Positions 1 through 64,000 of a stretch of 64,000 nucleotides of DNA are shown one piece after another. Made by a program: the position numbers and the translations under genes. The stretch's first letter is position 1. The number at the start of each line of letters is the position of its first letter. Source of the DNA: Azolla caroliniana (taxonomy: Eukaryota > Plantae > Polypodiophyta); NCBI GenBank assembly GCA_043228905.1, contig JBHGNT010000003.1, forward strand, positions 14,446,001 through 14,510,000, written 5' to 3'. The notes below the pieces were generated by a model. It was given only the letters and a program-made list of their open reading frames with translations. It had not been told where the DNA came from and searched no databases.

Positions 1-1581
1 CAGAGCTTGGAACAAGAATTGGCTAAGATGGTCATAACAGGACCCCAGGAATAAGAACCGGTGGCTCTGGTACATGTACGGAACAACGTAACGTCGACAA
101 CTGTACATAATCATACAACCCCGATGACAGAAACAATCCTGGAAACAATTACAGCGCAAGCACATGAGCTTGCCGTTTTCAAAGTAGACCTGACCGCACA
201 GGAAGCATTACAGATCAGGGAAAGAGAATTAAAATTGGCGGCGGAGGAGGAACAACGGAAGACTGCTGATAACCTCCGTCGAGCAAAAGAAAGCCTACGG
301 AAGGGACACCAAGCCTATGACTGGCTTAAGCAAGAGAAAGAAAAATTGCTGCAAGAGAAGGATAAACTCCGAAGGATGGCGGAAACAGAGATAGAGAGGC
401 TCAAAGAAGAGCTTCAACAGCAAAAGGATAGGGAAGACCGAGCTCGCCGCCAAATCAATCTGAAGCTAAAGCAAAAAACAGACGATTTTGACCACCTGCA
501 CCGGGATTATAAACATGTCGAGACGGAATACTAGAAGCTCATCACCGACAGCGACCGGCAGCAGGAGAAGATGTTCGAGCTCCGGAACGAAGTGCAACGG
601 GTGGAGACGGCACTAGCGGAAGAACGGGCTGAGAAGGAAACCATACGAGCTAAAGCAGCGCAGGAACGCCTGGAACTCCAGATGCAACATCATGCAGAAA
701 CGGAATGCGCCACCATGGTCTTACAAAGAGTGCAGACAACTTATCAGAATCAACTGGTGCGCTACAAGGACTAGGAGGTGGTAACTGCGAACCTGATCAA
801 ACAGTTGAAAGATGAACGGCAGGCCGCAGAAGAAAAATCAAAGATGGGGCTCGAACAAATCCGGTGCATTGTACAAGCATGGAAGAATTGAACAAAGCGA
901 TTGATTGAACACAACTCAGTATTATGGTGATCGAAATGGGCGAAGCAGGCTACCGAGCTACAGTTGCTGAGGGCGGACGCAGAAAACCGGAAAAGGGAAG
1001 GAGATGAGTTCTATAAGCTGGAATAGGAAGATTTTTTTGCCGTGAAAGATGAATTGGCAGATGACTTCGTAGCATTGGCTAATGAACAGATAGCAGTGGT
1101 CCGGCAACTAGTAGCACAACTAGACGATGATCAGTTGGATAACCAAATCCGGTTTGAAAGTTACGAAAAGGAGAGGCTACGACAAGAGGCGACGAAGAGT
1201 GCGGCAACAAGCGATCTCAGTGATGAAGAGCCATCATCGAAGCAAAGGACGAACAGAGGCAACGCTGGGACAAGCCAATCAGATTTAACTCAAGAGGAGA
1301 AACCAAGGGAGTATCTGCTACAACCGCCGGCACCGAGAGCCGGACAACAGCTATCGGAGGAGCAACACCCAGAAGAGCCAGAGACTGCATAGCAGCAGGA
1401 GCAACGCCCAAAAGAGCCGGAGATCGTGCAGCAGCAAGAGCAACAGCAACAGCCAATGGAGCAGTAGCCAGAGCAATGGCCACAGCCAATGGAGGAGCAG
1501 CAGCAGCAGTCCGATCAGCTTTCCGAAGAACCCTTAGAGCCCCTCGATCAGAGCATTCTGGACATTTTGGACGAGGATTGA
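1..1581 (+). pseudogene. Extra (post-pol) ORF of element A, coiled-coil C-terminal half, with premature stops
   Basis: ORFs 61-534, 571-774 and 1042-1392 share one frame ending DQSILDILDED* at 1581; motif LRADAENRKREGDEFYK is shared with B, C and D. Confidence 0.8.
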
Positions 1582-1591
1582 AGGCCGGATA

Positions 1592-1632
1592 GTGGGATTC
1601 GACGTACAAGGTACTGTCCCACGGGCATGCCA
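1592..1632 (+). other. tRNA-3'-end-like structured motif at the PPT position of element A
   Basis: GTGGGATTCGACGTACAAGGTACTGTCCCACGGGCATGCCA, then TG, then the LTR start TGTTAG; no purine tract nearby. Confidence 0.75.
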
Positions 1633-1634
1633 TG

Positions 1635-2096
1635 TGTTAGCCAACCGACAAGGAGTGGAGGACAGTCCAGAAGGTGAAAGGGCAGGATTTATCGGAAGCC
1701 GTTATTAGAGTAATTAGTAATTAAGTATATTTTGAGAAGTGAACGGATGGACCGGAATCGGTATGTCGATCCGGATCCGGACCAGTTCATATCAGTGTGC
1801 CGGTTGGCACCGTTTTGTATGCAGAGCCGGTGATCTATAAAAAGGCCCGGTTACATTGTAAAAAAGGACAGATAATTAATAAAGCTCTATTGTCTTGTCT
1901 CTGTGTATCGATTACCGTTCTGTGCTAATTACTTTCTATTCTTACGCATGTATTAAGATTCATGATATGTTGCTTAAGTAGCCGATATAGGTCTGATTAA
2001 TCATCGGTCTAACTCTATCTCACCGTAACACCCTTTGGTGAAGTGTCTTCCGTAGACACCCTGTGTTAGGCTATTGTCCGACCCTTAGGAGTAACA
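1635..2096 (+). repeat. 3' LTR of element A (462 bp)
   Basis: TGTTAG...GTAACA termini; TATAAAAA near 1837; homology to the B LTRs. Confidence 0.85.
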
Positions 2097-2527
2097 TACA
2101 TTAGTGAAGGGTATGTTCACTAATGTTAAAAAGGGGACTAATGATTGGATAGAAGGAATGATAGGTGCATGCACTATCATGATTTGGACAACCAATGAAT
2201 TGAGAGCCTTTTAGAAAGGCACATCTATTCAAGGGGCCTAGGAAAAAGGTATAAATATGAGGCTTAGCTACCCTCATAATCACATTACGTCGGAAGGCTG
2301 TTGTCTTAGACACTGGTGGTGTGGGCTAGGCTTTCGTCTTGATGATCGTGTTTATCTCTTCCAAGGTATTCGTCATCCTAATATCCGGCGGTATGGGACG
2401 TCGGTGGTAGGCTGGCTATGTCTAGATCATAGCTCGGGGGTGGTCGGGTGGAACGGGTTCTTCTATCCATTCTATTTTCCTTCTTTTACTTTAGTTTGGT
2501 CTATTGATTAGTAATAGACTCTTAACA
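2097..2527. repeat. Probable right part of another LTR into which A inserted
   Basis: Non-coding, ends CTTAACA and abuts Copia H integrase sequence; no partner in the window. Confidence 0.35.
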
Positions 2528-5296
2528 TCTCGGCTCACTTGAACTTCTTTTATTTGGGGGTTGTAGCACTTGTACCTCTTTTGTTCTTGTGAGTAGCTGA
2601 TTAATACGCATTTCTCTGACTTTGCATCTAGCTTCTTTCACTTCTCATCGGGTACATGCACATAGGCAATACTCCCGAATACTTTCAAGTGTCTTAAGTT
2701 TGGCTTCTGTCCGAAATACAGCTCATGTGCTAACACCTTTTGCTCAATCCGGTTTTGGATGTAGACCACGATCCGAACTGCTTCGGCCCAATAAATTTTG
2801 GGCATGCTCTTTTCCTCCAGCATTGTTTGTGCCGCTTCCACAACCAACCGATTTTTCCTTTCAGCTATGTTGTTCTATTCCCATGTATACCTACAACTAA
2901 ATTCTCTTCGAATTCCCATCTTCTGTAGGTAACAATTGAACAAACCGAAAAAATATTCTTTTCCTCCATCCGATCATTATACCATTGGTCTTTCTCTCTG
3001 TTTCCCTTTCAACAAGGCTGTTCAAGTTCTGAAAATAGTCGAAGCTTTCGCTTTTCTTCTCCATGAGATAGATCCATGTGTGCCGGCTATAGTCATCGAT
3101 GAAGGAAACGAAGTACTGAATTTTGCCAAAGCTCACATTCTGTGTCAATCCCCATACATCTAAATGTATCCAGTCGAGCTTGTTACGGCTCTGATTATGT
3201 TCGTTTGGGAATGGAAGTCGGTGTTGCTTCCCAAGCTAGTAGGCTTCACAAATTTGGGCTTTCTGGCCAATGAATTTCATCAAGCTGAATAATACTTGTT
3301 TCGACTGCAGATCTTGAAGCCTTTGATAGTTGACGTGGCCGATCCGCTTGTGCCATAAGTCGATATCCGACTTGACTATCTTTCCCTTCATAATCAATGT
3401 CGTGCCAATGTCGTTGGTGTTGAGGATGAACATCATCCCTTCTCAGCGCCCTTGCACAATGATTTGGCCCTCTTCCTCGATGAAACACTCGAGGTGGGTG
3501 AACTGGACTTGCATCCCTTGGTCGACGATCTGTGCAACCGACACCAAACTCTTCGTAATTGTCAAGACGTGCAACATGTTCATAAGTCTCCCCTTCTGCC
3601 TGACATGGCTTAGGGGAACATTGCCAACATGTTCGATTGGATTCGAGGTGTTGTCTCCAGTTTCGACGACTCCTAGTTGTTTTGGTTTTCCTAAGAATGA
3701 GAACCACTCTTCATGGCTCGTCATGTGATTTGATGCTTCGGAGTCGATGTACCACACCTCATTCGGTTCCATGGTGCTCTTCTTCATCGGATTAGCCTTG
3801 TGCTTAATCACAAAGGTTGGGCCCTTTCCAATTCCGAATCCTTCCGATCCTTCAGCGTAGTGCGATCGCTACTGATTTCCGTGTTCAGCTTTCCCCGATC
3901 TGGATTTGTCTAAATCAGCGCGCTTCTTCTAGCACTTGCTCTCCTGGTGACCCTTCTAGCCACAATACCAGCATTCCGTTTCAACCTTTGCTTGCTAGTT
4001 TCTGGTGCCGACTACCCCTGCTTGTGGAGGGTCCAGAATTGTTGTCGGCATGGCGGTTATGCCTTTGAGTCTACTCTTGTCGTCCGCCACTATTGCGTGC
4101 CAATCCACCTCGTCCTTCACATTCATGGGGGCGATCCGCCTCCGTGTACAACATCTGGCTTTCAGATTGTGTCATTCTTGATGCACCCACGTGGTTTTCT
4201 TCGACTAGAAGCCTTGATTTCAAGTCGAAGAATGATGGTGGCTTCTCCCATGTGCAAATAGCCCTCCACATCGGCCCGTACCTTTGCACAAAACCACCGA
4301 GGCAAATCTGCACCATCTCATCCTCATCCACCATCATGTTGATGCGTCATAGATCTCTTTGATATTCAGGGTGTAGTCGGTGACCATCATATTCCTCTAT
4401 CGGATATTGTTGAGCTCTTGTCAGAGCTGCAACTTCCTGGCTGTGGTACTTGCGGAGAAAATGTTCTTTAGATTTTCCCAGCCCTCTTTCGACATCTTTG
4501 CATCTCTGATGTAGCCGAGCATCTGGTCGGGCACACAAGATGCAAGGCATAGATCTCCATGTTCCCAAACTAGGAAATCCTTGTGTGCCAATTCCGGCGT
4601 GACTTCATTTGCTCCTTCTACAATAGCCCTGCCCCAGCAGGTACTAGTGCATCTTGTACGACCAAGATGCATAGTTGCTCCGATCGAGCTTTTCTGTACG
4701 AAACGAGCTTGCAATGCTTCTGTCCATTCCTCTCTTCTTTCTCTGTTCTTACCGGGTGTTTGGTCTTGGTTTGTCTGAATGCTTTGTCGACAATAGAGCA
4801 TTCTCAACCCTCGCGCTCTAATATCATGTGATGAGTTATGTGTGGAATCTTGTAGACACAACCGGCTCAGTCGTATAACAACAGAACACAAACGAAGGTT
4901 TAATGGAAAGCTTGGAAAATACATAGAGAACGCGGGAGAGACAGAGAGAGTAGAACACACATTATTTCTATTTCAAAATAACACTCTATACATACTTATG
5001 TGCTCAGAGAGCACTTTTATACAAGTTCTAAAAAAGGACTGACAGAAGTACTGACATATACTTGAATGCTCATAACTGAGCTGCTGACACTGACTCCTAA
5101 AAATATGATTACCTAGTAACCTAGATATGTAGGCCTCTAACGGCCTACTGCCTCACGCAGATCCAGGTCTCCGATCCGGCTCTCTGATTCGATCTAGCTC
5201 ACCGATCCGATACGGACCTAGCCAATCAATCTTCACATGATCCAACTCTCAGCTTATTCTACTGATCCAGCCCACGTTGAGCTTGTCTACTCAACA
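2528..5296 (-). mobile_element. Truncated Ty1/Copia element H (5' LTR, gag-PR-IN; RT not in view)
   Basis: Minus-strand fragments WYIDSEASNHMT (protease), LWHKRIGHVN (gag-pre-integrase), YFVSFIDDYSRHTWIY and YWAEAV (integrase); degenerate iMet PBS 4815-4826; LTR 4829-5296 TGATGAG...CTCAACA. Confidence 0.85.
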
Positions 5297-7156
5297 CTTC
5301 TTCCGTATCTGATTGGCCTCTTCCTTTGTCCATGATGATTCTGTTGTCATCGTGCTTAAGAACCGCCCAATTAGAAGCCACTGCCCTTCATAGTCGTTTT
5401 CGTTTAACACACATTGGGTCGGAGTGCTTTGCCCGTTTGCGCCGACTCGAAGAAGTTCATGCCAACTTCTTCGTCCTTTGATACCATGTCATCTTCTTCT
5501 TCTAACCACGCGCTTGATAGTATATCGGCCATGGCATTGTCTTTCTCGAAAATATGTCATATTTCCGAGTTTAGGGACTTGGATGTACATGATCCACATT
5601 ATCATCGTCAGGTCTGGAGTCGCACATTCGGATACCATCCCGAGAATCGGGAGACAGTCTATCTCTAGTATTACCTCTATCCCTATCAAGTAATCTTTAT
5701 CGACCTTTACTACCTTGTTTGACTTGGGTGTATCCTCGTTGTCGCTTGATCAACAACTTTTCCCTGAATAGGATGGTGAACCTCGTCCCGCCTTCGTCCT
5801 CTTGGTTGATCACCCACCCGATCCCGTTCGGCCTCGTGTCGACCGTCATGTATATCAAGGACTCCTTCCCATAGATTTCCTTCTGGAGAGTTGGTGCCGC
5901 TGTTAGCATCCCCTTCAGCCTCCTCATCATTTTCGAGTGCTCTTCGCCCCATGCGAACTTCCGCCCTTTTCTTAGTAATCCGTAGACTAGCTCGGCAATA
6001 TGCACATAAGGGGGGATACAAATGTGGTAGAAGGCACATGCACCGAGGAATCCCCGGACCTCGTGGTCATCCTGCACTCCTCCTTCATCACCAAGGTGGC
6101 CTCTACCTTAGCCGGAGACTGCTTTTGATTGTATGACTTGCATAGGTGTCCAACCACCAGAATCTCTAACTACTCGTATGCGGACTTATCTCCCAAGAAG
6201 ATAAGTCGTGCACCTTCAAGCCACTGTAGTATTTTCTCGCAATCACCGATGTGGTCGGCCACGAACTTTTGGCATCTATCCTCCCCGACCGACTAGTCCT
6301 TCTGATCCTCCGGACACCCCTTTATCGCATGGCATGGTGATGTCCGGGATGCAATCCCTCATCACCTTATTCATCGCATTCACCATGTGTGCTACCAAAT
6401 TCGTCCCTCCTTGTGGTAGGGTACACATCCGAACTAAGACGAGAGGGGTCTGCATCATCCTGATGTCCTTGCTTTCGACGGCTAGTTGGAACTGGTCATG
6501 CCCTAAGTAGAAGTCGCCAATCGAGTAGATCGACCTTCTGGTGAAGGCCTTCGCAAACTCATCGATGGCCGGCCTGACCCTGCATTCTGAATTTTCACCT
6601 TGTTGATAGGTTGCAGGTCCTATATGAAGCATAGTGTGTCGTTCTTCTTCGATCATAAACCACCGCTTGGATTAGCACCACTTTTACCTCCATAGGTTTC
6701 TTCATTTTAGGCTTAGTCGAAAGCCGCTTCCTTTTTACCAAGTCGATGATCGTGTTATGGAATTCCTACTTGGCAATACCTAGTACTTCTCGTAACGTGA
6801 GTTCCACCCGACTATTGAGAATTTGCTCCTCTATGACCTTTCGTAGGTCTATCTTGTTCTCTATCTCCGAGCTGAGTCAGAAGCTCAGAATGTTTTGCTT
6901 TGCCTTCTCCTTCAGGACAATTCCTTCACCCCTTCTTGGCCCGCTCCGGGTGTCGTACCTCCCTGAAGGGACTACCCCTCCAGCCTTTCCGACCCGTTTG
7001 TCTTCAACCAGAACTTCGTAGTTCAAGCAAGCAGCTTCTACGAAGCTTGTCTTTTCCTCTACCGGATCACTCCACTCGGTGACCTCTCGGACTCGCCTCT
7101 TTGCGCGATCCGTTTCCTCCCTCATTAGAGTCTTCCTGAAGAAGCCTTCCAACGCC

Positions 7157-7580
7157 TGTCAGGAATAGTACTAAAGCAGAGATGGAATTAGTACTAAGAA
7201 GAACAATACTATTAGTACTAAGAGGACGGGACTGTGTAAGATTCCCGAGAGAGAGGAAGTGAGAAGAGGAGAGAGAGAGATAGGATGATGACAGCAGCTC
7301 TTATATTATATGAAAGATAAGTACAAATCGGCTAAGAGGCTTAAGACTGGTGTTAAACCAATTTGGTTCAAAACAATGCCTTGTGCCTCCTTTTATAGTG
7401 TTTTTAGGAATAATCCTGAAGCTTCTAGAATGTTCCAAAGAGATTTGGAATATACATCAATTTTCTATGATAAAGCATTAATAAAAATAATATCCTACAA
7501 ATTACAATTCATAGTCTAATGGTAAGAGCTCGACCCATGTAGCATAAGGTCATGGGTTCGAGTCTTGCCATATCATGACA
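7157..7580 (-). mobile_element. Solo LTR of the Tcn1-like chromovirus family (same family as E)
   Basis: TGTCAGGAA...CATGACA, clearly homologous to the E LTRs; flanked by ACGCC/ATGCC (TSD with one CpG transition). Confidence 0.9.
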
Positions 7581-8130
7581 ATGCCACCGGTTACAATCTG
7601 GTGCTCTTGTCTCCTCCAACCCGGATACCTGTCGAAGCCGAGTAGTAGATGGTCTCTATATGCTGCGCCACAAGTTCCAAAGGTACACCATGTTGTTCCT
7701 TAGTGCCTCGTCGAAGTCAGCGCAATCTCTCCGAATGTTGCCGACACCGTCGCACCACATACACCTAAGGTCATTGGGCAGGCGTCGATCACAAGATTGA
7801 CCTCCGCCATCCCTCCGGGCCTAAGCGATCTAGAGATCCCACACCATATTCGTTGGCCCTTCCAGCGCCGGCACCCCGGTGTTGGCATAAAAGGCCGACT
7901 CCTTTCGATTTGTATCCTAGTGTGAACTCGTCCAAAGAGTTAGGGCTTAGTATATAAGCAATAACCTAACGATGTAAAGATAGAGAACATCTTGATCATC
8001 TCGTAGACCGACCTCTGAGAGAGAGAAAGAGAGAGAACGTAATAATAAAGCATCCATTAAAGCTTAAACCACGTCTATCTTCTGTTGTATTCTCTTGCCT
8101 TCCTTCTGTGTTGTTTGCTTAACACTACGG

Positions 8131-8342
8131 CCAATCCTCATACATACGTTTCCGTGAACTTTCTCACTACAACTGGTATCAAAGCGACTTGCGGTTCAGC
8201 GGCAACAAACACCAGAAAAAGATGAAAGGAAAAAGACCAATCCTCATACATACGTTTCCGTGAACTTTCTCACTACAACTGGTATCAAAGCGACTTGCGG
8301 TTCAGCGGCAACAAACACCAGAAAAAGATGAAAGGAAAAAGA
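8131..8342 (+). repeat. Tandem duplication (2 x 106 bp) of LTR end, PBS and leader
   Basis: 8131-8236 and 8237-8342 read identical; second PBS at 8280-8291. Confidence 0.9.
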
Positions 8343-8376
8343 CCCTGTCAGTAAAATCTCACTTTCGAAGAAGAAC

Positions 8377-11300
8377 ATGGCTTCAACATCCGGAACAAGA
8401 GTTGAAATCAGAAAATTCGATGCCAAAACCTTTGCCCTATGGAAGGAGATGATGCAGGATAAGCTAATCATCACAAGACAAGTCGAAGCCATTCGACACA
8501 ATGAAAAACCTGCCTTGATGGCAACTGAAGAGTGGAGATCTACAGACAAAATTGCACGCTCCACCATCCGAATGCATCTGGCCAAAAACGTCTACTTCAG
8601 CATGGCAAAAGAGACGATAGCATTCTCATTGTGGGAGAAGCTACATGCCGTGTACGAGAAAAAGTCCTCATCTTCAAAACTAATTTTGATCAAAAAAAAT
8701 GTTCAACATGAAGATGAGAGAGACCAATCCGGTTACCTCCCACATCAACACCTTCAGCTGGGTGTTGTCAGAACTCTCCGCACAAGGGGTCAACTTCGAA
8801 GAAGAAGTGAACGCTCTAGACCTCCTATCGAGCTTGCCAGCGAGTTCGGAGGTATTCTGCATGACATACAGTAATAGCCGATCAATCCTAAATTTGGATG
8901 AGACGATCAGCCAAGTCCTCACCGTGGGCATTCAGCGAAAATCAATGGAACTCACCATCGACGAGTCGGCAAAAGCCCACCACTCGACTGAGCCAATCGA
9001 CAAATTTAGTCGATCGAGAGAGCAAGCCGACTGAACCAGTCGGAACACCCACCGATCGAAAACGAGGGGGGATGAACAGTGGTTGAAGTCCAGAACGGGC
9101 CGATCAGGTGAATTCTGCACACACTGCAAAAAATCTGGCCACAATGTTTCCGACTTCTAGTGGATCAAGAGAAAAGAGAATGGTCGGAGATCCAAGCAAA
9201 ATCGAGGACAACCCGACTCAGACCCGGCAATCAAATCAATGTTGCTAACACCCGATCAAGAGAAATTCTCTCATTAGACGATTCAATGATCGGAGAAGTC
9301 CTCTAAAGGGCACAAGATGCACACACGTGGTTACTAGATTCTGGTGCCACATTCCACTTGACCACTTAGATCGAATGGTTTTCAAACTATTCGGTCGGCG
9401 CCAGCGGTACAGTTTGACTAGGCAATGGGCAGGAGTGTAGAATAGCAGGAGTTGGCAAAGTACCAATTCAACTACCAAACGACAACACAGCAATCTTGCA
9501 CGAAGTCTGACACATACCCAATCTGAAAAGGAGTTTGGTCTCCATTGGCATGCTAGCCGAAGACGGGTACTGAAAGACTCTAAGTGAGTCGACATGGATG
9601 ATCAGCCGAGGAAATCTGAAGATTGGAAGCGAGCACAAGTACAACAATTTGTACCCAATGATGGTGATCAATCCAGACGGGGCCGTGAACATAGCTAAAA
9701 AGACCGACCCAAACCTATGGCATGGTCGATTTGGCCATATGACTCAAGCCGGACTCGATCGACTGATGGCGGTGGGCTACATTCCCAAACTCCAAGCAAA
9801 GTCGGACTTCTACGAGCATTGTCGATATGGGAAACAGACCCGAAGTCCGCACTCTCTCAGCCCCTAGAGCTCATGCACACAGATATATGTGGGCTCATGC
9901 CAGAGCAATCACTAGGAGGGTCTCAGAACTTCATCACATTTGTAGATGAGGATTTAGTGTTTAGGGTTTAGGCCGCCCGGTACACGGAAGGTCTGGGCCT
10001 ACTTGATTAGGTCCAAAGACGAAGCGCTCGAGGTCTTCACTCGGTGGATAGCTGAAGTAGAGAACCGGTCAGGATATAGAGTGAAGACACTCCGATCCGA
10101 CAACGGAGGAGAATATACCTTCAAAGCTTTCAAATAGTACATGTCTGATAAAGGGATCTGGCATCAAAAGACCGTTCCTTACACACCCATGCATAATGGA
10201 GTGGCAGAACGGATCAACTGAACGATCCAGGAGAGAGTGATGGCAATGCTCCAGCAAGCCGAACTAAAGTTGGAGTTCTGGACCGAGGCATAGCAGACGA
10301 AAGTATATCTAGTAAATCTACCACCGTCGAAAGCAATCAGGCTCGAAGTAGCACATGCACTATGGTTAGGCAAACAGCTGACCTATGATAGGCTCTGTAT
10401 ATTCAAATGTGAAGCCTACGTGTTCATCCCCAAGGAGAAAAGGAGCAAGTTGGCACCCTATGCAACGAAGTGCATATTTCTAGGTTACGAAACCAACGAG
10501 GACTTAGAGTACAGGCTATGGAACCCCGAGAACTAGAAATTGATCTGAAGCAGTGATGTAGTCTTCAATGAAGACCCTATCTACTCTCAACATAACCAAC
10601 AGAAAATAGTTGGTAAAAAGGTATCCTTTGAAGCCGACAACATACCTGCCGACTCTGAATCAGTACGAGGTCCAAGAGTCAAACTCGAAGACAAAGTCAA
10701 ATCGACTAGAGTCAAAAATGATAGAGTCAAAAGAAACAATGTCCAAACGACCGAAACACCAAATATGACTCAAGGAAAATAAGATCCGAGTCGACCGAGT
10801 ACCCAAGGGAGAACGTCACGATACCGCTAAAATCCCAACATGCGGGTGGGTCAACCAACAGGACACTTGACACTAGTGGCTCAACAAATGCCGATCAACC
10901 AACAGAGAGAATCGAAGGATCTGAACCACTCATTTCGGCACCCAGGAGATCCAGACAAGCTCGAAGACCAACAAAGTTTTATCAACCGTGCCTCGACTAC
11001 GTAAACTACACCGATGCAGGTGAACCAAACACATACAACAAAGCTATGGCCACACCGGATGCCAACACATGGATGCAATCCATGAAATCCGAAATGGACT
11101 CAATGAAAGAGAACAACACATGGGAGCTGGTCGAACTACCAGCTGGAAGAAAGTTTCTACCCTGCAAATGGGTTTTCCGATACAAATATGTATCTGACTT
11201 AGAGAAACCCAAGTACAAAGCTCGGCTTGTCGCGAGAGGGTCCAAACAAGAACATGGGGTTGACTACGATGAGATATTCTCACTAGTAGTCAAGATGACC

Positions 11301-12530
11301 ACCCTTCAACTCCTACTAGGAGTTGTAGCAACAAAAGACCTAGAGCTTGAACAGATGGACATAAAGACGGCATTTCTACACGGATATATGGAAGAAGACA
11401 TTTACATGTCTCAATCGGTAGGCTTCACGGCGACGAGGGAGGAAACTCACCCCGTATGTCGACTAAAGAAAAGTCTTTACGACTTGAAACAGGTGCCGAG
11501 GATGTGATACCAGAAGTTTGACTCCTACATCAGGCAGCTTGGATACCGCCGATCAGACTCTGACCCATGTATGTACATTCGGCAACTAGCCGATGAGTCT
11601 AGGATTTATCTAATCCTATATGTTGACGACATGCTGATTGCAAGAAGTGGTCAAGCAGAGATCAGAAAGCTGAAGCGGAGCCTTCATGACAAGTTTGCAA
11701 TGAAGGAACTCAGACAAGCCCGTCACATACTAGGCATGAGGATTGAGTGAAATCGGACGACTAGGACTCTCCCACTCTCCCAATCCGACTATATCAGGAA
11801 GGTGTTGAAGCGCTTCAACATGGAAAATGTGAAGTCGGTGCCAACACCGCTTCCAACAACGATCCGACTATCGGACAGAGACTCTCCTTCAACAGACAAG
11901 GAGAGAGAGATTAATGGGAAGATGCCCTACGCATCGGTCGTAGGAAGTATCATCTACCCAATGGTGGTGACCCGACCTGACCTAGCCTATGTCGTACGGG
12001 TGGTCAACCGGTACATGTCAAACCCAAGATGGAAGTATTGGGAGGCCGTCAAGCACATCCTTAGGTATCTAAAAGGAACCATGGATGCATAATTGACTTT
12101 CGGTTTGACAACCTCAAACGGACAATCAGAAGTCGACATCATGCTACATCTTCACCTATGGTGGCGGTACGATATCATGGAGGTCGTAACTTCAAGAGTA
12201 CACGACTCTGTCAACCACAAGGGCCGAGTACATAGCAGTATTGGAGGCAACGAAGGAAGCGATATGGTTGCACAGACTGTCAGTTGACTTCTCAACTACA
12301 AGCTAAATCGACCGGCCAAGCCGACCATTTATTGCGACTCATAGAGTGCAATTCACCTCATCAACAATCATGTCTATCATCACATCTGGAAGCTCATAAT
12401 CAAGAAGAAGCTCGAAGTCCATAAGATCGACACCGAGGTGAACTTCGTCGATTGCTTGACGAAACCACTCCCAGATCAACGCTTCAGAGCCTTAAGGGTA
12501 AAGATGGGACTGCCACAAGCAACCGAGCAA
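8377..12530 (+). pseudogene. Copia F gag-PR-IN-RT-RNase H polyprotein, many stops and frameshifts
   Basis: IRKFDAKTFALWK (gag), LWHGRFGH, KYKARLVARG, QMDIKTAFLHG, LYVDDML near 11615, TRPDLAY. End coordinate approximate. Confidence 0.85.
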
Positions 12531-12702
12531 AAGAAGGCTGAACAAGGAGCAAACAGTAAGTCGAACCGATCGACTCAGACAAGTCACTCTGACTGACTAA
12601 CTGAACCAGGCTAGACATTGAACATATATTTGCCGCCTCAGCCACAAGCTGACTGACTTGTAAATATAAATTTAGATTAATTTTGTAATCTAGGTTTACC
12701 GG

Positions 12703-13805
12703 TGTCACGGAAATCCGCGCGTGCGTGTAAGATTAGGCGGGACCACCGGGGTCTTGAACTAGGGAGTAAGAGGGGAAGTGGGAGCTTAACCCTTACGAGC
12801 TTTCAAGCACAAAAGAGGTAGAACAAGGCACGAAGATTGACAAGAGAATGGGCTAGACCGAGCCAAGTTTCACCAAGCATAATCTCAAATACAACAAGAG
12901 CACGAGCACACCACATGAACCGAGAACCATGTACCACGAGAGCCGACGACACCAACACCATAAACCTCGAACCACGCGAACGGCGAGCTCACGGACTCAC
13001 GACGACGAACACGGGCACCAACACAATGGACCGAGAACCACCCGAACAGCGAGCTCACACACTCGCAACGACGAACGTGGTCACCAACACCATGGACCGA
13101 GAACCACCCGAACGGCGAGCACACAGGCTCACAACGACGAACGGAGTGAAGCTACGCCGGACCAACAAGCCTCGGGCTCACAAGCACCAACACCATCACA
13201 AGGCCACAGACACACCTCAAGATGAGAATGTGAATGAGAGAGATCAAGAACCCATAAGAACAAATGAGCAAGAAAAGAAGAAGTATTCAAACCCTAAACC
13301 CTAAACCCTAATGGTGCCATCCCCAAAACCCTAGAAAACCCTTGAAATTGAAGAGAAGAAGATAATTCCCCCAAACCCTAAAATGGTCGACCCTCATGAG
13401 CCCCTCTCGACCTTTTTTTATAGCTAAAAAAGGAAAGAGTTCCCCACGTCGTCCCTTCAATACAAAAGGAATAAAATTCCTTAAATCACGCTACACCGTC
13501 TGCTTGGACTCAAACCGTATACCTTAAGTTAGGGGATAGCACATCTATCCACTAGCCCTTTCACTTCCTATTATTTATATAATAAGTAAACATCTAGAAA
13601 ACCATACTCTCTCTCCTCCCTACTTTTCACCTCTCCTCTCTCTTACTTTTTACACGAAACCCTATACCTCATTTTCACCCTTCCTTTTCCCTTTTCTTTT
13701 GTATGTGCACAACTAATTGCCTTTGTGTGCACACACATTGCACATGCACATTTTGACCCCCCTTTCGCCGGTTTTTCCCACACTCGAGCACGCCACATCA
13801 CAACA
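12703..13805 (-). mobile_element. Solo LTR related to the element G LTR, inserted in the 3' region of Copia F
   Basis: Left end TGTCACGGAAATCCGCG...TCTTGAACTAGGGAGT matches 14876 onward; flanked by (A)CCGG on both sides; about three ~66-bp internal repeats at 12950-13143. Confidence 0.75.
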
Positions 13806-14855
13806 CCGGCGCGATAACCCCAAACACTTCTACATGCAGGAAAGAGTAGCCCTTTTATGGGGGAGTTTGTTTGCATAAATAGCCGACTCCTTCCAATTTT
13901 TATCCTAGTGTGAACTCGTCCAAAGATTTAGGGCTTAGTATATAAGTAATAACCTAACGGTGTAAAGATAAAGAACTTCTTGATCATCTCATAGAGCAAT
14001 CTCTGAGAGTGAGAGAGAGAAAACATAACAACAAAGCTTCCATTAAAGCTTAAAACGCGCTATCTTCTGTTGTATTTTCTTGCCTTCCTTCTATGTTGAC
14101 AAATCCTCCAACATACGTTTCCGCGAACTTTCTCACTTCACCCGAATGGTCCCACGACCACGTTGGTTGGATATAGGCCCGACTCCAGCCGTCTTCTCGT
14201 TTCTTTCGACCAAGTCGGCACTTCCCTCATTATCCCTCCGATAGTCGAGCCAGTCAACGACAATGCCTCATCATTCCACTCACACCATTTGTCGAAACAG
14301 ATGCAAACCCTTTTAACCATAGCCCAATCAGTCGTGAGCCATTCGTTCGTCTTTAAGAGGAGTCCAACCTTCTCCTAGTCGAGCAGATCGACCAATTTGA
14401 TAAAAAGAAGGACCTTGCTCATGTCGAGAACTATCTCGTCCGGTGTCAGCATTCGCGCAAATCGCTTCTCGAACTTCCTAGAGAAGCGCCAATGTGTTCC
14501 TTCCCTTCCTGGGGAGATCAACCCATTCGGACTGAGTCGTCTAGACTATATCTTTCGAGGAGCCCGTCCTCGAATTCCGACCAATTACGGTAGTCGGCTT
14601 GGATCTCGAGCACCTCGGCATGGATGCTCGGCATAACAACCGTTTGGAATGTCTCTCATCAACATCTCGGCCTTGAAGGCCTCCAGATAATTTGTGACAT
14701 CCTTCCCATTTAATCGGCCCGTTTTGCCGACTATTGTTTCAATGACTCTATTGAGCCCCGCTGAGCTCGCTCGAGCGTTCATAAGGTGGTCCACAATGAC
14801 AACCATTGGTTCTACTAGCTCGCCTCCCCTCATCCTGAACTCCTTTGTCGCCCTT

Positions 14856-14872
14856 TCACGTCGAGTTCACCA
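14856..14872 (-). promoter_or_regulatory. PBS of element G, tRNA-Trp-like
   Basis: Minus strand TGGTGAACTCGACGTGA, 3 nt from the LTR; one mismatch to the recalled plant tRNA-Trp 3' complement TGGTGAACCCGACGTGA. Confidence 0.7.
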
Positions 14873-14875
14873 AGA

Positions 14876-15758
14876 TGTCGTGGAAATCCGCGTGTACGTG
14901 TTGGATCGGGCGAGACCACGGGGTTCTTGAACTAGGGAGTCGACATGGGTGGTTGCAAAGCCTGCAACGATCTAGATGGCTCGGTTGCCGGGGACCTCTA
15001 TTGAGCACACGAGCTTGTGGGACTTGTATCCGACCTAATACGATCGTTGGATTCCAGAAAACTTAGCGCACAAGTTCTCAAACACAACAAGTAGACGCAG
15101 AACGGAGGAGGAGAGAAATGACGCCTCCATAGAAACAACAGATGAGACGCAGACACAAACACAACGCGCGATAGGGGGTAGAGAACATAGAAAGTATCTT
15201 AATACAACAAACTCGATAATAATAAAAAAGAATGTACAAAGAACGGCCGCCGGCCAGGAAATAGTGCCACAAGCTCAACAAAACACACCAACTGATGAGC
15301 CTCTAGTCGGGAGCACACAGGCTTCCTACGCGAGCAGAGGCCTCACCAACACCTAACCAAATACACGCGCAGAAAATAGACAATCGACATCACAAACCGG
15401 CAACACTTCTCCCTCCAAAATGATGGTACCCCAAAACGTTTCTCCTCTCCTCCTTTTATAGCTCAAGGAGGGTCTATTACATCAACATTCATGACTGTTG
15501 TTTCTGTCAGCAATTCTCTCCCACGATTTCCTCAATCAAACTTTATTCCCCTATTTTTGTGGGACATTAAAGTACTTATTCAAATCCCACTATCTCGTAG
15601 TTATTATACTCTACTTATTTACATTTGTTTTATACAAAGGCCTTTCATGTGAGAATGTGCATATCCCCATTCACACGCATCCAACGAACTTTTCCTCCAG
15701 TAACCGGAATCCTCCACGACATCATGAGAAACCCCTACGAATCTATGAGACGAGGACA
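14876..15758 (-). repeat. 5' LTR of element G
   Basis: TGTCGTGG...CGAGGACA termini next to the PBS; minus-strand CTATAAAA near 15455. Confidence 0.7.
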
Positions 15759-16028
15759 TTTGGTGGTCTAGGAGCTTTAGGTGTTGGGCTTTGTTGTTTG
15801 GAGTTGTTATTTAACTACCAAAGTATAGCATAAGGTATTATCTGATGGTATGAGACATTGGTGGTATTTTATCAACTTGTCTTGCTCAAGGGTTACCGAT
15901 GTGGTTAAGCGCCCTTAATCCATTCTTTTCCTTACTCGCTTATTATATTGCTTATCATTAACTCAATTTGTAACACTTGCTAAGAATTACGAGATATTGT
16001 TTGGTGGTGAACATGAACACTGATAGTA

Positions 16029-16128
16029 TTCATAATAATATGTTAATGTTATTCTAGTGGGCATTTCATAATAATATGTTAATGTTATTCTAGTGGGTAT
16101 TTCATAATAATATGTTAATGTTATTCTA
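16029..16128. repeat. Minisatellite, ~2.8 x 36 bp
   Basis: TTCATAATAATATGTTAATGTTATTCTAGTGGG(C/T)AT at 16029, 16065 and 16101, with no spacers. Confidence 0.9.
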
Positions 16129-19100
16129 TTGTGCCCACTGCCCACATAGAAAGTGATATGAATTAATATATTACCATATATATTGTTGAATCAAGATATT
16201 CATTTGGATTTTCTCATTTGCCTTGTATGGATTGTGTTGTAATCTTTTATATCCTCTCAACATGTAAACTGAGGCAAAAAGTTCACAAGGCCCACATTGT
16301 AGTTTCATTTTGTTGAAGGGCTATTGAGAGAAATGATGTAAACAAAGAGAAATTCACTAGTGACAAACATGATGACAATTTTGCATGTATCACAAGAAGG
16401 AATTTATCACATAATAAATGTATGAAGTAAAATAATTAAGGAGCGGCTTAGAGTTCACGAAAGTCAATCCTTTAGCACCGATTCTCAAAATGAGATATAA
16501 AGAAAAACCATAATCTTAGTTAAGACCCCAAGGTAAAGCTCTAGATTTCAAGTTTTTCTTCTAGTTTGAGGACAATACTTGCTATTAGAAGCCTTGGAAA
16601 TCATAGCAACCAGTATTTTGAGGTTTCTCTCCGAAATTGCCCTTCATTCTTTTCAATACGTTCTCTAAGGTTATCTAATACGGTTCTGAGAATGGAAACG
16701 TGGAAAATTCAAACCAAGCATGAAAGAGTAAAGTTCCACTTAGGGGAGAAGTGAAAGAAATCTTATTTTATTTGTATGAAAGGAAGTTTAGGTATCATTA
16801 ATGCTTGAAAATGCATCTCATACACAAAAATAAAGTAGGACTCAAAAATATAAAACTAAATAAAAACGATTATTTTTCTAGGAAATCTAAGTAAAATTTT
16901 TATATGTCTTGCATCCAAGAAAGATGAGAAATCATTATGCTCCTCTCTGGATTGGTGGAAGGAAGATGGAAAAATCGCAATAATCTCACATATAGATGCA
17001 ATCAAACATTTAAATATGAAAACACTCATCATAATTATGCATGCATGCAAATGTTTGTGTGTGTGTGATTAAGGGGTAAATAATTTGTAAATTGAGGAGT
17101 TATGACATAGTATACAACTTATGAGTTATAGTAGACAATGTTATAGTTTCAATGCTTGGGCTCCAAAAAGTGAATATGCTATTGGTTTATGCTAAAAAAC
17201 CAATTTATGAAACCAAGATTTAGGAAATTGCCAGTTTGCATGCTCTTGGATAAGAAGGTGATGTACTTGAGCCAGATTAATGTCTTTTGGTGACCTTCAT
17301 CAAGTACACTTTTTTGGCTTTTCTAGTTTTTGAATGCCAGCCAATAATAGAGTTATTGGTTTGAACCAACATTATATATAAAATTTTTAATAGTTAACCT
17401 AACGTCGATATTGGAAATTGTAGGTCTTATATTCATCCTCCATGAAGTATTTTATCTCGGTAACATGCTTGGTTGTGTTTGTATATTTACAATGTGTGTA
17501 GTGTGTGTATTTGTAGTTGTAAGTGTATGTGCATGCATACAAATGCTTGTGTGTAAGTTCAATTTATTAAGCTAATCAATAAGATAAACTTAATTAGTTC
17601 ACATTAGATTTGCCTTAACATCAATGCTAAGCTTAAATGTCATTTTAAACATCTACTTAATCATAAATTTATAAAGCTCAACTTCATTTTAATCATCAAC
17701 ATCGAGTTGGTCTAAAACTTGAAGATCATGTTATGCATCTGTTGTAATCTTCCATTGAACAACATTTTGTGAGTTTCACAAAGCATGTTGTAATCGAATC
17801 TACACGGGCCAAGTCTCAAAGTTACAGATGCTATAAGTTTTAGTGAAGAAAATATATGGTGTACTCATATAAATTGTCTTCATCAACCACATGAAGAGGA
17901 GCATAAAGAACTTTGTTAACAATTGTTCTAGCTCTCTTATCTCATAATGCTCATTAACTATGATAGTGGTTTCGTAATAGCTATGCCACAATTGAACACG
18001 AACAACAATCTCTCACTAGAATTGTAAATGCCAATGATATCATTATAAACAAATTGATGTTGATACCTCAATGCTCTCCACAACTATTCAGGGTTTAGGA
18101 ACTAGAATAGGACATGAATTTTCTCATTTTATAACGTTGTAAGATATAGAAAGAGATGGATCGATTTTATTATCATCTTCGGAGGACACATATGACTATT
18201 GAGACTCAGAAGCAAATGTCGATGTTCAAGAACATTACTAATGAATGTTGCAATTGATGGTGGACAATACGACCGTGAGAGAAGTTCATGTAATGATTGG
18301 CTTCGGCCAAAGATCTATGGAAAGCATAGTCGAATGTGATAAAAGGAAAAGCATTGTATGAATGTGTGATCCTCAAACATCTAACCTTGTTTAGGGAATA
18401 TGGGCATAGTTGACTTGGATCATTACCTATGCCCCATGATCACACTCAAAATCAATGTGATTGTGAACTAAGTCTTATGGAAGCAATGGTTTGGATGGCG
18501 GATAACAAGATAAGCTCTAACATGTATCGATGTGTGGAATCTCCATGTTTGGCGAAGAACATGGTTTTGTATCTAGGTGTGCGACATGTGTAGTAGAATG
18601 TGTGAGGTGTGAACCTCCACAATTTTCCCATGTCATGATACATTAGCATTGCAAAAGGTCTCATTCGCAAAGGAATCTATTCATGCATCATGAAGTATTT
18701 TGCAATGCACCTTGAGATAGATATATTATAGTACCTATTAGAGAAAGAGAGACAGAGAGATCATTGGGGGCTATGGTTCAAATGGAATATGCGGAATGCC
18801 TTCACTTTTGATTTACAAGTTGGGGTGAGAAAATATGTTTTAAAGTTAAAAGGACTTCTTTTGTGGCAATTTACAGTGCTAGAGAAGTCACAAAATCTCA
18901 ACCATGAAGAGAGAGAACTCTGAAGGTCACATATCATCATATTCGCCATTTAAATTGGTGTGTAGGGTGGCATTGAGTTCGGAGTTGTAGTAGTCTTTAG
19001 ATCCCTAGATAGATAGAAGGGTTCTATACTTTGTAGTAAGTTAGTCATGGTGGTGTTTTTTCTTTCGTAATGAAAGCCATTATTTACGAAAAAGGGAGAG

Positions 19101-20627
19101 AAAGAGAGAGAGAGAGGTCATTCGTACAAATCAAATATACCCATGGAATCAAAGTGAAACAAATCCAAATGTAGTGTGTAGAGTTGGAAAGGGAGCCCCC
19201 ATTTTAAGAATTTGATTATTTAACATCACAATTGAGATTGCACATTGGAATGAGAGAAATGTTTGCTTAAGCTTGTTTTATAATGAAAGAGGGATCATTC
19301 TAGTAGACTGTCATCCAACTAATGAACTTGTTCAAGATGAAACATGCATAATCGATGATTCATCTTGTCAATGCCCCAACGCCTCCAATCACATTGAATT
19401 GAATGTGAGCTAATCCTTGTGGAATCGATGGTACACAAGTCAAGCTTTAGCATGAATTAATGCACTAGAAAAGAAGATAGTTCTTGTATTTAGGTGCAAC
19501 ATACCATGAGTGGAGCATGAATCTCCACATCTCTCCTAACCCATGGCACATTGGCATTGTAGGAAATCCGCATTCACAAAGGACTGTAATGAGGCATCAT
19601 GAAGCAATAGTAATGCATCCCATTTTTCCAACCATTCATGCATGTCTAACATTCATGCAAAACCACTGTTTTTGTGTCTATTGAACTAATATTTTTTGCT
19701 TTCCATAAAATTCTTGGAGTTTGATGCAATGAATGTACACTTCCATCGAGACCACGCCCATGCCCATGGTGATTCAACTGAAGAATCAAGGGCATGTATG
19801 TATGACTTTTGTCGCTTGACGCGAAGGAGCTTTTTACCTTTGGACACTTTTTCCGAGTGGACTTAGAGATGCTATACCATGACATACTCGAGAGTTCAAC
19901 CAACCCCCATGCCATAGAGAGGGGGGGGGGGGGGGAGCACTTATGTCACCAAAGTATTGAAACATGCATCTCTGAGAACCCAATGAATGAAGAACATTTG
20001 ATTTCGTGAAGAAGGAATATACTCCATGGACATTGTCATCGAGATAAAAAGACAAGGGGGGCATAACTAACTACGAGGAAGAGGAAAAGTGGGGGGATGT
20101 GATGTAGAGGTTGTGTGTGATAAGATGGTAAAAAACGGACAGCTTCATTTCCTTGGGGCAAGCACATGATGGGTGGGCCAAAAGGAGAGGAAAGCCAACA
20201 ATGCATGCGTGCATGTAGAAGACACAAGACAATCCCTCCGCCCCCACACTCTTGCTTCACCCACATGTGAGAGGGGAAGGGACGACAAAATCCTACACAC
20301 TGCAGTACAATACAGTACAGTACGGTGCAGAATAGTACGGTACGGTGGACAATAGTACAACACAATGCAGCACCACCAACATAATTTGACCCCCCTCCTT
20401 CTTTTCCCCCCATCAACACGGCATCCATACATAGATAGATAGACAGATAGACAGATAGATAATGAATGAAATGAATGAATGCCTAAAAAGATGATAGATA
20501 GATGGTTGCTGCTTTTTCTAAATTTTTCACCCCTCCGAACCTATACCCATGATGAGGCTTGATAAAAAGAAAGTACAGAATCTCAAGTAGTTACTCCAAC
20601 ACCATCCACTTCACTTCCCTGCTTTCA

Positions 20628-20705
20628 CCTCCTCCTCCTCCTCCTCCTCCTCCTTTCTTCTTCTTCTTCTTCTTGTTTGACCCAGGGCTCGAAATTTAGC
20701 AGGCA

Positions 20706-20736
<31 letters not shown>
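20628..20736. repeat. (CCT)n/(TTC)n and (CAG)n microsatellites upstream of the kinase gene
   Basis: Directly visible. Confidence 0.9.
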
Positions 20737-21313
20737 TAGAAGGAAAAAGCTGGAAACAATTGTAACTTTCTACTCTTTCCACCTCGCTTCAAATCATGGA
20801 TGGGTTTTAGGGTTTATTTAACCTGGCCCTCACTCAACTTTCACGTCATGGAGAGACACGTGTCACAAGAAAAAGCAGACAGGCCAGGCCTATATAGGGT
20901 GGGTGGTGAAGAAAGACAAGACGTCTTTGTGTATGGCTTTTCCACTCACGGAGCTTTGCTTGTCCTGTCCTTGGTTCGATTTTGGGAGAGAGATATGGAG
21001 GTTAACAGCTTTGGGTAAAAAAAACAGCAAGGCATGGGGTAGGGTAGGTAAAAGAAGAAGAAGCAGAAGATGAAGATGAAGAAGAAGAAGAAGAAGTGGG
21101 AAGTAAGGAGGTACTTTGCTTATGCTAGCCTACTGTCCCTATCTCCCCCCTCAATATCTCTCATCTCTAGAAGAGGGAAGAAAGAAGTAAAGCGTATCCT
21201 AGAAGAACCCTACAAGTATAAGAGACACAAGAAACAGGGGATTCAGCTATGGTAGGAACAGGACAGAACAGCACAAGGGAGGTTGGGGAGAAGTGGGAAT
21301 CAGAATAAATTCC

Positions 21314-21489
21314 ATGGTTTTCCTGGGGATTGTTGCTGCCCTTGCTGCCTCAGCCTTGCTTTCTGCTCTCCTCTACTACCTCTACCTCCATCAGAAGGTG
21401 AAGAAGAAGAAAGGCCCAGAACAGAGTAAGTCATCCCAGTTTTGTGGGGACAGGAAGCCTATACACAGCAAGCAAATAAAGACTACCTA

Positions 21490-21524
<35 letters not shown>

Positions 21525-23526
21525 ATATATATATATATATATATATATTATGTTTGTGCATTTCTGTGAATGTACATGTTTGTGTGTATCACTACTAATC
21601 TTTTTTCATTCTGAATGTGTGTGTATATATATATATGAACAGGGTATAGGAGTGATTCTATTACAGTCCATACATCAAAATTAGGAGGCACAAGTAGCAT
21701 AGTCCAACAACACAGAGCTGCCCAGGTCTTCACATACAAGCAACTCCAAATGGCCACCCATAATTTCGATGAGGGGAATGTGATCGGCCGAGGCGGGTTT
21801 GGGTCTGTATATAAAGGCATCCTATCGGATGGCAAATTGGCTGCCATCAAGCAACTCGACCGCAGCAGCAAACAAGGAGACCTCGAGTTTCGAGTCGAGG
21901 TTTCGAGAATTTTTTATTTTTTATTAATTATTTTAAATTTGTTCTGTCTGAGAGTTTGAATTTTTGTAAGATTTTTTTTTCTCTCTCAAATTTTTGTGTG
22001 GGAAATGAAACTACATGTGAGATTCTGTTTTCATTTTGTTCATTGACAATATAGGTGGACATGCTTAGCATGTTGCATTCTCCCCACCTCCTCGGACTTA
22101 TCGGCTACTGTGCCGACCAAGCTCACCGCCTCCTTGTTTACGATTACATGTGTAATGGCAGCTTGCACGAGCATCTTTATTCCAAAGGTTGAATCATTTG
22201 TAATCCTTAGGTGTATTCTATCTATCTATCTATCTATCTATATATACCCTCTCTTCTCAACATTCGTTATTATTATATTTACTTACAAGTTCCATATATG
22301 CCTTTTGTTATGAGGATATGCATAATGGTACGTTAATGGAGTCGATCAGGCTAGAGATAGGCCCATTAGCTTGTGGTGGTGGATGGCAATGGGGACACAG
22401 AATTAGGGTTAATTGGCATAAATAGGGCTTACTACCTACTGTGCATTTCATAAGACTCTTAAACCTCTGTTGTCCTTTTCTCTTATTGTTCCTTGGTTAG
22501 TTTCCTTAATTATGTTCTAACTATTGATTAACTGCTTAAGATTCTTAAATAACACTTTTCTAGGAACACCGGGTAGCCCTCCTTATCTAAACTGGGATAC
22601 CCGAATGAGAGTCGCATTGGACTCCGCACGGGGCCTCGAGTACCTCCATGAATTCGTAAGCCCACCAGTAATACATCGGGACTTCAAGAGTAGCAATATA
22701 CTTCTTGACGAGAATTTCAACGCACGGGTTTCTGATTTTGGGCTCGCCAAACTTGGATCTGACAAAGTGGGAGGCTTGGTCTCGACTCGAGTATTAGGGA
22801 CTCACGGATATGTGGCACCCGAGTAAAAGTTTCGATTCATATTATGCATTTCTTCGTTCTTTTCTTGTCATTTAACTCAAGTCTTGACAAGCTCATATAT
22901 ATTTGATTTTGTGGTGTAGGTATGCTATGACAGGACACTTGACAACCAAGTCGGATGTGTATAGTTATGGGGTTGTATTGCTAGAGTTGTTAACGGGTAG
23001 GGTTCCTGTGGATATGAAAAGACCCCCTGGGCAAGGAGTTCTTGTATCATGGGTGAGCTAGAGCGTTAGTGAAGTTGGATTCATTAGATTCTTTCACCTT
23101 TCCCTTTGTTTCTTTTTGCCCGACAATTTCGTTGCTTCGCAGGCATTACCACGGCTAACAGATCGGAAAAGGCTTGTAGAGATGGTGGATCCAGTCTTGC
23201 AAGGTCAATATGCTATCAAAGAGTTGATACAAGTAAAGCATAGAAACCTTCATTTTCTCACTTTTCATGTCAAATGAGTGTTCTCGGACAAATGAGTTTT
23301 TATGTGTGTATCTTATCTTTAGGTTGCTGCTGTGGCTGCTATGTGTGTGCAACCTGAGGCAGATTACCGGCCCCTTATGACAGATGTTGTGCAATCACTC
23401 ATCCCTCTCGTGAAGAACAAGTGTGTACCAAAGGTGGTGCACACCGAAGGCTTGAACCACCACCCAATTGTGACCCTAAACTCATCATCTATAGATAGTG
23501 GTAGCTGTGGGCCAGACTATAACTAG
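21314..23526 (+). CDS. Membrane-anchored receptor-like Ser/Thr kinase (RLK/Pelle; resembles Arabidopsis At3g58690/At1g54820 type), ~395 aa, 7 exons: 21314-21425, 21643-21899, 22055-22187, 22564-22822, 22920-23052, 23143-23232, 23323-23526
   Basis: All introns GT-AG with consistent phases (1188 nt, open frame). N-terminal hydrophobic helix then KVKKKK. Motifs [41 protein letters not shown]. Start codon and family assignment less certain. Confidence 0.92.
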
Positions 23527-25105
23527 TTTATCTGCCGATTGGGTGATCTATCATGTTCTCCTTTTAAAATTGAATGCGGACTACGAAGGGAATGGATCGT
23601 ATCATTGGGAAGGGAGAGGGAATACCTAAGCTAAAACTCCTTACTCTCTCAACAATTAGTGGCATGCCTTATGCCTTGTCCACAAAGTTTACGGGGTTTG
23701 TAAAATGTATGTTCTATACCAAGTTTTGTAGTATATAATGGCAACCTTTTAAATATATTATCATCAAGAAAAAGTTACAAGTAAGAGGGAGTAGTTCATG
23801 TTAAATGGGATGAACTCTTACATGTGTGTAAGGAACCATGGACATAAGGAAATAAGTTTGATTTAAGTTATGAGGATATGCCTCTCATTGAATGAAGAAA
23901 AGAAAAGAACACATCATTCTTTATTAATGAAGCTAATTTAATTTCTCCCTTCAAGAAGTTGATGATTTCTCATAATAGTGAATTGAAACTCTATTGAGCC
24001 AGTCAAGTTCCAATGGTGTGTCTAGATCATTAAACAAAAAACAAAAAAGAGATAGTGCAACACTTGTGTCACTATACGAATCAATGTAATTACCATATAC
24101 AAACATGCTAGAGGTCAGAAGGAGAGGTAGGCATGGTGGTAGAATCAAGGATGGTAGTTGCCCACCTCAGTAGTAGAACCCTTCATCAATAGCATATCCG
24201 GCTAACCACAACCACCTAGGAGAGGATCAAGTATTCTATTTAATTTAATTAGAAAAGGGCTAGTATAGTTTTTCTAATGAGCCTTCATAAATTAGTTTTT
24301 TGTGTCGCCCAAAGTTTTATGAGTTTGTTTTTATGATACATTTTTAACAGATGATTGCAAGACCATTCTTTCATAGTAGATACTACTATTGCATCGAGGT
24401 ATAGATTTAGCGTCACCAAGAGTTCTATGAGTTTGTTTTTATGATTGCAAGACCATTCTTTCAATATTGCATTGTGGTATGGATTATCACATTGAAAACG
24501 TACCATTCTACAAAATTATCGCACCAAAAAAGACACAAAAAAGCTTTAACGAAACTTGTGTAGGACACATTTTATCATTTGCAGCTCAAACGTTAAAAAA
24601 GAAAAACAACAAAATCTTTAACGAATCTAACCTATGATGGGGAGTTCTAACTGAAGAATGTTTAAATTTGATGTGAGACCAATTTCATGTTTGGTTTTGT
24701 CTGCAATCATGGATGATAATAGATTATGAATGGATGAATAGAAAGACATTCATGAAAACTTCATGAATTCATAAGGACTAAGCCAACCTCAAAAATGGAT
24801 ACACCCAAAACAAATGTTGAATGTGTGAAGTGGAAAGCAATCACATGGACACAAAATAATAGAACGAGAGTACATATTTTACTCAATAGCATAATATGAG
24901 CGTTGTGCATGACCGTAGTATGTATTTGGCAAGTGTATATATAGTCCAAATGTTCATATTTAGGCATGTTCCTTTGACCACCATCTATACCATTGCTTTA
25001 AGACAACTTAGCTCACATTCTCTTTGATATGAGGCATGACATTGGGGCAAAATATGGGGCATTGATGAGGCAAAAATTGCAAATAGGTTGAGTTTAAGTT
25101 CTCCC

Positions 25106-25139
<34 letters not shown>

Positions 25140-26717
25140 CCTCTCTCTCGCAAATGTACGTTAATGTGCAAGCTCATGTTTTTTCGACAAGTTGAGAGGT
25201 CAAACGAAGTGAGGAATAAAGCAACAAGATGAATATAAGTTCGTTTTTATTGCAAATATCAAGCAAATCACACAAGTCTTCCTATGTCACACACACACTC
25301 TCTCGTGGTTTCTCCAAGAAAATATCAAAATTGTGGAGGCTTAATGAATTAGAAAAATATACAAGGATTTCGTTAAGATGTAATGTTGAAGATTGGGGGT
25401 TCCATTCTAAGTACATGATGTTATTGTCACAATGCATGCTTCAAAAAGTAAGGAGACAAGGGGAGATTATAAGGTGACAAAGGTGGATGCCAGCATGACA
25501 ATTAACGTTGACATGTACTAGGGGCGATAAAAAATTTATTTTCACGTGATTCATAACTTAAGTGCTTGAGACTTACCAAGTTAGAAGATGAAGCTACATA
25601 TGCATGCCTTATAGTTTCTTTAACAAATATCGTATGAAAAATGGGATAAAGATAAATGTGAGGTGGTAAAGTAACATTGCACGATGATCCAAACTATTTT
25701 CAATAAGACAAGAGCCTTGAGAATGGAAAGCCAAATTCGTACACTTTCATTCAGAGTGCCCTTGTATCTCTAAAGGAGGTCACAATTACACTAATAGTTG
25801 AGCATAGATGAGCACATATTCTTTTGGCATAAATACAAAGTGTACTTCCATCTCCATCCTTTTCATATTGTAATATATGCAATCTTTTTTCTTTACATCT
25901 AAACTTGTTTGTTTTCTTTGGTGAATATGTACATTCTATGAGCATGTTTGAAACATATTTATGACCCTTCTAACTTGTCAAGACATAGGTGCATGGACAT
26001 AGTTTACATCTAAATGGTCATATATGGGTTAAGGTATCTTGGATTTGTGCTTGCACAATTGTGGTCAAACTTCAATATTTGCTAGAAAATTATCAAAATT
26101 ATGTGCAATTATTTTTAATGCCCTTCCTTGTTACTTCATTTGCAACACCTAGATTCAAGAAGCATGATATGATGGATGGTTTTTTGTTTTCTTTGCACCA
26201 GGGCTTCAATTTGACGAGTTAGTATTAAAGTTTTTTGACTGGCATTTTTTAAAGATATATGTCATATGGCATAAGAGTGCAAAAACTAACATGTCATTTG
26301 ACATATAAATTTTAATAATGAAAAGCTCTATATGATGCTTCATTGTTATACATTTCATTAGTGTAGAAAGTACACAAAGATGCACAAATAAACATAACTA
26401 CCTCACAAAGATAATGAAATACTTTAAATAAATATCGTGTTAATGTTCTTACTAATAAGTTTGAAAAAAGGTTATTTTTAGAAAAAAAGGTTAGTAAATT
26501 TTTTTGTTTTAACTTAAAAATGGCGGTTGGTTGGTCAAATGAACAAGAGAGTAGGATTCTCCCCTTTTTCCAATACTCTATGGCATATGGGAGACGTTTT
26601 TTGATACAACATCATTGTGTAAATCCTGTTGCACAAAAGTATTGTGAGTTAGGTGCTATATCGCATCAATATATGGCGGCTTATTAGAAACGTTTATGGG
26701 CTCTACCATGTATGCGG

Positions 26718-27358
26718 TGTGGTGCCTTTCGGCGCCGGATCGTAACCACTAGGGTTTTGGACTAGCAGGAGGAGAATTTTAAGGTTAATAAGAATATGAA
26801 GAGATTGTAGGAAAGAGATAGAAAACTCGTGAATCCCACGAGTATAATTTATTTTATTAATCAATATTTAGATAAGAATAAGAATAAATTAAAAGAGAGA
26901 AGTAGATAGAAAACTCACGAATCCCACGAGTATAATATATTAATAAACCCTTATGAAAAAAATCAACAACCTATTACAATTTGCTCCCCACCCTTATATA
27001 ATGATGGGAGAGGCTAAGTATATCTTCTCATATGGAAAGCATCAGGCCTTTTCTAAACTGTTCATGCACACTAGATGTGCATGAATAGTTTTTCCTATTA
27101 TGCTTTTTCTTCTAATAATAGTGTTCATGCACATGAGATGTGCATAATAGCTTTTTCGATCACGTGCTTTCTTCTAACTAACGTTTTATGCACTCTACAC
27201 GTGTAAAAGTAGTTTTTCCTAAAAAATATACATGAAGTAACCTTTCTATGTGGGATATCTACTTTTTTTTAACACTCATAATGTGTTAGTCTAATGGTAA
27301 GGCTTTAAAGTACCAACATGGAGGTACAAGGTTTGAATGTTGCCCTATGCATGTAACA
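26718..27358. mobile_element. Possible solo LTR of another family (left boundary uncertain)
   Basis: Ends TGTAACA; internal repeat AAAACTC..GAATCCCACGAGTATAAT; A/B-box-like end like the E LTR; no clean TSD. Confidence 0.4.
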
Positions 27359-27724
27359 TATATTTTAATATTTTCTTCTAATTCTATATTTTTATTGAAT
27401 TGGGTATTCTGTACATAATTCTCGTAATGTACGAAGTACACGACGACAATCACCCCCTCCAAACCTACACATCCTCCGGTATGTGCCGAAGTTTCCAGCA
27501 CTTGTTACTCTTCTTCATCTGTAGCACCCTCTGTCTATTCTCCTATGTCGATTATTAACTCTAGCCCACTTTCTTCACTTTCCGCACTTCCGTGATCCTT
27601 GTCCAATTGCTCCTCTGTGTCGGTTTTGTCTAAGATTATGTAGGGTGTGCCGTCACTTTGCTTTTTGAAAATTTCACCCACTTCCCCGCTATAGGCACTC
27701 GAAGTATTGTTCCATCTAGGAAAA

Positions 27725-27776
27725 TGTATGTTGTGTATGCATATATCCATATGTAATGTATGCATGCATGCATGTA

Positions 27777-27831
<55 letters not shown>

Positions 27832-29772
27832 ATGTATGTATGTGTGTGTGTGTGTGTGTGTGTGTATGTTTGTATGTATGTATGTATGTATGTATGTATG
27901 TATGTATGTATGTATGTGTGTGTGTATGTGTATGTGTGTAGGTGTGTGTTTTTATGTATGCGTGTATGTATGCGTGCGTGCATGCGTGCGTGTGTGTTTG
28001 TGTGTATGTGTGTAGGTGTATGCATATATCCATATGTCAATGTACATGACTCAATGTATATGAATGTGTGATTGTAATATATGCATATGTAATGTATGTA
28101 TATACATGCATGAATGTACATATGTAATTTATGTATGTGTATAGTGTATGGTATATGCATATATGCATACATGAGTGTGTGGATGTTTGTTTGTAATATT
28201 TATGTATATACGTATGTATTGTAGTTTGTGATGATATGTATGTACATATGTAACGTATTTATGTGTATAGATGTATGCTTGTAAAACTTATAACATCGTA
28301 GGCATATGTACGTATATATATGGTGATATGTGGAATATGTATGTGTATGCATATATGTATCTATCAATATACATGATTCAATGAGTATGAATGTGTTTGT
28401 AATATGTATGTATATATCCAATGTATGTATGTGTGTATGTGGTCATATGTATGTAAATGTATGAATATATGTATGCGTATATATGTAATGTATTTATGTA
28501 TGTATATTTTTGGGATATTTTCATGTTTAGTATATATATGGTTCGTATATGGACGTATGTTTGTAATATGTATGTAATATGCATGTATATATCCAATGTA
28601 TGTGGAAGTATACATATACCTAATGTGTGTGTGTATGTAAGTATTGTGGTTTGTATGGTCCAGTATAATCTATATATATGGTGATATGTGGAATATGTAT
28701 TTACATATGTAATATATCTATATCTATATCTATATATATGTAAATTATGTATGTGTAAATTTGTATATTGTGTAATAGGTATGGATTATATGGTATATAA
28801 TATCTAATTTATTTATGTGTGTGTGCACGTGTATATATATGTAATATATGTAACTTGTTTGTAAGTATGAAGATTTGTATACATACATATTGATATAATA
28901 TGTAGTCTTAGGTATTAATATGTATGTGTATGTGTATATATATAATATGTAATTTATTTTTCTGTGTTTTGTATGTATATATGCATTTGTGTATGTATGT
29001 ATGTCATATGTAATTTTATTGTATGTATTATGTTACATGTATATATGTATGTCAATATATATGGTTGAAACTTGATTCTAATATGTATGCAGTATGTAAT
29101 GCATGCATGTATGTGTATGTACATATTTACATATGGTAATATATATTTGTACATATATTTATGTTTAGTCTGTATGCATGTATAAATGGGTGTAATGTAT
29201 GTATATACATATTCATGTATGTAATGTTTGAATGTACAAGTATATACGCATGTGTGATGTGTGATATATGAATGTAGGTATATATGCATGTATGTGGTAT
29301 GCATGTGTGATGTGTGTTATGTTCGTGTGTGTATGTATGTATTGTATTGTATTGTATGTATGGAATGTGTGTATGTGTATATATATAATATGTACTTTAT
29401 TTTTTTATGTTTGGTTTGTATATTTGCATTTGTATATAATTGTGTGTATAATAATATGTGTGTGTAATATGTAATATATAAAATATGTTTGTGAGAATGT
29501 GTATGTATATATGTAATATGTAATTTTTATGTATGTATTATGTATATTCCTATGTCAATATATATGGCCGATTCTAATATGTATGTAGTATGTAATGCAT
29601 GTATCTATGTGTATGTACATATTTACATATGGTAATACATATTTCTACATATATTTATGTTTAGTCAGTATGCATGTATAAATGGGTGTAATGTATGTAT
29701 ATACATATTCATGGATGTAATGTTTGAATGTAGGTATATGCATGCATGCATGCATGTATGTATGTATATATG
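27725..29772. repeat. Compound (TG)n/(TATG)n/(TA)n microsatellite field; AT-rich sequence resumes at 61125-61310 beyond Copia I
   Basis: Directly visible; internal ~270-bp degenerate duplication (~29005-29290 vs ~29515-29760). Confidence 0.9.
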
Positions 29773-30392
29773 TGTTGAGAATATGCGAAATAATCTTCGG
29801 CCACAACCGAGACTTAGATCACTTAATGATAATCAAACATAGAAGAAATGAGAAATGGAAGTAAGTACACAAACAGAAAAGAATGCACAAGATGTCAACG
29901 TGGAAAACCCTAAACGGGAAAAACCACGAGAGCCCACAGACTCCAAAGTATCACTATGTTGAGAGGAATACAACAAGTAAACATGGAGGCAGCGACCTCG
30001 TCCTCACACTCTTCGCCTAGCGGCGGTTACAATAAAGACTTACTATGTTTCTCTCTCTCTCTCCCTCTCCCTCTCTCTCTCTCTGTTACGCTCTGTACAA
30101 CAGTTACACTCAATAACTCTATACAAAATAATGACTACACAATGATACACATTGTTTGCCCTAGGTCATATTTATACTAATATGACATTAGGACTATTTA
30201 CAGATATGGCCCCAATGGGCTCTCAGAAACATATTTCCATATATGTCCTTTCCTCTGGTGAGACCTTCTCACCGGGCCTGCATCATCCAGTTCTCACCGA
30301 GTCTTCCTTGCCGGGTACTCATCATCCGGTTCTCACCGGGTCTTCCGTTCCCGGGTACTCATATCCCATTCGGAGGGACCGAAATCCTAACA
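29773..30392 (-). repeat. 3' LTR of Copia I (620 bp)
   Basis: Homologous to 60340-61124. Confidence 0.93.
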
Positions 30393-30438
30393 AACTCCCC
30401 CTTCACTCCGGCATGGGATGCCTCGTCAATCCGATCCT

Positions 30439-31736
30439 CTACCTACATGCATCCAGCTTGTCGGGTGTCAACACTTTGGTCAGCATATCCGTCTCGTTCT
30501 CCTCCGTGTGGATCTTCGTCAACACGAACTCTCGATCTTCCACTCGCTCTCGGATCCAGTGGTACCTCCGTTGGATGTGCTTCGTCCTGGAATGGTAGGC
30601 CGCATTCTTTGCAAGGTGGATGGCACTCTGACTGTCATAGTAGAGCTGGTATTCCTCTTGTTGGATCCCTAGCTCTCCGATGAAGTCCTTCATCCATAAT
30701 ATTTCCTTGCCGGCTTCCACAGCCGCCATGTACTCCGCCTCCGTGGTTGAAAACGCAACCGTCTTATGCAGCCTCGACTGTCACGAAACAGCTCCCCCTG
30801 CATATTTCATAACATATCCCGATGTTGACCAGCTGGTATCCGCATCAGCCGACATATCCGAATTAGTGAAACCGTCAAGTTGGGGTTTACCGGAGCCGAA
30901 TCAGAGACACATACTTGAGGTGCCTTTCAAGTATCAGAGTATCCATTTTATCGCATTCCAGTGCTCCTTGCTGGGATTGCTCATAAACCGGCTCACCACT
31001 CCGATTGCGTATTCGATATCCGGTCGAGTACACACCATTGCATACATTAAGCTCCCGATGGCAGAGGCATATGGTATCTTCATCATATCCGCCTTCTCTG
31101 CCTTCGTCTTTGGGCTTTGCTTACCATATAATCTGCATTTTGTCGGGAGTGTCAATCCGACCGGTTTCGCATCTAACATGTTGAACCGCTGAAGCACCTT
31201 TGTCATGTACTTCTCCTGTGACAACCACAATTGCTTCTTTGACCGGTCCCGGATGATATGCATCCCCAGTATTTGTCTTGTCGAACCCAAGTCTTTCATT
31301 GAGAAGGTCTGGTTCAGAGCCTTCTTCAACGTCCGTATCTTGACTCCACGTACAGGAGGAGTATCAGGAAGTTTCCACCTTCAAACTTCTTCACAAACAC
31401 GCAGTGATTGGCCTGCGTCTTGTGGTATCCTTGATCGGTCATGAAAGAGTCGAACTTCCGGTACCATTGCCGGGGAGCCTGCTTCAAACCGTAGAGGCTC
31501 TTCTTCAACCGGCAAACCAGGTGCTCCTTCCCTTTCTTCACAAATCCCTCTGGTTGCTGCATGTAGATCTCCTCTTCGAGGTCGTCGTGGAGGAACGCCG
31601 TCTTCACGTCTAACTGCTCTACCTCGAGGTCCATGCTTGCCGCTATGCTCAGCACCGTCCGGATGGAAGTCATCTTTACTACCGGGGCAAATATCTCGTC
31701 GAAGTCCACTCCCTTCTTTTGCTGGAACCCCTTCAC
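30439..31736 (-). pseudogene. Copia I RT-RNase H (3' part of pol)
   Basis: QLDVKTAFLH, KSLYGLKQAPRQWY, TRPDI, HSRTKHI; the YVDD motif is deleted near 31345. Confidence 0.9.
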
Positions 31737-32196
31737 TGTTACTCCTAGGGCTGGACAACAGCCTAACACAGGGTGTCCACTTAAGACACTTCACCAAAGG
31801 GTGGTACGGTAGAATGACTTACGACACAACGCTTAATTAAACCTTAATCGATTACTTAAGAATACTTCATTTACACGCGTAAGATATACAATAAGCACAG
31901 AACGGTAATCAACATTGAAAGATTAAGGCAATAAGTTCTATTAATTATCCGCTCTCGATTACATTGTAACCGGGCCTTTATATAGGTCTCCGGTGCGAAA
32001 TACAAAACGGTGTCAACCGGAACCTTTTCGGGATCGGTCCGGATCCGGATTGGCATACCGATTCCGGTCCGTCCGTCCACATCTTCTCATATATTACTAT
32101 ATATTTTAAGACTACTAATTACAACAGTTCCCAAATAAACTATTCCTTTCACACTCTGGTTTGGATCTCCTTAAGCCTTCTTGCCAGCCGGTAACA
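31737..32196 (-). repeat. 3' LTR of B
   Basis: TGTTAC...GTAACA; partner at 57157-57616. Confidence 0.95.
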
Positions 32197-32198
32197 CA

Positions 32199-32238
32199 TG
32201 GCACGCCCGTGGGACAGTACCTTGTACGTCGAACCCAT
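32199..32238 (-). other. tRNA-3'-end-like structured motif at the PPT position of B
   Basis: Minus strand ATGGGTTCGACGTACAAGGTACTGTCCCACGGGCGTGCCA, then TG, then the LTR. Confidence 0.8.
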
Positions 32239-32250
32239 TATCCGGCCCTT

Positions 32251-33835
32251 TTACGCTTCGTCCAAAATGTCCAGAATGCTTTGCTCCAAAATTTCCAATG
32301 GCTCGTCGGGAATCTGTTGTTGCTGTTGTGGCTGTTGTTCCGTTTGTGCCTTCTCCGTTTGGGGCTGCGGCTCCGTTTGTCGCTCTGGCACCGACGTTTC
32401 CTTCGTTAGTTCCTCCGTCCGAGTTGTCTCTGGCTGACTGGCCCCGGCTTGGTCCCCGTCTGGTCCTAGTACCGGCGACGGTTCCTCATCACTAAGGTTG
32501 ACCGTTGCCACCTTTCTCGCTTTTTCTTCCCGAAGCCGGGACCACTCATAGCTCTCAAACTGGATTTGAGCCTCCAGCCGATTGTCGTCCAGTTGAGCTA
32601 TGAGTTGCCGGACCTGTACCAATTGTTCATCCGCAAGGGCTGTGAAATCTTCGGCCAGCTCATCCCTTATATTGGTGAAGTCCTCCAATGTCAGCATATA
32701 TCAGTCGTCACTCTCCTTCCGCCGGTTTTCCACGTCCGCCCTGAGCAATTGGAGTTCCGTCGTATTCTGCGCCCATTTCGTCCACCAACGCACAGAGCGG
32801 TCGTCAATCAAGCTTTTGGTCTTGGTGAGCCATGACCGGAGGATGCACTGGATCCGTTCGGCTCCCATCCGTGATTTGTTTTCTGCGGCTTGTCACTCCT
32901 CTTTCAATTGCTTGATGATACGGACTGTGTCTGCCTCCTGCTCCCTATAATGCGACAATTGATTTTGATAGGTTGTTTGCAACCTCTGTAATACCATTGT
33001 CGCTCTTTCCTTGTCTTCATGGTTCTGTTTGTGGAGCTCCATCCGGTCATTTGTCGCTTCCTCCAATAGCTTGGAACTCTCAGCTCGTTCGTCGGCGAGT
33101 GCCGTTGTGGCCCTATCAACTTCTTGCCGGAGCTCGGCCATCCGTTCCTGCTATTGCTTATACTCCGTCTCCAGCTGCTTGTAGTCCCGATGCAGATGAT
33201 CAAAATCATCGGTCTTCTACTTCAGCCTCTGGTTGATCTCCCAGCGTGCGCGGTCCTCCCGGTCCTTCTGTTGACAGAGTTCCTCCTTCAGCCTCTCGAT
33301 TTCCGTCTCCGCCATCTGTCGCAGCTTGTCTTTTTCCTACAACAATTTCTCTTTTTCCTCCTTTAGCCGGTCGTAAGCATGATGTCCTCTGCCCGGCGGA
33401 GGTTCTCAACAGTCTTTTTTAATTCTTCTTCGGCCGCCTTCTTCAAGTTGCGTTCGCGGCTCCGTAATGCTTCTTGTGCGGCAAGTTCATCTCATAATTC
33501 CGCAAGCTCTTGGGCTTGCGCCGCATCTTTTTCTGGGACACTTTGTGTCTCTGGGATCTTATTCATATGTACATCAACCGGAGTCATTGGTGCTTGGATC
33601 TGCGTTGCGGTTAAGGCCATTTTGGCCATGTCTCCTGTGATCCGATCCAAGTCTTGTTCGAGGCACCGGATCCTTGACCGGGCCATCTCCAATTCATCGG
33701 TTGTGACGAGCAACCGTTCCGTTTGCGCTTTTTCCTCCGCCTCTATGCATCCGACTACTCCGGCAATTTGTTCTCCTATCCACCGGAGCCATTGGCTGTT
33801 GGTGCATTGTTGTTGCGCTTGCACGGCGGGTTGGC
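32251..33835 (-). pseudogene. Extra ORF of B, C-terminal coiled-coil part
   Basis: Homologous to the A ORF; ends EQSILDILDEA*. Confidence 0.85.
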
Positions 33836-34293
33836 TGTTGTCCAGAGGACAGAAATGTAAAATTAGGAAATTAGCAAACGCCAAGTCCGAGTATCACGGG
33901 CCACCGACGGCTCGGTTGTGTATTAAGGGAAAAGTTATTTAAACGAGGACCAGTACCTCAGAGAGAGAGAAGAAAATATAGGCGGAAGCACTAGCTTAGT
34001 CATTCGAGATTAGATAAACTCGTAAGGTCACCGGCCATAGGCCGTGTTCTGTAATCTTTTCTGCCATAGTAATATCTCTTATTTGTGCCTATTTTTGCTG
34101 CATGAGTTTGTGCTTTGATCCATACCTATGAGTTTCACGCCGCCATGTCTATCAAGACCTCGCTAGTGTTTTCTCTCTGAGCCCTATATCTCTCTCGACG
34201 CCTCTGTTACGAGCCTTCACGTACCACGCCCTTGAAGACCAATAGATGCAGATCTATCGAAGGTGTTCACCCAAAGGAACGGGTAACACAATT

Positions 34294-34306
34294 TGGCACG
34301 CCCGGT
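34294..34306 (+). promoter_or_regulatory. PBS of C, tRNA-Arg(UCU)-like
   Basis: TGGCACGCCCGGT, 5 nt after the LTR; complementary to the recalled plant tRNA-Arg(UCU) end ...ACCGGGCGTGCCA. Confidence 0.75.
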
Positions 34307-34479
34307 TACAGCTGTGAGTGCACAGCAAACTTCGTTGAAGGTAACCACCAGCCGCCGTTACGGCGCCCTCTCGCACCACGAGGTCTCGGCCACCCGCCCG
34401 ACGCCCTGAGCCAATTGAAGGAACTTCTGACTCGGCGGTCACTGACCAATCCTTTCCCGATCAATCAGGGGCTTGTCCA

Positions 34480-37400
34480 GTGCAATCCTCGCCACCGGAC
34501 ACTCGATCGCGAGTTGATTCACCACTAGAACCCCCGTCGAGCCCTCCGGAGGTCAATCAACCGGAACTAAACCCTTTTCCGGTGCTACCAGAAGAACCAC
34601 AGTACGACATCATGCCGTACCCATACCCACGATATATCGACGGACCAGACGCGGAGTCACACGTCCGTGCCTTCATATCCATGTGGCAGGCTAACCACTC
34701 CACGCACCGCCTCACGCCAGCCGAAATCGATGCCTCGAAGATTGCCAAGTTCACACTCTCCCCCGATGGACCGGCCGCACGATGGTACTCTCGCCTCGAA
34801 ATAGGAGAGGCCACCACTTTCCAAATCGCGCGCACAAAGTTCCTTGAACTTTTTCATTGCGAGGTGCCTAAACGGGAACTGCTCCGGCAATTCTTCTCTA
34901 TATGCCAAGAACCGCACGAAACGGTCGTGCAGTTCACGATCCGGTTCCAGGATCTCTACAGACAAGTGGCCGATGATGTCTCGGCACAACATATATTGGA
35001 CACTTTCCTATCTAGTTTAAGAGAGCCTCTACGAACGACTCTCGCACTTACAAATTTCGCCAACCATACTATCGAACAAGTCATAGTGCGCGTTCTCGCC
35101 CTCGATCGGAACCAGCACGACACGGCTTTCTCGATGACATCCTTGCAAAACGCTCTTCCCCAAGAGGACAATCGCTTTCGCCAAGCCCTCCAATGCACTG
35201 CGTGTTCAGGATCAAGGCACCTGGCCCTCGAATGTCCACACCGACCACAGTGTCCGATCTGTCAGTCTCGAGCTCACACGGTCGAGCAGTGCGAATATAA
35301 TATGTTGAACCGCACAACGGCGGCACCGGTCCGCCAGATCGAGCCACGAAATACATACTCTCGGTAGGATGAGCGATATATCTACTGAGACCAGGATAAC
35401 GACCAACCACGATCCCCGGATAATCGTCGCCGAAACGACGACTACCAACGTGATAATCGTCGTGAGTATTATCGCGATGAACGACACGACGATTATGCTC
35501 GATACGATGACGATCGCGATGATCGGTATGACCGAAGGAACTCACGCATGGATCGGCGAAACGGCAACCGCAACACACGCAACAATAGAAGACCTAATCA
35601 CAACCGCCGACGGGACGCTCCTCAACATGACCAGCGCGACTCCAAAGCACCTCGGAACAACCCACCACCAAATGAGACCGAGAATCAACAACAACAGCTT
35701 CCACACACAGACCGAGCAGACACCAGCAGCTCGGCCAACGTGACATGTTTTAAATGTAATCAACCAGGCCACTACGCCACACAATGTCCGACAACCAACT
35801 GTGGCAAGGCACCCGCGGTAAACAGTATCATGGCCGATGTTCAAACGGTCACTACCCGGAGTAAAGCGCAGACTACTCAGTGGCAAATCCAGGATGACGT
35901 ACGACAGGCAGCAAAAGAATGGGTCGAGACGGCCAATAAAAATAATGCCACACGCATGCAAACTGACATGAGGGACGGGCCCAGTGAAGTACCACAAACC
36001 CCGGCACCATCCACATCGTCGGAGGACGACCAACTATGGGATGTTCTTACCAACTCCAGCATCTCGTTGCCCCTACATAAACTGCTACCACTCATGCCGA
36101 GATTTCGGGACACCCTGGCTGCACTCCAGGCCAATACTAAGGCCGTGACACCACTGGTACACCTCACCGAAGTAGGAACCGGTCCACCACTCATGGATTC
36201 TCAGAACCCAGCCGTGCGAATCATCATTAAGGGCCAAGACCTGCACGGATGCATCATCGACGACGGATCCAACGTAAACGTTATTAGTGAGTCAACGTGT
36301 CTCAACCTAGGCTTGAATCAATGGGAACCATGCCCCTTTTGGCTTCGGATGGCCGACACCCGCTCTGTTCGCTCCATTGGTTTAATATGCCATCTCGACT
36401 TCACACTCGGAGGCCACATGTTCACGATCTCAGCTGTCGTGCTACGACTGGAGACACAAGGCGCCTATCCAATGTTACTATGTCGACCATGGTTGCGTAC
36501 AACGAATATCAAGCAACATTGGCAACACAACATGATCTCGTTCCGAAGAGGAAAGACAAAAGTCTGAATCATCACGGAAGAACGAGTCCCTGTCGCCCTC
36601 AACACTTCGCCGTTATACGCGGAAGGGGTCCATATGCTCGACGGGTTGGTCGATGAGGAGGTCGATGACTTCCTAGATGATCATCCCACGATCATCCCTC
36701 TCTTCAAAATCAATGCCTTACCAACCATTGAGCCATCTCAAGACGAGGAAGTCACGGAGGAGTCACCACCTCAGAATGAACCCGATGCAACCATAGTTGC
36801 CGAGCTACGTCATGCTCGGGAGGCTTTCGAACGCAAACTCGCCATTTCACAACGAGTGAAAGCATCAACCCTGGAAACAATAAACCTCGGTTCGGACGAG
36901 AATCCCCGTACGGTACAAATTGCCAATAATCTACCAACCGGCGAACGGGCATGCCTCGTAAAATTACTCGCCGACTACCAGGATGTTTTCGCTTGGTCTT
37001 ACACCGATATGAAGGGGTTGGATCCTCAATACTACCAACATCAAATTCACATCTTACCCGACACTCGGCCAGTTCAGCAGAGGCGCTACAGGATGAACCC
37101 CAACTACGCCGCTAAAGTCAAAGAGGAAATTGACAAACTACTCCGAGTGGGCTTCATTCGCCCTGTTAAATGGGCTACATGGTTGAGCCCGATCGTAGTG
37201 GTCCCAAAGAAGAACGGAAAAATCCGCATCTGCGTCGACTATCGGAAGCTTAATGCGGCAACAGTCACCGACGGTTTCCCTCTCCCATTCACGGATAGCG
37301 TCCTCGACACGGTAGCCGGCCACGAATGCTACAGTTTCCTCGACGGGTTCAACGGCTATAACCAGATAAGAATGCACCCGGAGGATCAGGAGAAAACCGC

Positions 37401-38976
37401 TTTCTTCACGGAATGGGGTGTTTTTGTAGCAGAAGTTATGATGTTCGGTCTAAAAACGGCGCCGGCTACGTTCCAGCACATCATCACCGAAATCTTTCAT
37501 GACTACATCCCGGCATTCATGCAAATCTTTCTCAACGATTTCGCCGTGTATGGCCATCGACGGGAACACATGACCCAGTTACGACTCTGCCTGGACCGAT
37601 GTCGCCAAGCTCGATTGAGTTTAAACCCGACGAAATGCGCGTTCTTAGTCACCAGCGGCAACCTTCTCGGCCACATTGTCAGTCAAGAAGGCATCGCTAT
37701 GGACCCAGATAAAGTAAAGGCAATCCTGAATGCCACTGCACCCTCGAACGCTAAGGCACTAAGCCGTTTTTTGGGACAGATCCGGTGGCACAGCCGAATG
37801 ATACGACACCTGGCCGATTTCGCGACACCCTTACACGCGGCAGTCCATCGCCTTCCTTTCCAATGGACGTCAGTCGAGGACACGGCCTATCAGACCCTGA
37901 AACGAATGTTGTCACATGCCCCGGTGGTCCAGTCTCCGGTTTGGTTCGAACCGTTTCATGTCTTCGTAGATGCTTCGGACATCGCCATCGGAAGTGCCCT
38001 GATGCAATGCACACCCCCGAATTGGTATAGGCCTGTGTACTACACCAGCTGACGGCTCTCGACCGTGGAAAAGAATTACTCCACCACCGAGCGGGAGGCC
38101 CTCGGTATGATTTATAACATCAATAAATTTCGGCATTACCTCTTGGGCCGAAAATTCACCTTTCACGTGGATCACTCGGCCCTTCTGTATTTGGTCAATA
38201 AACAAGCCCTCACCGGATGGTTGGCTCGGTGGATGCTCCTACTACAAGAGTTTGATTTTCAGATTTAGCATTGACCCGGGGTACAACATGCTGTCGCTGA
38301 CTACTTGAGCCGTCTTGAGTCAGGAGAACCGGCGAAAACAACGTACGACGAGCTACCGGACGCCAGCCTATTTAATCTGACCACGGTACCAGACGATAAC
38401 GGAGATGAATGGATCACGGAGATGACCCATTTTCTCACTACCGGTGTACCTCCCGAGCACATGACCCTTGACACGAGAAAACGCCTAGCAGTGCGTAGCC
38501 GGAATTTTTGCCTCGTCTTGGACATTCTCTACCACAAAGGCTCGGACGGCATATGGCGCCAAGCGATTCGGCAATTCGAGAAGAACACCGTTCTTCAGGA
38601 AGCCCACCAGGGAGTAGCCGGGGGACACTATACCGGGGATGCCACGGCAAGGAAAGTTTGGCAAAGTGGATTATGGTGGCCGACAATAAAGAAAGACGCT
38701 CACGAGTTTTGCCGGCAGTGCGATTTGTGCCAACGTCAGGGGCAACCAATGGCACAGTCACGGATGCCACACCAGCCGATTCTTCCGTTGGACCCATTTC
38801 AAAAATGGGGTTTGGATTTTGTAGGCCCTTTCAAACCACCCGCGGCCCGAACAGGGAATAGGTATATTATCGTTGCCACGGATTACTGCACCAAATGGGT
38901 CGAGGCTAAGGCACTCCGAAATAAAACGGCGGCATCCACGGCTAAATTTGTGTACGAGCACCTCTGGTGCCGTTAC
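34480..38976 (+). pseudogene. C gag-PR-RT-RNase H-integrase (N-terminal part)
   Basis: CCHC knuckles, CIIDDGSNVN (protease), WLSPIVVVPKKNGKIRICVDYRKLN, VDASDIAIG, HHCC zinc domain, WGLDFVGP. Confidence 0.92.
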
Positions 38977-39404
38977 TGTCAGGAACAATACTGAGATAGA
39001 GAAGGAATTAGTACTAAACGAAGGATTAGTACTATGAGAGGTGTAGAACTTCTTCGAGAGAAGGAAGGAGTGAGCGAGACGGAGAGAAAGAGAGAGATCT
39101 CGAGAGAGAGAGAGTGATGATAAGAAAGATATGTATTATATGAAGAGAATATACAATGGTGGCTAAAAGGCTTAAGACTGGCGTTGAACCAATTTGGTTC
39201 AACATAATGCCTAGTGCCCTCTTTTATAGTGTTTTCAGGAGTAATCCTGAAGCTTCTAGAATGTTCCAGAGAAATCTGGAATATACACTAATTTCCTATA
39301 ATAAAATGTAAATGAAAATAATATTCTACGTATTACAATAGATGGTCTAATGGTCAAGAGCTCGACCCATGTAACCTAAGGTCATGGGTTCGAGTCTTGC
39401 CATA

Positions 39405-42400
39405 TCATGACACTATCCCCCCTTTAAAACGACGAGTGTCACGAGTCGTCTTGGATTGAGGACCCGGTTTGTGTGGATATTGTCGATGGAAGTCTTCAAG
39501 AAGAGCACGAGCATTGGTCACATTCTCGATCAGTTCCCAAGTACGTTCGCTGGGACTATAGCCTAGCCAATCGACTAGATAGTAGAGCTTGTTGCAAACA
39601 ATCTTGGAATCAAGGATGGCGGCAACCTCGTACTCTGGCCCATCTTCAAGCTCGATCGGGGGTGGAGGTTGGATAAGACGTCCTGGGATGGTGCTCTCGT
39701 GGTAGGGTTCAAGGAGAGAACTATGAAACACCGGATGTATCCGAAGTTGACGAGGTAGATCAAGATGAAAAGCGACATCATTAATCTGTCCAATAATACG
39801 GAAAGGACATAATCGCCGATAATCCAACTTCTCACATGGGCGAGTAGTCTTGATGTGTCGTCGTAGCAGCCACACCCGATCTCCAATATTAAAACAGGAT
39901 GGAAGTCGATGACGATCCGCGTAGACCTTGTGTGTTTGTTGAGCTTGCTGGAGATGAGTAGATAAATCCACTTGTATCTTGCGTAACCGCTCCAAACGAT
40001 CCTTCGCGCACGGATTTGTGGACACCTCTGGGGTTTCAAGTACACTCCACCGGGGGTGACATCCCGTATAAGCATAAAATGGCGTAACTTTAGTGGATGC
40101 ATGGATAGAGTTGTTATAGGCAAATTCGGCGAAGTGGAGAATATCTGCCCAGTCGTCCTGATGATAATTGAGAAAGCACCGCAGATACTGCTCCAACGTT
40201 TGATTTGTTCGTTCAGCTTGGCCGTCGGTTTGTGGGTGGTAGCCGGAGGAGAGGTTACAAGAGACCTTGAGCATGTTAAAAAGGTGCTTCCAGAATTTTG
40301 ACACGAACTAGGGTCCACAGTCGCTGATGATACTATCGGGAAGTCCATGATGCCGACATACTTCACGCATGACAATTTCGGTAGTGTCTTCACTGGAGAT
40401 CTCCTTAGTACATGGCAAGAAATGAGCCATCTTTGTGTATCGATCGACCACCGTTAGAATCGCATTGAACCCCTTAGAGACTGGAAGATCTGTGATGAAG
40501 TCTAGAGCAATGGATTGCCACGGCTTGCTTGGAATTGGTAATGGTTCTAATAAACCATATGGATGATGCCTTGGCATTTTCGCTCTACAACATGTATCAC
40601 AAGTCCGAACAAAATCCTCAACAAATTGTCGCATACAGGGCCACCAGAATGATCGTTGTACTAAATGTAATGTTTTAGTACTACCAAAATGCCCAGTTGT
40701 ATATGTGTCATGGCAGTTTTGAACTACTCGAAGGCGGCAAGAACCATTAGGAACATACAAAAGTTCTTTAAAGAAGAGTAATCCATCATGGTATTTGAAT
40801 TGGCGATAGTCCGTACCTGGTGGTTGCAACTGTGAACACGACGCTCGAGAGGGATCAATTTGTGCTAGTATAGCTTGGGCGAACGCATCTGTCTTCAAGT
40901 CTTCACGTATGGTATCAATAACGCGGGAATCCATGGGCATGTCAAAGATCTATATTGCTTGTAGTCGTGTCGGTCCCAAGATGACTTGTTTTTGGTTATC
41001 GAAAGCTGGCTCACCGGGACGGGGTGCTAGATACGAACGTCGTGATAATGCATCTGCTTTCCCTTGGTGCTTCCCCAGACAATATGTAATTTTGAAGTCG
41101 AAACGCGTGAGGAAGTGGGCCCACCGAGCTTGACGTCGATTCAACACACGAGCATCCTGAAAGTAGGCAAGATTCTTGTGATCACTAAATACAGTGACTG
41201 GATGAGAGGATCCCTCCAGAAAATGCCTCCATTGCATAAAAGAATCCACTATTGCCAATAGCTCCTTATCATGAATTTCGTAGTTAATTTCGGCGGCATC
41301 AAACTTCCGTGAGTGAAAAGCCACAGGATGTAGCTTCTCATCATTCCCTTGTTGTGACAGAATGCTCCCCAATGCAAAATCTGATGCATCAGCTTCAATA
41401 ATGAATGTTTTTTCCGGATCGACATGAGCTAGAATTGGAGCCGATGTAAATGCCTTTTTAAGACTCTCGAAAGCCATGTCCGTTTCTTCAGACCAGATGC
41501 ATGGTTGTCCCTTCCTGGTAAGTTGTGTGAGAGGTAGAACGATCTTGGAGTAATCTTGTACGAACTTCCGGTAAAAATTGGCAAAGCCTAGGAAGCATTG
41601 CACATCCCACACCGAACGCGGAGTCTGCCATTCTACCACCGTTTTGACCTTAGCTGGGTCCATGGAGATGCCTTCTGACGAAATGATGTAGCCGAGAAAT
41701 TCCACTTGGTTGCACCCGAAACTACATTTTTCTAGCTTTGCATACAGACCATGTTCTCGAAGTCGTTTTAGTACTAATAGTACATGAGAATCATGTTCTT
41801 CTTGGGTCTTTGAATAAACCAGTAGATCATCCAAATAGATGATCAAACAATCATCCAATAGATCTCGGAATATATCATTAGCCATGTGCTAGAAGACTGT
41901 CGGCGCATTAGTGAGGCCGAATGGCATGACCGTATACTCGAAGTGCCCATATCTGGTGCGAAACACGGTCTTCCATTTGTCTCCTGGTCGGATTCGTACG
42001 AGGTTATATGCTCCCCGTAAGTCGATCTTCGTGAAGAACCTGGCACCATTGATCCGTTCTAAAAGACTTGAGATAAGGGGAAGAGCATACCTATTCCTGA
42101 TTGTAACCTTATTCAAGCCACGGTAATCTACAACGAGACGAAGCGATCCATCTTTTTTCTTGACGAAGAAAATGGGCGCGCCGGCTGGAGATTTCGAATG
42201 TCGAATGAAACCATTTTCCAAATTCTCCTCGATATAGGCCCGAAGGACTTCCAGCTCGGTTGGTGACAAATTGTAGATCGGTCCCCATGGCGGCTCTTTT
42301 CCCAGTTGTAAATCGATGGGGCAATCGTACGGTCGATGATGAGGAAGTGTGTTGGCTTGTACTTTATCGAACACATCGGCGTAATGACGATACTTCTCGG

Positions 42401-42962
42401 GAAGTTGAACGGTGGATTCTTCTTTAGTGGTGCTGGAGGGGTTTACTGATATTGCAAAGAGGAACATTTCCTCCTCACACCCTTCTTTACGCAACTGACG
42501 TAGCGAAATGGTTGCCATCTTCTAAGTTGTTCCTTGGGTTTGTTGACATCGGATTTCTCTTGTTCTCCAATCTATGTCTGGGTTATGTAACTCGAACCAT
42601 GGTAATCCTAAAACTATAGGATGTTCTGGGATACTAATAATATTAAATGATACTACACATGCTAAGTTATCTAGGACAATATTAATGGGCTCTGACTCTT
42701 CTATGATATTTCTGAAAGCAATGGGACGTCCATCAATGACTACTACAGAGGCTGGACACTGGAGTTTTCTTAGGGATATCTTATGAGCTTGAGCAAATTT
42801 CTTATCCATAAAGCAAGAGTTAGCTCCGGAATCTAGGAGTGCTAGGACATGTACTGGAGGGGTACTTTTAGTACTAACTATTACTTGGGCTACGAACACA
42901 TCACTAACTTGCTTAGAGGGAATGGAACCACTAATGGGCTGCACAGATCTAGGGCTATCCAA
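39405..42962 (-). pseudogene. E pol: PR-RT-RNase H-integrase-chromodomain, a few in-frame stops
   Basis: [64 protein letters not shown], chromodomain EYEVAAILDS...YLVDWLGY...TWE. Confidence 0.93.
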
Positions 42963-43149
42963 CCAAACGGCTCCTATTTTGGCTGGACTTACTCGTTTAA
43001 CTCTTCTTCTAACTGACTAAGGACATCAAATTTGTTTGCTAGATCTGGGCTATTAGTACTATTAGGATTATTAGATATCCCTACTGAAATAGGCTCGGGT
43101 TTAGTACAATTAGAACTAGCGACTATTTGGTTTACCTGTCTTCTTGGCC

Positions 43150-44140
43150 TATGGGGGCAATTTATTGCGATATGTCCTGGTCCACCGCAGTAAAGACATA
43201 GTCGATTTGTACGGTGTCACTGCTTTTCTTCTTCGGATAATGGCCCTCGACGACGTGTAGTGTCAATCTCCATCGGAGTCGGAGTATTCGCTGGAGGCGC
43301 ATTATATGACTCCCTCGGAAAAGGTCTTGCTACCACTGAGGCGTAGGTGGGCTCTGATCTTGGCCTTGGCATCTGTAGCTGTCTTTCCGAACGTCGCTCA
43401 AAGAGGCGGTTGTCACATCTCACCGCGCGACTGATTGCTTCTGCTAAGGACTTTGGCTCTTCAGGGAAGGTCAAGAGTAAATCCTTGACGTTGTTGCGTA
43501 AACCATAACGGAATTGCTCCATCAACGCTTGATCATCCCAAGGGATATCGGCGGCGAGTAGGCGAAAATCTGCAGCGTATGCGGAGGCTGGACGGTCACC
43601 TTGGCGTAATCGCCGAATTTTGTTGATTGCGGTCCTGATGCTGTCAGTATCTCCGAAACATGCTTTAAACTCACCTAGAAACTCTTCAAAATTGTTGAGT
43701 AACGGAGATTCCTTTTCTAATAGTGGAGCGAACCATGACAACGCTGAGCCACTTAACAAAGTGCCTACTAAACCCACTCGTGATGCATCGGTGGGATATC
43801 GGGAAGGATGCATTTGGATAACTAATCGTACCTGGTTAAGGAACCCTCTAAACTGCGATCGCGTTCCATCGAACTTCGTGGGAAGGCCAATCTTGGGTTC
43901 TTTATGAATCCCTTGTGTTCCGGGCCCTTGTTGTTGCATCGCTACGATGGTTGCTTCGAGTTGTTGCACGTGTAACGCAAGTTCCCCATGTTGTTGTTGC
44001 GTTTGCTGCTTTTCTAAGGAGATTTGCTGAAGATCCCCCAGCAACCATTGGTTTTCTTGTTCCAAAGCATGGAACTTCTCTTTCAAGCATTGAAATTCCG
44101 AGAAAACATATTGATATTCTTCAGCGCTAACAGTGGCCAT
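43150..44140 (-). pseudogene. E gag
   Basis: PTKFDGTRSQFRGFL, LRQGDRPASAYAADF, PMEID; CLYCGGPGHIAINC knuckle follows a premature stop at 43217. Confidence 0.9.
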
Positions 44141-44649
44141 GGGATGAAAGAAAAGAGGAATAAGAGATTAGTAGGAAATGAGAGAGATAAAAGGTAGGAA
44201 AATTGGTTCAAACTGTCAGGAACAGTACTGAGACAGAGAAGGAATTAGTACTAAACGAAGGATTAGTACTATGAGAGGTGTAGAACTTCTTCGAGAGAAG
44301 GAAGGAGTGAGCGAGAGAGAGAGAAAGAGAGAGATCGAGAGAGAGAGAGAGTGATGATAAGAAAGATATGTATTATATGAAGAGAATATACAATGGTGGC
44401 TAAAAGGCTTAAGACTGGCGTTGAACCAATTTGGTTCAACATAATACCTAGTGCCCTCTTTTATAGTGTTTTCAGGAGTAATCCTGAAGCTTCTAGAATG
44501 TTCCAGAGAAATCTGGAATATACACTAATTTCCTATAATAAAATGTAAATGAAAATAATATCCTATGTATTACAATAGATGATCTAATGGTCAAGAGCTC
44601 GACCCATATAACCTAAGGTCATGGGTTCGAGTCTTGCCATATCATGACA

Positions 44650-45526
44650 GTTACGGATGTCCAATTGAGCTCGTTAGTGACCAAGTTGGGCACTTCATCA
44701 ATCACATAATACGTGAACTTACACACCACTACGCGGTGGTGCACAAGAAAAGCACACCATACTACCCGCAGGCGAACAACTTGGCAGAATCGACCAATAA
44801 AATCCTCCAAACCATACTGAAGAAGATCGTCAATGAAAACAGGACCGATTGGGATGACACCATACTACCCGCAGGCGAACGGCTTGGTAAAATCGACCAA
44901 TAAAATCCTCCAAACCATACTGAAGAAGTTCGTCAATGAAAACAAGACCGATTGGGATGACAAACTCCAGAGCGCGTTGTGGGCGTATCGTACGACTTTC
45001 AAAACAAGCATCCAATCGACCCCCTTTTGAATGGCGTTCGGGTTAGAAGCCGTAATGCCCGTCGAGTTCCAAGTCCCGAGCCTCCGAGTTAAAGTCAAAG
45101 CACGGCTCCCCGAGGCCGAATCCGAGCAATACTGGCTGGAACAACTCCTCGAACTCGGGGAAGATAGGATAGAGAAGTATGGCCCAGCTCGAACAACGCC
45201 AACGCAAGGCTTTCGTGGATCAACATCGACATGGGCTGGAGAAGGAGCTAACCATCGGCAAACCAGTTCTTCTTTTCCAAACACGACTCGGGTTAATGCC
45301 AGGAAAATTAAGATTTCGGTGGACCGGTCCATTCTGGATTATCGACGAGTTCAACGGGACGTTCCAGCTCAGCACACTCGCTAGCGACACGGTCAAAAGC
45401 TGGGCCAATGGTTTTCGACTTCGACCATATCGAGGGACTACACCACCCAACCCGTTTACCGAGCCACACAGCACAAACATGACTCGGGAGATCACCACGG
45501 AGGACGCCACGTGTCCCCCTGAATAA
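44650..45526 (+). pseudogene. C integrase C-terminal part, with a 103-bp tandem duplication (44754-44959)
   Basis: YGCPIELVSDQ, STPYYPQANG, ALWAYRT, KLRFRWTGPF (GPY/F motif). Confidence 0.9.
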
Positions 45527-46057
45527 GGACTCACCCACCTTCTTGAAATTAATAAAAGTAGTAGTAGGTAGGATTAACCATAGTTTAGCCACTGATTAGC
45601 TACACCTACACCACCCACCTAGGAACCCACAATTTTAGGAGCACCCCTCGCCACCACTCAGTTAGTACCTATTTAAGCTATTCACACATGCAAAGCACAT
45701 GCAAAGCACTAGAAGCACCCCACTCACCTTCAGGACACGTGGTGCTAGTCACTTATTATGGCACCCACGACTTAGAATCTTCAGGATTCGCTTCAGGCAC
45801 AAAACCCTAGGAGTAAGTTACTAAAACCGTTTCCAAAACGCAACAGAGACCATTATCGCTCCCCATCTCCATCGCTCTCAAGATCAGAAACCCCGTCTCG
45901 CCCTCATCACGCTAAGCACTCTTGCTCTCAAGCCCTCTTTCTCTCTCATAACCCCTCTGCTGGACTTCCCCTTCCTGTTGTTCCTCCTGTGGCTCGCCCT
46001 CGCCTCATCACTTTGCTTCACACTTCCACACAGTCGAATCCCGTCTCCATCTCCACC

Positions 46058-49000
46058 ATGCCTCTTACCACCTCAACAGAAACCCACGCCTGGCTCCAGG
46101 AACAAGGAATGGGCAGTTACCTGAAGATCATCGATGCCCCCGTGCACCCAAATGCCCAAACTGTGGCTAAACGTATAAGTCCCGAAGCCATCACCAACAA
46201 CGTCCTTCGGGCTGTTTTGGATATGCAACGGGGAGGGGACCATGAGGTTGACATACCCCCGGCATCAAAGATGAAGGCGTACTTCGGTGAGTACTTAGCC
46301 TTAGGGAAGGCATATCGCACATATGGCAGTCCCAACAAAGCTTTCGGGGAGATTGCTCGTATATTAATGGAGTATGCGTTCGTGCATACGAACCCAACGA
46401 GCATGCCGCAGAACAAGGCAGCCATCATCATCAGCGCGTATGAAGGGAACAGAATCGATTGGGGAATCATCATAGGCGAGGGACTCCGCGCCACCTTAAC
46501 TTCATTTCAGTCTGGTAAGAAGATGTTGTCTGTTCTTACACACTTTTTGATGGTTCTATACCCACCCTCTTCGCTTCCTTCCCCTCGCACACTCACGTCC
46601 CCACCACCACCACGAAGGCAGAGAGAGAAATTCGTGGCCATCAGCCACGAAGCATGGGAGGAGCCCAAATCGCCTTCACCCCCTGCCGCCGACCAAAAAA
46701 CAGCATCTGCACCACCACCCGCCCAACCCCAACAAAAAAGGGTAGTTTCCGAGACCTGCCAAGAATGGGAGGAGGTAGCCGCGGAAGACACCACGGCCGA
46801 TGACGTCGCCATTCGACAGCCAACGTCGCGCCCCTCGGTAATGTCCCCAGGACCTAGCCCACGCCCCAACACACAGCAAGCTGCACCACCACGACCCCAG
46901 AAAAGGAAGCAGGCGGAGGAAACGACACTACCGGCCCTGGAACCCCAAACACAGCCAAGCAAGAGAAGACGACTCAACTGCGAGTCCTCGGAAGAACAGA
47001 AGGAGCCACAACAGGAGCAAGCCTTAGTGGTCAGACAGAGCAACCTGGCCATCACCCCTGCGGAGACATCGCTGAACTAGGGAATGATCGAGCATGGGCA
47101 GACAACACAGATCTCGGAGGATGAAGTCCTCGGGTATAAGGACCTCCCTGCAGAGGCTTACGAATTTAGTGCGCTCCTACGCCTCGGTACGTCATTCGAG
47201 CTGGTCGACTTCCTCGCTAGAGCCCAAGTTGCGGCAGCCGCTCGAATGGCGGAAGAGCACGCCGAAACATAAATGATTCAACACGCGCTAATAGGTGAAA
47301 TTGAGCCCCAGGAGGACAGGGCTTTACAAACAATCGAGAGGAAGAAGTAGGCAAAACAGGCCGCTCTCCTCATGGAGGTCCCCGAGTTGAACACGGCCCT
47401 TATCGAGGCATATCGGGACCTGGATCGCACTACGCGGGCAGCCAAAGACATGGCCCGAAAGATAAAAATAGCCCAAAAACAGGCTAAGATGGCTACAGAA
47501 CTATGGCACGCTGTGAACCAGAAGCTGGCAGCCTGGGAGCAAAACCGGCCGGAACAACAACTCCCGAGCCTTCTGGTAACGACCACCGAGGCCCTCCCAG
47601 CGCCTCCACGCATAACAATGATGGATGAAAGCACCATCACCGACTCAATCCTGAAGGTGCAAGCCAATACACAAACGGAGTCGTTACAAATGGTCGATGC
47701 CTGCACAACAACCGAGGCGCCCATGCCCATGGAGAAGACCGAGATACCCCCACCTCGTGCACCCAAGGAGGTGGCAACCTAGACAGAACCCCCGCTCCGG
47801 GATTACCGTGCGGAACTTAAAGAAGAACAACGGCGAACCGAGAGACACGAACAACGGCATCAAGAGGCGATGGCTCGACTAAAAGAAGAAGCTTCCAAGC
47901 AAATGGCCGAGATAAGAGCCCAGGCCGACCAAAGGATACACGAGTAGAACGAAGCACTGGGCCAGGTACAAGCGCAAGCCGCGGGCAAGGAAGCCGAACT
48001 CAAAAGCAAGCTAGAGGAATACGCAGCCATAGTGGTGAAGATAGAGAAGGAGGTTCTAGACCTACAGGCCGCGCTCAACAATGCGAAAGACTGGAACCAA
48101 CGGCAGGAGGAACGAAATCGCCAACGGGAGGAGAGGATGAACGCGGAGAATGCCGAGCTGCAGAGTCAGCGTACGACCCTTAAAGAGATGGCTGACGAGT
48201 TTTTCATCAAATGCAAGCTACTTTCGGAGCAAAAAGATGCATTATCGGATTCCTACTTCGCCCTACAAGAGGAGAGAATCGTCGAACGGGAACAAATCCG
48301 GGCCACGTGTCAGAAAGAACGGGAGCAGGCCACCGAAGAACTCACCAAGCGTTACGAGCAGGCTCTCCAGCTCGTAACCGCGGATGCAAAGAACACTCAG
48401 GCCATCTATGAGCTAAAAACACAGAAGATTCAGGCTGAGGTCGATGGCTTAAAACAGGAATTAGCAACCATCCGAGCACAGCCCGGCATGGATGAGACAC
48501 GCATCAGAATACTGATCGAGAAATAGTGCCAGCACCTTACCAAAAAGGTCGAGAAAACATTAAGTTGCGCAGGAGACAAATGGGTAGCCCAAGCTGCCAA
48601 ATTGCATATTTTACGCGCGGATGCCGAGAATCAACGGAAGGAGGGCCGCGGCTTCTACAAAATGGACGAAGCCAGCATACAAAACCTGCATGCAGATTTA
48701 ACCGAGGATTACCAGTCCTTGGCAAAATCTCACACCGCGGCAATCGAGCAAATAATGGAGGATTTCAATGATAGTCAGATGTTGTTTCACCTGGAAGCAG
48801 AAGCCTTCGAACGAGAACGACTCGCAGCCATCCCCACCAGCCCTCCAACGGCCACAGAGCAGAAAGAAGAACCTCCCAGCAAGGAGATCACGGACACGAC
48901 ACAGGAGGAACTTGCCCCGGCCAACAGACATTCCATGGATGCCCACACGGTACCAGAGCCTGTCGAAGGAGAGGTCTGCGCCCACGAACCCACACCCCCA

Positions 49001-49144
49001 CTAGAAGAATCGGCCGCACCTGAGGCGGACGTCCGAGAAGATATGCCACCCCCGGGCCAAACTCAACCCCCTGCACCGACAGTCCAACCAGACCACCCTT
49101 CCACCACCCCGGACCCCGAAAGCATCCTCAACATCTTAAAGTAG
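46058..49144 (+). pseudogene. Extra ORF of C (~1030 codons, one frame, premature stops only)
   Basis: ORF pieces starting 45989, 47084, 47372, 48032 and 48602 share one frame; N-terminal domain aligns with B 50292-50888; coiled coil; ends ESILNILK*. Confidence 0.85.
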
Positions 49145-49206
49145 GAATGAAACGAGGATCACGCCTTAAAGGCAATTTTTGTAATATTGTTAGTATTTTG
49201 TAAGTC

Positions 49207-49246
49207 GTGGGTCCGACGGACAAGGTCCTGTCCCACGGGCGTGCCA
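49207..49246 (+). other. tRNA-3'-end-like structured motif at the PPT position of C
   Basis: GTGGGTCCGACGGACAAGGTCCTGTCCCACGGGCGTGCCA, then GG, then the LTR start TGTTG. Confidence 0.8.
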
Positions 49247-49703
49247 GGTGTTGTCCAGAGGACAGAAATGTAAAATTAGGAAATTAGCAAACGCCGAGTT
49301 CGAGTATCACGGGCCACCGACGGCTCGGCTGTGTATTAGGGGAAAAGTTATTTAAACGAGGACCAGTACCTCAGAGAGAGAGAGAAGAAAATATAGGCGG
49401 AAGCACTAGCTTAGTCATTCGAGATTAGATAAACTCGTAAGGTCACCGGCCATAGGCCATGTTCTGTAATCTTTTCTGCCATAGTAATATATCTTATTTG
49501 TGCCTATTTTTGCTGCATGAGTCTGTGCTTTGATCCATACCTATGAGTTTCACGCCGCCACGTCTATCAAGACCTCGCTAGTATTTTCTCTCTGAGCCCT
49601 GTATCTCTCTCAACGCCTCTGTTACGAGCCTTTATGTACCACGCCCTTGAAGACCGATAGACGCAGATCTATCGAAGGTGTTCACCCAAAGGAACGGGTA
49701 ACA

Positions 49704-50888
49704 TTGGCTGATGGGTTCACTCACTGGTGGTTGGTCCCGTCTTATTGCGTCGAGCTGCACTTTTCGTTCTGCCTGTTGACCACTTTGTCGTTCCGGCTCT
49801 GAGTGTGTTTCGGCTAGCCGCCCCTTGTCTGCTTGTTCTTGACCGGCTAAGGAGGTTGGCCTTTGTATAACCGACTCTTGAGTTATGGGGCTTGCCGGTG
49901 CTGCTTGTTGTGCAGGGACTTCTGTGACCGGTTCCATCCGAACCGGTTCTGGTGCCTCCCTTGGCGTGGGATGCTCAGTGTGAGTTGCAGGCATTCCATC
50001 CTTTTGTGGGTCCGAATGCTTCCCGACTGATTCAGCGGTGCTCTTCACCAGCCGCCGTTGAAGGTGCTCCGTGGGTTCTTCCTCCATTTCCTCTGCCTAA
50101 GTCCTGACATTCATTCTTGCCGCCAAGGTGTCCGTTTCCTGCTGCACCGGTCGGTGGAGTGGGCTCTTCAGGGGCCGTGCTGATGTCTCCTCGTGTGTGT
50201 CCGTCGGACGCTTCCAGTTGGCGCGCTCCTTTACCGCCTTCTCTGCGTCAACCGTCTTCCCCTTAGTGGCCTTGGAGGCCAACAATTGTTGTCATTTCGA
50301 AGCAGGTTTCAGGGTGCCGTCCATTGCTCTTCCCCGCTTCTTGGTTTGGACGGGCTCGACCGATGGCGCCAATAGGGTGAGCCATTGCGTCACCGCATGC
50401 CATATTTTCCGGCCTTCCTTGCCGTCCTTTCCTCTTACTATATCAATAGTCGTACACAGCCCGTCGGCGATCAGCACCGGCCAATCCACCTTGACCCCTT
50501 TGTACATTGCGATGATCAAGCCTGCTCGGTTCTGAGGCATGACGGGGGGTCGAGGGTACACGTGGCCGATTTCGTGGAGCACACGGGCAATTTCGCGGAA
50601 TAACATATCATCGCCACCCTGTGTCCTGTAGCCCTTGCTGGCGAGAGAGTACTCACCGAAATATTTGATGAGTTACTCGGAGGTAGGATTGTCGATTGTG
50701 TAGATGCCTCCCTCCGGAAGGCCTATTAACGCACGGATCGCCTCCTCCGTGATCACCTTTGTGTCGATTTCTTTGATAATCTTTTCGGCCTCCTTGTGTG
50801 GCGCCGCCTCCATGATCATCAAGAAACCCTCCAGCCCGTGTTGCCATAGCCAGTTCTTGGCTGCTTCAAACAGCGTTTGGTAGTCCAT
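49704..50888 (-). pseudogene. Extra ORF of B, N-terminal part
   Basis: MDYQTLFEAAKNWLWQHGLEGFL...YFGEY...MPQNRAGLIIAMYKGVKVDW, one frame. Confidence 0.85.
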
Positions 50889-51475
50889 CTTTGCGTCGAG
50901 GTTGGAGAGCGTTGGCGAGGTTTGGTGGTGGGGAGAGTGTGAGAGAGAAAGTTCTAAGGGAGGGAGTTCTCTATGTGCGAGCTCTCTGCGATTGATCTTC
51001 GCGCGTCTGTCTGCGTCTGTTCTCCTTGGTTCGAGATAGGAGAAGGTCTCGATGCGTGGGTCTTTTTCTCTCTGCATCTTGGCGCCTTTTCTGAGCCTCC
51101 GCATGTGCAGGTCGTGTACTATAATAGCATTGCGTTCCATGTGGCGGTGGTTTAATGTCCTATTCATAGCCCCTCGTACCTTTTTGACGTGCCTCTTTAC
51201 TCCTCGTTTGCATGGCCGTTTCCACCACTCCTTTTCATGATTTATTTGATTCCATTCAATTTTTACTTACTTTTTTTTTTTTCATAAAATTAATTGTGTG
51301 GTTAATTTTTCTCCGGTCCTATCGGACCCTTACCCGAAACGCGCACCTTGCCAGCCTCTTGACGGTTTGCCGTCGTTATGCTTTCCCCGGTTGCTGGCTC
51401 GTGCTCCCCCTTACCGGCTTGGTGGTAGCCATTTTCCTCACGGGTTGCCGTTGTGGTTGGCCTGCCGATGTCTAA

Positions 51476-54400
51476 TTCGGTGGTAGCCCTTCGTTCAAAT
51501 GGGTTCTTGGGCATAGGTCCTTTGTATGGTTTTAGTCTAAATCCGTTGACCCATTTACCCAGCACCTCGCCGGCAAGTGTCCCTAACTGGTAAGACCCAT
51601 TAAACCCGCGTGTGATCCAGTACGGTCCGGTCCATCTAAACCGTAGTTTGCCTAGCATTTTACCCATCCGGGTCTAGAACACTAGTACCGGCTTGCCGAC
51701 TTCGAACATCTTTTCGTTTCCTTTCCGGTGCCGATCTACAAACGCTTTCCGTCGCCGTTGTTCCAATTCCAGGTGCATAATGCTCGCCAGTCGGTGTTTT
51801 TCCAGTTCACATAGAGCCTTTAACCGAATTGCCTCTGATTCCTTTTCATTGAGTCGTTCCCGAATCTGAATCCGTAAGCTCGGTACCTGGAATTCGACCG
51901 GCATGACTGCCTCTAATCCGAATGCTAACCGGAACGGTGTTGTTTGGATGCTTGTTTTGTATGCTGTCCTGTAAGCCCAGAGCGCACTGTGCAGCTTCGT
52001 GTCCCAATCTGTCCGATTTTCATTGACGATCTTGCGCAGGATATTCTGTAGCGTTTTGTTTGTTGACTCTGCTAATCCGTTGGCTTGTGGGTAGTATGGG
52101 GTGCTCCGTTTATGTACTACCGCATAGAATATGTCAAGCTCTCCACCACCTGTCCAAGAAAGTGCCCTCCTTGGTCACTTATCAGCTTTATGGGGCATCC
52201 GTACCGGCACCAAGTGCATTCATATAAGAATTTTACCATCGACGCCGCGGTGTTATCTGAGGCTTTGGCTTCCACCCATTTAGTGCAGTAGTCCGTCGCG
52301 ACGATCACATACCGGTTGCCAGTTCTCATTGCCGGTGGTTTAAATGGTCCGACAAAATCCAGTCCCCATTTCTGAAATGGTTCTAGCGGTAGTACTGACT
52401 GGTGCGTCATACTAGCTTGTTCCGTTGGTTGGCCCATTCGCTGGCATAGATCACACTCTTTCGTGTACTTGACTGCGTCTTTCAATGTAGTCGGCCACGA
52501 TAGGCCACTTTGCCATATCTTCCTTGCCGTCGCATCTCCAGCATAATAGCCTCCGGCGACTCCGCAGTGTGTTTCCCGTAGTACTACCTCCTTCTCGTCG
52601 TTGCGCACCGCTCGTCGCCATATCCCGTCTGCGCCTTTGTGGTAAAGTGTGTCCCGGAGTAAACAGAAGTGTCGGCTTTGTACCACTAGGCGTTTTCTTT
52701 CATCCCGGTTCATCTCCTCTGGAGGTAATCCGGTGCTCAGAAATTGGTGCATATTCGTTAGCCACTTGTCTTCTAGTGCCACCGTTTCATCTGTTGTCGT
52801 TTCCATACTGACTCGAAATAGCTCAGCATCCGGAAACTCGTCTGGTACTCCATCACCCGTTTCGCCGGAATCTAACCGACTTAGATAATCTGCTACCGCA
52901 TGCTGTATGCCGGGTCGGTGGAATATCTCGAGTTTGAACTCCTGCAACAGAAAAGTCCACCGGGCCAACTTACCGGTAAGCGACGCTTTGTATACTAGGT
53001 AGAGGAGTGCCGAATGATCTACATGGAAGGAAAACTTTCTCCCCAATAAATAGTGCCTGAATTTTGTTACACTGTAGATCATACCTAAAGCTTCCCTTTC
53101 TGTGGTGGAGTTATTTCGTTCAGCTTGGGATAACTTCCGGCTTGCGTAATATACAGGCCGGTACCATCTTGGCTTCGTAAGTTGCATCAGCGCACTCCCG
53201 ATTGCAATGTCGGACGCATCCACGAACACATGAAATTCCTTCGCCCAATCCGGGTGTTGCACTACCGGCGCTTGCGACAATAGAACTTTGAGTGCTCGGT
53301 ACGCCTTATCTTCGGTGTCGGTCCACTGGAACGGTGTTCGGTGTACCGCAGCATGCAGTGGTGTAGCTAGGTCCGCCAAATACCGGAGCATTTGGCTATG
53401 CCAACGGATTTTTCCTAAGAAACGGCTCAATGCCTTTGCCGTTGTTGGTGTCGGTGCCTCCAGGATTGCTTTTACTTTGTCCGGATCTACGACAATGCCT
53501 TCCTTGCTCACAATATGCCCTAGTAGTGTTCCGCTGGACACTCCAAATACACACTTCGCCGGATTCAAGCTTAGCCGGTACGCCCTACACTTCTCTAGAC
53601 ATAGTCTGAGGTGCTGCAAATGATCTTCTTCTCGGCTATAGACGGCGAAGTCGTCAAGAAACACCTGCATAAAAGCCAGTATGTATTCGCCAAAGATCTC
53701 CATGATAATCTGTTGGAATGTTGTCGGTGCCGTTTTCAGTCCGAACATCATCACCACAGCAACAAACACTCCCCATTCGGTGGCGAAAGCCGTTTTCTCT
53801 TGATCATCAGGGTGCATCTGGATCTGATTATACCCGCTGAATGTGTCTAAGAAACTGTAGACTTCATGGCTAGCGACGGCATCCAAAACTCCATCCGTAA
53901 ACGGAAGTGGAAATGCATCCATTACCGTTGCCGCATTGAGCTTCCGGTAGTCGACACAAACTCTAATTTTGCCGTTCTTCTTCGGTATGACTACAATCGG
54001 GCTCAGCCATGTAGATTTCTTTACGGGACGGATGAAGCCAACCCTCAGAAATTTGTCGATTTCCTCCTTGACTTTGGTGGCGTAGTTTGGGTTCATTCGG
54101 TACCCGACGTTGTGCTACCGGCTTGGCGTCTTTGCTCAGATGTATCTGGTGCTGATACAACTGAGGATCCAGCCCTCTCATATCCTCGTAAGACCAGGCA
54201 AATACGTCGCAAAACTCGTTGAGGAGTGTAATTATCGCCGTTTTGTTCTCTGCATTCATTTCTTTGGCGATGTGCACCGGTTTTGCCTCCTCCGCCGTTC
54301 CTAGATTTACCTCTTCTAATTGAGACGCTTTTATGCGCTGTGATATGGCCATTTCTCTTTCCAACGCCTCCTGCGCTTGCCGTAACTTCCGGATTGCTTC

Positions 54401-56999
54401 TTTATCCGGTTCCGCTTCGGTTCCGTCCGGTTGCAGTAAGTAGGGTGATACCGCTTCGGCGACGTCAATTTCGAATAGGGGTACAATCTTCGGGTTCTCC
54501 TGCAAGTACTGATCTTCTTCTTCGTCTGCTAATCCTTCCAGCATATTGATGCACTCTGCATATAATGGTGTCAGATCCTTGCCAGTGCCCTTCCTTGGTT
54601 GTGTTGGTACCCGTACCTTCGCTTTTCCCCGCCGGAACGTAATCATATTCCTCCTCCAGTTCGGCTTGATGTGTGCCGTCTTTAACCAAGGGCATCCCAA
54701 CAATAATGGGTACGTTCCTTGAGCCTGCAACTAAGAACTACGGCTGAGATTCGGAATGTGTGGCCCCTGATGATTACTTCTAAGTCTCGTATTAATCCTG
54801 TCGGTCGCACCGAGCTTGTGTCCGCTCTTGGATTCCAAGAGCATCGAACGTCCGGAGGCTTATTACATTAACGTCGGAGCCTCCTTCTATTATCGTGCCG
54901 GGGAGTTCTTTCCCTTTCACAATGGTAGTAATTGTCGGATTGTTGGTGTCCACCACCGCCGGTCCCTCCTCCGGATTTGAGAAGAATGTCGGAGCCGGTG
55001 GAGTTCCGCCTGTCGTCATGCCGGACTTGAGTCCTTCTATGAATCTTGGTACTAGCTGCAAGAGTCGTCCTAACGGCAGCGTGATCTGGCATTCCTGCAA
55101 TGCCTGCCATGTCGCATTTTCGAACTGACTGCCGCCGGCGAGCTCTTCGGTGTTCTCCTTTTGTTGCGCAAGTTTTGCTATGTTTCGCTCATTTGCCTTT
55201 TTCACCCATTCCGTTGCCTGTTTCCGGATGGCCTCTTGTGTCTCCCATTCCGTCGTCTTGCCCTTCGACCTTGTGGTGACCTGCTATAGGTCTGCAACTT
55301 CGGCGACTACCATGTTTACTGTCGGTCGCTTATCATAGCTCTTTGCCGGACATTGATTACTATAATGTCCTTCTTGCCGGCAATAATAGCAATATGCTTT
55401 CCGGGTATTGCTGGATTCGGCATTGTTTCCTGTACCCGGTGGAGGACCTGTGGTAGTCGCGGGGCTCTAGTCCGGTTGGCTGCTTGAGGCGCCTTTTTCC
55501 GGTTCACGTGGGTGGCTCCCTTTTTTGAAATGTCGTTTTTTATTAAAGTTCTTTTTGTTGCGGTACCCTTGCCGGGGTTGGTCGTCATATCTCCCGTAAT
55601 CTTCCCGCCGTTGGTGATACTCGGGGCAGTGATCCTAGTTGTGATGCTCGTACTGTCCATTGTAATCTCAGTACTTGTCATATCTCTTGTACCGGTCATA
55701 GTTGTCTCGTTGATCGTCATACCGGACATCCTGTGCCGGTCGATATCGCTCCTCTCGCCGCCAGCGTTCGTCTTCTTCGTCTCGGTTGCTACGTGGCTTG
55801 ATTTGCCGGACTGGTGGTGCTTGCCGATTCAATAAGTTATATTCGCACTGGTCCATCGTGTGGCTCGTAGAGTGGCAGAGTAAGCAGTGCGTCAACATGG
55901 TGCACTCCAGTGACGAGTGTCCGGTGTTCAAGCAGGTCGTGCATTGGATTGCTTGCCGGAAACGGAGATCCTCATCGGTTGGTAACACTCGTTGGAGGGC
56001 TCCCATTGTTAACCAAGAGCTCGTTTTTTCCATTTCTCTAACCCGGTCGATGACCTGGTCGACGGTGCTTGTGCGAAAGTCGATGACCGTGCATACCGTT
56101 CGTAGAGGTTCCCGGAGCGCGGCTAAAAATATAGCCCGTGTTTCTTCCTCCGGAGGTGCGCGGGTAAGCAGACTGTGCATCCGTTGAAACCGGATGACAA
56201 ACTGCGGGATGCTCTCCCCGGGGTCCTACCGGATGGTATAAAGTAAGCCCACCATTTCTCGTTGGTCCACCTCCTTCTGAAAGAAGTGCAAGAATTTGTC
56301 TTTCAGGTCCACAAAGGTGGTGATGGTGCTGGGGTCCTGCGTCCGGTGCCATCTGGCGGCCGGTCCTTCCAATGTCATGCCGAATTCGGCTATCTTAGAT
56401 TGTTCCTCTCCGGCCGCGGTTAACCGTTGTGACACATGGTTCGCCTCCCATGTTTGTTGAAATGCATGAACATGAGCCTCCGCATCCGGGTCATCTCGAT
56501 ACTTGGAGTACTAGAACGGCATGTCGTCGTCCGGTGTCGGTACACGGGCTGGCGGTGTCGATGGTCTTTCCTGTTGTTCCGTCGGCGTCGGAGGTCTTTG
56601 CCGGTCTTCCCTTGGTGTTGTCGGCTCAACTTCCGGTGTCGGAGGTCTTTCTTTGTCTTCTTCTGTCTCCGGAGGTTGCTCCATGTCTAGTGTCGGGGGT
56701 TCCCAGTCTGCCAACTCTGGTTCCAGTGTTGGTATTGTATCCGACTCCTCGTCCTCCGGTCCTCCTGGGGTGTCGTTACTGCTGCGATAGTTCGTGTGCG
56801 CGCTGTAACCCCCTTCCGAATTTGATTCCAACGCTGAAAATGCTTCGGATTTGCCGTCTCTTCCGGCCAAGGCCTCGAGAAGGGATTCCGCTTCCCGAAG
56901 ACTGCTTAAGCTGCTTCCTTCGTCCGGGTAGGCGTTTTGTTGCAGACGGAGCGACTCCTCCGCCACTTTCTGGATCACTTTGGAAAATGATCGATCCAT
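51476..56999 (-). pseudogene. B gag-PR-RT-RNase H-integrase
   Basis: 659-aa ORF 52117-54096 with FLDD, VDASD and WGLDFVGP; KLRFRWTGPY; collinear with C. Confidence 0.92.
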
Positions 57000-57156
57000 T
57001 CGGATTTCTTCCGCTGCTTGCCGGAAAGCCTCTCACCGCCTTCTCCGTTAAGCAAGTCTTCGTGCTCTCTTCGTAACCGGGTCGTCTGTTAGCCTAGTCA
57101 TCCATTCCCGTCGTTGTTCACTGCGATTATACAGGAATCGTGGTCACCAAAAACTG

Positions 57157-57616
57157 TGTTACTCCTAGGGCCGGACAACAGCCTAACACAGGGTGTCCAC
57201 TTAAGACACTTCACCAAAGGGTGGTACGGCAGAATGACTTACGGCACAACGCTTAATTAGACCTTAATCGATTACTTAATAATACATCATTAACACGCGT
57301 AAGATATACAATAAGCACAGAACGGTAATCAACATTGAAAGATTAAGGCAATAAGTTCTATTAATTATCCGCTCTCGATTACATTGTAACCGGGCCTCTA
57401 TATAGGTCTCCGGTGCAAAATACAAAACGGTGCCAACCGGAACCTTTTCGGGATCGGTCCGGATCCAGATTGGCATACCGATTCCGGTCCGTCCGTCCAC
57501 ATCTTCTCATATATTACTATATATTTTAAGACTACTAATTACAATAGTTCCCAAATAAACTATTCCTTTCACACTCTGGTTTGGATCTCCTTAAGCCTTC
57601 TTGCCAACCAGTAACA
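57157..57616 (-). repeat. 5' LTR of B
   Basis: Partner of 31737-32196. Confidence 0.95.
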
Positions 57617-60308
57617 TTCACCACGATCCTGGCTTTGTACCTTGGGGGGTTGCCGGCATCTCCCGGTTTCAACTTGTACACCCACTTATTCCGGAGTGCC
57701 CGCTTTCCTTTCGGCAACTCCACCAATTCATACGTGTGGTTCTCATGCAGGGAATCCATCTCGTCCTGCATGGCACTCAACCACTTGCGGTTGTGGGTGT
57801 CCTCCTTTGCTTCTTCGAAGCTTTCCGGCTCCCCCTCATCGGTTAGCAACACGCGCTCTCCATCCGGAAATCTCTGGGGGGCCTTCTCTCTTTGAGAGGA
57901 TATTTGCATCTTTGGTTTCCGGCAACCGGCTCCTCTGTTTGTTCTTCATCCGAATCCGATTCAGGATCTTGGCCGGTTCCGGTTCCTGCTTCATCTTCTT
58001 CTTCTTCTTCTGCCGGTTCGGTTTCCTCTCCGTAACCGGCCGGTTCTTCGAGTGTCGACCGGCTCTTAGCCGGGTAGGTCCGTATCTCATCGAACTGATC
58101 CTTACCGGTCGACTCAGAGTTCATTATCTTCTTCTCCGACTCCCAGTCGGCAAGGGTCTTGTCCTCCATGAAGATAATATCTCGACTCCGGAAAACCTTC
58201 TTGTCGACTGGATCCCACACTCGGTAGCCAAACTCATCATCACCTTATTCGAGGAATATGCAAGGCCGGGACTTTGGATCCAACTTTGCTCTCCGGCCCT
58301 TTGCAACATGCACGTAAGCGAGACACCCGAACACCTTCAGGTGCCGGTAAGACACTTCCTTACCGGTCCATACTCTCTGTGGCATGTCTCTGTCCAAGGG
58401 CACTGAGGGTGATCTGTTTATCACATACATCGTTGTTGACAGCGCCTCAGCCCAAAACGTCTTGGGTAGCTTAGCATGTGCTAGCATACTCCGGACCCTC
58501 TCCATTATGGTCTGGTTCATCCTCTTGGTCAGCCCGTTTAGTTCTAACGTCTTCGGCACAGTAAATTCGAGCCGGATTCCCTTCGAGCAACAGTACTCCT
58601 CAAACTACCCCCGGTATTCGCCTCCATTATTTGCTCGAACCGCCTTCAGCTTCCGGCCGGTTTCTCTTTCCACTCTCGCGTGGAGCTCCTTGAAGACGGA
58701 TAACACCTGATCCTTCGTCTTCAAAGGTGTGGCCCACAACTTCCGGTTGTGGTCGTCTATGAACGTCACGAAGTACTGCGATCCGGCATGTGACTTCATG
58801 TCCACTTGACACACATCGATATGCACCAGCTCCAGTAGTACATTACGTCTCATCAGTGGCCTTGATCAGAAGGAGGTCCAGTTTTGCTTACCGGCCAGGC
58901 AGTCGGTGCACCTCTCAAGATGCACGTCCTTCACCGGAATGAGGTTTTCTTCGGCAAGCTTTCTCATCCCCATCTCGCTCATGGGACACAGTCTCTTGTG
59001 CCACAGCTCACCGGCAGTGTCGGATGCTACGTTCACTTCTTCCCGGCATAACCGGGCATTCATTAGGTACAGTGTGTTGACTTTCCGGGCCCGAGCCACT
59101 ATTAGGCTCCCTTTGCAGAACTTCATGACACCGTTCCGGATGCTACCTGTGTAGCCTTCATCATCTAGCCAACCAACTGATATAAGGTTCAGTTGAACCT
59201 CTAGAACGTGTCAGACATCCTTTAGCAACAACTTGCATCCAGTTGATGTCGTCAACAACACATCTCCTATGCCGATAATTCGGCATGTCCCTTCATTCCC
59301 CATCCGAACACAACCATGATCACCGGCCGTGTAGGATGAGAAGCATTTCTGGTCTGAGGTAAGGTGGAATGACACTCCGGAATCGACAACCCACGTTGTC
59401 TCGTCGTCGGCAAGATTCAACTCACTCTCCTCGGTGATGAGCATCAACTCTTCTTCACTTGCTGTGATTGCCGTCATTCCCTTCCGGTCCTGTCCCCTCC
59501 GGTCTTTACCGTTCCGGTCCGGTGACCGCTTCAAATCGGTGTTGTCAGTTTCCTTGTCTTTCCGGAAATGCCGATAGTTCCTCTGGAAGTGCCCCGACTT
59601 CCCACAGTAGAAGCAAGTGGGCCTTCCCCTTGACTTTGATTGTGTCCCCGACTTTTCCCAGTTTTGGGGACTCCGGTTCCTTTGTGTTCCACGTTCCGAT
59701 TTGGTAAGGAGCGCTTTGGAGTTGAAACTCGTATCCTTGTCTTTTCGACGTGTCTCCTCGTCTAGCAAGGTCGACTTGACTCTTGCTAGGGATAACTATT
59801 TCCCTTCTGGCCCAGTGTTGCCCAAAGTGACAATTAACGTCTCCCAGCTATCCGGGAGGGAACCGAGCAGGAGTAATGCTAGTACCTCATCGGCGAGAGG
59901 TACTTCCAACCATGTTTCCTGGTGAATTAGCCCCTGGAAGGCATTCATGTGCTCCGCCATGCTGGAGCCATCTTGGTGCCGGAGCCGCACTAGCTTCCGG
60001 AATACTGAAACCTGATTAACAACATTTTTGTTCTGGAACATAATGTCGATCTTCTCCCAGAGCTCATGATCCTTACTCTCCTCATTGAAGTTGTTGTACA
60101 GGCTCATGTCGATGAAGCACCGGATGTAAGCTGTTGTCTTCATGTGCATCACCTCCCATATCGTGGCATCGATCTTGTCCGGTCTCTTGTCCCCGAACTG
60201 AACCGGCAACCAAAGATCTTTAACCATGAGCATGTCCCTCATCTTTGACTTCCACACTGAGTAGTTGGAGCTGGTGAGCTTGAACATGCCTCCCAACGAA
60301 TCTTCCAT
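57617..60308 (-). pseudogene. Copia I gag-PR-integrase and start of RT
   Basis: KLTSSNYSVWKSKM, CFYCGKSGH, WVVDSGVSFH, LWHKRL, FVTFIDD, FWAEAL, KWVYKLK. Confidence 0.92.
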
Positions 60309-60339
60309 TTTTCTGTGTCGTTTCGCTCTGATACCAGTT

Positions 60340-60610
60340 TATTGAGAATATGCGGAATAATCTTCGGCCACAACCGAGACTTAGATCACTTAATGATAAT
60401 CAAACACAGAAGAAATGAGAAATGGAAGTAAGTACACAAATAGAAGAGAATGCACAAGATGTTAATGTGGAAAACCCTAAACGGGAAAAACCACAGGAGC
60501 CCACAGACTCCAAACTATCACTATGTCGAGAGGAATACAACAGGTAAACACGGAGGCAGCGACCTCGTCCTCACACTCTTCGCCTGGCGGCGGTTATAAC
60601 AGAGACTTAC

Positions 60611-60660
<50 letters not shown>

Positions 60661-61124
60661 ACGCTCTGTACAGTAGTTACACTCAATAACTCTATACAAA
60701 ATAATGACTACACAATGATACACACTGTTTGCCCTAGGTCATATTTATACTAATATGACATTAGGACTATTTACATATATGGCCCCAATGGGCTCTCAGA
60801 AACATATTTTCACATATGTCCTTTCATCCGGTGAGACCTTCTCACTGGGCTTGCATCATCCGGTTCTCATCGGGTCTTCCTTGCCAGGTACTCATCATCT
60901 GGTTCTCACCGGGTCTTCCTTGCCGGGTACTCATCATCCGATTCTCACCGAGTCTTCCGTTGTCGGGTACTCATCATCCGGTTCTCACCGGGTCTTCCTT
61001 ACCGGGTACTCATCATCCAGTTCTCATCGGGTCTTCCGTTGCCGGGGTACTCATCATTCGGTTCTCACCAGGTCTTCCGTTGCCGGGTACTCATATCCCA
61101 TCCGGAGGGACCGAAATCCTAACA
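60340..61124 (-). repeat. 5' LTR of Copia I (785 bp, six 39-41-bp repeats)
   Basis: Partner of 29773-30392. Confidence 0.93.
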
Positions 61125-61275
61125 ATATGCTACTCCAAATTTGAGTATTGTTTGTATAATATATTCTTTACTATCTCATTGAAATATCTAATATTTCATG
61201 TGCTTATGTAAATTTTTTTCTAGCATAATTGATAATACCCTTATGTAAATATATTTTCGACTCTTTATTAATACT

Positions 61276-61308
<33 letters not shown>

Positions 61309-61389
61309 TGTATCTCACTGATTAATTTAAACCCCTTTTGATGAACTCACGTGCTATCATACAAGTTTTGATAGTGAAGCCCCCGAGCC

Positions 61390-62030
61390 AAGTAGGTTGC
61401 TCTTCTTGAATGTTTAATATTTAATGCGCATAAGAGATATGTGAGACATTTGCCCATATATGTTTTCTTAAAAGAAACATATATGTCAAGAGTCCTTATT
61501 TCCCCCTCGTTTACCACAAACTTTGTCCGTACGCTACCTAACCTCAAGTCTCGTAATTTCGATGGAAAACACCAAAGTGCAACCTAATGGTCAAGCCAAA
61601 TGAGCCCTCTTTTCGTAGTAGGCCCACGTGGCCCATCACATATGGTTACATCATTACGAATGCCTTTTGTAAGAATGATCTCATGGTGGCATTGTATCCA
61701 TGTAATGAGAGAGGGATGTTGGATATGTGTGTCATAGGAGCGACCTCACATGAAGTGGGTCAAGCCCTACGTTCTCAACATCATTATGGCTATAGGCATT
61801 TCTTTACGTAATAAAATCGAAGTCACCAACAGGGATGTCAACAATAAAAAATTGTTGAAAAAAGGGATGGTGACAACACCATTCTCACAAAAATGTGAGG
61901 ATGGCCACCAAAATCCTTTCCCTGAAAAGGAAAACATTCAATATTAAAATCACGTAATAACTTATATACACATATGTATATTATCGCATATATACGATCC
62001 AATACGTGTACATGTGACCACATATGCATA
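61390..62030. repeat. Unclassified diverged repeat, copy 1 (copy 2 at ~63380-64000)
   Basis: Shared collinear blocks such as TAGTAGGCCCACGTGGCCCATCACAT and GACCTCACATGAAGTGGGTCAAGCCCTA. Confidence 0.8.
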
Positions 62031-62256
62031 TATTAAACAAATCGTTACATCAAATAGCCAAAAATGATGTAATCGAGATACGTAATCGAGGCCCCCAGGC
62101 AAGTTCACACTTGGCCTAATGGGTTGTCTCAATCCCGAGGATTAAAAGCAATCCTCCCCTTCTTTACACTCTTGGTTAACCCTCACACTTATCCACGTGT
62201 ATAGAATACTACGGTAAATTCTCAGCACAGGATATTATATGGTCATGCCCGTAACA

Positions 62257-63015
62257 CGGTGGGACAGTGCATTACACATCGAACCCACAATTGAGCTTCA
62301 TTATTCTTCATATAATATGTCCATTATACTCTGGTCCAAGGCCTCGAGTGGTTCTTCCTCCGTCATTTGTTGTTGATGTTGCTCTGGTTGCTGATGTTGT
62401 TGATCCAACTGTTGAGACTATTGTTGCTGCTCCGGACCGGCTTCCTCCGTCTGCTCTGTTTTGGCTCTTTCTGTCTGTTGATCCAATTGTGACTCTAGTT
62501 GTTAGGGTCCTACCCCCACCAACTGTTCCTCATCGCTGATGTTGATTTGCTCTGCCCACCGTGCAACATCCTTCTTTTGGTGCTCCTGCTTATATCCTTC
62601 TAGCTGCAATTACACGTCGAGTTGATCATCTACAAGTTCGTTGACGAACTTCCGAACTGCCTCTATCTATGTGTCGGTCAGGGCATAAAAATCCTCTGAC
62701 AATTCCTCTTGGATGGTGACTATGCTTTCCTCATCCATCTTATAGAAATCGTCTCCGTCCTTCCGGTTTGTCGCATCCGCCCAGAGCTTTTCTAGTTCAG
62801 ACACTTGTTTTGATCATTGATACCAATCTGCCGCCGAACAATGGACTATCCTTGTTTTCATCTAGTCCCTCCATGCTCCTACTAGCATCTAGATTCTTCC
62901 GATGCCCATTTTGACTTTGTCTTTTGTGGCCACCCTTTTGTTCCTTAGCTGCTTGATGAGGCATGTCGTTGTTGTTGCTTGCACTTTGTACTCCATCAGT
63001 TTGGTTTGGTAGGAT
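62257..63015 (-). mobile_element. Fragment D: 3' end of an extra ORF plus the PPT-position motif of a fourth related Gypsy family; short LTR-like sequence ends at 62256
   Basis: Manual minus-strand translation gives LWADATNRKDGDDFYKMDEE...ELSEDF and ...DQSIMDILYEE*. Confidence 0.75.
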
Positions 63016-64000
63016 GAGGTTTCATTATCCCACATCAATACCACACTATACATATGAGATGACGTTCAAGATCAGGTTACTATGGTAACACAAAGGTGTT
63101 TTAAAAACCATGGGGGAGATAAATGAATATATTTCCTTTATTTCTATATCGATTTTCTCATGGCGGCTCCTCGAGGCTCAACCAAGTATGTTCGCGGCAT
63201 GAATAGTTTATACACGAAAAAATGTTAACAATAAACTATGTCTCTATGCCCACCCATGTGGTTTCGGCTCTTTAAGTCCTATTACGTTGTCATATGTATC
63301 AATATTGTTATATGGTCTTGGTCATATTTGAACTTGAGACCTTGAGAACAAATACATTAAACACTTGTCAAGTTAACCAAATGGTTTGCTCCTTTTAAAT
63401 GTTTAATGTTTATATATAAGAGAGATACGCAAAGGCATTTGCCCATATATGATTTTTAGATGAAAAAATGTGTCTAGAAACCTTATTTCCCCCTTGTTAA
63501 CAAGAAAACTATGTTGGTACGTTACCCAACCTCAAGCCTCATCATTACGATGACATACCCCAAAGTGCAACGTAATGGTCAAGCAACACATAGTAGGCCC
63601 ACGTGGCCCATCACATGGTTATTACAAATGCCTTCCGTAATGATCATCTCATGGTGGCATCGTAATCATGTAACGAGTAAGGAATGTTGGATGCGTGTGT
63701 CATACGGGTGACCTCACATGAAGTGGGTCAAGCCCTATGCTCTCAACATCATTGTGGCTATGATTGTTTCATTCTAACGTGTAGCGAAATCGAGGTGACC
63801 AAGGGGAATAACAAAAAAACATTGTTTAAAGGATGGTGACTAAACCTTTCTCACAAAAAAAATGAGGACGGCAACCAAATTCCTTTCCCCGAAAAGGATA
63901 ACGTTCAATATTCCAAAATCACGTAGTAAACACTAATGTACACATATTTATGTTTATCACATGTATATGATTAAATACATATACACGTTATTACATATGC

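Follow-up and report, generated by a model that had tools for sequence, protein, structure and literature searches.

Retroviruses and LTR retrotransposons are generally taken to prime their second strand from a polypurine tract (PPT) (PMC5371799, PMC6317226; these and the other sources below are cited from extracts, and statements about them cover those extracts). Yeast Ty3 has LTRs, a tRNA PBS after the 5' LTR, the order RT, RNase H, integrase, and a primer signal directly before U3, as have the elements described here; its plus strand is primed by a 12-nt purine tract, whereas the same place is occupied here by a hairpin-split motif in the sense of a tRNA (PMC5371799, in extract). Ty1, Ty3 and Drosophila Gypsy also carry a second, tRNA-related site near the 3' end which engages the T arm, and the PBS of Ty1 is split by an internal loop, a likeness to the split motif (PMC5371799, PMC1635307). 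According to the extracts of the same papers, the second sites of Ty3 and Gypsy have their complementarity to the tRNA in the genomic RNA, serve the minus-strand primer and do not prime the plus strand. In contrast, the motif described here shows such complementarity in the minus-strand DNA alone, takes in the CCA, and its tRNA may differ from that of the PBS. The genomic strand of the main element, as set by pol, carries the tRNA's own sense, which is not the arrangement of a bipartite PBS.

An element-encoded sequence that could act as a primer is also known from Tf1/sushi, Tcn1 and TAR, where the 5' end of the RNA supplies a self-primer that anneals to the PBS to start the minus strand, the PPT being kept (PMC6317226, PMC10085805, as extracted). 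Complementarity between motif and own PBS exists here for one type of element only (C-type, see below), not for the main one. Small-RNA-derived sequences are found in the LTR elements Helenus and Cassandra, two TRIMs in which the sequence lies inside the LTR with its Pol III A and B boxes kept and with PBS and PPT present (PMC10886601, in extract). Compared with Helenus/TRIMp3, the motif here lies outside the LTR, its B box is split and the PPT is gone. The full-text literature that was searched, with most subscription papers outside its reach, describes no case in which a tRNA copy stands in for the PPT.

The window analysed, a repeat-rich stretch of 64,000 nt from Azolla caroliniana, contains a nest of elements which self-comparison and TSDs resolve in the order copia element, B, C and the chromodomain element D, from the outside inwards. 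The relevant features are the following.

31732..31736: left TSD of B, TTCAC (right copy at 57617-57621)
31737..32196, minus strand: 3' LTR of B, 460 bp, TG...CA, 97% identity with the 5' LTR, K2P 0.031
32197..32198, minus strand: spacer TG of B, 2 nt from the CCA end to the LTR
32199..32215, minus strand: box 1 of B, tRNA-Arg(UCU) nt 59-76 in sense, minus one C (C65/C66), with the CCA end
32216..32228, minus strand: insert of B, 13 nt, 4-bp hairpin with a 3-nt loop, between tRNA positions 58 and 59
32229..32238, minus strand: box 2 of B, tRNA nt 49-58 in sense, 9/10 match
32251..32700, minus strand: 3' end of the extra sense-strand ORF of B, no Pfam match
51674..54730, minus strand: pol region of B, in the order RT, RNase H, integrase, interrupted by stops and frameshifts
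55668..57032, minus strand: gag region of B, without a Pfam match of its own, resembling the Retrotrans_gag region of C
57140..57149, minus strand: 5' PBS of B, TGGTGACCAC (relatives: TGGCGACCAC), 7 nt from the LTR
57157..57616, minus strand: 5' LTR of B
33836..49703, plus strand: element C, inside B, TSD TTGGC, LTRs at 33836-34288 and 49249-49703
34294..34306, plus strand: 5' PBS of C, 13 nt complementary to tRNA-Arg(UCU), 5 nt from the LTR
49207..49246, plus strand: 3' motif of C, box 1 as in B, hairpin stem altered on both sides, 2 nt before the 3' LTR
1592..1632, plus strand: 3' motif of A, a relative of B, 2 nt before the LTR at 1635-2096
38977..44649, minus strand: element D, inside C, a chromodomain gypsy element with an ordinary PPT, used as internal control

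Element B thus extends over 31737-57616 on the minus strand, with a 5-bp TSD and no PPT, and lies in the copia RT gene, the frames of which are found on both of its sides. Element A is the 3' end of a B relative (window 1-2096), and the LTRs of C differ by a K2P of 0.034. The Pfam domains of B follow the Ty3/gypsy order RT, RNase H, integrase at 52117-54114(-), which fixes its orientation; the same order is found in C, and the RT-RNase H parts of the two are 77% identical over 321 residues. The 460-bp TG...CA LTRs, the TSD TTCAC and a PBS starting with TGG, conserved in relatives, are those of a Ty3/gypsy element, while the polypurine tract expected before the 3' LTR is missing. No Pfam match to a chromodomain or an additional RNase H was obtained in the 18 scanned ORFs of A, B and C. 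A quick tree joins B and C with unnamed proteins in a single supported group, which it places among RTs of ferns and liverworts. B is a non-chromovirus Ty3/gypsy element.

Among such elements, Athila/OTA looks similar in its 5-bp TSD, its length of about 10 kb, its extra ORFs after pol and the lack of a chromodomain or extra RNase H, as in the ORFs scanned here (PMC6317226; 10.64898/2026.03.20.713144, both in extract). An AT-rich spacer of 3-6 bp separates LTR and PBS in Brassicaceae Athila, compared with 5-7 here, but the PPT junction is conserved in 97% of the copies there and no PPT is found here (same sources, as extracted). The Athila PBS mostly matches tRNA-Asp/Asn, also Ala in the REXdb criteria, whereas the PBS here is of the Arg(UCU) type or another (PMC6317226, in extract). 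In the ORFs scanned, the elements share the chromodomain/RNase H status of Athila, without its PBS and PPT features. Tat/Ogre/Retand elements differ by their additional archaeal-type RNase H, absent from the scanned ORFs of B, C and A, and Phygy/Selgy elements by a 4-bp TSD, a Trp/Ala PBS and no extra ORFs, compared with 5-bp TSDs and extra ORFs here. The latter are sense ORFs located 3' of the integrase (45776-49144 in C; 49700-51266 and 32251-33835 in B, where the ORF is broken in two by the insertion of C). They are related to each other, without Pfam match and in part coiled-coil-like. Element D sits in the integrase gene of C; its 5' LTR is not followed by a TGG-type PBS, in keeping with self-priming elements of the Tcn1 kind.

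The first-pass annotation had read the 3' junction of B as ATGGGTTCGA-CGTACAAGGTACT-GTCCCACGGGCGTGCCA-TG, followed by the LTR start TGTTAC, and these letters are indeed found from 32238 to 32197 on the minus strand. Its reading of a PBS-like site on the plus strand is equally correct, the LTR end at 32196 being followed by CA and by TGGCACGCCCGTGGGAC at 32199-32215. This 17-mer, searched with up to three mismatches, has three sites in the window (1616, 32199 and 49230), each 2 nt from an LTR; 0.06 sites would be expected by chance and none of 100 shuffles reached three, so that these sites are not fortuitous. The 2-nt spacing holds for all three window elements (A, B and C). Three further motifs, found without any spacing filter, are likewise separated from TGT by 2 nt, and the same C is missing in each; the spacer letters vary among families (TG, GG, AG, TA, CG).

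Nothing like a PPT accompanies the motif. Within the last 60 nt, purine runs reach at most 5 nt in A, 7 in B and 4 in C, none adjoining the LTR, whereas the control elements D and copia both show a 10-nt purine run at the PPT place. Among the matches listed from the metagenome scan described below, 49 of 55 distinct 30-nt windows have no purine run longer than 4. There is no room for a PPT in B, since the stop of the extra ORF lies 12 nt before box 2. The borders of the motif are marked by many loose contig ends at 32237 and 32190-32193, and the contigs covering it come from runs labelled as four organisms. Between B and other families, 19-20 of the last 20 internal bases are identical, compared with mostly 8-15 in the flanking bins, an identity which is partly imposed by the search for the contigs and not for A and C.

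Relatives were collected by a metagenome scan for the 17-mer followed by NNTG, a pattern which imposes box 1 and the spacing and leaves box 2 and the hairpin free. At least 124 matches in at least 121 loci were obtained; two unrelated GC-rich matches were dropped, and the other 122 listed all come from one series of assemblies, the contigs of which may be chimeric across the LTR. The 101 comparable LTR starts (matches listed plus window copies) form 40 clusters at 80% identity. Among the matches listed, the hairpin stem is 82% Watson-Crick over 74 variants, compared with 60% after shuffling (0 of 5000 shuffles), and four stem types, separated by double changes, can be recognized. In 16 sequences chosen for diversity, all four hairpin pairs have changed on both sides, and none of the outer T-stem. 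The insert hairpin covaries, with compensatory sequence changes across families. The motif is thus real, conserved, structured and, as detailed below, independent of the 5' PBS. Viral contigs gave no match to the motif and no relatives of the RT, and in prokaryote genomes searched with a looser pattern none of 121 loci ran on to the CCA end. One metagenome contig (L031:991-1585) has two 3' motifs in facing orientation on either side of an imperfect palindrome (557 bp) of two U3 halves, which may be either an inversion product or an assembly artefact.

The tRNA itself could be identified from a single contig of coverage 2 (L002), which holds at positions 1190-1265 a complete, 76-nt, CCA-ended tRNA-Arg(UCU), antisense to a C-type element and joined directly to the internal 3' part of that element. 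It looks like a read-through copy of the whole minus-strand primer past A58, followed by a template switch, and the junction suggests that the RT of this lineage meets and copies tRNA-Arg(UCU). Position A58 of tRNA is methylated and acts as an RT stop. Compared with the L002 tRNA, the 40-nt motif of B consists of nt 49-58, the 13-nt insert and nt 59-76 minus one C of C65/C66; the insert, placed after A58, is located at the border of the classical 18-nt PBS. When the complement of the motif is cofolded with the tRNA 3' end, B and C both give 17 bp, the 4-bp hairpin and at least 10 further bp, with energies of -54.2 for B, -57.7 for C and -49.0 kcal/mol for A (RNA:RNA parameters). The PBS of C matches tRNA-Arg(UCU) over 13 nt; that of B does not (-18.2, scattered pairs). 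Among the matches listed, pairing of box 2 with the tRNA together with the hairpin is predicted for 77 of 90 distinct variants, against 21 of 94 controls. Several families among them show box 2 drift at positions 56-58, and at least 17 copies a one-base insertion in box 2; such changes weaken the pairing with the tRNA and keep or extend an intramolecular stem. ARAGORN found no tRNA gene in the window, and Rfam nothing at gathering score, with one chance match near the motif. A role as Pol III B box was discarded, the box being split by the insert and altered by T55>C in the C-type.

B and C differ in their 5' PBS. The candidate put forward earlier for B, TGGTGACCAC, is confirmed; it runs from 57149 to 57140 on the minus strand and is separated from the 5' LTR by 7 nt. 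It differs from TGGCGACCAC by one C>T, at a CpG. Both belong to TGG(C/T)GACCAC, the putative complement of plant tRNA-Arg(UCG). A search of viral contigs for a tRNA matching TGGCGACCAC yielded 21 matches of phage type and no plant tRNA-Arg(UCG). In human ERVs, the assignment of the same 10-mer is disputed between Arg and Trp (PMC4724089, in extract). The spacers between LTR and PBS (57150-57156, 7 nt, in B; 34289-34293, 5 nt, in C) start with CA and end in T runs, and a 2-nt spacer is found in short families.

Among the matches listed, 18 contigs join motif, LTR and PBS, ten with the TGGCACGCCC type of PBS and eight with TGGCGACCAC. The idea that the PBS of B is a decayed TGGCACGCCC fails, all five PBS-bearing contigs of B's LTR cluster, among the matches listed, carrying TGGCGACCAC, so that the T of B is a single change. 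Nor do the 5' and 3' sites always covary, the same 3' motif being found with both PBS types in a comparison where every contig was selected for the Arg(UCU) motif and where families with both sites changed fall outside. The motif pairs with its own PBS at -29.9 kcal/mol in C, but at only -9.2 in B and -12.9 with the PBS of a B-like contig. The sense strand of B offers no site with fewer than two mismatches to the last 10 nt of the motif, and three sites with two mismatches in 10 kb. This weak pairing, the lack of a better partner site in B and the constancy of the motif across PBS types bear out, for B, the earlier claim that pairing with the own PBS is not what maintains the motif.

The TGGCGACCAC PBS occurs in two contexts, in B-like elements and in short elements with a PBS flank matching TGGCACGCCC-type relatives. 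This suggests at least two PBS changes under a constant 3' motif, the second of which rests on two contigs (L013 and L056) that may be chimeric across a shared U3. These two and a third contig (L029) have an identical U3 and the same PBS 3' flank, with different U5 and PBS (TGGCGACCAC at 5 nt versus TGGCACGCCC at 2 nt). As proof of a PBS switch within one family, the case of L013 and L056 is weakened, because the identical U3 could let the assembler join two subfamilies. That B is a one-off recombinant was set aside in view of its matching LTRs, its TSD and the B-like contigs similar on both sides of the LTR.

An independent plus-strand role of the motif, as proposed in the first-pass annotation, is our best inference from these comparisons. 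We lean slightly towards the reading that tRNA-Arg(UCU) anneals to the minus-strand DNA and primes the plus strand, with another tRNA priming the minus strand in B-type elements. The chances look evenly balanced for the broader proposal that the lineage primes both strands with host tRNAs and that each cycle of a B-type element requires two distinct tRNAs, the first at the 5' PBS on the RNA and the second, tRNA-Arg(UCU), at a hairpin-split site on the minus-strand DNA which replaces the PPT. The starting point would be the place of the PPT, holding a copy of tRNA nt 49-76, one base short, with a hairpin after A58 and its CCA 2 nt from the LTR. After removal of the RNA by RNase H, the minus-strand DNA, now single-stranded, is predicted to fold the 4-bp hairpin and to take up the tRNA 3' end. 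The three-way junction so formed would comprise 11 bp, a bulged base of the tRNA, 6 bp, the hairpin and 10 bp. RT would then extend the 3'-OH of the CCA. The left end of an LTR is set by the plus-strand start (PMC5371799, in extract); the 2-nt spacer would be an overhang trimmed by integrase, and the motif would thereby fix that end. More speculatively, bulge and hairpin could split the RNA:DNA hybrid into pieces of at most 11 bp, which might shield the tRNA from RNase H. The shift of the 5' PBS to another tRNA might also remove the competition of the element's sense motif with the primer, which exists in the C-type. Two points speak against tRNA priming: RNase H acts on a tRNA annealed to DNA, and an RT is fitted to its own PPT (PMC5371799, as extracted).

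The motif is colinear with the tRNA, and a tRNA binding the antisense DNA and a sense RNA imitating a tRNA are the same by sequence. The next reading, which is possible but rather doubtful, is that the motif copy in the element's own RNA is the plus-strand primer. A T-arm-like stem with the inner hairpin would survive RNase H, be cut after the CCA and be extended like a PPT, the tRNA likeness serving recognition by RT or by a host tRNA-processing enzyme. Position and spacing are as for a PPT, the positional predictions being identical to those of a host tRNA, and independence from the PBS is explained as well, since a second tRNA is not required. In the sense RNA, GTGGG and CCCAC can form a stem, as in the fold of A at -14.3 kcal/mol, and GGGA variants gain one pair in this stem. 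However, a weak RNA fold would have to beat a 40-bp RNA:DNA hybrid, B offers no acceptor-stem partner, and the outer stem is without compensatory change (7 of 80 cells unpaired, its 3' side being fixed by the search). Position 55 is also C in the whole C-type group, which makes a poor T-loop mimic and a wobble for tRNA annealing (one event). The GGGA variants slightly favour the intramolecular stem and T55>C slightly the tRNA annealing. Neither a wobble-asymmetry comparison, in which every transition at G or T counts as wobble and C56/G57 is a CpG hot spot, nor hairpin energies discriminated between sense RNA and antisense DNA.

It is less probable still that the motif acts in cis at another step (packaging, dimerisation, strand transfer, Gag/RT loading or a tRNA-fragment silencing decoy), the plus strand being primed otherwise. 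Such a signal would fit the retention of the motif by non-coding derivatives and the 3' tRNA-related sites of Ty3 and Drosophila Gypsy, which bridge and do not prime (PMC5371799, PMC1635307, in extract), but these are complementary to the tRNA on the RNA, whereas the motif has the tRNA's own sense, and the missing PPT and the CCA 2 nt from the LTR would be left unexplained. Maintenance by own-PBS pairing (for circularisation or minus-strand self-priming) or persistence as a neutral relic of a captured tRNA is very improbable, since the possible C-type pairing and the whole-tRNA capture of L002 are outweighed by the weak pairing in B and the B-like contig, which already contradicts the pairing version for B-type families, by the non-matching PBS in 8 of the 18 contigs among the matches listed, by the identity peak at the motif and by the compensatory hairpin changes.

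B and its relatives are a new form of Ty3/gypsy element, likely with a new priming route. If so, a diverse and successful lineage using a structured tRNA copy for a PPT would break the PPT rule, and would open to experiment both the demands of an RT on its plus-strand primer and the means by which such a primer evades RNase H. The uncoupling of the two sites removes the simplest mundane explanation, own-PBS pairing, and predicts two primer tRNAs in B-type particles. Annotation based on PBS and PPT may flip or miss these elements, the better PBS match being at the wrong end, and the errors may be likeliest for short non-coding elements. The earlier suggestion that inward-facing PBS-like sites could mislead the orientation calls of LTR annotation tools is plausible.

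Non-coding derivatives were recognized in seven contigs among the matches listed, with internal regions of 1.7-2.3 kb, no ORF longer than 150 codons and both PBS and motif kept; tblastn with the proteins of B and C found no match in the same seven contigs. For three of these, the motif of 42-44 nt is all that is shared with a coding contig (L071). Non-autonomous elements retain PBS and PPT likewise (PMC10886601, in extract). Five contigs (L007, L012, L040, L048 and L067) hold non-coding LTR elements of 2-2.7 kb, some in tandem in the assembly, with only short terminal signals in common with the coding families. Another contig (L033:1062-1137, 2756-2828) shows a solo-like LTR with motif, with a tRNA-Lys(UUU) gene and a degenerate copy of tRNA-Lys(CUU) nearby.

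Around the nest, the window contains a long (TATG/TGTG) microsatellite-like tract beside the copia LTR (27700-29750) and host exons of a receptor-like cytoplasmic kinase (21639-22826), nearest to fern proteins. Its exon at 22521-22826 is 91-93% identical to the best Adiantum matches, 86-87% to the best Ceratopteris matches and 82-85% to Marchantia and Selaginella proteins.
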